From the NCBI GenBank assembly GCA_964019335.1, contig OZ025652.1:310001-374000 (forward strand): DNA of 64,000 bases, read 5' to 3'. How positions within the stretch are numbered: the first letter of the stretch is position 1; every line of letters starts with the position of its first letter. The translations under genes were made by a program, and so were the position numbers. The stretch comes from Diplonema japonicum (Eukaryota > Protista > Euglenozoa: Diplonemea). Below, piece after piece: positions 1 through 64,000 of the stretch. The notes beneath the pieces were generated by a model. It did not search any database, had not been told where the DNA came from, and saw only the letters and a list, made by a program, of their open reading frames with translations.

Positions 1-3000
1 TCCGCTTGTCGGGCACTGATGCCCAGCTGTACATTGCCTGCACTGACTAACTGACACCAACCTAGTAAAAGCGTTGAACGTGCCCGGTGGACACGGATTC
101 TCATATTCGCTGCCCGTACCGGTGGGGCAGTAGAACCCAGGGGGGCAGTCGTTGGCAGCATAGCTAGCTGTTCCCGCTGCGCAGTAGAATCCTTCTGGGC
201 ACAGCACGCACACGGTCCTTGTAACTGCACCTTGAGTACCACTGTACGTTCCGCTAGGGCAAGGTGTCGGCTGCGCTGACCCTTCAGGACAGTAGAACCC
301 TTCAGGACATTTGATAGAATCACTGATGCCAGCAGTTCCTTCGGCACACGAATAACTGGCAGGGCAGTCATAACAGGCCTGGTTCACTGACTCACCATGT
401 GTCATGTTTCCGTAGGTACCTGCTGGGCAAAGAGTAGCTACGACAGCTGCAGAGGGGCAGTATGACCCTACTGGGCATTCGTGGCCTTCTGGGGTAGGTG
501 TGGTGCCACCAGCTGGGCACAAGTAACCTCCGTTGCAAGGTTGGCAAGCAACAGAGCCAACATAACTCCAGTACCCAGCTGAACAAGGTGTTGGTGCTGC
601 ATTCGTTGTAGGGCACATGGAGCCAGCGGGGCATAGCGTGCAACTTGTTTGGCTCTGGGCGCTGGTGTATGTCCCAGAGTCGCACGTCTTGGGCGATTCA
701 TAAGGTGTCGTGCAGACCTGTCCTGCCGGGCACGGGACGCAGGACACAGCACCCGAAACGACGAAGGTCGTTCCGACCGCAGGATACGTTCCAGACGTGC
801 AGAGGGTCTTTCCACCATCTGGGAGGGTAGGCGTAGGGCACTGGTACCCAAGAGGGCACTTAGTGCACGCGATCGACCCTGCTGGCGCGTACTCACCGGC
901 AACACATGCAACTTGCCTTCCTACGCCTAGAGGACCGATCCAAGGTTGGGAAGCAGCAACAGCAGTCTTCGGGCAGTAGTAGCCCGGGTCACAAACGTGG
1001 CACGTAGTTTCGCCTGGCTGCGTGAAGGAACCGTTGATACAGGGGGTGACAATGTCCTGTGTGGTGCTTGGGCATGCTGAACCAGCAGGGCACTCAACGC
1101 ACGCGGATTGCGCACCAACACTGTAAAACCCAGGGGAACATATCACTGGTGCGAACTGCTCGCGATTAGCGTTGGGGCATTCATGCCCAGGCGGGCACGC
1201 TGTGCAGTTTGTTTGTTCCCTTTCAGAGAAATACCCCGAGTCACACGGGATCATCACAGAGTCTTCGGTCGTAGGGCAGTAGAAACCAGGGCTGCAGGAA
1301 GTGCATTTTATTTGTCTCCCTGCAGAAAAAGTACCAGGCTGGCACTCTCTTGCTGTTTCGAATCCCGTCGTGGACGGGCATTCAAAGCCAGGAGGGCAAT
1401 CCGTGCAGTTCAGCGACTTTGCATAGCTGTAGCTCCCCTGAAAACAGGGCTCCGGTGCAGTCCATTTGTTCGGAGAATACCATCCAGCCTCAACTAAGTG
1501 GCACTCGTCGTCCAGTTCTTCGCTGTAGTACCCCGAAGGGCACCATACGGGACTTGTCCCGTTATAGCATGCCTTTCCTGCTTGGCATGGTGAGCACTCC
1601 GTCTGCCTTGCGAATGAGTAATGACCCGGGGGACAGCTAACGGGCGCCATTGAAACGATCGGGCACTTGGACCCAGGGGGGCAATCCAAACATTCAGTAT
1701 TACCCGGGATCCTGTACATCCCCGACAAACAAAGCTCGATGGTGTAGTTCTGAGAGAGAGCATCGAACTTGCAGCTGGCACCACGGGGGCACTCGGAACA
1801 GAAGGACTCACCTTCAGGTGAGTAGTACCCCTGCTCTAAGTCACAAAGCTGAGGAACAGTGGAAGTGTTTGCGCACCTGTAGTTGGCAGGGCAAATCGAG
1901 CATCCGGTACTGCCTTCGAGAGAGTACGTATTGAGGGGGCAGTCAACTGGAGACGAAGTTTTACTGGAGCAGTACTGCCCAGCCGGGCACAGAGTGCAGT
2001 TGAAGGCACCACCTAAACTGAAAGTCCCCACGGGACACTCCTCGGGAGGAATAGCAGGGTCTTGACAGAAGTGACCTGTGGGACACGATGCACATGCTTC
2101 GGCACCAGCGACAGAGTATGTAGCATGAGTGAAGCCAACGTTGCAATGTTCGCACTCCTGGTCACCAACCTTGGAGTATTGCCCTTCAGTACACGCAATA
2201 GGATGGACGTCATTTGTGGGACACCTGTGACCAGCAGGGCACGCCGTGCAATATTCGGCGCCAGTGGTGTTCGAGATGTAGAAGCCGTCGCACGTCACAT
2301 TGCAGTTTTGGCATGCTGCCAGCCCACCAGGACTGTAGAACCCCAGGCCACAAGGTGTTGGATCAGCCGAGGCAGTTGGGCACTCGTGGCCCGACGTGCA
2401 GCTGAGACAGTTCAGACTCCCTTCAGGAGAGTATTCACCAGAAGCACACGGAATGAGCTGCGTCGGGTCAGGACACCTGTACCCTGCGGGGCAGGGTGCA
2501 CAGTCAGTGTGGGGGAAGACAGAAGCCTCGCCAACCGGACAGATAAGTGGGTGCCCGTCGGTGCTGTTGCTAGGACAGGCGAACCCGTCGGGACACAGCG
2601 TACAGTTAGAAGAACCTGGCAAGGCGTAGAAGCCTGTCGGGCAGGGGAATGAGTTTGCTGCGTCGGTGTCGGGGCAGTAGTGCATTGCAGGGCACGATGT
2701 GCATGATGTTGAGTTGGCAGGGGCATAGGTACCGAGCTCGCATGCGTACGGTTCCCTGCCGGGGAAGCTGGGGGAAGGAGAGGTGGAGGGACAGGCCCAT
2801 CCAGCGGGGCACGGTGTGCACACGCCATCAGCTTCTCTTGAGTAAGATCCTTGAGGACATGCCTCTTCATGGTTTACGGTACGCGTAGGGCACGCGAAAC
2901 CTGCATCGCAGTTTCTGCAGGTAGAGGTGGCGGTGTCTGCGTAGGTACCGAACGCGCATGGCGTACAGGTAGTTCTTTCGGTGTTGGTGATTTCGCCATC

Positions 3001-3366
3001 CACGCAGGCCTGGCAAGTGGCGAGTCCCATAGTAGGGGCCATCTCTCCGTGGGGACAGAGCTTGCACTGCAACGTCCCGGCAGTGTTAGCGTAGTAGCCC
3101 ACCGAACAGTTAAGACACGATGTTGCATCAACCGCCCCAGAAGTTTGACTATACGTACCAGTGGGACAGGGGTCTGGTGCTGTGAGGTTCCCTGTACAGA
3201 AAAATGCAGGAGGGCACTGAACGCACGAAGCCGTACAGTTGGAATAAAAGTACCCTTCCCCACACCCGTGCTCACACAAATCGCCACTGTTCGTGCCCGC
3301 TACTGAGGTAACTTGCACATATAACACCGCCACAAAGATCACCACCCCCCTATATAAAGGGGGCAT
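1..3366 (-). CDS. Large cysteine-rich secreted/surface protein with tandem GCC2/GCC3 (ephrin-receptor-like) repeats; 3' end runs off the window
   Basis: Manual translation from ATG 3366 gives MPPLYRGVVIFVAVLYVQVTSVAG (signal peptide), then CPPAFFC..CPTGTYS..CSVGYY.. repeats. No ORF in the track lies in this frame, implying it stays open to position 1 (>1120 aa). Confidence 0.85.
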   Translation of the reverse strand, partial: MPPLYRGVVIFVAVLYVQVTSVAGTNSGDLCEHGCGEGYFYSNCTASCVQCPPAFFCTGNLTAPDPCPTGTYSQTSGAVDATSCLNCSVGYYANTAGTLQCKLCPHGEMAPTMGLATCQACVDGEITNTERTTCTPCAFGTYADTATSTCRNCDAGFACPTRTVNHEEACPQGSYSREADGVCTPCPAGWACPSTSPSPSFPGREPYACELGTYAPANSTSCTSCPAMHYCPDTDAANSFPCPTGFYALPGSSNCTLCPDGFACPSNSTDGHPLICPVGEASVFPHTDCAPCPAGYRCPDPTQLIPCASGEYSPEGSLNCLSCTSGHECPTASADPTPCGLGFYSPGGLAACQNCNVTCDGFYISNTTGAEYCTACPAGHRCPTNDVHPIACTEGQYSKVGDQECEHCNVGFTHATYSVAGAEACASCPTGHFCQDPAIPPEECPVGTFSLGGAFNCTLCPAGQYCSSKTSSPVDCPLNTYSLEGSTGCSICPANYRCANTSTVPQLCDLEQGYYSPEGESFCSECPRGASCKFDALSQNYTIELCLSGMYRIPGNTECLDCPPGSKCPIVSMAPVSCPPGHYSFARQTECSPCQAGKACYNGTSPVWCPSGYYSEELDDECHLVEAGWYSPNKWTAPEPCFQGSYSYAKSLNCTDCPPGFECPSTTGFETARECQPGTFSAGRQIKCTSCSPGFYCPTTEDSVMIPCDSGYFSEREQTNCTACPPGHECPNANREQFAPVICSPGFYSVGAQSACVECPAGSACPSTTQDIVTPCINGSFTQPGETTCHVCDPGYYCPKTAVAASQPWIGPLGVGRQVACVAGEYAPAGSIACTKCPLGYQCPTPTLPDGGKTLCTSGTYPAVGTTFVVSGAVSCVPCPAGQVCTTPYESPKTCDSGTYTSAQSQTSCTLCPAGSMCPTTNAAPTPCSAGYWSYVGSVACQPCNGGYLCPAGGTTPTPEGHECPVGSYCPSAAVVATLCPAGTYGNMTHGESVNQACYDCPASYSCAEGTAGISDSIKCPEGFYCPEGSAQPTPCPSGTYSGTQGAVTRTVCVLCPEGFYCAAGTASYAANDCPPGFYCPTGTGSEYENPCPPGTFNAFTRLVSVSQCRQCTAGHQCPTSG

Positions 3367-3775
3367 CCGTACACCGCTGTTCGTGTGTATCTTATTTTCT
3401 TTTCCGTCACCTCACTGTAATGGATGTTCAAGGATGGGACGGCAGGTTTGGCGGGGTATAAGAAAGTAGAAGAAAGAAAAAAAAGAGATGAGATAAAGGA
3501 GGTTCCTGTCTTGGAACGTCCCCCTTGTCTCTAAAAAAAGAAAGACGTGGGTGAAAAGAGAATGGAAAGATCGAACAGACAAATATGCCTAAGAAACAAA
3601 AACAAAGGCAAGTTATTCTTTGTTTCGAGCGCAACAGTCACGGTTACTCAGCCAAGAGTACTTGTAACGGGTACGCTGTCCAACATTTTTTTTTTGATAA
3701 CTGCAAGTGTTTTCGTTCGCCATATAAAAAAGAAATACACTTCACTCTGTTTTTTTACAAAAACTGGTTGGCTCC

Positions 3776-4777
3776 TCAGAAGGAGATGCCTGTGACGTCG
3801 CCCTCGATGCCGCACTCGTTGACGCCCTTGAGGATCTTGAAGTATCCCTGGTCGCCCCACTGGTTGTTCCAGGAGTTCTTCACCCACCAGTAGGGCTCTC
3901 CGTTCTCGACACCCCAGCCGATCATCTCGACGGCGTGTCCACCGAGGGCACTGCCGTGGGTGTGCTTGTAGACCCCGCTCTTGTAGGCGGGGAAGTCAGC
4001 GTAGACGGTGAAGGCGACGGCGAGGGGCCCCTTGGTGTAGAGCTCGGTCATGATGTCCTGCACCCCGCGGACGGAGTAGGCGGTCTTACCCTTGCGCTTG
4101 TCCGCCTCGTAGGTGCGGTTGTGGAAGCTGCTCTGGCACTGCTTCTCGCACTTCGGTGTCGGGTACTCGCTCGACGGGCACGCCGGGTACTTCGGTGACG
4201 GCGCAACGTGGTGCGCGCACGGCTTCAGCGTGTAGGGACGGCACGAGGCACCCTTCCCAACATCGTCGTAGTCATTCCCGGACACCACACCTGTCTCTGT
4301 CATCCACTGCAGGGCCGCAGAGGGCTGCCCCCCGTTGCACCCCTCAGAGAATCCGCACGCGAACCCAGAGCAGCACGACGCTGTGTCCTCCGCCGACATC
4401 TCCCTGTCCAGCCCCGTCGCGATGCACTGCCTGTCCTCAAACGCCTCCGTCGACCCGAACGCCCAGCACGACCCGCACGAGCTCTGGTCCCTCACCGTGG
4501 TCACCACAGTGCACTTCGTTCCCCACATCGTCCTCGCGTCGAAGTCTGTCGGAAGAGCCTTCACCTGCTCCACCTTCTTCTGCGGCAGTCTAACGTAGTG
4601 CGGGTGCCCCTCCAGCCACGTCCCGCACAGCTTCTTCGCGTCCATCGTGCTGTTGAACCTGCTCGGGACCTCCGCCTTCCATCCCTTCCCAGCGCTGTTC
4701 ACCTTCTGCACGATCGACGTGAAGTCCTCAGCCGACACGACCGTCGCCAAGGCTACAAGGAGACCTGCCTTGTACAT
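3776..4777 (-). CDS. CTSB: Cathepsin B (papain family C1A)
   Basis: Signal peptide, QSSCGSCWAF active site, GCNGG, occluding loop CAHHV, GGHA and KNSW motifs; intronless. Confidence 0.95.
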   Translation of the reverse strand: MYKAGLLVALATVVSAEDFTSIVQKVNSAGKGWKAEVPSRFNSTMDAKKLCGTWLEGHPHYVRLPQKKVEQVKALPTDFDARTMWGTKCTVVTTVRDQSSCGSCWAFGSTEAFEDRQCIATGLDREMSAEDTASCCSGFACGFSEGCNGGQPSAALQWMTETGVVSGNDYDDVGKGASCRPYTLKPCAHHVAPSPKYPACPSSEYPTPKCEKQCQSSFHNRTYEADKRKGKTAYSVRGVQDIMTELYTKGPLAVAFTVYADFPAYKSGVYKHTHGSALGGHAVEMIGWGVENGEPYWWVKNSWNNQWGDQGYFKILKGVNECGIEGDVTGISF

Positions 4778-5302
4778 TTTATTGTGTTTGTTCTGTTGGT
4801 GCGTCTAGCAGCGAATGCAATCTTCAATGAAGCAAACCATAAAGACCTCAAGCGACAAGAAGAAAGCCGCCCCAGTCAGCTGTTGTCCCTATTATTTCGT
4901 TTTTTTTTTCTTCTTCTTCCCCTTTTAAAAGCATTCTCTTCCCTTTTTTCTGCAGCCTTCTGTCTGGTCGTGTTAAAGAGAAGAGGGGGGGGGGGGGGGG
5001 GGGGGAGCCAGAAAACTAAGAAGAATCGCTTACCACGGAAATGAAATATCACAAAACACATCCTTCTTGAAGAAGAAGAACCATTTTCTTGGTGTTCCCC
5101 CCTTTTTTTCCTTCAATTATTTTCTTTTTTGTGTTTCCCGTTGCAAGCTGGAATACAGATTATAAAGACATTGCACGATACGCACCAAGAAAAGGAGAAT
5201 TTTTCAAATTCTATACCTTTTTGTTCCCCTTCTTTTCCCCCCTTTCCCCCCTGTCTCTCCACTTCTTCTTTCCTACTCCCGTTTCCATCTCATCGTCCAT
5301 CT

Positions 5303-7555
5303 TTACTTCCCTGAAAAGAACGGGTGTTGCGCCAGTGAGCTGATGTCTGCACGCTTGCTTGGTGTCCTGCAGATGGTGATATTCAGGACATCACGGAGCT
5401 CAGCAGAGAGGTCGGTGGGAAGAGCGGGGAGAATCTGTTTTTCTTCTTCTTTTTTTCCCCCCAGTTCTCATACCGCTTCGTTTGTCGAGATGGTGAACAT
5501 GAGCTTCATTGCGTTTGTCTCTTCCCAAGGCTTCCTGCCTGTGTGCATCTCCAGCAGCGTGCACCCCAAGGACCATATATCAGCCTGCTTCGGGCTTTTG
5601 TTCTGCGGCTCCTTATCAGCCCCGTTGTGCGCGCGTATAATCTCCGGTGCCATGTACATGGGTGTCCCCACAAGCCTCGCAGTCACTGTCGCCCCTGGCG
5701 TCATGCCATCGCCCGACACCACTGTCTTGGAGCTCCCAAAGTCCGACAACTTTGCTGTTCCAAGGTTGTCCACCAGAATATTCGACGGTTTGATGTCCTG
5801 TGCAATATGTTGTTAAGCAAGGCACAAAGCATACCCTGTGCACCACCCCACTGCCGTGCATGTAATTCAGCCCAAAGATGACTTGCCCACCGTACTTTTG
5901 TACCAGGTTTGAGAGGTTCGAATACCTGCAAGGGTAGTGTGTGTGTGTGCATGTTTGTCATTCGACATACCGGTTAATGAGCTGCTGCAGTGTCTGGTTC
6001 ATGAGCTCCATGACAAGGAACATGTGGTCCTTCGTCAAGATCGATCCGTAGAACCGCACAACATTCTCGTGCTGCAGGTTCTCCATCAGCTCCATCTCTC
6101 TCCGCACGCTGTGCAGCTCCTTCTGATCCACGTCGCCGATGTCCAGCTTCTTCACGGCACGCTGCCCCCCTGAGATGGTGTCGATCGCCTCGTAGACGGT
6201 CCCGAACGAGCCCTTCCCGAGCACATTCTTGTATGATATTTGAACCTTCGAGGAGTTTAGCTCCAGCGTGGTCGGAGAAGAGGAGGAGGAGGAGAGCTGC
6301 CGCTGCAGGATGGTAGATGTGTCGTCTGCCCTCTCGAAAGCCGTCTCGCCGTCGATAAGCTTCGGGAGGTACATGCCGTCGATGGTGCGGTAGAAAGTGT
6401 CGTCTTCGTCGACGACCTCCACGTTGCAGCCGTACCGCACGCCGTTGTCCGGCGAGATGATGCTTGACAGCGCGGGGTGCGACCTGTAGGCAACACCGTG
6501 ACGCTCGATGCACCTGATAGAGTAGTTCCCCTTCACGGATGTAGCAGGTGTTGTTACCATCCCGTCCCATGTGGCCCCGCCGATGGTGGAGTTCCCCCCG
6601 CTTGTGTCCATGGCTGCGATGGGTGTGCCGGGGACGTTCAGCTTCTTCAGAGCGTCCTTCATCTTGTTCCTTTTGATCACGTCGAACTGAAGGGTCGACT
6701 TCAGCAGCTCGTCGATATCGTTCTCGTTCCATGCCCGCACCTCTGACGCGGTCAGGCCCAACGACTCAAGCCGCGAGGTGAGCTCCACGATGAGCGCGCT
6801 CTCCGACTTGTAGCTCGGCGTGGTGTCGGGAATGGGCGTGTCGCTGGTGACGGGCACACCGCATCCTTTGCGGAACTCGCAGTTTTCCTTTTGCGTGAGC
6901 CACTCGACGAGTCCCCGTAGGCTGCTGACGGAGGGCGGTGGGATGTATGCATAACCGTCGATCATGAGCTTCCCGTTCCTCAGGTAGATCACAACGTGTT
7001 TCAAAACACCAGTCACAAGGACGGAGGCCACGAGCTTGCCTGGCATCCGCTTGCTGGGCCTCACGATAAAGTCGCCGTTTTGGTATGTCTTGGTGTCGAT
7101 GCCCTCGCCGTAGGTGTCGCCTGTGCCGTAGTAGACAGACTGGTCTTGGGTTTTCATCTCCTCCGTGAGCATCGCGGTGTGCGCACCAAGAAGGAAGTAG
7201 TTGTTGTTGTTCAGCCAGCTCACGTCCTCCATCACGGACTTCGCTGTTGGGAAGTACGTGGCGAAGGCGTTCAGCTCCTCAAGCTTCACTTGGTCCGCAG
7301 GTGTGTTGAGGCTGGCAGAGCTGCCTTCGCACTGTATGAGGTACCTCATAAGGGGGAACAGATGCCCGTACTGCAAATGGAACGAAGAGGTGGACTGCGA
7401 ACTCAGTTCACTCATTCTCTCCCAAAACTCTTTCCATGGGAGGACCGCCTTGGAGCGAAACACTTGCTCATACTGCGAAGGAGGAGGCTGGTTGCCACGG
7501 CGTCGTTCCTTGGGACCCCCCGACATGTGGAGGCCCCCACCTGCTTGACGAACAT
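5303..7555 (-). CDS. STE11/MAP3K-like Ser/Thr kinase with N-terminal EF-hand-like + SH2-like module, SAM-like domain and SH3-like domain
   Basis: Motifs GKGSFG, AVKK, HRDIKPSN, DFG, APE, DIWSLG. The catalytic loop is restored by GT-AG introns 5926-5970, 5798-5834 and 5435-5473; stop TAA at 5303. Start is either ATG 7526 or ATG 7555 with a 68-nt intron 7473-7540 (MFVKQ|YEQVF). Confidence 0.85.
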
Positions 7556-7647
7556 TGTGATCGCATAAAAAAAATAAATAAAAATAATAATAACAAACAA
7601 ATAAAGCATTGAATGAGAGATTTTTTTTTTCCCTTTTTTCTTTTTGT

Positions 7648-7890
7648 TCATAAATAGTGTAAATACTCGCATTTGGTGAAGGGTTGCTTCACCCCTCTCC
7701 ACGTTCCCTTGGTTCGTCCTTTCGTCATCCCCAATGCGCTTCGCTTCAGGTACTTTTCGAAATACCTCCTTCCAACTCTCTTGTTTCGTACTTTTTTCAC
7801 TATGCCCTTCCGCCTTTTAGGGGTAATTTCTACAAGAGTCCGTTTCCAGCTTCCTTGACCTGTTTTCACCCATTGGGATGCACCTGCCAT
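7648..7890 (-). CDS. Small basic hypothetical protein (80 aa)
   Basis: ATG in A-rich context, same strand as all neighbours, complex sequence between homopolymer tracts; no recognisable family. Confidence 0.3.
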   Translation of the reverse strand: MAGASQWVKTGQGSWKRTLVEITPKRRKGIVKKVRNKRVGRRYFEKYLKRSALGMTKGRTKGTWRGVKQPFTKCEYLHYL

Positions 7891-7952
7891 TTTTTATTTG
7901 ATGAAGGACTTTGAGGATATTCTTTTTTTGAGAGTGAGGAACATATAGGGGG

Positions 7953-7998
<46 letters not shown>

Positions 7999-8571
7999 AC
8001 AAGAAAATTTCACTCCCTAAAAGAGAAGAACAAAAAAGTAAACTGGGGGAGTCCTTTTATTTTGTAGACACCAGAAAGAAGGTAGAATTTTGGAGGTTTT
8101 TCTTCTTTTTTTTTTTATTTTATATATTACTATACTGTCAGCCATCTCTTACAAAAGAGTGGAGAGTGCCCAGTTTGGCTTTGATCTCTTCTCTTTTTCT
8201 TTCTTTTTCTCTTTTTTATTTCTTCTTTTTTATTTACCGCTGACTTAAGAATCATACAAAAAAAAAATCACATTTCCTTATTTTTTTTATGTCTGGAGAC
8301 GCAAAAACAGTAAGAGGGCAAATTCTTCCTTTGTCTCGGTTTCTTTTTTCTTTTTCTTGTTTCTCTCCCCCATCTCTATTAATTTCTTTTTTTTTTTTTC
8401 GGTTCTATTTCTTTTTTTTTTTTTGCTTCTTTTTTCAGGCGGAAAATAAAGAAAAGAAAAAAAAGGAGGGGTTATCTTTCTTTGTTCCAGCTCTCGAACA
8501 CACCATGGGGGCATCTGCCTTGGAGGAGATACCCCCCTTGAAGTCTTGACGAGGGTATCTTTTCTTTCTTT

Positions 8572-8604
<33 letters not shown>

Positions 8605-8920
8605 GAAAGAATCAAAGTATGGGGTCTTTGCGCGAACAAGGGCCTGAGTGTAGCTTCCTTACTGGCACATGTGTTTTGCATTTTTGGGGGAGTTTCCCCC
8701 CCCTCTCCCCCTCCCCCGTCGTTTTCAAAAACAAAATAACATAGCGCAAGAACAGGAACATGGGGATGGTGGGGAGAGAGAGAGAGAGAAATGGCTTTCC
8801 TAGTGCACACCAGCACTATTTAGCCCACAAAAAGGTTTACGTAAAAAACTGCGCGTGCCAATAAAAGTACTGACTAAAAGGGGATGGGAAGGGGGTTCAC
8901 AACCATAACTAAATACAAGA

Positions 8921-8963
<43 letters not shown>

Positions 8964-9455
8964 ACATTTAAAAAAAAAAAAAAAAAAACCAAACTTTTTT
9001 TTTTCTTCCCCCTCGTGAAAGGAAGGTGTAGGTATTTTCTTTTTTTTTTGTCCTGTTTTGGCCTCACCATTACGTGGGCAAATCAGAGATAAAGGAATTG
9101 CAAAAAAAAAAAAAAACTCGATAAAATTTCAGTGTGCATGGGGGTGCTCACTGTAAAAAAAAAAAGGGGGGGAAAAGACAAAATACCCGCATCCCATCAC
9201 CAGTTTTGCGGATTTAACAATAATTCACTATGATAGGAACGAAGCGATTAGCAACGGCCCGCCAATAAGCATACGCCCAGAATTTCTAATTTGAAGCCTT
9301 ACCTTCCCCCATAGAATGGAACCCAGAGAAATTTTCTGTATTGAGGAAATAGTGGCTTCAAGTTAAAAATCCGAAGGGATAACAAACAAAAAAAAAAAAA
9401 AACGATTTTTTTTTTTTTTTTTATTTCACTCTTCGTCATTTTCTTCACTCTTTAA

Positions 9456-11241
9456 CCATCTACCAACGGACCATTTTTGCCCACCAGGGGGTAAATTTTC
9501 AAAACTTCAAAAAAAGCTATTCCAGCGCAACGCCGGGGCTATATGCCCCCGGAAATGCCTCCAGATGTCCCAATTCTAGAGAGAGGGTGCCCACAGCAGG
9601 GTCCACCCCCACAACATTGTCAAAAATATCGTTCCTGAAGTGCCCGAGAGGGGGTACAAAAACAAGTCAAAAAAAATCGACTGTAAAATTCTATAAAAAG
9701 CTATTTAAGGCCTTCTTGACGCGGTTCGTATGTGCCCCAGGCTGGGGGACTTCTTTTTTGACCCCGGGAGGGGTTTCTGGGGGGTATCCCCGGCAAGGTG
9801 GTAGTCTTTGAAGCACGGAGTCACGCAAAGTTGTACCAAGCAGGCTGAACACTGAAATAGGGGTCTTTTCGACTTGCAATGCTTGCACCGCACGTTGCAC
9901 TACTTTTTCGGGGAAATGGTCCCAGAAGGTACTGTCACGGCGCATTGGGGTCTCAGAGCACTCGTTCTGTGTTTCGGGGCATGGTATTGGGGCAGCCTGC
10001 TCTGTAGCTGACTTTAACTGTTGTTTAGACTGCCTCCCTAGTAGCCCTTCGATGACTGCCTCTTTGAAAGGCGTAAATCCACTGTCGTTCGTACTCAGGG
10101 TGTTGGGGGGCAATGCTTCTTTCCAAACAAGCCAAGCATTCGCCAGAGATTTACCTAACAAGTACAAAAATACTTTTAGGGGCCACTTTTAAGTCATAAG
10201 GGAGCGTTTATGGCGTTTTGTCATCACCCAGCGTCGGTTCCGCCCATTGCGGTGTTGTAAATATGCACTTGGTGGGGAGCGGGATGTCCTTTCCGGCTTT
10301 CATTCTCTTTTGGCGGACACGTCAAATTCGACTTCACCGGAACATCCAACGTCGATAGAAAGCACGCTGGCATGACGTCATGCCACGTTGTGGTGCAAAG
10401 GATGCTCGCGTGCTGGTGGAACTGGGTGTCCCCACGGGATGCGCGTCCTTGGGCATGCGGCCTCGATTCTTTGGGGCATCCATGATCTCCGGGAGGCCTT
10501 TGCGATAGGTAGAAGTCAGCACGCTTGTTTGTTTCGCTGTGGAAACACAGATTTCCCAGAATAGTCAGTTAGTGACGGTGGCGTACCCAGGGGTGTAGTT
10601 GAGAGACGTGGAGCCAGTGTGCCAGTAATCAGAATAATCTGGCTTGATATCCAAGTCCATCGACAAAAGGACACCTAGGAAGGTATGCAGAGAAGCAGCA
10701 TCGAGATCCAGGGAGACACCTTTTTTAGCCGCATTTGCCACATTGTTCGAAGTTATGACCCGAATAACGTTTGGGACGAGCATTTGGAGAATATATGGTA
10801 TGGCGTTGAGCCTTTGATGTCAAAACAGGGTCCACAAGGATTCCGATCTTCACGAAACCGGATGCCTTCCAACTGCTCCGGCTTTGCCGTCCAATCACCG
10901 CTGTGACTCGGAATCGGTCGAATTCGTATCAGAATCACTGTTTGTATCAAAATTGCATAATAGGGATGAGCCATCAGTGCTGCCATCACTCATAACGTCC
11001 TCTTCCGGCCTCTTTCCGGGCGCCTTTTTTTGAAGTGATTTTTAAGGGTAAATTTGGGCTGGCGTTTTTTTTCATTTTTTCATTTTCTTGTTAAGTTAGG
11101 GCAGCATTTAGTTTATTTTTTTCATATTTTCCGCGCAGGACCCCGCCGGCAAGAAAGGGCCGGGCTGTATTGCATTGAAAGCCCTTTGCGTAAAAGATTT
11201 TTTTTCAAATCGTCTATATATAGACGCTCGTTGGTAGATGG
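9456..11241 (-). mobile_element. Degenerate piggyBac transposon
   Basis: 13-bp TIRs CCATCTACCAACG (9456-9468, 11229-11241) with TTAA on each side (9452-9455, 11242-11245). Transposase fragments: LHTFLGVLLSM..PDYSDYW, HIYNTAMGGTD, KWPLKVFLYLLGKSLANAW, and a C-terminal Cys-rich domain RCKHC..FQCSACLVQLCVTPCFKDYH. Confidence 0.93.
9705..10989 (-). pseudogene. piggyBac transposase remnant (frameshifts, stops, internal deletion)
   Basis: Fragments in several frames (10565-10783, ~10170-10280, 9691-10167, 9705-9893). Too short to hold the full DDD core. Confidence 0.85.
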
Positions 11242-12090
11242 TTAACTAGTTAAACTAGTAGTGTACCAACCCCTTGAAAAAACTTTTTCTTGGGGGATGG
11301 GGTATTTTGACTATTTTTGGCCACCTGAGGCCATTCCGGCCCTTAAAAGTGGGAATAAGTGCTTTACTTCCCCTTAAAATGCCACGGCGAAATAGCTACC
11401 CCATATTACCTTAAGAAAATCCCCAGAAAAGCTGACCTGAAAAAAAAACAGCAGTGAAGAGTGATTCAAATGACGAAGAGTGAAATAAAACGACTTACTT
11501 GCCGCCAAATGAGCCATTATTTAACTCGAGTTCCCGAATTTTTTGCACGAGGGCCCGTCGGTAACGAGTTGAATAATGACTCATAATTTGTTGGCAATAG
11601 CTATTTTTCTTTTTTTTTTTTTTTTTTTTTTTTTTATAAACCAGATGCACCGTTTCCTTTGTGATCCTCGAGAGGATCATTGTGTGACCAATCAAACCAA
11701 CAGGAAAACACCTTACATACAGGGTAGAAGTGTCCTCGTGATCTTCTTTGTGATATTTTCAACTACAAGTTGAAAAACCAAAATATAAAAAAAAAAAGGA
11801 CATGTTTTTCCATAGATTGCTATAACTATGTTGCTTTTCTTTCATTTTCTTTCCACTTTTTTTTTTGACGTAGGGGATTGACTCGCAATCAAAAATAAAA
11901 TAAAAATAAAATAAAAATTAAAAAAAGTTGTCGATTCCTGCAAAGTCGGTTTTACCCTGCTGAAGGCAACGCCGAACAAAGCAGCCCCGACTCTTTTTTT
12001 TTTTTTTTTTTTCTTAGCAATAACATTACAATACAATTGTTGTTTAAAAAAAAGGAAACGCAAGAAAAAAAAAAAAAAAAAAAAAAAATC

Positions 12091-12285
12091 ATTCTTTATG
12101 ACTATATGTCTTTGTTGTTCGCTTGTTTTTGTTTTTCCTTCTTCTTTTTTTTTTCTTCTCTCTTTTGTTGTTCGCCAGATTTTAAAGAACGCTGCGAAAA
12201 AACTTTTTTTCTTTTTTTTTTTTTTGCTCGGCACAAGTTGCATATAGTTATAAATCACTTTTTGAAAGTAGAATATTTTGTAACA
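12091..12285. repeat. Dispersed palindromic (MITE-like) repeat, copy with poly(T) expansions
   Basis: Shares ATTCTTTATGACTATATGTCTTTGTTGTTCGC and TTGCTCGGCACAAGTTGCATATAGTTATAAA..TTTTTGAAAG..TTTGTAACA with 44633-44762. Confidence 0.75.
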
Positions 12286-12680
12286 GAAAAAAAAAAAGGA
12301 AAAGAAAGAACCAGAGGACAACCCTCTAAAAATAGAGAAGGAAGATAAAAAAAGGGAGGGGGGGCAATGGGAATGGCTGCGGTTAAAACTAGCATGAAAG
12401 CAACCTGCAAAGAATAAGTGAAGAGATTATGAGCAAAAATAAAATAAAAAGGCTATGTTTCAGAGCAAGCCCTACTTGAGAACCACCCTTGGGGAAAAGA
12501 GGAACACTGGGCCGTTGTTTGCGCGTGCTAGGGTAGAAACCTGGAGAAAGCTAAAAACCTGAAACACGCTTTGCCAACGAAAAGTTCCTCTGTGTTGGGG
12601 AACAAGTCAAGAAGACTCGTTGGAAAAAAAAAAGCATAAAAAAAGAATAAAAAAGTAACAGAAAGGTGCTAGAGGAAGAA

Positions 12681-12740
<60 letters not shown>

Positions 12741-13262
12741 ACATTTAAGGGTACCTGCGGTATGTGGCAGGACGCCTAAAAAAAAAGAGGCAAAAAAAAT
12801 AGGCGGAAAGGGGGGGGGGGTAAAATAAACGAATAAAGAGGACCACCACGAGAATACAAAATTCACCTCTCAAATTGGGGGCAAAAAAAAAAAAGGTATT
12901 TTTGTTCAAGAAAAAGAAGGGGAGGGTTCACCCCACCCCCACAAAATTAAAGAAAAAAAATACCAATATCGCGCCTTGCCCAAATTTTCCTGGTTCTTTG
13001 GGAGGGAAGGGGGGAAAAAAAAAAGAAGAAGAGGGGGCAAAAAAAAAACCCTTTTCGGGAGAAGGAGAATCCCCCTCCCCCTCATTCTTTCTTCTCCCAC
13101 CTCTAAGAAAAAAAAATCTTTTTTTTTGTTCAAAAACAATAACAAAGGGGGGGGGGGGGGGGAAGGGGTATTTTTTTTGCATACATCTCGATGGTGGGGG
13201 GATCACGAACCAAAAAAGATTTTCTTTCTATTTTTCTTTTATTTTTTTTTCCCATTCCATTC

Positions 13263-13928
13263 TCACGCTCCAAGCATTCCCACAGCAGTGTAAAGCGACA
13301 GCGCAGTGGTGGCTATTGTGACCGCGAGGATAGGCACATTCGCGGCACTTAACATTCCATCGGACCTTCTGATGGATCCTTCTTCTCGCTTTTCCTTCTG
13401 ACGCCGGTCCCCCAGCGACAAGAGCCTGGAGAGGGTCGACCTGTACTCCTGCGGAGATACCGTAAGCTGGAAATCAACATCTCTCAGAAAGAGATTTTCC
13501 ATCGAGTTCACAGTAGCTAAAGGTAACCCAAATATAGAGGCGTAGTAAGAGTTCGCATGGCAGGAGTCCTCAGAGTACTTTATTGCTGCGAGAAGCGCTG
13601 CAAAAAGCAGTCTATGGATATTTAACGGTGTCTTCCCTATTCTGCACCGCCGGAGAAAGATTGCAGAAGTAACAACCACCTCAGCACCGCACCTGCTGTA
13701 CCTTACCCACCTCTTCAGAGACTCGTAGAGGCCCAAAGCTGGGAGCTCTTCTGTGTCACTATCGAACACGCACGCCACACGGTCGTAATTCCTCACGTTG
13801 TCGTGGCCGGCAAGCGCTTCTTTAATGAGCTCTTCCGCCAGCCCATTGCACACTACCCGTGTCTCCTGTGGCTTCAATTTCTTAATACACGGTTGCTGCT
13901 GCCTGAGACATTCCCATCCTCTCCCCAT
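13263..13928 (-). CDS. Cyclin, PHO80/P-U type
   Basis: LNIHRLLFAALLAAIKYSED...NSYYASIFGLPLATVNSMENLFL..VDFQLTV cyclin box. Confidence 0.88.
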   Translation of the reverse strand: MGRGWECLRQQQPCIKKLKPQETRVVCNGLAEELIKEALAGHDNVRNYDRVACVFDSDTEELPALGLYESLKRWVRYSRCGAEVVVTSAIFLRRCRIGKTPLNIHRLLFAALLAAIKYSEDSCHANSYYASIFGLPLATVNSMENLFLRDVDFQLTVSPQEYRSTLSRLLSLGDRRQKEKREEGSIRRSDGMLSAANVPILAVTIATTALSLYTAVGMLGA

Positions 13929-14301
13929 ATAGGTTTTTTCGTTTTTTTTTTTTTTTCGTTTTTTTTTTTTCCGTTCTCTCTTTTTTTTTTTGGTGGATAT
14001 CTTTTTGAAAAGAAAAAGAAAAAAAAGGGGGGAAATTGGGTTGTGTGGAACTAAATGGATGGGAGAGGGGGGGGGGGGGGGGGGGTATGGATCTTCACCA
14101 GATCTTCCCCCCCCCTTTTTCTTTCTCTACATATTTTTTTCTTTTGTTTTATAAAAACTAATTGGAAAAAGGGGGGGGGGGGAGGTAAAGTACATCACTA
14201 AGAGGACAAAAAAAGGGGGGGTATCAAAAGGTGTAAAAAAAAAAAAAACAACAACAAAAAACACTTACTTTTTCATTTCTTTCTTCTCCCCTTTACCCCC
14301 T

Positions 14302-15610
14302 TTAGCAACTCACTGAAGACACAGAATTTGATAGTGAATTTGTCGCGCTGTAGAGGAGGCTGGGATCGCGGGGCTCCCGAGGAGGCGGGCTGGACCTCAT
14401 GCCCCCTCGAAGAGACCGCGCAACGTGAGAAAGCGACGAAACCAGCTGCTCAACATCATCACCCTTCTCACTGTCTTTTGTTGGTGTTTAAATTGATTCA
14501 AATATTCTTTTTTTGTTGTTGTTCTCCTCCCCCCACCCCCCCTCAAAACGAATGGATTTGCTCATACAAATGTGCGGACAATGGGTTGCTGCTATTGATG
14601 GACACCTCCGGGTCGCAGCCCTGGGTTTTAACGATGAAGCTCGCTGCATCACGTAACGTCATTGCGTGAGAATTCATGTAAAAATCGCATTTGAGCGATT
14701 CTTTTGATTTTAAGAAGATGAAGTATAAGGGAGAAGAAGGTAATTGAGACGGTGTGGAGACGGTGACAGCTGGCAAGGCCTCTGTTGCAGTGACCCCAAC
14801 GAACACGCCTACAGAAGTGTAACCTTGGGGAATGCTATCTTCTATTTTTTTAAAGGTCACCACAGGGATGTTATAACCCGCCGACGAGTGGTCAGAAGGC
14901 GCTGTCATCGTCGTGCTGACCACCTCCTTCGCAACGATTCTTGCGTTGTTCTCGGCTGCGACCTCCAGGAAGTCCTGAAACCCTTTCAGAGGAACTGTCA
15001 GAGGGTATGTCACAGCCATGCACGGGCCTTCGCTCAGCTTGGTGGTCTCGTTCCTAGCAGTTTCCCGTGTTGCATCTTCGTCGTCAGTGTCATCGCTCCT
15101 CTGCGCTGGGGTTTCACCTTCGTTCTCCTCCTGATTTTCTTCTTCTTCTTCATTCGTATGGTATAGTACTGACTTCGCTGTCGTGTACGTGGCCAGAGCA
15201 GCGATGCCCCAAAGCAACACCATTCTATCTTTGCATATTGTCGTGACAAGCCCTTCGAAGGAATCGAGAAACTCAAGTTCCCCCGACATCCACAGTGTTT
15301 TGAAATGGCGGTACGACGGCAGCCCGAGCCTTTCTTTCGCGTTTGCCCAGAACCCTGTGAAACCCTGCGTTGCCAAGCTTGGGGTCACATTGACAGCGAA
15401 GGCAAAGGCGCCGATCCACGGGGCCATGTTCGGCCGGCTCACCCTGTCGATGGTCTCCACCTCCGAGAACTCGCTCCCTTCCTCGCTGCTTCCCTTTTCT
15501 TTTTCCTCATCCTCGATCAGATACACCTCTTTCCACGACGGTATCAGCACTCTCATCCTCATCAGCCGGTTCATGTAGGCCTGGACCATCCCTCCTTTGG
15601 TCACTTCCAT
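14302..15610 (-). CDS. Hypothetical protein with acidic stretches and 1-2 hydrophobic segments
   Basis: 355-aa ORF plus a frame-consistent terminal exon (FEKGDDVEQLVSS...SVSC*) via intron 14471-14567 (GTATGA..ACAG). Confidence 0.65.
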
Positions 15611-15683
15611 TTATTGTTCTTTTCCCCCCTCCCTTCAAGCACTTCAAGAAACGAAAACCCAATAAAACTCAATAATTTAGTGC

Positions 15684-15796
15684 GAGATAAAGGAAGTCGG
15701 TGGCGCCCTGCACGAGCACTGTCTACTTGATTACAGCCCGGGTTACCAAGATTCTGAGCCCGTGCAGTGCTGCCTGTTCGTCACCTTGAGCATCTG
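15684..15796. repeat. Dispersed GC-rich repeat family (short copy)
   Basis: GGCGCCCTGCAC.AG.ACTGTCTACTTGATTACAG, GT.ACCAAGATTC, TGCAGT and CTGCCTGTTCGT are shared with 58627-58847. Confidence 0.7.
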
Positions 15797-16192
15797 CAAT
15801 ACGTTCTTCCACGATGACCGACGAGGTCAACAGCGCACCGTGTACTTGGTTGGTTGTATTTCCACGTTACCCCCCACCTTGACCAATAAAAAAAAAATAG
15901 AGAAACGAAGTGGATAGCAACGGCCTACCGGATGGCGGTGTGGCCTACTGTCGCTCCCGCTGCTTTTTTTTATTCACCTCAAGGTGGCTATAGAGGGGAA
16001 TCTTCTTTGGGGAAATTTTCGAAAAGCGCTTCTCAAGAATTCCAGCGTTCAAGCATGCAAGACCCAACCCTTTACGGAGGGGGTTTCACACCTTCGGAGG
16101 GAAAAAAGAAATTGTGGTCACCTCCTATACTCGGCCCTTCTGTCGATCAATTATAGAGAACAAGAAAACAGGACCCCCATCAACAGGCAACG

Positions 16193-18478
16193 TTATTTTT
16201 GCCTTGTTGACAGCTTTTTGTAGAAATCAGCAGCATAGACATTGCCTTTGCGGGCATAATGGGCTGACACATTGGACAAGTATTCGCTGGGGTTGGTATG
16301 TGGCCTAAGCTCGGACCACAAGTTCTTTACTGCCCTAACGTTAAGATGAAGCGTTGAAGGGTCGGGAAGGATGGTGTCAGGTAGTAGCTCCATCAAATGA
16401 GGTTGCGCGTTTAAAAGCTGCTTGACTGCCTTCGTACAGCACAGTGTGACGAGGTCTTGAAACACCTCCCGAGCCTCCGCAGGGGTGACGCGGACGGTGA
16501 TCGTCGTGTAATTAACTTTCACCGAGTAGAAGTCACACGCGGTGAGTAGCCTCCTCCTTATGTCCCAGCTGGCAACCTGTACGTACGTACTGTTCTGAAG
16601 CACCACTAAGTGTATGAGGGACCGGGACATCCGCCCATTTCTTTCAACGAAGGACAGCATGTCATTCAACATGTCTTTCGGCTTCGTCCAGCGAATAAGA
16701 GGAAACGCTGCATGTGTGGATTTTTCTAAAGCTTCTGTGAATCTGCTGATCCCTGGGCGCCCTTCAGTAGGGCATTTTGAGTGCTTTTTTTGGTTAGCGC
16801 AAGTGGGCTTGTTCTTCCACACATCGAAGACAGTTGCTTTTGATTTGAACGAAATCGGAGCACTTGGGTTCCACCCTGCGCCCAGCAGCGCTGTAATGTA
16901 CCCCTCGTTGCCGCCTTGCACAGCGTACCCTAGTGCCGTGGTCCCGTTCTTGCACCTTCTCGTCAGAAACGATGTATATTGCCTGCAGTCTTCCACAAGC
17001 TCGTCCGGCACTTTAGAGCTGCTCATTCCAGCGAACATCAGCACGTCTCGTCCCAGACTGTCCACCTCCAGCAGACTCTTCCCTGTCAGCTTTTTCAGTT
17101 CTCTATGGATAATCCGCTTACCCACCTTCGCATTGATGTGCAGAAGGTTTACATCTTGAGGGTAAGGAGTAGGGTCAGGTGGACATTCCTTCAACAGGTA
17201 TTTCACAACTTCAATGTGACCTTCCGCAGCTGCTGCGCTCACTGCGTTGAAACCTGCTAACGTGCGGTGCAGGTGGTTGGCGCTGCACTCCTCGATGAGG
17301 TACTTTACGATGTCTGGAGTGGCGCATCTGCTGGCAACGATGAGAGCTGATCTGCCTGTGCACGGTGCAGTTTGGTTCACATCGGCACCCTGTTCTATCA
17401 AGTACTTCACAAGGCTCAAGCACTCCACCTCGCATGCCCTCTGAAGCGGTGTCGAGTGGTGCGCATTGTAGTTCACATCTGCCTTGCAGTCCCTGATGAG
17501 CTTCCGAGCCATTGCGACACTGCCACAGTGCAGCAACCCAACATTAGGATCCCCACCTGCCTCTACCAGTGCAGCCACAACCTCTGTACCGCAGGTCTCC
17601 ACCGCTTCAGCTATACTCACCGGTGCTCCCTGGACCCACCCGTGGCGTATGGCATTTCGTATCACTTCAGCCAACTTGTCATCAAGGTCCAAGTGTCGGG
17701 CAGCCCCCTTCACAAATTGATTGATGCATAGGTGTCTGCTTGTTTCGATAGGGAACTTCAGCATGACATGTGGTGTCGACAGTCCGCGGAGCAGTGCCGC
17801 GCAGAGGTGTCTCGTGGCGAGACCCTTGCTACTCTTTAACAACATGTACTCGATGCGGTCGGCCTGGTCATCATCAAGAAGGTATTCGAGTTGAAAAATG
17901 AAGGAGTGCGAGGAACACAGGTCATAGAAGAGCCGCCAGTCAGCGCAGTCTTCAGGGACAAACCTGAGAGAGATGCCATTGGACTGGAGGGCACACGCAA
18001 GGTCGTAGTTGCCCGATGCGACGATATTATTGTATGCCACGAAACCGAAGAGCTTGGGGTTGACCTTGGCGATGGCCAGCGCTGTTTCCAAGCGAAGGTG
18101 GTTAAAAGCGATATCCCCGAGGAATTCGGGTGTGATGCCTGCTGCTATGTAGTTCAAGACCTGCTCCGTGTCGCCTGCAATGGCTGCCTCTTTCGCACCC
18201 TGGCTACTAACCTCCAGGTGTGCGGCTGACAGCCGCCTTAGTGCCAGCTGCTTCGGGTCACATGTTATGCTCACTTCATCGCCGCACCCTAGGAGCCCTC
18301 CTAGCAGGGTGTCGTCCTGTTCTGCTCCATACATTTCACCGTGCCTCTCAAGAACAATACATTCATACGATGTTCCTGTAGCTTCGGACGCTGCTTTCCT
18401 CAAGTCCTTGACACACCACCACTCACCCACCTCTACGGAGTACAGCGTGCCAGCGATATCTCGCAGTGTGATGTCCAT
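16193..18478 (-). CDS. Ubiquitin-like N-terminal domain + ankyrin-repeat protein
   Basis: N-terminal beta-grasp-like MDITLRDIAG..VKDLRKAA..LERHGE..DDTLL. Ankyrin repeats STPLQRAC..LVKYLIEQGADVN, GRSALIVA, GHIEVVKYLL, GTTALGYAV. Confidence 0.85.
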   Translation of the reverse strand: MDITLRDIAGTLYSVEVGEWWCVKDLRKAASEATGTSYECIVLERHGEMYGAEQDDTLLGGLLGCGDEVSITCDPKQLALRRLSAAHLEVSSQGAKEAAIAGDTEQVLNYIAAGITPEFLGDIAFNHLRLETALAIAKVNPKLFGFVAYNNIVASGNYDLACALQSNGISLRFVPEDCADWRLFYDLCSSHSFIFQLEYLLDDDQADRIEYMLLKSSKGLATRHLCAALLRGLSTPHVMLKFPIETSRHLCINQFVKGAARHLDLDDKLAEVIRNAIRHGWVQGAPVSIAEAVETCGTEVVAALVEAGGDPNVGLLHCGSVAMARKLIRDCKADVNYNAHHSTPLQRACEVECLSLVKYLIEQGADVNQTAPCTGRSALIVASRCATPDIVKYLIEECSANHLHRTLAGFNAVSAAAAEGHIEVVKYLLKECPPDPTPYPQDVNLLHINAKVGKRIIHRELKKLTGKSLLEVDSLGRDVLMFAGMSSSKVPDELVEDCRQYTSFLTRRCKNGTTALGYAVQGGNEGYITALLGAGWNPSAPISFKSKATVFDVWKNKPTCANQKKHSKCPTEGRPGISRFTEALEKSTHAAFPLIRWTKPKDMLNDMLSFVERNGRMSRSLIHLVVLQNSTYVQVASWDIRRRLLTACDFYSVKVNYTTITVRVTPAEAREVFQDLVTLCCTKAVKQLLNAQPHLMELLPDTILPDPSTLHLNVRAVKNLWSELRPHTNPSEYLSNVSAHYARKGNVYAADFYKKLSTRQK

Positions 18479-18735
18479 CTTTTTTTTTCTTCTTTCTCTT
18501 TAGAAGTTACTTATTTTCGAGATCAAAAACAACAAAACAAAACAAAAAATGCCCGGTGTTCCCTCTGTTCTGTCGGATCAAACATACTGTCTCGAGATTC
18601 GCACACACCCCACCACTCGCAAAGGGACGAGACCCCTGCGTGCTGCTAACTCGTGGCTAGGGAGGGAGTGAGAAGGGTGAGTTCATCACGTGGGGTTGCT
18701 TGTAACTGTCCCCTCATGTAAACTAGTGGCCACCC

Positions 18736-18776
<41 letters not shown>

Positions 18777-19133
18777 GAGAACACTTTCGTTTTTTGTTCT
18801 CTCGTTTTTTTTTTCCCTCTTTCCAACCTTGCACAAAACAACCGCCACCCCACCACCACCACCATTCTTTTTTTGCAAGAACGAGTCTTTGACTTGTCTA
18901 AACAAAAGGAGAACGTTGGCAACGTGTTTCGGGTTGACAAACTTCTCCAGGTTTTACCCGGCACGTACAAACAACGGCCAGTTCCTCTTTTTTTTTTCCC
19001 GCAGAGAGAGCATGGTCATAAGGTTAGGACATAATAAAGAATGAGGGGCCCAAGTTTTCTCAAAAAAAAAACCCCCCCAAGAAAAAAAAAAAAACACTTT
19101 CTTTAAAATTAATTTTTTGAAAAAAAACCCACC

Positions 19134-19883
19134 TTACTTCGGGTAGATCAGGTCATAATGCCCAGGGCGGTACAAAAGAAAAACTTGCGGCGTTCCGTCT
19201 TCCGGGATGGTGTGGGAGTTGCATGCTCCACCTGCAGATAAATCAAGGTATTCTATCTTGACAGGGATGGATAGAGCAGTGGTGACTGCGATGATGGATG
19301 GGTGCTCGAACTCTGTGCCAACAGTCTCGATTTGTGTCTGGCAGTAAGTCGCCACGTCAAGATCGAGGAAGGGTTCGAAGAGTGCTGAGTTGTGCTGGAT
19401 GTGGTACGAGGCAGCGAACCTCCCGTAGTAGGCAGCGTAATCAGATGTGCTGTCTTGAAACCGCTCGTAGAGAGAGGCGGGGGTTAGTTTGCCTTTGCTG
19501 ATGTCTTCAAAGAGCTCTAAGAGGATGTCGTGAAAGTCAGCTAGATGTTCGCCAAACAACGTGAATAAACCCTCCTTCATCCCTTTTATCGAATTCAGTA
19601 TTTTCTCGCATGCGGCTTCGTCCCTCATCGCCCACTCGGCGGCGCCGAACAGCAGCGATCTAATGAAGCAGCTCCCGTCCCTCCTCACACGCCGCACGCT
19701 GTTGTACCGCAGGCCTAGTTCCTTTGCCTTCGCTAGCATCACCTCGCTGCCTCCCTCTGCGTCCTTGACCACCTCAAGGATCCCTTCTAGTGCGCCCACA
19801 CGGGGTTTTTCTCTTTGCTCCGCCATCAAGTCATCTTCTTGCTTCACCGATGCCATTACTAAGTCGGCATTGTATTCCGTCAT
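19134..19883 (-). CDS. OTUB1: Otubain-type ubiquitin thioesterase (peptidase C65)
   Basis: RRVRRDGSCFIRS catalytic Cys box and LLYRPGHYDLIY His box. Confidence 0.92.
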   Translation of the reverse strand: MTEYNADLVMASVKQEDDLMAEQREKPRVGALEGILEVVKDAEGGSEVMLAKAKELGLRYNSVRRVRRDGSCFIRSLLFGAAEWAMRDEAACEKILNSIKGMKEGLFTLFGEHLADFHDILLELFEDISKGKLTPASLYERFQDSTSDYAAYYGRFAASYHIQHNSALFEPFLDLDVATYCQTQIETVGTEFEHPSIIAVTTALSIPVKIEYLDLSAGGACNSHTIPEDGTPQVFLLYRPGHYDLIYPK

Positions 19884-19892
19884 GTGTGTGTG

Positions 19893-19929
<37 letters not shown>

Positions 19930-21323
19930 GTGTTTCTTTTTTTTTTTTTTTTTTTCTTGTATTTTTAACAAACTGCTCACTTTCTTTGTAAGAAACAAAA
20001 AATAAATAAATAAATAAAAAAGAGAGTAGAGGTGGTGTGCAGTATTATACCATGTGCACGAACATCTCGCTTTTTTTTTTTTTTTTTTTTTTTCTCCATG
20101 GAAAAATAAAAAAAAAGGGGGACAAGTAAAAAGAAAGGGGAGTGATACGGGTGGGAAAGGAGGGGTTGTGGGGAGTTTTTTCTTTTTTTTTTTCTTTCTA
20201 TCTTTTTTTTTGAATTTTCGGCTGATTTTTTGTGCAAACCGTTTTCACCTACAAGCTGCCTCCACGCTTTTTCTGCAATAACAACCGCCACAGATGGGCA
20301 GGGGGGAGGGGGGTTATAAATCTACCAACCAACCACGGCAGAACAAATTAGCACAAGAACTGGATACTTCCGTCCGGAGACAGGACCGAGATTGATTGCA
20401 GAAAAAAAAGAAAAAAAAAACAGAAAATGGTTTTCTTTTTTTTTTTTCCCCTTCTATTTCCTTTCGTAAAATAGAAAAAGAGTGAACCAAAAAAAAAAAG
20501 AAAAAAAAACACAAAAACTGAGGAGAACCCCGCCCTTTCCCTTGGGGGGGGGGGAACAAAAAAATGGCTTTTGCCCCACGACGGACTCGTTCTAGCAAAC
20601 ATAAAGTGTATTGTACTTGTATGGAAATAAACAAATCAGTCTGCAATCTCGTACGTGTTGCCAGCAAAGCGGGTTAGCGTGATGGGGTGAAGAAAAGGAA
20701 AAATAAAAATAGAAATCATCTGGGTTTCTTTACTTGTTTTTCTTTTTTTTTCTTCTTTTTTTGGAAAAGAAAAAAGAAGTTCGATAAGATTTCAGCGCAA
20801 AATCTCTGCTCGCAAAACCTTATTTAGTCGTAAATTTCCAGGAAATGTACGGCCATACAAAGACGAAGAGAAATGGAAAAAAAAAAAAAAAAAAAAAAAA
20901 AAGGGGGGATTTCAGACAATCTGATGGATTGTTAGACCAAAACGCTTTTTTTTTTTTTTTTTTTTTTTTTTCTCTTCTAGTAAATAAAAAAAATAAGAAT
21001 GTTACAAAAAAAAAAGAAAAGAAAAAAAAAACAGAAAATAAAAACGAATAAAAGAAATTGTAAGGGAACAAAAGCATGGGCCATGGGCCATGATAAAAAA
21101 AAAAAAAAAACGGCGCGCAGCGAAATCAGCGGGCAGCACATCAAGCAAGGCAGAGTGAAAGAGAGAGGGAAAAAAAACCTCTGCTAAGTAGTTCGTATCT
21201 GAGAGAAGGCTAACCCATCTAAAATCGCAGTAGTAAAAGGTGCAAGTAGAAAACTTCCTCGAAAAAAAAAAATCAACAACTTGAAATAAGAATAATATAC
21301 ACCCCCCAACCCCCACCCCGTTT

Positions 21324-21359
<36 letters not shown>

Positions 21360-21492
21360 GAAAAAAAGAAGTTAGAAGGGAAAAAAAAAACTAGGAAATG
21401 ATGGTTTTTTTTGCTTTTCTTTTTTTTGCGTCTATCTCCTATTTTATACTTTTTTCTTCTGTTTATTTTAAAAACAAAAAAAAAATTGAATC

Positions 21493-24400
21493 TTATGGTT
21501 CAGGGGAGACAGGTGCGCCATCTCTGACGGATACCTTAGGTTCTCCCTCGGACTTTACGAACATTTCGACTGGCTCATGGTGGTGCACCGAGGCCGAGTT
21601 CGGGTCGTTCCTTTCTTTTATCTTTTTAATGAGCAACTTAACGAGATAAAGCCAGTTCCCCACGTTACCTTGCGGTCCCAGGGGCGAGCTCATCAACGCA
21701 GGGAAGAACACCAGCGCCCAGAACAGACTGAACCCAATCGTCATGAACATCATGATACCGAACTTGTTGAAGAAGACAATAGTTGGGAAGAACAAGAAAA
21801 CAGAAGCACCAAGAGTGGACATCGCTCCAGAACAAATCGAGATCCCAACACGTGCAAGCATGTCGCGTACCCTGCCTTCACGTTCATTACATTCAGACTC
21901 GATGTACGCCTCAGCAAGATGGGCCACAAAGTCAACAGAGAGACCAGGGACCATCACAAGGCCAATACTTTCAAGGACACCAAGCTTCCAACCCAACATC
22001 ACAATCATCCCCATAGTGCAGATCACAATACACGCAATAACCACAGTGGAGAAGAATGCGACGATGATGTTGAAAGTCGCAATAGTTAGAACAACGAAGG
22101 CCAGCCCCACAGACAGGAAGATCCCGTTCATTGCTTCTTCGACAAGAACCTGTCTTACAAACGCGAACTCCAAGGACTCCTGGAAGGACGTGGCGTTGGT
22201 AGCCACCTCCAAGCACGGGGCAAGCGTGTACTGCTCCTTTAACCAGTCTTCCCACACACCCCACAGTGCTACTCCCTCATCCGCATCGATGCTGTTTTCC
22301 ACAGTCAGTTTCAACTCAGCAGTCACGAACCTCAAAACAGCCTCACCGCCCTTTACGTCCTCACCGTAGATGAACTCTTTGTACTCGGACAGAATCCTCG
22401 GGTTGTCCAGCCACTCCAGGAATATCGAGCTGTACAAGTCACGGTCCGCGTTTGGCCCTGTCATCGTGTTCCAGACGGCCGTCCCGTTTCTGTTCACCAC
22501 GTATTCCTTGAATTCCAATATGAAGCACTTGATGGGAAAGTCGATGGGGCCGCCGGTTTTCCTCTTGTCGGACTTCTGCTGTGCCTTGTCGCAGATCGAA
22601 TGGATGCATCGCGACGCCTTGGCAAGGCTGAAGTTCGGATCCCACACTGGGTTGCCGAAGTTATCCGTGTCGGTCGCCTTCGTCCCCGCCCTGTCGATGG
22701 GGTTCTTCGAGTCGAAGCCCCATGCGAAGGTGATCTCCACGGCCTCCACAGACCCACCCCTCGCGAAAAGATCCGGTTTCTTGTCACGGAAGGCTTGGTA
22801 GTTGTTGCTGCGGGGAAGCATCTGCGGGAGATCTGGATCGGGCTCGAGCTTCGCTGCTTGGATGCTGAACACTGTGATGATGACCATAAACATGATGATG
22901 AAGAACACCTTCCCGGTGATTAAGACACTGGCGTACGACTCCCTAAACCACTTGTTGATAGGTGCTTCGTTGGGTTCCTCGTAGACAAAGGTGTCGGTAC
23001 CCTCCACCTGCTTGAAGTCTGTCATTGAGACGGCCACCAGTTCGAAGCCCTTGTGCAGTTTGTCTGAGAGGAAACCAGGGATCCCGCAGCAGAACTTCCA
23101 CTTCGCAAAGCAGGTCTCATACATGAAGACCACCGTTGGGAAGTAGATCATCACCGCACAGTAGTTCACAAGGACGAGCATCGCAGCGAAGATCCCAAAG
23201 GTTTGGATTGCTGGGAACGACGAGTTCGCGTTCGACATGAAAGAAATAATGGTACTCAAGCTGGTGACAAGCATCGCCTTCCCTGCGTGCCTCCAGGTAT
23301 GCGACATCCTCTTCCCAAGACCTTTGAACTTGTGACCAGACTGCTCCCACGTGTCAAGGAACACAAAGATGTCATCAGCACCGATCCCAAGAATGATGAA
23401 GATGGACAACATGTTGAAGACACCGAAGAAGCGCTGCTGGAAGACACCGTAGTAAATAAAGTAAGCAGGGCCGAAGGAGAGGAGGATCTGACCAACGCCC
23501 ATGATGGAGAGCCACCAAGAGGAGGTCATGAAGGCGATGTAAATGAGGACGAAGATCATGCTCGCAATGGCGAACATGCCGTCCCTGATGAGGACGTCGT
23601 TGAGGTACAATTCAAACATGCCGTGCCCGTTGTACAGGTAGGTCACATCGCCGTCGATCTGCCCATCGCCAAGCCAGCTGTGGTAGTCATCATACAACCA
23701 CTGTGCAAGGTCGTCGCTCTGGCCATCGGGGTTGTCGTTGACGTTCTTGTACCCCTTCAGAGGGGCACCGAAGGTGAACTCCGTCCGAACCGCCTTTGCG
23801 ATCTGGTTCCCCGGCCCGAACTGTGAGTCGACAAGCTTCAAAAAGTTCCAACTGTTCAACCCAACAGGAGTGCTCCTGTCAGGGATGGAGTTCGCATAGG
23901 TGTGGACCTTCGAAATTTTGAAGTTCTCCTCAAGAACGAACTCTTCAGGGGTACAAGTTGTCGACTTGTTACAGTTCATGAGACCGATGGGGGTGGACGC
24001 TAGCGTAGAACAAGGGGCTCCAAGGGAAGGGTCACAAGCCCACAGGATGGTATGGTGCACGTGGCAGGGATGCTTGCGGGCATTGACAGCAGCAGTGGCT
24101 GCTTCATTGTTAGCCTTCTCGATGGCGATGTCGGCGTCGCTGTAGGTGATGAAGCAGCGTTCGTCGAAACCGGTAAAGGCCATCACACGCTTTTCGAACT
24201 CGACCATCTTCTGAAGGATCTTGGTCTCAAGCACGTCACCATACTTCGGGAGGTAGATGATCTCAAGGGTGAGGTCCTCACGCTCACCGCCAAGTGTGTC
24301 GACAGACTGACGAAGCTGAAGATCAGCAAGGTTGAGCGTGTAATCCGCCTGTTCTTTTCCTTCCGTTAGAGCATCTTTCCTGATTCGTGTCACATGGCCT

Positions 24401-24720
24401 CGCAGATACAACGGGACCTCTGAAGAAAACGGGAAGAACGAAGATCCCACAGTCAATATCAAAATAAGCAACAGGAGGATGATGCTGCAGTACGACCCAC
24501 AAGTAACCGCGTATGCTTTTTTAGGTCTCTTTGAAACCCAGTTCCAAAGATGGTCCAGCCTGCCGTCCAGCTCTTCTTCTTCAGTTGTTTCTTTTGCAGA
24601 TAGATCCTCGGAATCATCTTTCTCTTTCTCATGATCACTTGTTACTTCGATTGGTACTTCACCGGTTGCCTCCTTTTCGTCCGGCTTATAGCTCTCACCT
24701 GAATTCAGGTCAAGGGTCAT
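21493..24720 (-). CDS. Patched/Dispatched-family 12-TM sterol-sensing (RND) transporter, copy 1 (most divergent)
   Basis: IILGIGADDIFVF (GxxxDD) and GLSVDFVAH motifs, two large extracellular loops. Likely start is ATG 24720 (MTLDLNS); the upstream ORF extension is low-complexity intergenic DNA. Confidence 0.9.
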   Translation of the reverse strand: MTLDLNSGESYKPDEKEATGEVPIEVTSDHEKEKDDSEDLSAKETTEEEELDGRLDHLWNWVSKRPKKAYAVTCGSYCSIILLLLILILTVGSSFFPFSSEVPLYLRGHVTRIRKDALTEGKEQADYTLNLADLQLRQSVDTLGGEREDLTLEIIYLPKYGDVLETKILQKMVEFEKRVMAFTGFDERCFITYSDADIAIEKANNEAATAAVNARKHPCHVHHTILWACDPSLGAPCSTLASTPIGLMNCNKSTTCTPEEFVLEENFKISKVHTYANSIPDRSTPVGLNSWNFLKLVDSQFGPGNQIAKAVRTEFTFGAPLKGYKNVNDNPDGQSDDLAQWLYDDYHSWLGDGQIDGDVTYLYNGHGMFELYLNDVLIRDGMFAIASMIFVLIYIAFMTSSWWLSIMGVGQILLSFGPAYFIYYGVFQQRFFGVFNMLSIFIILGIGADDIFVFLDTWEQSGHKFKGLGKRMSHTWRHAGKAMLVTSLSTIISFMSNANSSFPAIQTFGIFAAMLVLVNYCAVMIYFPTVVFMYETCFAKWKFCCGIPGFLSDKLHKGFELVAVSMTDFKQVEGTDTFVYEEPNEAPINKWFRESYASVLITGKVFFIIMFMVIITVFSIQAAKLEPDPDLPQMLPRSNNYQAFRDKKPDLFARGGSVEAVEITFAWGFDSKNPIDRAGTKATDTDNFGNPVWDPNFSLAKASRCIHSICDKAQQKSDKRKTGGPIDFPIKCFILEFKEYVVNRNGTAVWNTMTGPNADRDLYSSIFLEWLDNPRILSEYKEFIYGEDVKGGEAVLRFVTAELKLTVENSIDADEGVALWGVWEDWLKEQYTLAPCLEVATNATSFQESLEFAFVRQVLVEEAMNGIFLSVGLAFVVLTIATFNIIVAFFSTVVIACIVICTMGMIVMLGWKLGVLESIGLVMVPGLSVDFVAHLAEAYIESECNEREGRVRDMLARVGISICSGAMSTLGASVFLFFPTIVFFNKFGIMMFMTIGFSLFWALVFFPALMSSPLGPQGNVGNWLYLVKLLIKKIKERNDPNSASVHHHEPVEMFVKSEGEPKVSVRDGAPVSPEP

Positions 24721-26059
24721 GATGGCTCCTTTGAATTCGATTTTCTTTTCCCTTTGACTTTGAGACGGGAAAAAAGGGGGGGGGGGTTGAGGTAAAGAAA
24801 GTGGAAGCATCGAAAAGAGAGAGAGAGAGGGCGGGGAAAAGACGAAACCTGCACATATACCACCGTAGCAAGGGAGGGAAATATAAACGTGCTCTTTTTT
24901 TTCTTCTCCCCCCCCCCCCACCCCATCTTCTCTTGCCCTTTCGAAGACGACTGTGCGGATCTCTTTCATTGTTTTTCACAAACAGCAAGGTTGTTCAAAA
25001 AAGAATAAAAAGAAGGGCACAGCTTCCTGTCCGCATAGGGGAGGGGGGAAAAAAAGTGTTTCTAAAAGAAATTCAAAAAAAAAAAGAAGAAGAGAGCCCC
25101 AGAGTTAGCTTCGCGCGCCAATTCAAATAAAATAAAAGAATGTGGGGAGGGTTTTTCTTTCCCCCTTTTTTTTTTCCTTCCCTTCTCGTTTCTTTAAATT
25201 TGCACACCCTTGACCCATCTTTGCCATATATCGATACATCGCTGTGGGGCAAAAAAAGGAACAGTTTTTAATTCTTATTATCCCCCCATTTTTCCCTTTA
25301 ATAAAAAAAGAAAGTGTGAGTGGGGGGAATTATCGTAAGTGTATAAAAAAAATAAAAAATAAAAAAGGACGAAAAAGAAATCACGTTCACAAAATTATTT
25401 CAACCCAAGCGTAAAGCACAACAACAGGGACAGGGGCACGTTCCCAGCATATATATATATATCAAATGTTCGGCCTCATAGTTAGCTAAACCATCTGAAT
25501 AGTGGCCGGCAACAACAATAGCAAAAAAAGTCTGTTTCTGTCGCTCTGCTGGGTTGAAGAATCTCATTCAGTTATTACTTTTTCTCTTAAAGGCAAGAAA
25601 GCATCGAGTAGATAGAGGGGGGGGGGGAGAAAGGGAGAAAAATAAAAGGGGGGGAAGCGAAATGGTTAGTGCATCAAGGAGGTTATGAACCGCTATAGTG
25701 GAAGAATCAATAATAAAAAAAAGGGGGGACGGGAAAAAAAAAGTTTTTTTTCCCCTAATGTACAGAGAAAATAGAATCTTATAAATGAACAAAAAAGAAA
25801 GGAGGATCAAACTCCTTTTTTTTTTAAAGCTGTCTTCTGCATCATTCCCCCCCACCGAAATAAAACGGAAAAAAAAAAAAAAGAAAGGGCGGAAGAAGAA
25901 AAAAAAACATAAGATTATCCTTAAAGGATCAGGCCTTAAGATCCAAGACAAAATAAGTTGCGCATCATAGCCATATTTTGAAGTGCGTGGGTCTTGTTCA
26001 AAATAGATTCTGTTTCCTTTTTTTCCCCTTCTCTTTCCACAAAAGAATAACTACACACC

Positions 26060-29000
26060 TCATATCTCTCCCGCTGGAGGTAGCTCGTGAGTGTTGCGCG
26101 CCTTGAACTTGTAGTACAGTTTCTTGGCCACGTACAACCAGTTCCCCATGTTCCCCTCCGGTCCAAGAGGGGTGGACATCAACGCAGGGAAGAAGAGCAG
26201 CGCCCAGAACAGACTGAACCCAATCGTCATGAAGATCATGATACCGAACTTGTTGAAGAAGATGATAACAGGGAAGAAGAGGAACATTGAAGCCCCAAGA
26301 GTGGAAATGGCCCCCGACACAACAGAGATCCCAACACGTGCAAGCATGTCGCGTACCCTGCCTTCACGGTCGTGAGATTCAGACTCGATGTACGCCTCAG
26401 CAAGATGGGCCACAAAGTCAACAGAGAGACCAGGGACCATCACAAGACCTACACTTTCAAGAATGCCAAGCTTCCAACCCAAAACAACTGTCATTCCCAT
26501 GGTGCAGACCACAACACAAGAAATGACCAACACAGCAAAGAATGCCACCAGGATGTTTGTCGTCGCAAGTGTCAAGACGACAAAGGCCAACCCCACAGAG
26601 AGGTAAATCCCACTCAGTGCTTCTTCAACAAGTTTTGCTCTGACATAGATGAAGTCCAAAGAGGACTGGAAGCCTCCTGCCTGGGCTGCAACACTTTTGC
26701 ACGGTTCAGAGTTGTACTGGTCGTTGAACCAGTCCTCCCATGTGTTCCACAGGGCCTTCCCGTCGTCGGGATCGATGTTCGAGGATTCAACAGTCAGCTT
26801 CAGTTCAGTTGAGATGAACCTCAGCGTTATCTGCCCATCAACTAACTCTGCATGGATGTAAGGCTTCCACATGGACATCACCTTCGGGGTGTTCAGCCAC
26901 CCTGCGAGTAGCTCGTAAAACGTATTCTTATCCGCGCCCAGCCCAGTGATCTTGTTCCAGAGTGCCGTGTCGTTCGCGTCCACATGCTTCTTGAAGTCGA
27001 TTAAAAAGCAGTCGATTGGGAAGTCTGGGTAGCCACCTGTCTTCCTCTCGTCAGACTTCTCTTGAGCCTTCTCACAGATCGACAGCATGCACCGCGCAGC
27101 AATTGGAAGGTCGAAGTTCGGGTCCCACACTGGCTTCCCTGGGTCGTCCACATCTGTTGCCAGGGTTCCAGACCTGTCGATGGGGTTCTCCTTGTCGATG
27201 CCCCATGCGAAGATCATCTTAACAGCATTCACAGACCCACCACGTGCGAAGTGCTTCGGGTTCTCATCGAGGAACTTCTGATAGTTGTTCGATGAAGGCA
27301 TGAACTGGGCGTTCTTCGGGTCTGCTTCCACTTTCGATGCTTGGATCCCAAACACAACTATCACAACAATGAATATTAAGATGATCCCTATCTTCGCACC
27401 AATGATGCCTGATGAATACGACTCCCTGAACCACTGGCTCACAGCTGGCTCCGATCTCACTTCTTCTTCAAACTGCTCTCGTCCCTCTTCATCCATTACA
27501 ATCTTGACATTTTTGAAAGTTACAGGCCTCAGCTCCTGCTTCACAAGAGTTGCAAACTTTGAAGGCCACCCACAGCAGAACTTCCACTCCTCGAAGAAGG
27601 TTGCGAACATGAAGACCACCGTTGGGTAAAACACCATCACCGCACAGTAGTTCACAAGGACCAGCATCGCAGCGAAGATCCCAAAGGTCTGGATTGCTGG
27701 GAACGACGAGTTCGCGTTCGACATGAAAGAAATCATAGTACTCAAGCTGGTGACAAGCATCGCCTTCCCTGCGTGCTTCCAGGTGTACGACATCCTCTTC
27801 CCAAGGCTTTTGAACTTGTGACCAGACTGCTCCCACGTGTCAAGGAACACAAAGATGTCATCAGCACCGATCCCAAGAATGATGAAGATGGACAACATGT
27901 TGAAGACACCGAAGTACCTCTGTTGAAAGATCCCAAAGTACAGGAAGTAGGCCACAGGGAAACACATCAGGATCTGACCCATGCCCATCACAGCAAGCCA
28001 CCAAGAGGAAGTCATGAAGGCGATGTAGACAAGAACGAATACCATGCTTGCAATGGCGAACATTCCATCAGTGACCATGACCTCCTGGATGTAGAGTCCG
28101 AGCATGCCGTGCCCGTTGTAGATATACGACACACCACCCCCGCTGATCTGCCCGTCGCCAAGCCAAGTGTGGTACTCATCATACAACCACTGTGCAAGGT
28201 CTTCACTCTGCCCATCGGGGTCATCGTTCACTGTCTTGTACCCCTTCAGAGGGGCCCCGAAGGTGAACTCCGTCTTCACAGCCTTTGCAATCTGGTTCCC
28301 TGCCCCGAACTGTGAGTCGACAAGCTTCAGGAAGTTGTTGCTGTTCAGCCCCTCAACGGTGTTCCTGTCAGGGATGGAGTTCGCATAGGTGTGGGCTTTC
28401 TGAACCTTGAAGTTCTCCTCGAGGATGAACTCGTCTGGGGTGCAGGTTGTCGACTTGTTGCAGTTCATGAGACCGATGGGGGTGGACGCCAGCTTGGAGC
28501 AAGGGGTTCCAAGGGAAGGGTCACAAGCCCACACAATGGTGTGGTGCACAGCACAGTTGTGGGACTGCGAGTTGATCTTCGTGATCATGTCGACATTGTT
28601 GCTCTGCTCAAATGCGACTTCAGTGCTGTTGTAGTCGATGAGGCAGTGGGCTGCGAACTCATTGCGGGCCATCACACGCTGCTCAAACTCGAACATCTTC
28701 TGAAGGATCTTGGTCTCAAGCACGTCACCGAACTCGGGGAAGTAGATGATCTCAAGGGTGAGGTCCTCACGCTCACCACCAAGTGTGTCGACAGACTGAC
28801 GAAGTTCGACATCAGGCGCATTGAAAGTGTAGTCAGCAATGTCTTTCCCCTCAGTGATGGCGTCCGAACGTTGTTTGGTGACGTGCCCCCGGAGGTAGAG
28901 GGGTACCTCCGCAGAGAAGGGGAAGAAGGAGGAACCAGCCACCATAAGTATGACGATGAAGAGGAAGAAGAAACCGCAGAAGGACCCACAGGTGATGCAG

Positions 29001-29275
29001 TAGGCCTTTTTGGGTTGGTGCGATATGGCATCCCACGCAAAATCGATCCTTCCTTCCAGCTTGTCGTCCAGCATGCCCTGGTTCATGTTGTTGGGGCTTT
29101 GGTGACTGCTCAGAGCAGGACTGACTGCTGGAGTCATTTCCACGGTAATTTGACTGGGTGCTGTGTAACGCAGGCCTTTCATGGCAGGCTCCACATCCCC
29201 CGCGGCTCCATTTACCCCAAGCATCAGACCTCGGCCTAAGGGGTTAGAGTTGCTTCTTACGTTTTCGAGAGACAG
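26060..29275 (-). CDS. Patched/Dispatched-family transporter, copy 2
   Basis: Same motifs. First ATG is 29224; conserved in-frame extension from CTG 29275. Confidence 0.9.
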   Translation of the reverse strand: MSLENVRSNSNPLGRGLMLGVNGAAGDVEPAMKGLRYTAPSQITVEMTPAVSPALSSHQSPNNMNQGMLDDKLEGRIDFAWDAISHQPKKAYCITCGSFCGFFFLFIVILMVAGSSFFPFSAEVPLYLRGHVTKQRSDAITEGKDIADYTFNAPDVELRQSVDTLGGEREDLTLEIIYFPEFGDVLETKILQKMFEFEQRVMARNEFAAHCLIDYNSTEVAFEQSNNVDMITKINSQSHNCAVHHTIVWACDPSLGTPCSKLASTPIGLMNCNKSTTCTPDEFILEENFKVQKAHTYANSIPDRNTVEGLNSNNFLKLVDSQFGAGNQIAKAVKTEFTFGAPLKGYKTVNDDPDGQSEDLAQWLYDEYHTWLGDGQISGGGVSYIYNGHGMLGLYIQEVMVTDGMFAIASMVFVLVYIAFMTSSWWLAVMGMGQILMCFPVAYFLYFGIFQQRYFGVFNMLSIFIILGIGADDIFVFLDTWEQSGHKFKSLGKRMSYTWKHAGKAMLVTSLSTMISFMSNANSSFPAIQTFGIFAAMLVLVNYCAVMVFYPTVVFMFATFFEEWKFCCGWPSKFATLVKQELRPVTFKNVKIVMDEEGREQFEEEVRSEPAVSQWFRESYSSGIIGAKIGIILIFIVVIVVFGIQASKVEADPKNAQFMPSSNNYQKFLDENPKHFARGGSVNAVKMIFAWGIDKENPIDRSGTLATDVDDPGKPVWDPNFDLPIAARCMLSICEKAQEKSDERKTGGYPDFPIDCFLIDFKKHVDANDTALWNKITGLGADKNTFYELLAGWLNTPKVMSMWKPYIHAELVDGQITLRFISTELKLTVESSNIDPDDGKALWNTWEDWFNDQYNSEPCKSVAAQAGGFQSSLDFIYVRAKLVEEALSGIYLSVGLAFVVLTLATTNILVAFFAVLVISCVVVCTMGMTVVLGWKLGILESVGLVMVPGLSVDFVAHLAEAYIESESHDREGRVRDMLARVGISVVSGAISTLGASMFLFFPVIIFFNKFGIMIFMTIGFSLFWALLFFPALMSTPLGPEGNMGNWLYVAKKLYYKFKARNTHELPPAGEI

Positions 29276-30262
29276 CCTGATGGATAATATCCTGGTTATG
29301 CGTTTGTGAAAAGCATTGCTGCATCAAAGAAAATCAAAAACCTACAATCAAGAAAGAGCCGGCTGTATAGTTGTGCAAGTGGCTATGTAACCACTACTAC
29401 TCTTTTTTGGCTTGAACATGTGGGGGGAAGGGGGGTTGGGAAGAGAAAGGGAAGCAATCACTCAAGAAATACGTATGGCTATTCTAAACGAGAAAAAAAA
29501 AAATCTTTTTAATAAAAGGGAAGAGGAAAAGAGCCAGGTAAAAAGAGGAGGACAGCGGCAGGAGAGAGGGTTTCGTAGCAATATAACACCTCCTTCACTG
29601 GGTAATTTAAAAGCGTATTGAGCGACATATGTGAACGTGCTGCGAGAGCAACCTCTGAAGGGAAAGAGGAGCCTGCTGCAAGCTGAACGATGTAATTCTT
29701 ATTTTCCTTTAAGGTGCCCTCCCATCAATGGAGATCGCAGGGAGGGCATTAAAAAAGTGATCAATATTCTTCACCCCCCGCTTAAAAGGAAGTGAAGACA
29801 AACAGGGGAGAGAAAAATAAATATTATCGTAAATATTATGATGTTTAGACTACTTATTCTTCACCTCCGAAGAAACCCATTTCTTATTAGTAAAGTAACA
29901 AAGATAGAGGTCGAAAAATAACTTGTGGGCTGATATTATTTTTCTCTTTGGAGGAAACAAGAATGAAAAACAACAAAGGCTTCCATTCAAGAGGTAAGAA
30001 AAAAAATACGGTAGGTAGAGGAAATGAAACAAAAGAATAGAATAGCATGTAAAGATGGAAAAGGAGTAGCAAGGAGGAAGTATTGGTTCTGAAATGAAAC
30101 AAAATAGAGGGGGGGGGGGGGGGGGGGGTTTCCGCCAAGAAGCTTAAGAATGTACCCTTTTCCCTTGGGCAACAGATGCTCAGATATCTTTATTTTCAAC
30201 CACGGTGTCTTGATTACATCTAAGCTTATGGTCTTCTTATCATGCAATAGCAATCCCACATC

Positions 30263-33200
30263 TCACATCTCTCCCGCTGGAGGTAGCTCTTGCGTGTTGC
30301 GCGCCTTGAACTTGTAGTACAGTAGTTTTGCATAGTACAACCAGTTCCCCACGTTACCTTGCGGTCCAAGAGGGGTGGACATCAACGCAGGGAAGAAGAG
30401 CAGCGCCCAGAACAGACTGAATCCAATCGTCAAGATCATGATACCGAACTTGTTGAAGAAGATGATAGTTGGGAAGAAGAGGAACATTGAAGCCCCAAGA
30501 GTGGAAATGGCCCCCGACACAACAGAGATCCCAACACGTGCAAGCATGTCGCGTACCCTGCCTTCACGGTCGTGAGATTCAGACTCGATGTACGCCTCAG
30601 CAAGATGGGCCACAAAGTCAACAGAGAGACCAGGGACCATCACAAGACCTACACTTTCAAGAATGCCAAGCTTCCAACCCAAAACAACTGTCATTCCCAT
30701 GGTGCAGACCACAACACAAGAAATGACCAACACAGCAAAGAATGCCACCAGGATGTTTGTCGTCGCAAGTGTCAAGACGACAAAGGCCAACCCCACAGAG
30801 AGGTAAATCCCACTCAGTGCTTCTTCAACAAGTTTTGCTCTGACATAGATGAAGTCCAAAGAGGACTGGAAGCCTCCTGCCTGGGCTGCAACACTTTTGC
30901 ACGGTTCAGAGTTGTACTGGTCGTTGAACCAGTCCTCCCATGTGTTCCACAGGGCCTTCCCGTCGTCGGGATCGATGTTCGAGGATTCAACAGTCAGCTT
31001 CAGTTCAGTTGAGATGAACCTCAGCGTTATCTGCCCATCAACTAACTCTGCATGGATGTAAGGCTTCCACATGGACATCACCTTCGGGGTGTTCAGCCAC
31101 CCTGCGAGTAGCTCGTAAAACGTATTCTTATCCGCGCCCAGCCCAGTGATCTTGTTCCAGAGTGCCGTGTCGTTCGCGTCCACATGCTTCTTGAAGTCGA
31201 TTAAAAAGCAGTCGATTGGGAAGTCTGGGTAGCCACCTGTCTTCCTCTCGTCAGACTTCTCTTGAGCCTTCTCACAGATCGACAGCATGCACCGCGCAGC
31301 AATTGGAAGGTCGAAGTTCGGGTCCCACACTGGCTTCCCTGGGTCGTCCACATCTGTTGCCAGGGTTCCAGACCTGTCGATGGGGTTCTCCTTGTCGATG
31401 CCCCATGCGAAGATCATCTTAACAGCATTCACAGACCCACCACGTGCGAAGTGCTTCGGGTTCTCATCGAGGAACTTCTGATAGTTGTTCGATGAAGGCA
31501 TGAACTGGGCGTTCTTCGGGTCTGCTTCCACTTTCGATGCTTGGATCCCAAACACAACTATCACAACAATGAATATTAAGATGATCCCTATCTTCGCACC
31601 AATGATGCCTGATGAATACGACTCCCTGAACCACTGGCTCACAGCTGGCTCCGATCTCACTTCTTCTTCAAACTGCTCTCGTCCCTCTTCATCCATTACA
31701 ATCTTGACATTTTTGAAAGTTACAGGCCTCAGCTCCTGCTTCACAAGAGTTGCAAACTTTGAAGGCCACCCACAGCAGAACTTCCACTCCTCGAAGAAGG
31801 TTGCGAACATGAAGACCACCGTTGGGTAAAACACCATCACCGCACAGTAGTTCACAAGGACCAGCATCGCAGCGAAGATCCCAAAGGTCTGGATTGCTGG
31901 GAACGACGAGTTCGCGTTCGACATGAAAGAAATCATAGTACTCAAGCTGGTGACAAGCATCGCCTTCCCTGCGTGCTTCCAGGTGTACGACATCCTCTTC
32001 CCAAGGCTTTTGAACTTGTGACCAGACTGCTCCCACGTGTCAAGGAACACAAAGATGTCATCAGCACCGATCCCAAGAATGATGAAGATGGACAACATGT
32101 TGAAGACACCGAAGTACCTCTGTTGAAAGATCCCAAAGTACAGGAAGTAGGCCACAGGGAAACACATCAGGATCTGACCCATGCCCATCACAGCAAGCCA
32201 CCAAGAGGAAGTCATGAAGGCGATGTAGACAAGAACGAATACCATGCTTGCAATGGCGAACATTCCATCAGTGACCATGACCTCCTGGATGTAGAGTCCG
32301 AGCATGCCGTGCCCGTTGTAGATATACGACACACCACCCCCGCTGATCTGCCCGTCGCCAAGCCAAGTGTGGTACTCATCATACAACCACTGTGCAAGGT
32401 CTTCACTCTGCCCATCGGGGTCATCGTTCACTGTCTTGTACCCCTTCAGAGGGGCCCCGAAGGTGAACTCCGTCTTCACAGCCTTTGCAATCTGGTTCCC
32501 TGCCCCGAACTGTGAGTCGACAAGCTTCAGGAAGTTGTTGCTGTTCAGCCCCTCAACGGTGTTCCTGTCAGGGATGGAGTTCGCATAGGTGTGGGCTTTC
32601 TGAACCTTGAAGTTCTCCTCGAGGATGAACTCGTCTGGGGTGCAGGTTGTCGACTTGTTGCAGTTCATGAGACCGATGGGGGTGGACGCCAGCTTGGAGC
32701 AAGGGGTTCCAAGGGAAGGGTCACAAGCCCACACAATGGTGTGGTGCACAGCACAGTTGTGGGACTGCGAGTTGATCTTCGTGATCATGTCGACATTGTT
32801 GCTCTGCTCAAATGCGACTTCAGTGCTGTTGTAGTCGATGAGGCAGTGGGCTGCGAACTCATTGCGGGCCATCACACGCTGCTCAAACTCGAACATCTTC
32901 TGAAGATCTTGGTCTCAAGCACGTCACCGAACTCGGGGAAGTAGATGATCTCAAGGGTGAGGTCCTCACGCTCACCACCAAGTGTGTCGACAGACTGACG
33001 AAGTTCGACATCAGGCGCATTGAAAGTGTAGTCAGCAATGTCTTTCCCCTCAGTGATGGCGTCCGAACGTTGTTTGGTGACGTGCCCCCGGAGGTAGAGG
33101 GGTACCTTCGAAGAGAAGGGGAAGAAGGAGGAGCCAGCTGCAAGCAGTATAATGATGAAGAGAAGGAAGAAACCGCAGAAGGACCCACAGGTGATGCAGT

Positions 33201-33468
33201 AGGCCTTTTTGGGTTGGCGCGATATGGCATCCCACGCAAAATCGATCTTTCCTTCCAGCTTCTCGTCCATCATGCTCTGGCTCGTGCTGTTGGAGCTCTG
33301 GTGACTGTTCACAGCTGGACTGAGAGCAGACATCATTTCCGCTGACATTGGGTTGCGTGCCTTGTAAGGTAGACCTTTGATGCCAGGTGCATCACCTGTG
33401 GTATCATGTACTCCGAGCATCAGAGGGCAGTCTAAAGGGCTGCTACAGTGTACGTTCCCGAGAGACAG
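30263..33468 (-). pseudogene. Patched/Dispatched-family transporter, copy 3, with 1-bp frameshift (pseudogene or sequencing error)
   Basis: TGAAGATCTT at 32901-32910 versus TGAAGGATCTT in all other copies splits it into ORFs 32872-33420 and 30263-32896. The core is otherwise near-identical to copy 2. Confidence 0.75.
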
Positions 33469-33834
33469 CCTGCCGGATTGTTAAGATCCTGATGTGATTG
33501 GTGAGAAGGGGCGTTGGCGTCAACAAAAAAAAAAAAAGGCGGGGTGCTGTATCCGAATAATAATTTCATTGTATACAGAAAATAAATTAGTTTGTACAGC
33601 ACGTACAAGTAAAAATTGAATAAATAAAATAAAAAGGAAGCAACAGGTCGATGTCGGGAAACAATTATAAAAAAAAAAAAAAGATTTCTTTTTTTTATTT
33701 TTGTCACCCCCCATGAATGTGTTGGCGATCAAGTTATTCGAATTGAAAAAAGCAAAAAAAACCTCAGAAGAGGGAAGCAAGAAAAAAAAAATCATTGTTT
33801 GTAGGAGACAGGGGTAATGCAAAACTAAATCAGG

Positions 33835-33836
<2 letters not shown>

Positions 33837-33905
<69 letters not shown>
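33837..33905. repeat. (GA)n microsatellite, ~34 units
   Basis: Read directly; forms a (TC)n pyrimidine tract on the coding strand upstream of copy 3. Confidence 0.95.
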
Positions 33906-33910
<5 letters not shown>

Positions 33911-34129
33911 CTAGGCATGTTATACCCGGTAGTTCCCTGCGTAAAAAGTTTTAAAAGCGTTGCCAGTCTCCAAATCTGCAAAGCCGCAGAGGGGAGGGTA
34001 AAGAAGGGTTGTACACTGGTAGAACCCGAGAAGAGAGCTATTTTTTTTTCTTTTTTTTTTTTTCAATGCGTTTCATAGTACTGACATTGGGAAACATATT
34101 TCAGATATTCCCTTCTAGTAATGGTCTGT

Positions 34130-35281
34130 ATATGAGCTCGTCCGAAAAAAAATGTCAACACTTTTTTGGGCACCTCCGAAAATTTCTTGTTTTGATTATT
34201 TGAGCAAAAAAAGGGCAGCATGCAACCATAGGAAGATGACATATATGGTGTACATGACGCCGTTCTTTCAATTGCGATGCTTGTTTTGCCATGAGGGTGG
34301 CAGGCTTTGCAACCGGCTGCCCCCGGGAAGCGAAAAACAGAGGTCAGAAAAACGACGAAAAATGTTTAAAATGCAGCTTGAAATGCAGCACCTAGGGTGC
34401 ACAAAAGTGGTGAACACACACCTTTGTGACCCCTGGGTACAACCCAGGGTCGGGTTACTGTTAAAAATACTTAGCGAAAAATATATGGCGTTGCATAGCC
34501 CCCAAAAAACCGGTTTTTTTAGCCCTATTTTTTGCTTTTTCGAGGGGTTCCTAAGGGAATTGGCCTAAAAGGCCCATTTTCCTGAAAACCCAATTCTTAA
34601 CACTTGTCTGCTCAACATCGGTATCTTTGGGGCCATACATGCATTCTCTACCCATCTGCTGAGGTTTGTCATTTTTTTTCTTACTCATGACAAATTAAAA
34701 TTGAGAAGTTTGCTTTTAAAGGGCCCTTAAGGGATTTTAGCCTAAAATGGGCATTGTAGCCCAAAATAGGCCAAAATGGCAGTATTTTCCCCACCCCATT
34801 TTAATAGTGATAAAGAGCCCAAACCACCCAAAATGACCCCTTAAGTTTCACAGATTTCCCATCTGCGTCCATTTCTTCTCGCTTTCTATTGAAGAAAACA
34901 AAAAACTCATAACCCCACTGGAGGACAGCCTCTTGTGGTGTGAGTTCCTATCTATTAATGCTCCCCTTCTGGAGCATAGCCTTCGTTCCTATTGTCGCCT
35001 TTAAAGCTTTTCGTAGTTAAAAAAGGAATATGGAGCCTGGGTCATTTACAATTTCCGGATGCCAAAAACTAAAAAAACCCATTCTAAAAAGCATGTTTTT
35101 GCACGCGCGTTTTAGAAATGAAACAAACGGCGTGCATTGTGACCTATATGGTGAACACGCTTAGACTGCAATTCTGCACACAAAGTGGTGTCAGACTACT
35201 TTTGTACTTAGAAATTTTCCGAGGATTTTTCGTTGCAAAAGAGGGTTATTTGTTGACATTTTTTTCCGGACAAGCTCATAT
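34130..35281. mobile_element. Non-autonomous DNA element with long degenerate terminal inverted repeats (Mutator/foldback-like)
   Basis: ATATGAGCTCGTCCGAAAAAAAATGTCAACA (34130-34160) pairs with TGTTGACATTTTTTTCCGGACAAGCTCATAT (35251-35281). Further inward matches: CCTCCGAAAATTTCT/AGAAATTTTCCGAGG and ACGCCGTTCTTTCA/TGAAACAAACGGCGT. Confidence 0.65.
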
Positions 35282-35445
35282 TTACCCTTTTGTTTCCTGA
35301 AAACAGGGTAATAAAAATCTAAGGAGAAGAGATTAAAAAAAAAAAAAAACATTCGTAGTTATTTCTTTAACTACAATTTTCTCTTTTTAAAAAAGAAAGA
35401 GCTCACTATGATAAACGGAAACGAAGGTGGTTAGCAACGGCCCAC

Positions 35446-35480
<35 letters not shown>

Positions 35481-36457
35481 AAACATTTTTTTTTCATCGA
35501 CCTGAGAGAACTTTTCAACATGAATCACTGCCTGGCAGTGCCACCGAAGAAAAAAAAAAAAAAAAAAGATACGAAATAAAAGAGGTCAATGTTGAAAAGA
35601 AAATTTGATGAGTTTTGGTGTGCGGGCCGGTAATCTTCTGCAGTCCTTTCAGCTTTGCCGCCGTCAGCGCTGCCAATGGATCGTAGTGATCTCACCTCCA
35701 TTTGTTCGCAGGATCCGGATCCGCTTGATCTTTATCGCCTTCTTGTCGATATCAATCGTCGTGCTGACGTTGACCCCCAACTTCGAAGTTCGTTAGTAAT
35801 ATTCGATAACATTCCATATGTCAATTGCCAGCTTGAAAATAAAAGGGAGAGAGACATTTTATGCAGAACACCCCGTTGAAGGAGGGGGGTAAGAAAGAAA
35901 AAAATACCAAAAACACCAAACAAAGAAATGTAAACAAAAAAAAAAAAAAAGGAGGACGTCTTTGTGAGATGCCCCAACTTGAGTTAGCACTAGGGGTTAG
36001 CACCAGGGTCTCCCAATGTGCTCACATGCGTACTTCCCTTAACAATTCATTATCAATTGTTCAACAAGAAAAAATGATACTAAAGAGAGCCTTGAACCTG
36101 CACACTCGGGGGAACACTGCCAACTTCTTTTTTTCTTCTTTTTTTTTTCCCCCTCTTTTTTTTTTTTCAAAGCGGAATACTCTGCGCCAAATGTTAGGGG
36201 TGCTGAGGGTGCTAGATACAGCTAATGAAATATTGTTGCACGGATTGAGCGACCAAGGAATAAAAAAAAAAGAATAAGAAAATCTTTAAAAAAACTCAAA
36301 GTGCAGGACAAACCCCCTCATGGAGGGCCACCCAAAAAAAAAAAAATGTAAACTTGTTTTTAGTGGGAAATGGAAAATGCTACAACCACCGCCACCCATG
36401 TGAAGCTTCCCGTGGTCTTATAAGGTGGGAACCTTTTGGTAGAATTAAAATAGCACT

Positions 36458-39400
36458 TCAACGCGATGCCTTATACTTCGAGTACAGTAGTTTTGCATAG
36501 TACAACCAGTTCCCCACGTTACCTTGCGGTCCAAGAGGGGTGGACATCAACGCAGGGAAGAAGAGCAGCGCCCAGAACAGACTGAACCCAATCGTCATGA
36601 AGATCATGATACCGAACTTGTTGAAGAAGACAATAGTTGGGAAGAAGAGGAAAATCGAAGCCCCAAGAGTGGAAATGGCCCCCGACACAACAGAGATCCC
36701 AACACGTGCAAGCATGTCGCGTACCCTGCCTTCACGGTCGTGAGATTCAGACTCGATGTACGCCTCAGCAAGATGGGCCACAAAGTCAACAGAGAGACCA
36801 GGGACCATCACAAGACCTATACTTTCAAGGACACCAAGCTTCCAACCAATTATAACTGTCATTCCCATGGTGCAGACCACAACACAGGTGATGACCAACA
36901 CAGCAAAGAATGCCACCAGGATGTTTGTCGTCGCAAGTGTCAAGACGACAAAGGCCAACCCCACAGAGAGGAAGATCCCACTCAGTGCTTCTTCAACAAG
37001 TTTTGCTCTGACATAGATGAAGTCCAAAGAGGACTGGAAGCCTCCTGCCTGGGCTGCAACGCTTTTGCACGGTTCAGAGTTGTACTGGTCGTTGAACCAG
37101 TCCTCCCATGTGTTCCACAGGGCCTTCCCATCATCAGTGTCGATGTTCGAGGATTCAACAGTCAGCTTCAGCTCAGTTGAGATGAACCTCAGCCTTGTCT
37201 GCCCATCAACGTGCTCTGCATGGATGTAAGGCTTCCACATGGACAACACCTTCGGGTCCTCAAGCCACAGCACCAAAATGTCAAAGAACAAACTGTTATC
37301 CGCGCCCAGCCCAGTGATCTTGTTCCAGAGTGCCGTGTCGTTCGCGTCCACATGCTTCTTGAAGTCGATCAAAAAGCAGTCGATTGGGAAGTCTGGGTAG
37401 CCACCTGTCTTCCTCTCGTCAGACTTCTCTTGAGCCTTCTCACAGATCGACAGCATGCACCGCGCAGCAACTGGAAGGTCGAAGTTCGGGTCCCACACTG
37501 GCTTCCCTGGGTCGCCCACATCTGTTGCCAGGGTCCCAGACCTGTCGATGGGGTTCTCCTTGTCGATGCCCCATGCGAAGATCATCTTAACAGCATTCAC
37601 AGACCCACCACGTGCGAAGTGCTTCGGGTTCTCATCGAGGAACTTCTGATAGTTGTTCGATGACGGTAAGAATTGGGCGTTCTTCGGGTCCGGCTCCAGT
37701 TTACCTGCCTGAATACCAAACACGACGATGATCACGATAAACACGACTATGATCCCTATCTTCGCACCAATGATGCCTGATGAATATGCCTCCCTGAACC
37801 ACTGGCTCACAGCTGGCTCCGACTTCACTTCTTCCTTCTGTTCAATGTGCCTCCGCCCTTCCTCATCTATTACCACTTTTGTATTCTTCCCATCAAAGGA
37901 CACAGGCCTCAATTCCTGCTTCACATAATTCGCGATCTTCTTTGGGACACCGAAGCAGAACCTCCACTCCTCAAAGTGGGTTGCGAACATGAAGACCACC
38001 GTTGGGTAAAACACCATCACCGCACAGTAGTTCACAAAGACGAGCATCGCAGCGAAGATCCCAAAGGTCTGGATTGCTGGGAACGACGAGTTCGCGTTCG
38101 ACATGAAAGAAATCATAGTACTCAAGCTGGTGACAAGCATCGCCTTTCCGGCGTGCTTCCAGGTGTACGACATCCTCTTCCCAAGGCTTTTGAACTTGTG
38201 ACCAGACTGCTCCCACGTGTCAAGGAACACAAAGATGTCATCAGCACCGATCCCAAGAATGATGAAGATGGACAACATGTTGAAGACACCGAAGTACCTC
38301 TGTTGAAAGATCCCAAAGTACAGGAAGTAGGCCACAGGGAAACACATCAGGATCTGACCCATGCCCATCACAGCAAGCCACCAGGAGGAGGTCATGAAGG
38401 CGATGTAGACAAGAACGAATACCATGCTTGCAATGGCGAACATGGCATCCATGATGAGGAGTTCCTGGATGTAGAGTCCGAGCATGCCGTGCCCGTTGTA
38501 GATATACGACACACCACCCCCGCTGATCTGCCCGTCAGCAAGCCAAGTGTGGTACTCATCATACAACCACTGTGCAAGGTCTTCACTCTGCCCATCGGGG
38601 TCATCGTTCACTGTCTTGTACCCCTTCAGAGGGGCCCCGAAGGTGAACTCCGTCTTCACAGCCTTTGCAATCTGGTTCCCTGCCCCGAACTGTGAGTCGA
38701 CAAGCCTCAGGAAGTTGTAACTGTTCAGCCCCTCAACGGTGTTCCTGTCAGGGATAGAGTTCGCATAGGTGTGGACCTTCGGAACCTTGAAGTTCTCCTC
38801 GAGGATGAACTCGTCTGGGGTGCAGGTTGTCGACTTGTTGCAGTTCATGAGACCGATGGGGGTGGACGCCAGCTTGGAGCAAGGGGTTCCAAGGGAAGGG
38901 TCACAAGCCCACACAATGGTGTGGTGCACAGCACAGTTGTGGGACTGCGAGTTGATCTTCGTGATCATGTCGACATTGTTGCTCCTCTCGAATGCGACTT
39001 CAGTGCTGTTGTAGTCGATGAGGCAGTGGTCTGCGAACTCATTGCGGGCCATCACACGCTGCTCAAACTCGAACATCTTCTGAAGGATCTTGGTCTCAAG
39101 CACGTCACCGAACTCGGGGAAGTAGATGATCTCAAGGGTGAGGTCCTCACGCTCACCACCAAGTGTGTCGACAGACTGACGAAGTTCGATGTCAGGCGCG
39201 TTCAGGGTGTAGTCAGCAATGTCTTTCCCTTCCACGATGGCATCCGAACGTTGCTTAGTAACATGCCCCCGGAGGTAGAGGGGTACCTCCGAAGAGTAAG
39301 GGAAGAAGGAGGAGCCAGCTGCAAGCAGTATAATGATGAAGAGGAGGAAGAAACCGCAGAAGGACCCACAGGTGATGCAGTAGGCCTTTTTGGGTTGGTG

Positions 39401-39670
39401 CGAAATGGCATCCCACACAAAGTCGATCTTTCCTTCCAGCTTCTCGTCGTGGTGTTCAGAGTTCAAGGGGTGATCGGAGTGGTTCAGTGCGGGGCTATTG
39501 GTAGTGGGTGCAGGTGCCATTTCAACATCCGCAGGTGGGGGTGCGTGATAATACGTTAACCCATTGAAGCGAGGATCGAAGTCAGCAGCTGATTCGTTGT
39601 GCGGTGCGCCTGGCATCAAATGTACACCCAAAGGGTTGTGAGCGTTGTTGTTTTCCTTAAAGAAAGACAC
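36458..39670 (-). CDS. Patched/Dispatched-family transporter, copy 4
   Basis: 1070-codon ORF from GTG 39670; GxxxDD and GLSVD motifs. Confidence 0.9.
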   Translation of the reverse strand: MSFFKENNNAHNPLGVHLMPGAPHNESAADFDPRFNGLTYYHAPPPADVEMAPAPTTNSPALNHSDHPLNSEHHDEKLEGKIDFVWDAISHQPKKAYCITCGSFCGFFLLFIIILLAAGSSFFPYSSEVPLYLRGHVTKQRSDAIVEGKDIADYTLNAPDIELRQSVDTLGGEREDLTLEIIYFPEFGDVLETKILQKMFEFEQRVMARNEFADHCLIDYNSTEVAFERSNNVDMITKINSQSHNCAVHHTIVWACDPSLGTPCSKLASTPIGLMNCNKSTTCTPDEFILEENFKVPKVHTYANSIPDRNTVEGLNSYNFLRLVDSQFGAGNQIAKAVKTEFTFGAPLKGYKTVNDDPDGQSEDLAQWLYDEYHTWLADGQISGGGVSYIYNGHGMLGLYIQELLIMDAMFAIASMVFVLVYIAFMTSSWWLAVMGMGQILMCFPVAYFLYFGIFQQRYFGVFNMLSIFIILGIGADDIFVFLDTWEQSGHKFKSLGKRMSYTWKHAGKAMLVTSLSTMISFMSNANSSFPAIQTFGIFAAMLVFVNYCAVMVFYPTVVFMFATHFEEWRFCFGVPKKIANYVKQELRPVSFDGKNTKVVIDEEGRRHIEQKEEVKSEPAVSQWFREAYSSGIIGAKIGIIVVFIVIIVVFGIQAGKLEPDPKNAQFLPSSNNYQKFLDENPKHFARGGSVNAVKMIFAWGIDKENPIDRSGTLATDVGDPGKPVWDPNFDLPVAARCMLSICEKAQEKSDERKTGGYPDFPIDCFLIDFKKHVDANDTALWNKITGLGADNSLFFDILVLWLEDPKVLSMWKPYIHAEHVDGQTRLRFISTELKLTVESSNIDTDDGKALWNTWEDWFNDQYNSEPCKSVAAQAGGFQSSLDFIYVRAKLVEEALSGIFLSVGLAFVVLTLATTNILVAFFAVLVITCVVVCTMGMTVIIGWKLGVLESIGLVMVPGLSVDFVAHLAEAYIESESHDREGRVRDMLARVGISVVSGAISTLGASIFLFFPTIVFFNKFGIMIFMTIGFSLFWALLFFPALMSTPLGPQGNVGNWLYYAKLLYSKYKASR

Positions 39671-40355
39671 CCTGCTTACGATAAATAATTGTCCTGAGGT
39701 GTTGATTTTCTTTTGGTAACAGATGAAGTAAACTAAATATTAATAAAGATAGAAAAAAGAATAGAGATAAAAGAAGATCAAATCTTTTTCATAAAACAGG
39801 GGAACGGAGAGAGGAAGGAAGAGGGGCTGGCCATGCCAGGAGAAGCTTATTTACCAGAAAAGGTTGCCCTTTACTTGGTCAAATGACCTGTGTTCAAGGG
39901 AACAAAAACTAATTAATTAACGCTCCCGATAAAATATCAAAAGAGCGAAAAAGGTAGATACAACGGCGAGGGGGGGGAGAGCAGGGAGAGAGAGGGGGGG
40001 GTGAGAGGATAGCGAAGAAGAAAGGGTACGAAGATTAGGGGGGGGAAAAAAAAGAAAAGCCTCAACTGCTTGTGTATGCATGAACAGTAAGAGGTCAGAA
40101 GAAGTAAGTTATGTCTTTAAGTATAACAGAGTTGGCAAAAAAAAAAAAATCTTCATCAAAAGTAAAGGTTCTAGTGGTCAGACCTAAAGTTACACCTAAT
40201 CGTAATGTGCTTCCATTAGTTGACAATTTATTTTTCCAGTCACACTGGGGCTCCATAGACATGTGTGGCTGGTGTCCACTTTTTAGTTAGTTAAAAGAAA
40301 GAAGTGAAAGAAAACAAGGGATATGGAACAAGAACATACTGTTCCTTCACACACC

Positions 40356-43300
40356 TCATATCTCTCCCGCTGGAGGTAGCTCGTGAGTGTTGCGCGCCTT
40401 GAACTTGTAGTACAGTTTCTTGGCCACGTACAACCAGTTCCCCATGTTCCCCTCCGGTCCAAGAGGGGTAGACATCAACGCAGGGAAGAACACCAGCGCC
40501 CAGAACAGACTGAACCCAATCGTCATGAAGATCATGATACCGAACTTGTTGAAGAACTGAATAGTTGGGAAGAAGAGGAACAGAGATGCCCCAAGAGTGG
40601 AAATGGCCCCCGACACAATCGAGATCCCAACACGTGCAAGCATGTCGCGTACCCTGCCTTCACGTTCATGAGATTCAGACTCGATGTACGCCTCAGCAAG
40701 ATGGGCCACAAAGTCAACAGAGAGACCAGGGACCATCACAAGGCCAATACTTTCAAGAGCACCAAGCTTCCAACCCAAAATGGGAATCATTCCCATGGTG
40801 CAGACCACAACACAAGAAATGACCAACACAGCAAAGAATGCCACCAGGATGTTTGTCGTCGCAAGTGTCAGGACAGCAAAGGCTAAACCGATCGAGAAGT
40901 AGATCCCACTCAGTGCTTCTTCAACAAGTTTTGCTCTGACATAGACGAACTCCAAAGAGGACTGGAAGCCTCCTGCCTGGGCTGCAACGCTTTTGCACGG
41001 TTCAGAGTTGTACTGGTCGTTGAACCAGTCCTCCCATGTGTTCCACAGGGCCTTCCCGTCGTCGGGATCGATGTTCGAGGATTCAACAGTCAGCTTCAAC
41101 TCAGTTGAGATAAATCGTACTTGTGGAGTGCCGTCCACAAGCTCTGCATGGATGTAAGGCTTCCACATGGACAACACCTTCGGGTCCTCAAGCCACAGCA
41201 CCAGCATGTCAAAGAACTGACCACCCTTCGCGCCCGGCCCAGTGATCTTGTTCCAGAGTGCCGTGTCGTTCGCGTCCACATGCTTCTTGAAGTCGATCAA
41301 AAAGCAGTCGATTGGGAAGTCTGGGTAGCCACCTGTCTTCCTTTCGTCAGACTTCTCTTGAGCCTTCTCACAGATCGACAGCATGCACCGCGCAGCAACT
41401 GGAAGGTCGAAGTTCGGGTCCCACACTGGCTTCCCTGGGTCTTCCTCATCTGTTGCCAGGGTTCCAGACCTGTCGATGGGGTTCTCCTTGTCGATGCCCC
41501 ATGCGAAGACCATCTTGACAGCATTCACAGACCCACCACGGGCGAAGTGCTTCGGGTTCTCATCGAGGAACTTCTGGTAGTTGTCAGATGACGGTAAGAA
41601 TTGGGGTGCTTTTGGGTCTGCCTCCAGACCCCCTGCCTGGATCCCAAACACAACAATCATGGCTATGAATATCAAAATGATCACTATCTTCGCACCAATG
41701 ATGCCTGATGAATACGACTCCCTGAACCACCGACACACAGCAGGCTCGGTACTCGTACATTCTTCGAAGTGTTCCCGCCCCTGTTCGTCTGTCACAATCT
41801 TGACGTTTTTAAAGGTTGGTGAAGTCAGCCCCTGCTTCACAAGAGTTGCAAACTTTGAAGGCCACCCACAGCAGAACTTCCACTCCTCGAAGAAGGTTGC
41901 GAACATGAAGACCACCGTTGGGTAAAACACCATCACCGCACAGTAGTTCACAAGGACCAGCATCGCAGCGAAGAGCCCAAAGGTCTGGATTGCTGGGAAC
42001 GACGAGTTCGCGTTCGACATGAAAGAAATCATAGTACTCAAGCTGGTGACAAGCATCGCCTTCCCTGCGTGCTTCCAGGTGTACGACATCCTCTTCCCAA
42101 GGCTTTTGAACTTGTGACCAGACTGCTCCCACGTGTCAAGGAACACAAAGATGTCATCAGCACCGATCCCAAGAATGATGAAGATGCACAGTAAATTAAA
42201 GACACCGAAGTACCTCTGTTGAAAGATCCCAAAGTACAGGAAGTAGGCCACAGGAAAGGACATCAAGATCTGACCCATGCCCATCACAGCAAGCCACCAG
42301 GAGGAGGTCATGAAGGCGATGTAGATAAGAACGAATACCATGCTTGCAATGGCGAACATTCCATCAGTGACCATGAGGCTCTGGATGTAGAGGCTGAGCA
42401 TGCCGTGCCCGTTGTAGACATACGACACACCCCCGCTGATCTGCCCGTCAGCAAGCCAAGTGTGATACTCATCGAACAACCACTCCGCAAGGTCTTCACT
42501 CTGCCCATCGGGGTCATCGTTCACTGTCTTGTACCCCTTCAGAGGGGCCCCGAAGGTGAACTCCGTCTTCACAGCCTTTGCAATCTGGTTCCCTGCCCCG
42601 AACTGTGAGTCGACAAGCCTCAGGAAGTTGTAACTGTTCAGCCCCTCAACGGTGTTCCTGTCAGGGATAGAGTTCGCATAGGTGTGGACCTTCGGAACCT
42701 TGAAGTTCTCCTCGAGGATGAACTCGTCTGGGGTGCAGGTTGTCGACTTGTTGCAGTTCATGAGACCGATGGGGGTGGACGCCAGCTTGGAGCAAGGGGT
42801 TCCAAGGGAAGGGTCACAAGCCCACACAATGGTGTGGTGCACAGCACAGTTGTGGGACTGCGAGTTGATCTTCGTGATCATGTCGACATTGTTGCTCCTC
42901 TCGAATGCGACTTCAGTGCTGTTGTAGTCGATGAGGCAGTGGTCTGCGAACTCATTGCGGGCCATCACACGCTGCTCAAACTCGAACATCTTCTGAAGGA
43001 TCTTGGTCTCAAGCACGTCACCGAACTCGGGGAAGTAGATGATCTCAAGGGTGAGGTCCTCACGCTCACCACCAAGTGTGTCGACAGACTGACGAAGTTC
43101 GATGTCAGGCGCGTTCAGGGTGTAGTCAGCAATGTCTTTCCCTTCCACGATGGCATCCGAACGTTGCTTAGTAACATGCCCCCGGAGGTAGATGGGGACA
43201 TCCGAAGAGAAGGGGAAGAAGGAGGAGCCAGCCACCATAAGTATGACGATGAAGAGGAAGAAGAAACCGCAGAAGGACCCACAGGTGATGCAGTAAGCCT

Positions 43301-43553
43301 TTTTGGGTTGGCGCGATATGGCATCCCACACAAAATCGATCTTTCCTTCCAGCTTCTCGTCCAGCATGCCCTGGTTTAAGCTAGGGCCTTCGTTGCAGCT
43401 TAGAGCAGGGCTGATTTGGGTGGGGACCATCTCCACTGACACGGGTTGAGGAGCCTTGTACATGTGGTCAGTCATTGCTGGACCAGTAGTAACTTGCGAT
43501 GAGATGAGGCCTACGCTCAAAGGGTTGCTGTTGTCCTCGTGTGGAAAAGACAC
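40356..43553 (-). CDS. Patched/Dispatched-family transporter, copy 5
   Basis: 1065-codon ORF from GTG 43553; same motifs. Confidence 0.9.
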   Translation of the reverse strand: MSFPHEDNSNPLSVGLISSQVTTGPAMTDHMYKAPQPVSVEMVPTQISPALSCNEGPSLNQGMLDEKLEGKIDFVWDAISRQPKKAYCITCGSFCGFFFLFIVILMVAGSSFFPFSSDVPIYLRGHVTKQRSDAIVEGKDIADYTLNAPDIELRQSVDTLGGEREDLTLEIIYFPEFGDVLETKILQKMFEFEQRVMARNEFADHCLIDYNSTEVAFERSNNVDMITKINSQSHNCAVHHTIVWACDPSLGTPCSKLASTPIGLMNCNKSTTCTPDEFILEENFKVPKVHTYANSIPDRNTVEGLNSYNFLRLVDSQFGAGNQIAKAVKTEFTFGAPLKGYKTVNDDPDGQSEDLAEWLFDEYHTWLADGQISGGVSYVYNGHGMLSLYIQSLMVTDGMFAIASMVFVLIYIAFMTSSWWLAVMGMGQILMSFPVAYFLYFGIFQQRYFGVFNLLCIFIILGIGADDIFVFLDTWEQSGHKFKSLGKRMSYTWKHAGKAMLVTSLSTMISFMSNANSSFPAIQTFGLFAAMLVLVNYCAVMVFYPTVVFMFATFFEEWKFCCGWPSKFATLVKQGLTSPTFKNVKIVTDEQGREHFEECTSTEPAVCRWFRESYSSGIIGAKIVIILIFIAMIVVFGIQAGGLEADPKAPQFLPSSDNYQKFLDENPKHFARGGSVNAVKMVFAWGIDKENPIDRSGTLATDEEDPGKPVWDPNFDLPVAARCMLSICEKAQEKSDERKTGGYPDFPIDCFLIDFKKHVDANDTALWNKITGPGAKGGQFFDMLVLWLEDPKVLSMWKPYIHAELVDGTPQVRFISTELKLTVESSNIDPDDGKALWNTWEDWFNDQYNSEPCKSVAAQAGGFQSSLEFVYVRAKLVEEALSGIYFSIGLAFAVLTLATTNILVAFFAVLVISCVVVCTMGMIPILGWKLGALESIGLVMVPGLSVDFVAHLAEAYIESESHEREGRVRDMLARVGISIVSGAISTLGASLFLFFPTIQFFNKFGIMIFMTIGFSLFWALVFFPALMSTPLGPEGNMGNWLYVAKKLYYKFKARNTHELPPAGEI

Positions 43554-44632
43554 CCTGGCAGATTTATTTTTTTACGGTAGGAAACCTTGATTGGTGTGTT
43601 AATTACTTTCGAATGTCAAAAAAGAGTACAACTAAACGGGAGAGGAAGAGAATAAACCAATAAAAGAAGAGAATAACAACGCACGCGGTACCAAGTTTGA
43701 CTTTCTTTTTCCTTCCAAGCCAGTAAACAGCATTTCCTGGGAAAAAGTTCCTCGGCCGCGTACGTTGTTTCTCAAAAAAGAGAAACAAAAGGTCGACGAA
43801 AGAAAGGGATGCAAGAAAATTTGATCTTGTAAAAAAGAAAGTCAAAGTTCGATCCTTGCACGTCAAGGCGACACAAAGAATCCTGCTTTACAAATTCTTT
43901 TTTTTAGTTTCTCCTTTTTTTTGTCCGGGAAAATCCAAGAGGTGACACTCGCAAGGTCGTGAGCTCTGTCTCTTGGCACACATCGGTCCCCTAATAAAAT
44001 CAAGAGCGCGATTTAAAAAAATATATATGTATATGTTTATATATAAAAGAGGCACTGTAAATCTCTTATTTCTTTCGGAAAAAAGGGTACTTTTGACCCA
44101 AAGAAAACAATTAAGAGATTTTACAGTAATGTTCCGGGGAGAGAGCTTGTGGGATGGGGGTCAAGAAAAAAAGAGGAGGAAAAAAAAAGGGTCTATCTTT
44201 TGATGCCCCCTTCACGGAGTGTTCTGTCCTTGCGTCACTCCTATGAGAGCTGCGTGGTTGATATTCCAATTTCCATTTTAGCGGAAACTCTGTTCGTTCC
44301 GAGAGGCGAAAGATGACCTTGCTGCCAGAAGAAATGAAATAGTACGGCTAACGGCTTCTGGTTCTTCTTTAAACGACAGAAAAGACTCCCAAGGCAGCTC
44401 CGTTCCAAGAAAAAAGAGGGAAAAAAAATAATAAGAAGAAGAATGCCCCTGGGTGTAGAGGCGTTGAAGACCCTGTCCGTTGATTAATGCAACAGTTGCA
44501 AAGTATTCTTTTTTTTTTTTAGTGCTTTATTTATTTCAGCGCGGTTTTCTTTTTTTTTTATTTATTTTCCCTTCCAAATTGCAATAACAAGTGCTTCTGT
44601 AATCATCAAAGAAGAGGAGGAAAAAAAAAATA

Positions 44633-44762
44633 ATTCTTTATGACTATATGTCTTTGTTGTTCGCACGAGCAAAAAAGTTTTAAAAAGCTGCGAAAACTTT
44701 TTGCTCGGCACAAGTTGCATATAGTTATAAAATCATTTTTTGAAAGATAAATATTTGTAACA
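44633..44762. repeat. Dispersed palindromic (MITE-like) repeat, compact copy
   Basis: Outer arms TTATGACTATATG/CATATAGTTATAA and inner arms GAGCAAAAAAGTTTT/AAAACTTTTTGCTC. Second copy at 12091-12285. Confidence 0.75.
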
Positions 44763-45140
44763 AAAAAAAAAAAAGCGGAACTAGGAATACAATGGGGTAA
44801 AAAAAAAAAAAATCAAAGTGCAGAACAAAAAAAAATATGTAAAAAGAGAGGAGACAGCAACATTTTTAAGGCCAGGTGTGCACTGTAAGGAAAAAAATAA
44901 GAAACGGGTTCTTTGGGGGGGGGGGGGGGGGGGATGGGAGGGATGCACACATGGAAAAGGACAAACCCCATGATTGAATCGTAGGTGTGCTGCGTTGCCA
45001 GTACCTGTTCAGGTAAATTAAAGAATGAAAAAATTTAATTCAACAAAATATACGAAGAATAAAGGAGGCCAGTGCCAATTGCACTCTGCACAAGTACTGC
45101 CTAGTATTGATGCAGGGAAATAAACATAGACCACCAACCC

Positions 45141-48100
45141 CTAGATGTGCCCACTTGTCGGTTCGGGAGCCGTTCCAGGGCCTCCGCCCTTGAACTTGTA
45201 GTACAGTAGTTTTGCATAGTACAACCAGTTCCCCATGTTCCCCTCCGGTCCAAGAGGGGTGGACATCAACGCAGGGAAGAACACCAGCGCCCAGAACAGA
45301 CTGAACCCAATCGTCATGAAGATCATGATACCGAACTTGTTGAAGAACTGAATAGTTGGGAAGAAGAGGAACGTTGAAGCCCCAAGAGTGGAAATGGCCC
45401 CCGACACAACAGAGATCCCAACACGTGCAAGCATGTCGCGTACCCTATTCTGACGGTCGTGAGATTCAGACTCGATGTACGCCTCAGCAAGATGGGCCAC
45501 AAAGTCAACAGAGAGACCAGGGACCATCACAAGGCCAATACTTTCAAGAGCACCAAGCTTCCAACCCAAAATGGGAATCATTCCCATGGTGCAGATCACA
45601 ACACAGGTGATGACCAACACAGCAAAGAATGCCACCAGGATGTTTGTCGTCGCAACTGTCAGGACAGCAAAGGCCAACCCCACAGAGAGGATGATCCCAC
45701 TCAGTGCTTCTTCAACAAGTTTTGCTCTGACAAAGATGAACTCCAAAGAGGACTGGAAGCCTCCTGCCTGGGCTGCAACGCTTTTGCACGGTTCAGAGTT
45801 GTACTGGTCGTTGAACCAGTCCTCCCATGTGTTCCACAGGGCCTTCCCGTCGTCGGGATCGATGTTCGTAGATTCAACAGTCAGCTTCAACTCAGTTGAG
45901 ATGAAGCGCATTACAGTACTGCCGTCGTCCACAAGCTCTGCATGGATGTAAGGCTTCCACATGGACAACACCTTCGGGTCCTCAAGCCATTCTATTAAAA
46001 TGTCATAGAACAGACTGTTATCCGCGCCCAGCCCAGTGATCTTGTTCCAGAGTGCCGTGTCGTTCGCGTCCACATGCTTCTTGAAGTCGATCAAAAAGCA
46101 GTCGATTGGGAAGTCTGGGTAGCCACCTGTCTTCCTTTCGTCAGACTTCTCTTGAGCCTTCTCACAGATCGACAGCATGCACCGCGCAGCAACTGGAAGG
46201 TCGAAGTTCGGGTCCCACACTGGCTTCCCTGGGTCGTCCACATCTGTTGCCAGGGTTCCAGACCTGTCGATGGGGTTCTCCTTGTCGATGCCCCATGCGA
46301 AGACCATCTTGACAGCATCCACAGACCCACCACGTGCGAAGTGCTTCGGGTTCTCATCGATGAACCTCTGGTAGTTGTTAGATGACGGTAAGAACTGGGG
46401 TGCTTTTGGGTCTGCCTCCAGACTCCCTGCTTGGATCCCCATCACGACGATCAGTGTTATGAATATCAAAATAATTATGATCTTCGCACCAATGATGCCC
46501 GACGAGTACGACACCCTGAACCACCGACACACAGGAGGCTCCGACACTTCCGGCTTTTGTTGCTCGGCATCCTCCAGTCTCGGATCGCTTGTCGCCGCGT
46601 TATTGAAGCTTGGTGGGTTCAGCTCCTGTTTCACAAAGGAGGCTAGCATGTTCGGAACACCGAAGCAGAACTTCCACTCCTCGAAGAAGGTTGCGAACAT
46701 GAAGACCACCGTTGGGTAAAACACCATCACCGCGCAGTAGTTCACAAGGACGAGCATCGCAGCGAAGATCCCAAAGGTCTGGATTGCTGGGAACGACGAG
46801 CTTGCGTTCGACATGAAAGAAATCAGAGTACTCAAGCTGGTGACAAGCATCGCCTTCCCTGCGTGCTTCCAGGTGTACGACATCCTCTTCCCAAGACCTT
46901 TGAATTTGTGACCAGACTGCTCCCACGTGTCAAGGAACACAAAGATGTCATCAGCACCGATCCCAAGAATGATGAAGATGGACAACATGTTGAAGACACC
47001 GAAGTACCTCTGTTGAAAGATCCCAAAGTACAGGAAGTAGGCCACAGGGAAGCACATTAAGATCTGTCCGACACCCATCACAGCAAGCCACCAGGAGGAG
47101 GTCATGAAGGCGATGTAGACAAGAACGAATACCATGCTTGCAATGGCGAACATGGCATCCATGATGAGGACCTCCTGGATGTAGAGGCTGAGCATGCCGT
47201 GCCCGTTGTAGATATACGACACACCACCGCTGATCTGCCCGTCGCCAAGCCAGCTGTGGTACTCATCATACAACCACTCCGCAAGATCGTCGCTCTGCCC
47301 ATCGGGGTCATCGTTCACTGTCTTGTACCCCTTCAGAGGGGCCCCGAAGATGAACTCCGTCTTCACAGCCTTTGCAATCTGGTTCCCTGCCCCGAACTGT
47401 GAGTCGACAATCTTCAGGAAGTTGTAACTGTTCAGCCCCTCAACGGTGTTCCTGTCAGGGATAGAGTTCGCATAGGTGTGGACCTTCGGAACCTTGAAGT
47501 TCTCCTCGAGGATGAACTCGTCTGGGGTGCAGGTTGTCGACTTGTTGCAGTTCATGAGACCGATGGGGGTGGACGCCAGCTTGGAGCAAGGGGTTCCAAG
47601 GGAAGGGTCACAAGCCCACACAATGGTGTGGTGCACAGCACAGTTGTGGGACTGCGAGTTGATCTTCGTGATCATGTCAATATTGTTGCTCCTCTCGAAT
47701 GCGACTTCAGTGCTGTTGTAGTCGATGAGGCAGTGGTCTGCGAACTCATTGCGGGCCATCACACGCTGCTCAAACTCGAACATCTTCTGAAGGATCTTGG
47801 TCTCAAGCACGTCACCGAACTCGGGGAAGTAGATGATCTCAAGGGTGAGGTCCTCACGCTCACCACCAAGTGTGTCGACAGACTGACGAAGTTCGATGTC
47901 AGGCGCGTTCACAGTGTGGTCAGCAATGTCTTTCCCTTCCGCGATGGCATCGTAGCGCTCTTGGGTCACGTGGTCACGGAGGTAGAGGGGTACCTCCGAA
48001 GAGAAGGGGAAGAAGGAGGATCCTGCAGTTATGATCAATATCAGGAAGAGGAGGAAGAAACCGCAGAAGGACCCACAGGTGATGCAGTAGGCTTTCTTGG

Positions 48101-48317
48101 GTTGGTGCGATATGGCATCCCACACAAAATCGATCTTTCCTTCCAGCACTTCATCATCTGCATGAGATGTTATTTGGTGATCGTTCTCAGGGCCTCGAGG
48201 CAACATTTCCACAGCAGGTGCGCTTGGGACTGTACCTTTCCCTGTTTCAGCATATTGCAAATTGAGAGACATAAGTCCCGTGCTTAAACAGTAATTGCTG
48301 CCGTGTGCGAAAGACAC
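45141..48317 (-). CDS. Patched/Dispatched-family transporter, copy 6
   Basis: 1058-codon ORF from GTG 48317; same motifs. Confidence 0.9.
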   Translation of the reverse strand: MSFAHGSNYCLSTGLMSLNLQYAETGKGTVPSAPAVEMLPRGPENDHQITSHADDEVLEGKIDFVWDAISHQPKKAYCITCGSFCGFFLLFLILIITAGSSFFPFSSEVPLYLRDHVTQERYDAIAEGKDIADHTVNAPDIELRQSVDTLGGEREDLTLEIIYFPEFGDVLETKILQKMFEFEQRVMARNEFADHCLIDYNSTEVAFERSNNIDMITKINSQSHNCAVHHTIVWACDPSLGTPCSKLASTPIGLMNCNKSTTCTPDEFILEENFKVPKVHTYANSIPDRNTVEGLNSYNFLKIVDSQFGAGNQIAKAVKTEFIFGAPLKGYKTVNDDPDGQSDDLAEWLYDEYHSWLGDGQISGGVSYIYNGHGMLSLYIQEVLIMDAMFAIASMVFVLVYIAFMTSSWWLAVMGVGQILMCFPVAYFLYFGIFQQRYFGVFNMLSIFIILGIGADDIFVFLDTWEQSGHKFKGLGKRMSYTWKHAGKAMLVTSLSTLISFMSNASSSFPAIQTFGIFAAMLVLVNYCAVMVFYPTVVFMFATFFEEWKFCFGVPNMLASFVKQELNPPSFNNAATSDPRLEDAEQQKPEVSEPPVCRWFRVSYSSGIIGAKIIIILIFITLIVVMGIQAGSLEADPKAPQFLPSSNNYQRFIDENPKHFARGGSVDAVKMVFAWGIDKENPIDRSGTLATDVDDPGKPVWDPNFDLPVAARCMLSICEKAQEKSDERKTGGYPDFPIDCFLIDFKKHVDANDTALWNKITGLGADNSLFYDILIEWLEDPKVLSMWKPYIHAELVDDGSTVMRFISTELKLTVESTNIDPDDGKALWNTWEDWFNDQYNSEPCKSVAAQAGGFQSSLEFIFVRAKLVEEALSGIILSVGLAFAVLTVATTNILVAFFAVLVITCVVICTMGMIPILGWKLGALESIGLVMVPGLSVDFVAHLAEAYIESESHDRQNRVRDMLARVGISVVSGAISTLGASTFLFFPTIQFFNKFGIMIFMTIGFSLFWALVFFPALMSTPLGPEGNMGNWLYYAKLLYYKFKGGGPGTAPEPTSGHI

Positions 48318-48778
48318 CCTAAGAGAACAAGAGTAGGATCAGATAGTTCCTGTGGTGCGCTACGTTGGGGGTGGGGGTGGTTTAAACAAAAACTTTCCAT
48401 TTAAAAAATACAAGAGATACCGGAAGAAGTGTAAATGTGTTGAGTAAGAAAGAAAGAAAAAGAAAAAAAAGCAAGGTGTAAAAGGAGGAATGTAATGTAA
48501 ATTGGAATTGAGAATAGGGGGGGGGGAGGGAGAGAAAAAAAGGGGGGGTCTACCGAAACTTAAAACCCTCAACCTATTTTTTTTTTTTTTCCACTTGGCG
48601 GAACAAAGAAGGTTTAAGATAGATCGGGAATAAAGAAAATGGGGGAAAGGCTTTTTTATTTTTTATTTTTTTTCAAAAACAAGAAAACGAAACTGGAAGT
48701 TAAAAAATAAAAAAAGGAGTGTTCGTTCTAATAAATAATTAACAAAAAAAAAACCTTTCTTTTTTTTTTTTTTCCCTT

Positions 48779-49927
48779 CTAAACCACTACCTCCTTAGGG
48801 CTCTCTTGTGGTGACGAGCACCTACTACGGGACTTGCTGTCAGGTGACTCTGGTACTCCTTTTGTGATTAAGACATCATCATCAAGAGGCTGTTTTATTT
48901 TTTATGTTTTTTTTTGGGGGGTACATACATCCCGAACAGGCACGGAAAAATCAGGCCTTTTCTCAGCAAGGTACGCCTTCGCCTCGTAGTTCCTTACACG
49001 GAAATACACGAAAAACAGTTGTTTCTGCTCGAGACGGGTTCTGTCGTTGACGGAGTCAAGCACGTTCGTCGCCAAGGCGGCCCCGACAAAAACACAAGCA
49101 AGCTGCAGCCCTGCAAGAATCATCAATGAAACATGCCTTCCCTGTGTCTCCTCACACCCTTCGTTCGTGGTCGCAGACAGCGATGTTTTCGACGGTGTGC
49201 ACTCATCGACAGAGTTCTTCATCATATAAATTTCGGTGTACAAAAAAGCAGTGAGGATGGCCATGAGCCAGAAGTTCGACACCATGAATTTTACAAGCAT
49301 TCCTTCGTTTTCGCCAATGGCGCCAAGACAGCCGAATATGGCAGCTATAACACCCACGCAGGCTGAAACAGATGTGGCTAAGACAGCCTGAAACTGGCCA
49401 CCGTCCATTTCAAAAGAACCAAGGATGAAAACAACAGCGGAGAGAAAAAACTGGACGATTGAAGTGTAAAAAATCTTGACTCTGTTCTCAGCGCAATCGT
49501 TGAACTCCTCTTGCATCCTTGCTTCGAGGAGGGAGGATGTCAAGGCACCGTACATATCTACATTTTGAAGGGTGATGTCTTCTTCGTGTTTGTCCTTTGC
49601 TACGGAAGACTTTCTTCTGTTTAATGCGCTTGAGCTTACAAGCGTTGTGGTGTTCTTCCTTTTAACCATCGACTTGCTCAGCTCGTCGACAGTGTCCTTC
49701 GTCTTCGCGAAGTGATCGTGAACCTTCTCAAGGTACTCCTCTGTGATCATGTCCTCCTCCTCCGGAAGGAGGCACATCGAGAAGATCTCCTTCGCCTTCT
49801 CAAACCACCTCTGGGAACAATCCTGTTCCTCCCAATCGACATCGCATACCTCCATGAAGGACTTAACATCATCGTCCTCCAGCCACATGTTCCAGTCGTC
49901 GATTGCTGGGTCGGAAGAGGACACCAT
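48779..49927 (-). CDS. Four-TM tetraspanin-like membrane protein with long acidic N-terminal domain
   Basis: Four hydrophobic helices; IFGCLGAIGENEGMLVKF resembles tetraspanin TM2-TM3. Terminal exon (PLDDDV...EVVV*) joined via intron 48890-48928 (GTATGT..ACAG). Confidence 0.65.
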
Positions 49928-50164
49928 TTTTTTTTTTTTTTTTAACGTGTAGGGGTACTTGAAGTTATAAAGCTGGACATGGACGAAAAGATGGAAGATG
50001 TGGGCCCAACCTCAGCCGGGGAATAAGGTCGAGGGCATCGCATCAAGCTAGGTAGCGCAGAGGGGGGAGAAAAAACACTAAGTAAAAAAAAAGAAAAAAA
50101 ATAAATAAAAGTCAATACACTTTTTCTTTTTGGTTTTTTTCTTTCTTTTCTTTTTTTCTTTTTT

Positions 50165-50975
50165 CTATTCGTCTTCTTTCTTCTCGTCCATCTGTGCGTC
50201 GTTGTCGTTCTCTTCTTCTTTTTTGCCTTCGTCGGTGTTCGGGGCGTTTTCCTCGTTGTTTTCTTCGGATTTCGAATCTTCTTTCCGCGCTGCCTCGTCA
50301 TCTTCCTCTTCCTGGTGGTGTTGTTGCTGCTGTGGTTCCTTATCGGTCTCTTTTTGCTGAGTTTCAGCAGGGGTCTGTGGATTCTTTTAAAAAAAAATCT
50401 TTTTTTTTCTTCCCAAACCTGTTTTACATTAACAACCAATTTCACTAAGAGATGATCCCCTTTGGGTTGAATGTAGCAAAACGGAATGTCGTCAAACTGC
50501 CGCACTGCGTGCCTTGGGCGAGTGTGGCCGATTTCGCACACACGGTAGGAGCTGGTGGTGAGAAGCGGTTGAAGAGTAGCGAAATGAAGAGTGGCTTGGG
50601 GGTGACTCGTCTCCTTCCGCATCTTCCCAAGCATGTATGTGATTTCCTTCAAAGTAGTGTCTTTCCAGCAATACAGTCTCACTTCTTGAGCCCCCTCAGG
50701 CACTCCCCCTTGCATCGTAAACCCAGAAGGATCCTCGAATTCACCCACCTTTATGAACACCTTCACAAGAAACGGACACACTTTCTGTCTGTCTACCTCT
50801 TCCAGCCTTTTCCCTGTCTTCCCTGCCTTCGTTCCTTTGCCGCCTTTTTTGCCGCCCCCTTTCCTGTTTTGTATTTATATGGTGAGAAGGGGAGGGGGGT
50901 GATTACATACATTCCCTGCCTCCTTGCGGCATGCGGGTAGTCGTCCTCCCGTCCACGTTTTCTGCTGTCATCCAT
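50165..50975 (-). CDS. SAP18: Sin3-associated protein 18 (ASAP/PSAP subunit) with acidic tail
   Basis: VDRQKVCPFLVKVF and EVRLYCWKDTTLKEIT match SAP18 hallmarks. Introns 50864-50910 and 50384-50418 give a continuous frame from ATG 50975 to TAG 50165. Confidence 0.8.
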
Positions 50976-51259
50976 TTTTTTTTTTTTGTGTGTGTCCCTT
51001 TTTCTTCTTTTTGTTTTTAACAAGTACTGCTCAGTTTCTTGTAGACCAAAACGAAGCTGTAGCATATGCAGTATGTATCCCAGGATTTACACACAAATGC
51101 CAAAAACCGACTCTTTTTATTTTTTTTTTTCTTCTTTCTGCAAGGAGACGTACAAAATGAAATACTCAACAAAAAAGGAGGGGGTGGATACAAATACACA
51201 AATAAAAGAGGGGGTCATTGGGCTTTTCTTTTTTTTTTTCTTCCCCCTTTCAAGACTTT

Positions 51260-52273
51260 TCAAGCACCCAGTTTAAAGGCGACAGGGCTCGGGTACCCCC
51301 GTGAAGGGGATCGGGAGAAGTTTCGTTTCTTTGAGTGAACCTGGAAAATGAGGTCTTCAAGAGGGGGTGAGGCCGAAGGGCTGAGGGAGGATTGAATGTG
51401 ATCACGGCAGGAGGCCTCACGGGAACCGAGTAGCCGACGGTAAGAAGAAGGGGTGATACGCTTTGTGGGTGTCGCTGTTTCAAGTGGCGACGGAACAAGG
51501 GACTCGGATCGAGATCGGAATGACGATTCTAGACTAGCCGCGAGGACCTTGTATTGAGAAGCTTGCTTGTTTGTGGTTTCCCACAGCTCCCTCTCACGTT
51601 TCCTGTCCTCTTTCTCTTGCTGTGCTTTGTGCTCCTTCTTTCGCAGTCGTTCGCTGAGAAGCATCTTGTCCTTCATAATCCTGTTTTTTTCTACTACATT
51701 TCCCCGATCTTTCTCGTTCTTCACTTCCAGCCCTACTCGGCTCCATTCAACTGATTTCTGCTCCTGGATATACGCCTGTTCCACCCTCTGTTTTTGAAAA
51801 CAGATTGATGAACGTAATTTTCGGGATTCCTCAGCGTGTCTCGTCCGTGCAAGGGAGTTCATTTCCTTTTCGTGTAGGTGGTGTGCGACCTCCCAGTCCA
51901 ATCGCATGCGCCCTTCGCTTTTGTGGATTTCAACAGTTCTGCGTTGATCTTCGAGAATTTTTTCCTTCTCAGTCTCGATTTGTCTGTTTCTCTTTGAGAA
52001 TTTCATGTTCTGTCGCAGGTTGTTCTCCGTCCTCTTCACGAGGCTCTCGGATTTTCTCTCTTCCTTCTCCAGCAGGTTCCTCGCGTGCTGCAAATCACGC
52101 TCCCTTTCCTGCGATGCTGCCCGCAACACACCGTCCCTCACTTTGTTAGAAGAGACTTTCAAGCTCATCGTCTTCACAGCCGTGTCCGTCTTCCGCCTCC
52201 CATCCGACTCTCGGAGTAACGACGCACGGTAGCCTTGAAACCCCTCTGGGTCCAAGGAGCGGCTCCGCCTCAT
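51260..52273 (-). CDS. Hypothetical coiled-coil protein with Ser/Pro-rich C-terminus
   Basis: 337-aa E/K/R/Q-rich ORF on the common strand. Confidence 0.7.
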   Translation of the reverse strand: MRRSRSLDPEGFQGYRASLLRESDGRRKTDTAVKTMSLKVSSNKVRDGVLRAASQERERDLQHARNLLEKEERKSESLVKRTENNLRQNMKFSKRNRQIETEKEKILEDQRRTVEIHKSEGRMRLDWEVAHHLHEKEMNSLARTRHAEESRKLRSSICFQKQRVEQAYIQEQKSVEWSRVGLEVKNEKDRGNVVEKNRIMKDKMLLSERLRKKEHKAQQEKEDRKRERELWETTNKQASQYKVLAASLESSFRSRSESLVPSPLETATPTKRITPSSYRRLLGSREASCRDHIQSSLSPSASPPLEDLIFQVHSKKRNFSRSPSRGYPSPVAFKLGA

Positions 52274-52358
52274 GGCGCCTGTAATAAATAAATACTTATT
52301 GGTCGTAATAAAAATAGATAATTCCTCGTTCTTCTTTTTTCTTTTTTTTTTTAAAAAC

Positions 52359-53540
52359 TCAAATATGGCACCCGCACCTGAGCCCCGCCATCATGACGAG
52401 CCTGTTTCTTATCGACTCTACTTCGTTCAGGAGCAGCGGGCTGAACCCTGCGGTACTTTGTAAGCCTTTCAGCTCAAGATCGCACGAGGTGTCGTGGGGA
52501 ACCGGCCAGGCAGCCAACAGCAACGCAGCGTACTCAACAGACGGCCACGGGTGGTGGGTGTTGGAGAGAATAGATTGTGCAACCTTGAAGCACGCTTGAC
52601 GGCGGAGGTCTTTGTAGAGATAGGTGAGAGGTGCCTCCGCGCCTTCAAGATCCTCTTGCGTGTATATTTCGTGAGTGGTGAGGAGCGAGGAGAGAAAAGA
52701 AGGGTCAGACGAAAGTCCTGAAAGGACACCTTCTGCAGCGGAAGCTGATGAATGTAAAGCATTTGGGATGACGGTGTTGACCATGGCATGAACGGAGCCC
52801 CAGTCGGCGCTTGAGCGAGCAAGCCCCGTCAGACACGGTGTACGATTCTTCTCAATAACAAACCACCCTCTTGTGAGGTTTGTAACGGGGTCGACCTGAT
52901 CCATGCTTTTCCACAACTCTTCTATGTGGACCCAGTAAGGAGGGTATTTGAAGCGTGCAGTGTCCAAGATCAACACTAGCTTTTTAGAAGCGTGGAACGC
53001 GGCTAAAGGGGAAAAATGCCCGTCCCCTGTCTGGCCAAGATACCCCCGGGAGAAGGTTGCTACAATGGCTTCAGTTGGGTTGGGTGTCATAGTTGCCTTC
53101 ACCAAGTCGTTGGTGAGTTCTTCACAAGAGTGAAGCGGTGCTCTTTTCGGTGTACTTTTCGCTCCGTTGAGCTCCGCCATGCATTGGAACTCCTCGAATG
53201 TGATTCCTTTCTTCCTGACGACCTCAAGGGGGATGTGCACATCCAGGCTCTCCTCTGTCACGTGTTGTACCCCGATTTTTTTCACCTCGGTTCTGTTTTC
53301 CACGTTCAAAGTGTTCAACACTATTGAGAGGCTTCCCAGCCCGCAGTACGCTGGTTCGTTCTGGGTGTTGAACTGCTCTGCCAGCCCGAAGTACCCTTCG
53401 CAACCCCCCTCTATCAAACATTCCCTGAACAGCGCCCTTCCTTCCTTTGACGAAAAGCTCGTAAGGCTCCCCGGCAGTTTTCTCCTATATATCCCTACCT
53501 GCGGGGAAATTGTGCATGTCAGCCGCCGTGAGGGCTTCAT
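52359..53540 (-). CDS. PCS1: Phytochelatin synthase (glutathione gamma-glutamylcysteinyltransferase)
   Basis: YRRKLP, FSSKEG, QFNTQNEPAYCGLGSL (Cys), QTGDGHFSPL (His), LILDTARFKYPPYWV (Asp). Likely start ATG 53540. Confidence 0.92.
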   Translation of the reverse strand: MKPSRRLTCTISPQVGIYRRKLPGSLTSFSSKEGRALFRECLIEGGCEGYFGLAEQFNTQNEPAYCGLGSLSIVLNTLNVENRTEVKKIGVQHVTEESLDVHIPLEVVRKKGITFEEFQCMAELNGAKSTPKRAPLHSCEELTNDLVKATMTPNPTEAIVATFSRGYLGQTGDGHFSPLAAFHASKKLVLILDTARFKYPPYWVHIEELWKSMDQVDPVTNLTRGWFVIEKNRTPCLTGLARSSADWGSVHAMVNTVIPNALHSSASAAEGVLSGLSSDPSFLSSLLTTHEIYTQEDLEGAEAPLTYLYKDLRRQACFKVAQSILSNTHHPWPSVEYAALLLAAWPVPHDTSCDLELKGLQSTAGFSPLLLNEVESIRNRLVMMAGLRCGCHI

Positions 53541-54009
53541 AGCCCCCCCTCCCTCCCTCCTTTTCTTAAGAGAATAAAACAAAAGTGCGAGAGAAGCAAA
53601 AAAAAAAAAAAACGGGGGGAAACTAAGAAAAACTTTTGGAAGGGGGGGGGTGTTTTTTTTTTCCATTCCTCCTCTTCCTCTTTTTTAAAGCTCACTAAGG
53701 GAAAAAAAAAAAAAAAAAAAAAAAAAAAACATAGGTTCTTTTTTTTTCATAAACTCGTTCGTACGCGTCGAAAAACGAACGAACGGAGACAGGAGGGGAA
53801 GGGGGGGGTGAGAAGAACAAATAATGGGGGATGGGGGGAAAGGGGAACGACCCGTTAAGAAAAAAATATGAAAAAAAAAACGTCACAAAAAAATAAAAAT
53901 GGCGGAGCTTTTCTTGTTTTTTTTTTTATAAATGTTTTGTTAAAAAAAGGGGGAAAACACTTCAAAAAAAAAATGGGGGGGAGAGGGTGTACACTACTCC
54001 TAATATCTC

Positions 54010-54923
54010 CTAGTACTCATCCTCTTCCTCGGGGTACGAATAGTCCTTCCCGTCCCACGACTCTGTCTTTTCAAAGGTAGGGAACTTTGTGTACTTAGAA
54101 GCCCCAATACGCCCGGTCTGGAGGGACCTGATGGTCTTTGAGAGAGAGTTTACGTTGAATGACCCAATGTGGTTCACATAACGGGTGCGATCGGCGTTGA
54201 TAAGGGTCATCCCGGGGTACGAGGATGAAGAGAAAGCAGACTCAAAAGCAGGCTGGCTGCCAGACTCTACCCAAGCGTAAGCACAAGGGTTCGATCGGCC
54301 CATTGTCTTCACGAGCTCCTTAATGGTGTCGATGTACTTGTTGCGGCCCTCTGCCCCACTGTCGATGACGTGCGGAAGAGTGAAGACAGCACAGTACTTC
54401 TTCGTGAGACAAGCATTGATGGAGTCCTGACCCACCAATTCGTCAATTGTGGAAATGTCAATGCCCTCCTTTTCTAACGCGGCTGCGGCGTATTCAATGA
54501 CACCATCGGCGTCTCTCCCACCGTTGTAGGTTTCGATGATGATGCCCTCCTCGTCTTCCTTCTTCCCGTAAGGGAAGGCGATGATCGTGGGGTAGCCGCT
54601 GTGAAGGGTGTGGTGGTTGTGGGGAAAGAAACGTACCTGACATCGAACATCTTACCCAGGTCGGCCTCCTTTGTCGCGTCGACTGCTGCGATCTTCACCT
54701 TACCCTTCAGCGCGGTGGCCGCCTTCGCCCACTCCGGCGCCAGGGTTTTGCAGTGCCCGCACCACGGGGCGTAGAATTCCACCAGCACCAATCCGTTGTA
54801 CTGCTTCACCTCTTCATCAAAATTCTCCGTTGTCAGTGTCACCACGTCTGCCCCCTCACCAGGCTCCGCGCTGCACATGCCGATCACGGCGCCCAGCAGC
54901 AACACACCAGGGACGATTCTCAT
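54010..54923 (-). CDS. PDIA6: Protein disulfide isomerase, P5/PDIA6-like (one catalytic Trx domain + C-terminal b domain)
   Basis: Signal peptide and [11 protein letters not shown]. Intron 54599-54636 joins FDVS|GYPTI to the downstream ORF. Acidic C-terminus EEEDEY. Confidence 0.85.
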
Positions 54924-55051
54924 TATAGGTTTGTCTTCTACTTTGGGTTTAGCGTTGAGAGGTTGAGAATGGGAAAGGAAAATAAGTTGTGTAAACCGGG
55001 GAGGTGTTGTATTGTTTGTTTATTTTTTTTTTTTTTTTTGTTTTTGTTTTT

Positions 55052-55292
55052 TTAAACCTGGCCCTTGGACCTCCCGAAGGAGGTCGGCTGCCAGGTGCTG
55101 TCGTCGTTCCATCCGTTCCCGAGCTGGTTTGGGTTGGCGAACTGCGGGGCAGTCCCACGTGTGTACCTCAGGTCCTGCGAGAAGAGCTTCCTTCCCACAC
55201 ATCCCGATGCATACCTGTGCGGCATCAACGTTCGTGAGCGTGGCACCCTGCTGGGAGTGGTACCCAGCGTGCTGGTGGCCGTAGTAAGGCAT
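55052..55292 (-). CDS. Small conserved protein, paralog A (66 aa, one intron)
   Basis: MPYYGHQHAGYHSQQGATLTNVDAAQ|DLRYTRGTAPQFANPNQLGNGWNDDSTWQPTSFGRSKGQV with intron 55175-55214; collinear with paralog B. Confidence 0.8.
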
Positions 55293-55447
55293 GTGTGTGT
55301 ATGGGCACCTTCTTCTTACGTGTCTTAGTATTGTATCCACAAGGTACACAATGAGGCGGGGTAAATGTTCATCGCTTTCTTCTTTTTCTTTTTTTTTTTT
55401 GTTTCTTCTTTTTCCGTTTTCTATTAAACCTGCTATCGTAAGGTAGC

Positions 55448-55654
55448 CTAGACCCTCCCCTTGGACCTTCCGAACGATGTCGGCTGCCAGGTGCTGTCGT
55501 CGCTCCACCCGCCTGTGTAGAACTGGTTCGGGAGCCCCATCTGTGGCTCCGTGCCTCGCTGATATTTTAGGTCCTGCGCCGCATCGACGTTGGAGAGGAA
55601 CCTGCCGTCATTCCCAGCGTCGTAGCCTGCATGCCTTGCGCCAAGGTAGGGCAT
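55448..55654 (-). CDS. Small conserved protein, paralog B (68 aa, intronless)
   Basis: MPYLGARHAGY...NVDAAQDLKYQRGT...DDSTWQPTSFGRSKGRV; amino-acid conservation with synonymous changes relative to paralog A. Confidence 0.8.
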   Translation of the reverse strand: MPYLGARHAGYDAGNDGRFLSNVDAAQDLKYQRGTEPQMGLPNQFYTGGWSDDSTWQPTSFGRSKGRV

Positions 55655-55759
55655 CTTTTTGTGTGTATGTTAGTGTGCTGCTGGGTGGGTTGCAAGGGGG
55701 AAAACAAGGTTCGAAAAGACAAAAACAGCTCATGACGACCCTTCTACACCACAACCTTC

Positions 55760-56164
55760 TTAGATGTTGCTGGGGTACAGGTACACACGGATCTTCTTGC
55801 CGATGGCCTGCGCGGGGAGGTTGGGGCTGAACTTGGCACGGACGGCACCACTGTTACCGTGGGCACGGGTGATACGGCCCCACATCACACGGGCACGGGA
55901 CTTCAGCTTGGGGTTCTGGGCGGAGCGGATCTGGCTGGACTGTAAGAATGTGTTTTAGACAGAAAAAAAAGGTAAAATAAAACATACAGCCTTCTTGCCC
56001 TTGAACACGTAGGCAACACGCTTACCGAAGTAGAACTCGGAGTCCTTCTTGGTCCTGACGTTCTTGATCTTCAGAAGCGAAGTGTGCTGTTCTTGGCGAC
56101 GCTGACCCCTCCTGAACGAGGTCATCACGGCGGGCTGGAAGAGTCTGATGTTTCCCTTGGTCAT
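55760..56164 (-). CDS. RPL35A: 60S ribosomal protein eL33 (L35a), copy 1
   Basis: [18 protein letters not shown]|..[37 protein letters not shown]; intron 55940-55987. Confidence 0.95.
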
Positions 56165-56356
56165 TTTAATGAGTTTTTCTTAATCAACTGCGGGTGTTCG
56201 GGGTTTCGTTATTAAACAAAAGAAATGGGGGGATTTCTTTGGTGTCTCCTTTCCACTGCCTTGCGTAATAAAGTACTGAAGCCAAATGGGACACAGGGTG
56301 GGGGGGTCAATTCAAATCACTCAATGATAGGGGTGGTCGTAGTTGTGATTGGCCAC

Positions 56357-56760
56357 TTAAATGTTGCTGGGGTACAGGTACACTCTGATCTTCTTGCCGA
56401 TGGCCTGCGCGGGGAGGTTGGGGCTGAACTTGGCACGGACGGCACCACTGTTACCGTGGGCACGGGTGATACGGCCCCACATCACACGGGCACGGGACTT
56501 CAGCTTGGGGTTCTGGGCGGAGCGGATCTGGCTGGACTGTAAGAATATGTTTTAGACAGAAAAAAAGGTAAAATAAAACATACAGCCTTCTTGCCCTTGA
56601 ACACGTAGGCAACACGCTTACCGAAGTAGAACTCGGAGTCCTTCTTGGTCCTGACGTTCTTGATCTTCAGAAGCGACGTGTGCTGCTCTTGGCGACGCTG
56701 ACCCCTCCTGAACGAGGTCATCACGGCGGGCTGGAAGAGTCTGATGTTTCCCTTGGTCAT
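56357..56760 (-). CDS. RPL35A: 60S ribosomal protein eL33 (L35a), copy 2
   Basis: Same protein; intron 56537-56583. Confidence 0.95.
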
Positions 56761-57281
56761 TTTGGTTCTTTTTTGTTTTTCCTTCTTCCTTTAAACGAAA
56801 TCGGTTTTTTTTTTTAAAACAGGAATGAGGGGGTAAAAAATAGGGGGGTTATAAAAAAAATGGGGGAAGGGGAATATTTGAAGAGGACGAGAAGAGGAAA
56901 ACAAAAAAAAAGGGGTATGTAAATAACCCCAAAGACAAAAGTGAAAAAGAAAAAAAATGGGGGAGGGGGTGCTCTACACCACACCGCAAGGAGGGAAAAA
57001 AAAAGGACTTTGTATCTACCGATGGAAAGTTGGGACGTTGAAAAAAACCCCCAGCTACATAAAAGGGTAGCAATTTACCTTTTTGTTTTCCTCTTCTTTT
57101 TTTTCCCCCTCATCCCCACGGTTTTTTCTTTTTCCTTTTACCCTTTTTTTTTTTCTTCTTTCTTTTTTTTTTTTGCGTTCAGCGAAGGGGGGGAGGTAGA
57201 AAGGGGGGAAAGAACAAATTCTTTTTCAAACCCCTTGTTGTTGTTGTTTTTTTTTTTTTTTTTTTTTTTTTTTTCTTCCTC

Positions 57282-57572
57282 TTATTCAGGTTCCACTGGA
57301 GACAGCCCGCGTGGGGTTGTAATGTTCATGGAACTATTTGTTAAATTTAGCGTGTCTGGCATTATGTCATCGGAAGAGGCAATTTGACTAATGTCGCTTA
57401 CTGCGTGGATCAGCCGGGCTCGGTGACCCTTCTTGAATCCCATTTCCACAAGGTCAGTCTCTGTCAAGGTAATCAGTGACCTGAGATCATCGTAACCCTC
57501 GTCCAAAAGAACACCTCCATAGGCTAAAAGATTGAGCTCCTCTAGAAAATCTACGACCTCTAGCTCCGCCAT
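57282..57572 (-). CDS. Small stand-alone SAM-domain protein
   Basis: VVDFLEELNLLAY..LLDEGYDDLRSLITLTETDLVEMGFKKGHRARLIHAV fits the SAM consensus; ATG 57572. Confidence 0.8.
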   Translation of the reverse strand: MAELEVVDFLEELNLLAYGGVLLDEGYDDLRSLITLTETDLVEMGFKKGHRARLIHAVSDISQIASSDDIMPDTLNLTNSSMNITTPRGLSPVEPE

Positions 57573-57794
57573 CTTTAGCTTCTCGGTCTCATGTGCAGTG
57601 AACGATATCAAAGGGTGGTAGTCCTGCTGTTGCTCCTTTTTACGCGGCGTGTGTCGCTTTCGTTGCTGTTTTTTTTTTTTTTTTTTTTTTTCAATACCGA
57701 GTTAGGACGTTCTGTCGATGTGTTGCAGCGCGATATAGCATTATGTCTGATTTTTCTATTTTTTTTTTGTTGTTGTTGTTTTGTATTTTTTTTT

Positions 57795-58109
57795 TTATCT
57801 TATATTATACCCAACAGCCAGGGACGGTATTTCCTGCACCGATTTAGGAATATCGGGGGCCCCTGTCCCGCAATACAAACGAGGGGGCATTGGTGCGGAC
57901 CTTGACCTCTTGATGGCTTTGGGATAGTTACAGGAAGAGAAGCAGGCTGGACGGGGCGGGGGGTTTGCCTTCCGGTGGCCGAACCCTCCCTCCACCGGCA
58001 CAAATTTCACCTTGCTTTTGCTGACCACCGTGCGCCTCATGAAGCCAGGTTCCACCTTCCGAGTAGATGCCAGTTGCGTGGGATCACCAATGTGGATGTG
58101 CTTACCCAT
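57795..58109 (-). CDS. Hypothetical basic protein (104 aa)
   Basis: GC-rich ORF exactly bounded by homopolymer tracts, on the common strand. Confidence 0.5.
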   Translation of the reverse strand: MGKHIHIGDPTQLASTRKVEPGFMRRTVVSKSKVKFVPVEGGFGHRKANPPPRPACFSSCNYPKAIKRSRSAPMPPRLYCGTGAPDIPKSVQEIPSLAVGYNIR

Positions 58110-58111
58110 GT

Positions 58112-58147
<36 letters not shown>

Positions 58148-58626
58148 TGTGTACCTGGAATTTACAGCGGGAGGAAGAAGAGGGATGGTTTTAAATAAAT
58201 TGGTACGCCTTCTGCACTGGAACTCTGAACTCAGGGACCGTGAGCAACCTTCACAAAAGTTATTTCCATGTGGAGGCTGTCGAAGGGAACGCAAGTAATA
58301 AACGTTGTATTCTTTTTGTTGCTGCAAGGGGGGGGGGGGGGGGGGGGGCGATGCGAAAGTCACGAAAAAGGGAACAGTACGAAATGTTGGGAAGGGGGGG
58401 GGGTTTTTTTTTCTTTCTTTCTTTTTTTTCCTTTCTAAAAATAGTGTCGAGCAGTACTGTGTGTAGATGTGATACTTTACTTACTCATTTCCCTCCCTCC
58501 CACCTGCATTTCTCAAATGTTGATCTTTTTTTTCTTCTTCTTTTTTTTTTCCTTTCCCCCTTTAGTTAGTGCAAAGGCATACTGCCCCTGCACCACCACA
58601 TGCCTGAAAAAGGGAAAGAAATATAT

Positions 58627-58847
58627 GAGAGTTAAAGGAGGCCGGTGTTGGCGGCGCCCTGCACAAGAACTGTCTACTTGATTACAGGGTGCACCACGGC
58701 CGAGTTGTAGCTTTTTCTGCGTTCCGCTCGTGTCCTTAATGCGTGCGGTGTGCAGCTCAACCCCAGACGGGACGTCTCAGGTAACCAAGATTCGGCGCTC
58801 ATGCAGTTTAACTGCCTGTTCGTTATCAACAGTGAACAACACATCTG
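58627..58847. repeat. Dispersed GC-rich repeat family (long copy with stem-loop)
   Basis: Matches 15684-15796. Arms GGCCGGTG..GCGCCCTG and CAGGGTGC.CCACGGCC can pair. Confidence 0.7.
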
Positions 58848-59227
58848 ATGTACTTCTTATATTTCCAAGCTATCCCCACCTTTAAAAAAAAAAACGGGGG
58901 GAAAACAACAACAAAAAAAAAAAAGTGTCACCACTCCCTTATTCCCCCTCTCCTGTCTTTCCTGCCCCCCCTCCTCCTTTTTTTTTTCATTCTCCTCTTT
59001 TTTATGATCTATTACCTTAAAACTAGCTAGTAAGAAAAAAGGGGGGGAACAGTGGGGAAAAGCGGAGGGAGGATGAAAAGCAAAAAGGAATTCACCATGA
59101 CGGGGGGGAAGGAGGAGGGGGTGAAAATAACAAAAATAATTACACCCCCCCTTTTTTTCTTTTTTACCATTATGGGAGGGGAGGGGACTACTAAACTTTT
59201 TTTTTTTTTTTTTTTTTTTTTCCTTCT

Positions 59228-60007
59228 TTACAATCCCCTGCCTCGCAAGAGAGCCCGTTGGTTGTGGTAATGCGTGGCACAGAAGGGGGAGGTGACGGGC
59301 GCGCGTCGACATATCAAGATCATGTACTTCAAAAACGCTTGGGCGTACTGTCTCCCGCACACCTTTGAGGGGTCCTCCTCACACCAGGTTTTGAAAATTT
59401 GGAAAGGGACGAATTCAGCAACATCCGATTCCTCATTAACCTTGATCTGATGGACCTCACTGGTCACTGGGTACAGGAAAACCGTTGAGTTTTGCACATC
59501 GATACGCTGAGCCTGCGTGTTCTTCCACAAAAAATTCTCGAGCAATATTAACTCCTTCACGTTGGCGTTGATGTCCAGCTCTTCCTTCAAACCCCTTAAC
59601 GCTGTCTCGTACATCGTCTCACCAGGCTCAACATGTTCACCTGTTACACCCCATTTCCCCGCACAGGTTACCGATGTAGTGCTGCGTTTTTGCAGCAAAA
59701 TCGTTTCTTTTTTAAAGTCAACCACAAAGACCCATGTTGCCCAGTGTGCCACGCCTCTTGTATGGGCGTCGTCGATGTTGATGGGGCGCAGCTTCTGCCG
59801 CGACACGGTGTCGTACGCCTCGATGTAGCTGTTGTGGATGCTTGTCTGTGTTTTTCCGACAAATGAGAAAGTTGTGTACAATGTGAGAACAACGAGGAGG
59901 AAGAAGGACATAACCCATGAAGGCTGTTTCTTATCGTCTCTCGGCATCCTACCAGCAGGGCTTGCTAAGGAGGCGTCATCGCCATCCGATTCTGTCTTCC
60001 ATTTCAT
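59228..60007 (-). CDS. Nudix hydrolase (IDI/YfcD-like) with N-terminal signal anchor
   Basis: AHTRGVAHWATWVFV..ILLQKRS..GKW..GEHVEPGETMYETALRGLKEELDI (variant Nudix box); hydrophobic segment near residues 31-50. Confidence 0.85.
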   Translation of the reverse strand: MKWKTESDGDDASLASPAGRMPRDDKKQPSWVMSFFLLVVLTLYTTFSFVGKTQTSIHNSYIEAYDTVSRQKLRPINIDDAHTRGVAHWATWVFVVDFKKETILLQKRSTTSVTCAGKWGVTGEHVEPGETMYETALRGLKEELDINANVKELILLENFLWKNTQAQRIDVQNSTVFLYPVTSEVHQIKVNEESDVAEFVPFQIFKTWCEEDPSKVCGRQYAQAFLKYMILICRRAPVTSPFCATHYHNQRALLRGRGL

Positions 60008-60082
60008 ATCCCTTTTTTTTTTTTTTTTTTTTTTTGGTTTTGTTGTCGCATTGGTTAAAAAAAAAAAAAATGCAAGATGGTT

Positions 60083-60113
<31 letters not shown>

Positions 60114-60119
<6 letters not shown>

Positions 60120-60856
60120 TTCACTCTTCAGAAATTACTTCACGCACTGGGGGCCCATTACTTCACGCTAAATCTCATTACTTCACGGTGAAATAATGGC
60201 CTGTTTTCCGTGAAGTAATAGGGGGTTTCCGTTAAATAATATGCCTCGGTAGGCCAATTTTTGCCTCGGTTCGGTTCCCAGTGGGGCTACTTTTTCCTCT
60301 CAGTTTGCTAATTTCCCCCCAGGTTCAGCTCAATTGGCCAACTTTTGCCTCGGCTCAGTTCCAAGTTGGACTACTTTTTCCTCCCAATTTGCCCACTTTT
60401 GGCTAGGCCTTGTTCCCAGTTTCTGTCGGTAACTCTTCTGTGGGTAAGGGTAACTTAGTCAGCTTACCCAAGCACCCCAAAAGACTTCAAAATACCGAAG
60501 CAGCAGAAAAAAAGGAGCCAGCGGCCGCGCTAGGTATGGGAAGGCCTGATTAGAGATGGTGACAGTGGCAATGCCAGCGACAGCGGCAGCTCTAAGTCAA
60601 CAAAAGGAGGAAAAACAACTTGTATTGTAACCTTTGTAACCCCTCTCTTGTTGTACCCCTTGTCACCCTGTTGTGCCCCTCGTGGTGAAGTAATTTCAGA
60701 GTGTCGTGAAATAAAACCACTTACCTACCGCCAAGTAATGCTTTACCGACCTCTCGGTTCCGCATTTTACCATCTCGGGCCCTGCGGGCCCTCGACGGTA
60801 AAATGCGGAACCTCGAGGTAACGGTAAAGTCATTACTTGTTGGCAGTAAATAGCTC
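60114..60856 (+). mobile_element. Non-autonomous element with asymmetric inverted repeats and 3' hairpin (Helentron/HINE-like), copy 2
   Basis: TTTTATTTCACTCTTCAGAAATTACTTCAC (60114-60143) versus GTGAAGTAATTTCAGAGTGTCGTGAAATAAAA (60685-60716). Hairpin of ~130 nt at 60721-60849. Internal TTACTTCACG repeats and a ~57-bp direct repeat. T-runs on both sides. Confidence 0.72.
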
Positions 60857-60874
60857 TTTTTTTTTTTTTTTTTT

Positions 60875-61207
60875 TCATTTCATCGTTATTATAACGGTTG
60901 TCTTCCTCCCCAGTGCCCCGCGTACCTCTTCTCTTCCCTTTACCGTTTTCCCGTTTATTTTTAGGATTTTTCTACCCAGGAGGGTTTTTTTGCTATGTGT
61001 CTTCGTTATGTGCATTGTGGGGTCGATTCTTATCTTGTCGCTTTTGCTGACCTCAACCTCAATCTCGGGGGTCAACGGAGGGGTGGTGGAATACTTTCTG
61101 ATGAGCTTGTTCGCAAGTACTTCTCTGTGAAGATCTTGCTCTGCTTCATCGAGCCTTTGTTCCAGATCTGCAAGCACCTCAGAATTCACCGGGCTTGTGG
61201 AAGCCAT
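60875..61207 (-). CDS. Hypothetical protein (coiled coil plus possible PDZ-like C-terminus)
   Basis: 110-aa ORF; LGRKILKINGKTV...EEVRGAL..TVIIT resembles the C-terminal half of a PDZ domain. Confidence 0.55.
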   Translation of the reverse strand: MASTSPVNSEVLADLEQRLDEAEQDLHREVLANKLIRKYSTTPPLTPEIEVEVSKSDKIRIDPTMHITKTHSKKTLLGRKILKINGKTVKGREEVRGALGRKTTVIITMK

Positions 61208-61482
61208 AGACAGAGTTCTTGTGTTGTGTGTCTGTTAATGAAAAACCGACGAATGGATGGTAGGGGGGGGGGGAATGCGAACACTTTAAAAAAAAAAGAA
61301 CGTTTGCTATAAAAAAAAAAAGAAAAGGGAAAAAATAAGAACGAAAAGAGGTTTGTTTCAATGAGATAATTAAAAGAAAGAAAAAAAAAAACCATTCATT
61401 CCCTTCTCCCTTCGGACCGTGTCTACTAAAAAAAAAACCCCCCCCTCCCTTTTTTTTTAAAAAAAAAGAATTAATGTGTTCC

Positions 61483-62079
61483 TCAATTCTTTTGAACTTT
61501 CTTCCCGACTTTTTTTTTTGGTATGGCTTTCTTTGCCGTTTTTTGCTTCTTTGCAGGTACTTTTTTAATCTTCGTAACAGGGCTTTTGGCCTTCTTAGCG
61601 CTAGCAACAGTCGCTTTTTTAAGCTTCGTGGGTTTAACCTTCTTAGGAGGGCTAGCAGCAGTCGGCTTGGTGGTCACCGTTTTCTTCACACCATTTTTTT
61701 TCCGCCCGGTTTTGGGAGGTACAGGAACAGGTGTGGCTAAGCCGCCTGTGAGACATTCCCTAGCTCGTTGTGCTCCCGCAATATGTCTGATGTTAAGGGT
61801 TTTTGATTTACAAATGGCAGCCACGATGTTAGCATCCTTCACCAAGTCATGTATGTGTCTCTCAGTGGCCTCCTGGAGCATCTCAAGAGCCCCCGGGCTG
61901 CACCTGAGACCCGACTTAAAAGTATCCACCTCGTTACGAATTAATCTACTAAAGGGTGCTTTTTGGAGAACCTGGGTTGTGCTCTTTGACAAGCGAAGGT
62001 ACTGTCTCTTTGCGACCGTTCCCGCCTTGAACCTTTTCTTTTCTACCAAACCCTTGCGTGCTTTTTTCACAGGTTTCAT
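61483..62079 (-). CDS. Divergent histone H3-fold protein fused to an H1-like Lys/Ala/Pro-rich C-terminal tail
   Basis: KRFKAGTVAKRQYLRLSKSTTQVLQKAPFSRLIR...LQEATE...DANIVA...KTL..HI..AQRAR aligns without gaps to H3 residues ~39-131. It is followed by ~87 aa with 29 Lys and no acidic residue. Confidence 0.88.
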   Translation of the reverse strand: MKPVKKARKGLVEKKRFKAGTVAKRQYLRLSKSTTQVLQKAPFSRLIRNEVDTFKSGLRCSPGALEMLQEATERHIHDLVKDANIVAAICKSKTLNIRHIAGAQRARECLTGGLATPVPVPPKTGRKKNGVKKTVTTKPTAASPPKKVKPTKLKKATVASAKKAKSPVTKIKKVPAKKQKTAKKAIPKKKVGKKVQKN

Positions 62080-63002
62080 TTTTTTTTTCTTCTTTTTTTT
62101 TTTTAAAAAAAAAATACCTTTTGTGAGTATGAGGGGTTTGGGGGTTTCATTTCAGCAGCATTACCTGAGCTGCCAGTAGTCATGAAAATGTGCCATGGAC
62201 ACTGCTATTGACTCCATTGGGGGGTGGGGGGGCGAAGTAAAAAAATAAAAAATGGAAAATACAGCCAAGGGAGATAAAAGAAAAAGGGGAGGGGAAATGT
62301 GGGGAGGGGGGAGTGGGGCAAATTTTATTCTCTGCACCCAAACTTTTGAAAACGGGGAGGGGGGGGGGGGGGGGGGGGGTAAGGGGAGGAAGACACAAAC
62401 AAATTCTAAAAAAGAAAAAATAAAGAAAAAGAGGGGAAAAAATGGGGGTTAAAACAAAGGGGTTTTAAAAGGACACTTTTTTTTTTTCTTTCTCTTTTTC
62501 TTCTTCTGAAGGGGGGGGGAAGCAGAGAAAAGGGACTTTTACACCAAATCGGTGTGTTTCTATCTGTTAATGCCGATGACAAAAAAAAAAAAGCGAAACA
62601 GGAGAGGGAAAAAAAAACACACACGTCATGTGCTTTTCCTCCTATACCCATCTTTTTTTCTTTTTTGCTCCTTTAATCCTTTTTTGAGATCCTGCAGGTC
62701 TTTTCTCCTTTAAACAAGACAGGAATCGAAATCTCTTAATAGAAGTGGGGAAGTGGGAAGGGTGAAGGGGGGCGGGCACAAAAAAAAAGGGGGGGTGGAA
62801 GTAGAAGTAAAAAAACAATGGTGCGGGTGCGTTTACAAAGGGAGAGAATTTCTTTTTTTTTTTTCTAACTTTTTTTTTTATTTTTTATTTTTATATTTTA
62901 ATCGCAGCGTCAACGTACCCTCTGCTGCTGGGGGCAATCACAAAAAAATACGTTGCAGTACGTTAAAGGATGATTTTTTTTTTTTTTCTTCTTCTTCTGC
63001 TT

Positions 63003-64000
63003 CTAATGCTGAGAGAGAAGGTGGTTCGAGAAACTCTTAAAGACATCCAGGAGGCCGTTCTTGGTCAACTCTTCCATCAACCTCCAGACAGTCTCAGGCT
63101 CTTCGCGAAGCTGTTATTATTTTTAAATTTTTTTTCTTCTTTTTTTTTTTCTTTTTTTAATTTTACCCAATACCTTATCCAGGAAAGTCTTAGAAAGCAT
63201 AACCTTCGACGTATCTGTGAGTGTCTGCACCTCATGTCTTACTGACAGAACATATAACGGAAGACAATTCTGAGCCGTCACCCATGCTTCGCATTCTTTC
63301 CTCAGGTCTTGATTCGTCAGCTCCAGCTCGCTGTCCATTTTGAGCGTCAGCGTGATGAGCTCCGGGGTGATCGGTTCTCCGTCATTTTCTATGGTCCCGC
63401 GATACAAGGCCTCGAAGAAGGCAATGTAAGTCTCATCAGAAAACATGTACTGTTCTTCGTTAGGGAACTGGTACGAGGACCCCTGTGTGGAATGTGCGAA
63501 AATGAAAGAACAATTACGTACCTCCCAGCGCTGCGTCTGCTGAGCTCTGTTGCGAAGCACCACCTTATGAAGCTGCATGCTTGCCCCCTTCGGGAGAATG
63601 ACCTCCATGTCAGAGAACACCCCCGACTTCGACAAACTGTTGAGGTCCACCGACAGCTGCCTCTCCTCGACGGCGGGGTTGAACGAAATATCACCAAGCT
63701 CCGCCTTTTTTTTTTTTTTTTTTTTTATTTTCCCCTTCCAAAAAAATAAAATGAAGTATCACACCTTCGAACGCATGATGAGCGACAGCTTCCTGTTGAG
63801 CTTTCCAGGGATGTCGTCGAAACGTGGGTCCTGGATGAGCTCGTCATAGTTGGCGGTGAGAACTCTCAAGAAAATAAGCTGAAGAGGGGAGTCCGTCGTC
63901 GACTCGCTGGATTGGATCACCTCCTGCACGCTCTCGCAGCCGATGAGCTGCAGGACGTTTTTCCCGGTGATGAGAGGCTGGCTGAGCTCAAGACACTTCT
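63003..64000 (-). CDS. BTB/POZ-BACK domain protein (3' part; 5' end beyond window)
   Basis: FSDMEVIL..MQLHKVVL..AFFEALY BTB pattern with BACK-like helices. Introns 63705-63764, 63483-63521 and 63111-63173; stop TAG at 63003. Confidence 0.78.

What the first reader, a model, noticed from the sequence alone, without database searches (positions are those of the whole stretch)
61483..62079. Histone H3 fold fused to a linker-histone H1-like tail, with CenH3-type substitutions and an eroded H3-H3 interface
Seen: one intronless 198-aa ORF with a ~14-aa N-tail, an ungapped H3 fold, and ~87 aa of K/A/P/T/V (29 Lys, no D/E, with SPPK and KSP sites). By manual alignment to canonical H3 it carries Q68S, F84C, T107A, H113I, D123H, L126G and I130A; loop 1 is not lengthened. 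Established: canonical H3 ends ~4 aa after the fold; loss of Q68/F84/T107 is typical of CenH3; H113, D123, L126 and I130 build the H3-H3' four-helix bundle; trypanosomatid H1 is only a lysine-rich tail; macroH2A has an H1-like linker but on H2A. Inference: this is a core histone carrying its own chromatin-condensing tail. It may be an atypical centromeric or condensation variant that does not form normal (H3-H4)2 tetramers.
Basis: partly seen in the sequence, partly recalled or inferred. Interest (0 to 1): 0.88.

Follow-up and report, generated by a model that had tools for sequence, protein, structure and literature searches.

The report
Histone H3 variant with H1-like tail
A marine-protist (diplonemid-like) genome carries a real, transcribed histone H3 variant with a changed H3-H3 contact and an 87-residue lysine-rich tail like that of a linker histone, a design known for H2A but, as far as I could find, not described for H3.

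Summary
Window 61483-62079 (minus strand) is one intact 198-aa ORF. It has a 16-aa basic N-stub, an ungapped H3 fold (aa 17-111) and an 87-aa tail with 29 Lys, 1 Arg and no Asp/Glu (net +30).

Assembled contigs of four runs from three studies match the ORF with no differences or gaps. Two of these runs look like RNA, with a gene-sized contig covering the ORF from codon 3, the fold-tail junction and the stop.

The genome looks diplonemid. Its nearest relative is a Diplonema ambulator transcript protein that also has a K-rich C-tail (clade support 98/93). Two tail-less proteins from public run assemblies complete a four-member clade. All four share V101H and D123H and have lost H113 and F84. The H3-H3' contact is therefore remodelled and conserved, not eroded.

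The CenH3 reading is not supported: loop 1 has no insertion, T107A is the lineage's canonical state, and Q68S also occurs in short kinetoplastid-type H3s.

Most likely this is a lineage-specific nucleosomal H3 variant whose tail binds linker or neighbouring DNA. That works like plant H2A.W or an H1 C-terminal domain, in a genome with no winged-helix H1. The function is inferred.

The scan holds a duplicate note on this stretch (s1-861344) and none on other DNA.

The parts
61483..62079 (-). Complete CDS of the H3-fold/K-rich-tail variant (198 aa plus TGA stop at 61483-61485). It is single copy in the 62.5-Mb assembly.
62032..62079 (-). N-terminal stub, aa 1-16 (MKPVKKARKGLVEKKR). It replaces the roughly 40-aa H3 tail and has no K4/K9/K27 context.
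61747..62031 (-). H3 histone fold, aa 17-111. AF2 predicts helices alphaN 21-32, alpha1 40-54, alpha2 62-89 and alpha3 97-111. Variant residues are S44 (H3 Q68), C60 (F84), H77 (V101), I89 (H113), H99 (D123), G102 (L126) and A106 (I130).
61714..61746 (-). Gly/Pro-rich hinge GGLATPVPVPP (aa 112-122) between alpha3 and the basic tail.
61486..61746 (-). Lysine-rich C-terminal tail, aa 112-198. It has net charge +30, no acidic residue, and is predicted disordered (pLDDT 55-68). SP sites lie at aa 143 (SPPK; 61642-61653) and aa 166 (SPVT; 61573-61584). A8 and A10 runs lie at 61694-61701 and 61510-61519.
61423..62072 (-). Stretch covered by one gene-sized contig of run X5 (682 nt), separate from the neighbouring genes. 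It covers the ORF from codon 3 (the match stops at 62072 at a skipped T-run), the fold-tail junction, the stop and 60 nt of 3' UTR. Run X10 has a similar contig over 61440-62072.
   Evidence: X5 is RNA because its contig over the neighbouring gene carries the spliced-leader 3' end
60875..61207 (-). Downstream neighbouring gene (110 aa, no Pfam hit). Its transcript contig in X5 ends at 61218 joined to the spliced-leader 3' end. This was used only to show that X5 is RNA.

Best explanation
This is a genuine, transcribed, single-copy histone H3 variant of a diplonemid-like euglenozoan. It belongs to a small clade of H3 variants with a conserved re-designed H3-H3' four-helix-bundle contact: H113 becomes hydrophobic, D123 becomes His and V101 becomes His. 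In this species and in Diplonema ambulator the fold is followed, after a Gly/Pro hinge, by a disordered, strongly basic tail (+30) that resembles an H1 C-terminal domain. Shown: the gene, the fold class, the tail composition, transcription across the junction, a relative with the same architecture, and the absence of a winged-helix H1 in the genome. Inferred: the fold pairs with H4 and enters nucleosome-type particles. Most DNA-contact residues are kept (R49, K56, K64, R69, R72, R83, K115, T118), and C-terminal tags on H3 are tolerated in a diplonemid. Also inferred: the altered 113/123 pair makes these particles distinct from canonical ones (self-pairing or no tetramer). Also inferred: the two tails bind and neutralise linker or neighbouring DNA, acting as a built-in linker histone that compacts chromatin locally, possibly regulated by phosphorylation at the SP sites. 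Diplonemids keep their chromosomes condensed in interphase, which gives such a protein a plausible place.
For: ORF and composition. H3 class: Pfam 5.8e-17, all top PDB sequence hits are H3 and the printed alignments are ungapped, and the AF2 model superposes on H3 chains with TM 0.9 and rmsd 1.3-1.5 A. No sequence error: 0 differences and 0 gaps in contigs of four runs from three studies. Transcription: gene-sized contigs in X5 and X10. X5 is RNA because a contig joins the neighbouring gene to TTTCTGTACTTTATT, a 16-mer present 252 times in the genome and 0 times in the control, and not at that site. The same 198-aa protein is already in EukProt. Relatives: P0022 (D. ambulator transcript, 177 aa, K/R 39% in its C-tail, ends KKVKKN) is sister with support 97/88 and 98/93. 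P0130 and P0176 join with 96/88 and 93/96. Of 13 positions where the query and P0022 both depart from conserved H3, 5 carry the same residue. No PF00538 match in the six-frame genome search. Fold and tail share the same low codon bias, GC3 0.50 and 0.44. Context from papers: diplonemid chromosomes are condensed in interphase and H3.1-YFP C-terminal fusions stain chromatin (10.1101/2025.03.21.644664). Euglenozoan H1 lacks the winged helix, and the wheat H2A C-tail binds linker DNA (PMC3380720).
Against: There is no protein-level evidence that the tail is translated, and none for localisation, partners or chromatin incorporation. Pairwise scores do not separate orthology from general H3 similarity: P0022 scores 80.5 bits against the query fold and 80.1 bits against this genome's canonical H3 (HMMER even ranks canonical H3 first). 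The clade joins long branches. Order-level similarity of the two tails is weak (74 against 59 +/- 7 in shuffles, p about 0.03) and is no better than the similarity to an unrelated metagenomic H4-H3 doublet tail, so the tails could be convergent. No ortholog was seen among D. papillatum proteins. GC3 is far below that of canonical H3 (0.85), which suggests modest expression. L126G and I130A might simply weaken tetramer formation.
Confidence: 0.45

Rival explanations
1. H3.V-like boundary or telomere variant. The protein would mark special loci such as telomeres, or the ends of polycistronic transcription units, as trypanosome H3.V does. The tail would be an accessory, and the protein would not be a general compaction factor.
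For: It meets all three operational H3V criteria of PMC7052976: a divergent N-tail, no Gln in alpha1, and no loop-1 insertion. Genes in the window all lie on one strand and transcripts are trans-spliced, so the transcription system is kinetoplastid-like. Low codon bias fits a low-abundance variant.
Against: No trypanosomatid H3.V sequence was available to place in the tree, so homology is untested. H3.V has no C-terminal tail (my recollection, not tested here). Q68 loss is not diagnostic in this lineage (P0152, P0157).
Confidence: 0.2
2. Stage-specific packaging histone. The protein would be protamine-like or sperm-histone-like and would be used in a particular life stage such as starved, swimming or sexual cells.
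For: SP-containing basic tails on core histones are classic for sperm-type packaging (sea-urchin sperm H1 and H2B; from knowledge). Distribution among diplonemids is patchy. Codon bias is low.
Against: Transcript contigs are present in runs from two studies (X5 and X10), and three further runs of X5's study (X6, X8, X9) hold a similar share of the stretch. Culture conditions are unknown. No stage data exist.
Confidence: 0.12
3. Centromeric H3 (CenH3/CENP-A).
For: Q68 and F84 are lost, the N-tail is divergent, and the fold is divergent.
Against: There is no loop-1 insertion. T107A is lineage-wide. Another Q68-less H3 variant exists on contig C10. The published diplonemid CENP-A candidate has a long loop 1 (PMC11633173), and even that protein is not on metaphase chromatin (10.1101/2025.03.21.644664).
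Confidence: 0.05
4. Non-nucleosomal histone-fold protein. With a changed four-helix bundle it would form only dimers (with H4 or another partner) and act as a DNA-coating or bridging protein, or as a chaperone-bound store, rather than as part of an octamer.
For: H113I, D123H, L126G and I130A all lie in the H3-H3' bundle (role of these residues from established nucleosome structures).
Against: alphaN and most DNA-contact residues are conserved. In P0022 positions 126 and 130 are Val, a conservative change.
Confidence: 0.13
5. Artefact. The tail would be an untranslated A-rich 3' region joined to the fold by an assembly indel, or a read-through of the real stop.
For: A6-A10 runs lie in the tail. 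The opposite strand also has a long ORF.
Against: Four runs from three studies agree with 0 gaps. A D. ambulator transcript has the same architecture. The other two frames of the tail have stops. Fold and tail have the same codon bias.
Confidence: 0.03

Closest known systems
Canonical and replacement histone H3 (own genome, other diplonemids, model eukaryotes)
   Same: Same fold, aligned without gaps from alphaN to alpha3. Identity is 38-41%. Most DNA-contact residues are kept. It shares diplonemid-type states A107, P86 and E90 with the genome's own H3.
   Different: The N-tail is 16 aa instead of about 40 aa. The changes are Q55S, Q68S, F84C, V101H, H113I, D123H, L126G and I130A. It has an 87-aa basic C-tail, whereas H3 ends 0-4 residues after alpha3. 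It is a single gene outside the histone arrays, with GC3 0.5 against 0.85.
Plant H2A.W, wheat H2A and sea-urchin sperm H2B/H1 (core histones with SPKK-type basic tails)
   Same: The working principle is the same: a core histone carries its own basic, S/TP-containing tail that binds linker DNA and favours compaction (PMC3380720 cites the wheat H2A tail-linker DNA work; the rest is from knowledge).
   Different: Those tails sit on H2A (C-terminal) or H2B/H1 (N-terminal) and are much shorter. Here the tail is on H3, is 87 aa long, and comes with a changed H3-H3' interface.
Linker histone H1 C-terminal domain, and the winged-helix-less H1 of Euglenozoa
   Same: Composition is similar (K about 33%, with A/P/T/V, no acidic residues, an S/TPxK site) and disorder is predicted. 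Euglenozoan H1 lacks the globular domain (PMC3380720).
   Different: No sequence homology is detectable: there is no Pfam or PDB hit for the tail and no paralog in the genome. The tail is covalently attached to a core histone.
Trypanosomatid H3.V
   Same: Divergent N-tail, no Gln68 and no loop-1 insertion (criteria in PMC7052976).
   Different: H3.V has no long C-tail (recollection). Kinship was not tested.
CenH3/CENP-A, including the P. papillatum candidate DIPPA_32769
   Same: Divergent fold and N-tail, and Gln68 replaced.
   Different: No longer loop 1 (PMC11633173).
Lysine-rich C-tails of giant-virus histones (Marseillevirus H-alpha, medusavirus H2A) and the metagenomic H4-H3 doublet P0165
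   Same: Long lysine-rich C-terminal tails on histone folds (PMC9145170). The tail of P0165 follows an H3-like fold and starts PPKPPKTGKKK, compared with PPKTGRKK here.
   Different: The viral tails described are on H2A-like folds. P0165 is a doublet with an acidic block, and its fold is only about 35% identical to this one.

Membership tests
Histone H3 family | Histone fold with the H3-specific alphaN helix, alignable to H3 over alphaN-alpha3 | tested here: met
   PF00125 at 5.8e-17. The best 60 PDB sequence hits are all H3, and the printed alignments are ungapped over aa 7-107 = H3 32-132. The AF2 model has four helices and its best structural matches are H3 chains, with TM 0.9 and rmsd 1.3-1.5 A.
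Histone H3 family | Assembly with H4 into (H3-H4)2 and nucleosomes | not testable with these tools
   Only single-chain prediction is available. H113, D123, L126 and I130 are changed.
CenH3/CENP-A | [quoted passage not shown] | tested here: not met
   The alignment to H3 is ungapped through loop 1.
CenH3/CENP-A | Loss of the conserved Gln in alpha1, and a divergent N-tail | tested here: met
   Q68S and a 16-aa unrelated N-stub. Q68S also occurs in short kinetoplastid-type H3s (P0152, P0157), so it is not specific.
CenH3/CENP-A | Centromere or kinetochore localisation | not testable with these tools
   This needs tagging and microscopy.
Trypanosomatid H3.V | Divergent N-tail, no Gln68 and no loop-1 insertion (PMC7052976) | tested here: met
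Trypanosomatid H3.V | Phylogenetic grouping with H3.V, and telomere or termination-site localisation | not tested
Localisation is experimental.
Linker histone H1 (winged-helix type) | Globular winged-helix domain PF00538 | tested here: not met
   No PF00538 hit in the protein or anywhere in the genome.
H1 C-terminal-domain-like basic tail (a functional class, not a homology family) | Long disordered segment with about 30-40% Lys plus Ala/Pro, no acidic residues, and S/TPxK sites | tested here: met
   87 aa with 29 K, 11 P, 10 A and 0 D/E, SPPK at aa 143, pLDDT 55-68.
New diplonemid-type H3 variant clade (query, P0022, P0130, P0176) | Shared derived V101H, D123H, non-His at 113 and non-aromatic at 84; monophyly | tested here: met
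   support 96/88 and 93/96 for the four, and 97/88 and 98/93 for the tail-bearing pair. Long branches are involved, so caution is needed.

The most novel reading that the evidence does not exclude
Diplonemids have no globular H1 and keep their chromosomes condensed throughout interphase. In this reading they use a dedicated H3 variant as a cis-acting linker histone. Its re-designed 113/123 four-helix-bundle pair forces variant-only (or tetramer-less) particles. Its two +30 tails clamp linker DNA, giving a self-compacting nucleosome type. This would be a new way to build condensed chromatin, and a case of an H1-like function moving onto H3.
Probability: 0.2. Interest if true: 0.85.

Novelty: new variant of a known kind. 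Interest (0 to 1): 0.62.

Why it matters
H3 is the most constrained core histone at its C-terminus, and I found no described H3 variant with a long linker-histone-like C-tail in four of my five full-text searches. This variant is transcribed. It recurs in a second diplonemid. It comes with conserved changes in the residue pair that holds the two H3 copies together. It sits in a lineage whose permanently condensed chromosomes and unknown kinetochore are open problems (PMC11633173; 10.1101/2025.03.21.644664). It gives a concrete, taggable candidate for how these abundant marine protists compact chromatin without a conventional H1. It is also a natural test of whether an H1-type tail works when fused to the nucleosome core.

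Tried and rejected
- The word-indexed search with the whole protein found only the protein itself.
- The tail alone has no paralog in the genome, no PDB match and no Pfam match.
- The metagenome scan gave 35 H3-like loci, none above 41% identity and none reaching into the tail.
- The ESM Atlas gave only generic histone clusters below 0.9.
- Reciprocal best-hit logic failed to settle orthology, so I relied on the tree and on shared derived residues.
- Tail-to-tail alignment significance is weak, so I do not claim the tails are homologous.
No dN/dS could be computed.
- One paper search failed on a term that was too short.
- CenH3 was rejected on loop 1. An assembly artefact was rejected on the read evidence.

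Full report
**1. What is in the sequence**

On the minus strand, 62079 to 61483 is a single 198-codon ORF from ATG to TGA. Twenty-four sense codons lie upstream of the ATG before the next in-frame stop, but they include a lysine run encoded by an A-tract.

- Residues 1-16 are a short basic stub.
- Residues 17-111 form the histone fold.
- Residues 112-122 (GGLATPVPVPP) look like a hinge.
- Residues 112-198 form the 87-aa tail. It has 29 Lys, 1 Arg, 11 Pro, 10 each of Ala, Thr and Val, and no Asp or Glu, for a net charge of +30.
- SPPK lies at aa 143-146 and SPVT at aa 166-169.

**2. Fold class**

- Pfam gives only PF00125 (5.8e-17) and the related PF00808.
- The best 60 distinct PDB sequences are all H3. 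The three printed alignments are ungapped from residue 7 to 107 against H3 32-132, so loop 1 has no insertion.
- An AlphaFold2 model built on a 34-sequence alignment has helices at 21-32, 40-54, 62-89 and 97-111, with pLDDT 83-95 in the fold. The tail is unstructured, with pLDDT 55-68.
- Foldseek's best matches are nucleosomal H3 chains, with target TM about 0.9 and rmsd 1.3-1.5 A.
- The substitutions Q68S, F84C, T107A, H113I, D123H, L126G and I130A are all present.

**3. Is the ORF an assembly artefact?**

The tail contains A6, A8 and A10 runs. A one-base error in the A8 run would end the protein near residue 131.

Logan contigs of four runs from three studies cover 61440-62072 with no differing letters and no gaps. 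Fold and tail have the same weak codon bias, GC3 0.50 and 0.44. Canonical H3 has 0.85 and other genes of the window have 0.59-0.79. The gene is single copy in the 62.5-Mb assembly.

**4. Transcription**

In runs X1 and X7 one contig spans this gene, the spacer and the next gene, as DNA would. In X5 and X10 the contigs are gene-sized and separate.

- The X5 contig is 682 nt and covers 61423-62072.
- The X10 contig is 666 nt and covers 61440-62072.
- The match stops at 62072 only because the tool skips the T-run at 62073-62123. About 32 more letters of each contig lie beyond it.

X5 is RNA. Its contig over the neighbouring gene ends at 61218 joined to AATAAAGTACAGAAA. The reverse complement, TTTCTGTACTTTATT, is the 3' end of a spliced leader. 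The 16-mer with the terminal G occurs 252 times in the genome and 0 times in the reversed control, and it is not encoded at that site.

A processed mRNA therefore carries the fold, the junction, the tail and the stop as one unit. The RNA nature of X10 is inferred from contig shape only.

The identical 198-aa protein is already present in EukProt. Its accession is hidden from me. Translation of the tail is not shown.

**5. Which organism**

- The genome's canonical H3 is 142 aa, starts MPRSS..., and has many copies on contig C29.
- It groups with Diplonema papillatum and Rhynchopus euleeides H3 with support 93/72 and 91/68. The smaller second tree left this part unresolved.
- All large ORFs of the window are on one strand, and transcripts are trans-spliced.
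- I therefore treat the genome as diplonemid or diplonemid-like. This is an inference.
- A six-frame search of the genome with the winged-helix linker-histone model PF00538 finds nothing. That fits the statement that euglenozoan H1 lacks that domain (PMC3380720).

**6. Relatives**

An exhaustive phmmer search of 1.84 billion representatives gave 3233 hits. Apart from the protein itself, the two best-scoring hits with a single H3 fold reach only 42-45% identity (P0017, P0018).

Among the retrieved proteins, only P0022 has both a similar fold and a comparable C-tail.

- P0022 is 177 aa and comes from a Diplonema ambulator Trinity transcript in EukProt.
- Its C-tail is 57 aa, 39% K+R, with one acidic residue, and it ends KKVKKN. 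The query ends KKVQKN.

A profile search added P0130 and P0176. These are 143 and 145 aa, come from assemblies of public runs, and have no K-rich tail.

In maximum-likelihood trees built on the fold only:
- The query and P0022 are sisters, with support 97/88 and 98/93.
- P0130 joins with 96/88, and P0130 with P0176 join with 93/96.

These are long branches, so I also looked for shared derived states.
- All four have His at H3 positions 101 and 123.
- All four have lost His113 (I/A/F/F) and Phe84 (C/V/I/I).
- The query and P0022 also share Q55S, L61V, Q68S and G102D.
- Of 13 conserved-H3 positions where both depart, 5 carry the same residue.

This supports a real clade.

Caveats:
- Pairwise scores do not distinguish orthology. 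P0022 scores 80.5 bits against the query fold and 80.1 bits against this genome's canonical H3.
- Order-level similarity of the two tails is weak, about 2 SD above shuffles. It is no better than the similarity to the tail of an unrelated metagenomic H4-H3 doublet.
- The tails may therefore be homologous or convergent.
- No counterpart turned up among D. papillatum proteins or in JGI metagenome contigs.

**7.

The core idea stands: this is a core H3 with its own H1-like tail. The CenH3 leaning does not.

- Loop 1 has no insertion. That is criterion (i) for CenH3 in PMC7052976 and a key feature of the P. papillatum candidate in PMC11633173.
- T107A is simply the diplonemid canonical state.
- Q68S also occurs in short kinetoplastid-type H3s (P0152, P0157).
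- The genome has another Gln68-less variant on contig C10, in line with an earlier scan note of a CenH3-like variant elsewhere.

By the operational criteria of PMC7052976 the protein actually fits 'H3V-like': a divergent N-tail, no Gln and no loop-1 insertion. Kinship to trypanosomatid H3.V could not be tested.

The interface is not eroded. The 113/123 pair normally forms the His-Asp bond across the H3-H3' bundle (established nucleosome structure). It is replaced in the same way in all four clade members, which suggests selection for a different pairing rule. L126G and I130A are specific to this protein; P0022 has Val at both positions.

**8. Mechanism**

Shown:
- The gene, the H3 fold and the basic disordered tail.
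- Transcription across the junction.
- A second species with the same architecture.
- No globular H1 in the genome.

Inferred:
- The fold pairs with H4 and enters nucleosome-type particles. alphaN and most DNA-contact residues are kept. C-terminal YFP fusions of H3 stain chromatin in a diplonemid (10.1101/2025.03.21.644664).
- The changed 113/123 pair separates these particles from canonical ones.
- The hinge lets two +30 tails reach linker or neighbouring DNA and neutralise it, as H1 C-terminal domains and the SPKK tails of plant H2A do (PMC3380720).
- The SP sites would allow cell-cycle control.

Diplonemid chromosomes stay condensed in interphase, and how this is managed is an open question (10.1101/2025.03.21.644664).

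Short K-rich C-ends are a theme in this genome's histones. H2B ends ...KSKKN and H2A has a roughly 35-aa K/D/E tail. The H3 tail is an extreme case of a local tendency.

I put about 0.9 on 'real expressed H3 variant with a fused basic tail' and about 0.45 on the full statement including the compaction mechanism. The rivals are listed separately in the report: an H3.V-like locus marker, a stage-specific packaging histone, a non-nucleosomal dimer, CenH3 and artefact.

**9. Novelty**

Basic linker-binding tails on core histones are known for H2A (plant H2A.W, the macroH2A linker, giant-virus H2A-like histones; PMC9145170, PMC3380720) and for sperm H2B. Four of my five full-text searches found no description of such a tail on H3, and none in diplonemids. 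I rate this as a new variant of a known kind. Its interest is raised by the conserved interface change and by the biology of the host lineage.

**10. Limits**

- Only contigs, not raw reads, were available, so transcript ends and expression levels are not established.
- No multimer modelling was possible.

Noticed in passing
L015:707-1354 (-) = G000:C25, within 446054-448365: A 215-aa ORF holds an H3 fold (aa 11-113, PF00125 4.4e-31) followed in frame by an H4-like histone fold (aa 141-204). It is a candidate cellular H3-H4 doublet histone. It looks like a canonical H3-H4 gene pair fused by loss of the spacer and the H4 N-tail.
   Followed up: partly
L016 (G000:C10:541206-543472), minus strand, 151-aa ORF: A second divergent H3 variant with Q68E, H113Y, D123A, a one-residue deletion in loop 1 and a short S/P/K/Q-rich C-extension. 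It is possibly the 'CenH3-like' variant noted elsewhere in the scan.
   Followed up: partly
L059, L061, L062, L063, L064, L066 (G000 contigs C29, C25, C65, C86, C109): The genome's H2B copies end in K-rich stretches finishing ...KKN. H2A copies carry C-tails of about 35 aa rich in K/D/E or K/S/A. Lysine-rich C-ends are a general feature of this organism's histones.
   Followed up: partly
protein P0165 (ENA metagenome, 290 aa): An H4-H3 doublet histone, of the kind known from giant viruses, whose H3-like half is followed by a 110-aa tail with lysine-rich and acidic blocks. The tail starts PPKPPKTGKKK, resembling PPKTGRKK at the start of the tail studied here.
   Followed up: partly
whole genome G000; window 61218: The spliced-leader 3' 16-mer TTTCTGTACTTTATTG occurs 252 times, dispersed over many contigs and sometimes in direct tandem 16 nt apart. 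The neighbouring gene's transcript is trans-spliced at about 61217-61218.
   Followed up: partly
window 36458-48317 (-) and 26060-29224 (-): A tandem series of ORFs of about 1060 aa. The one scanned (45141-48317) has Patched and sterol-sensing domains. Several of the listed ORFs start at GTG. A phytochelatin synthase gene lies at 52359-53666 and a NUDIX gene at 59228-60007.
   Followed up: partly
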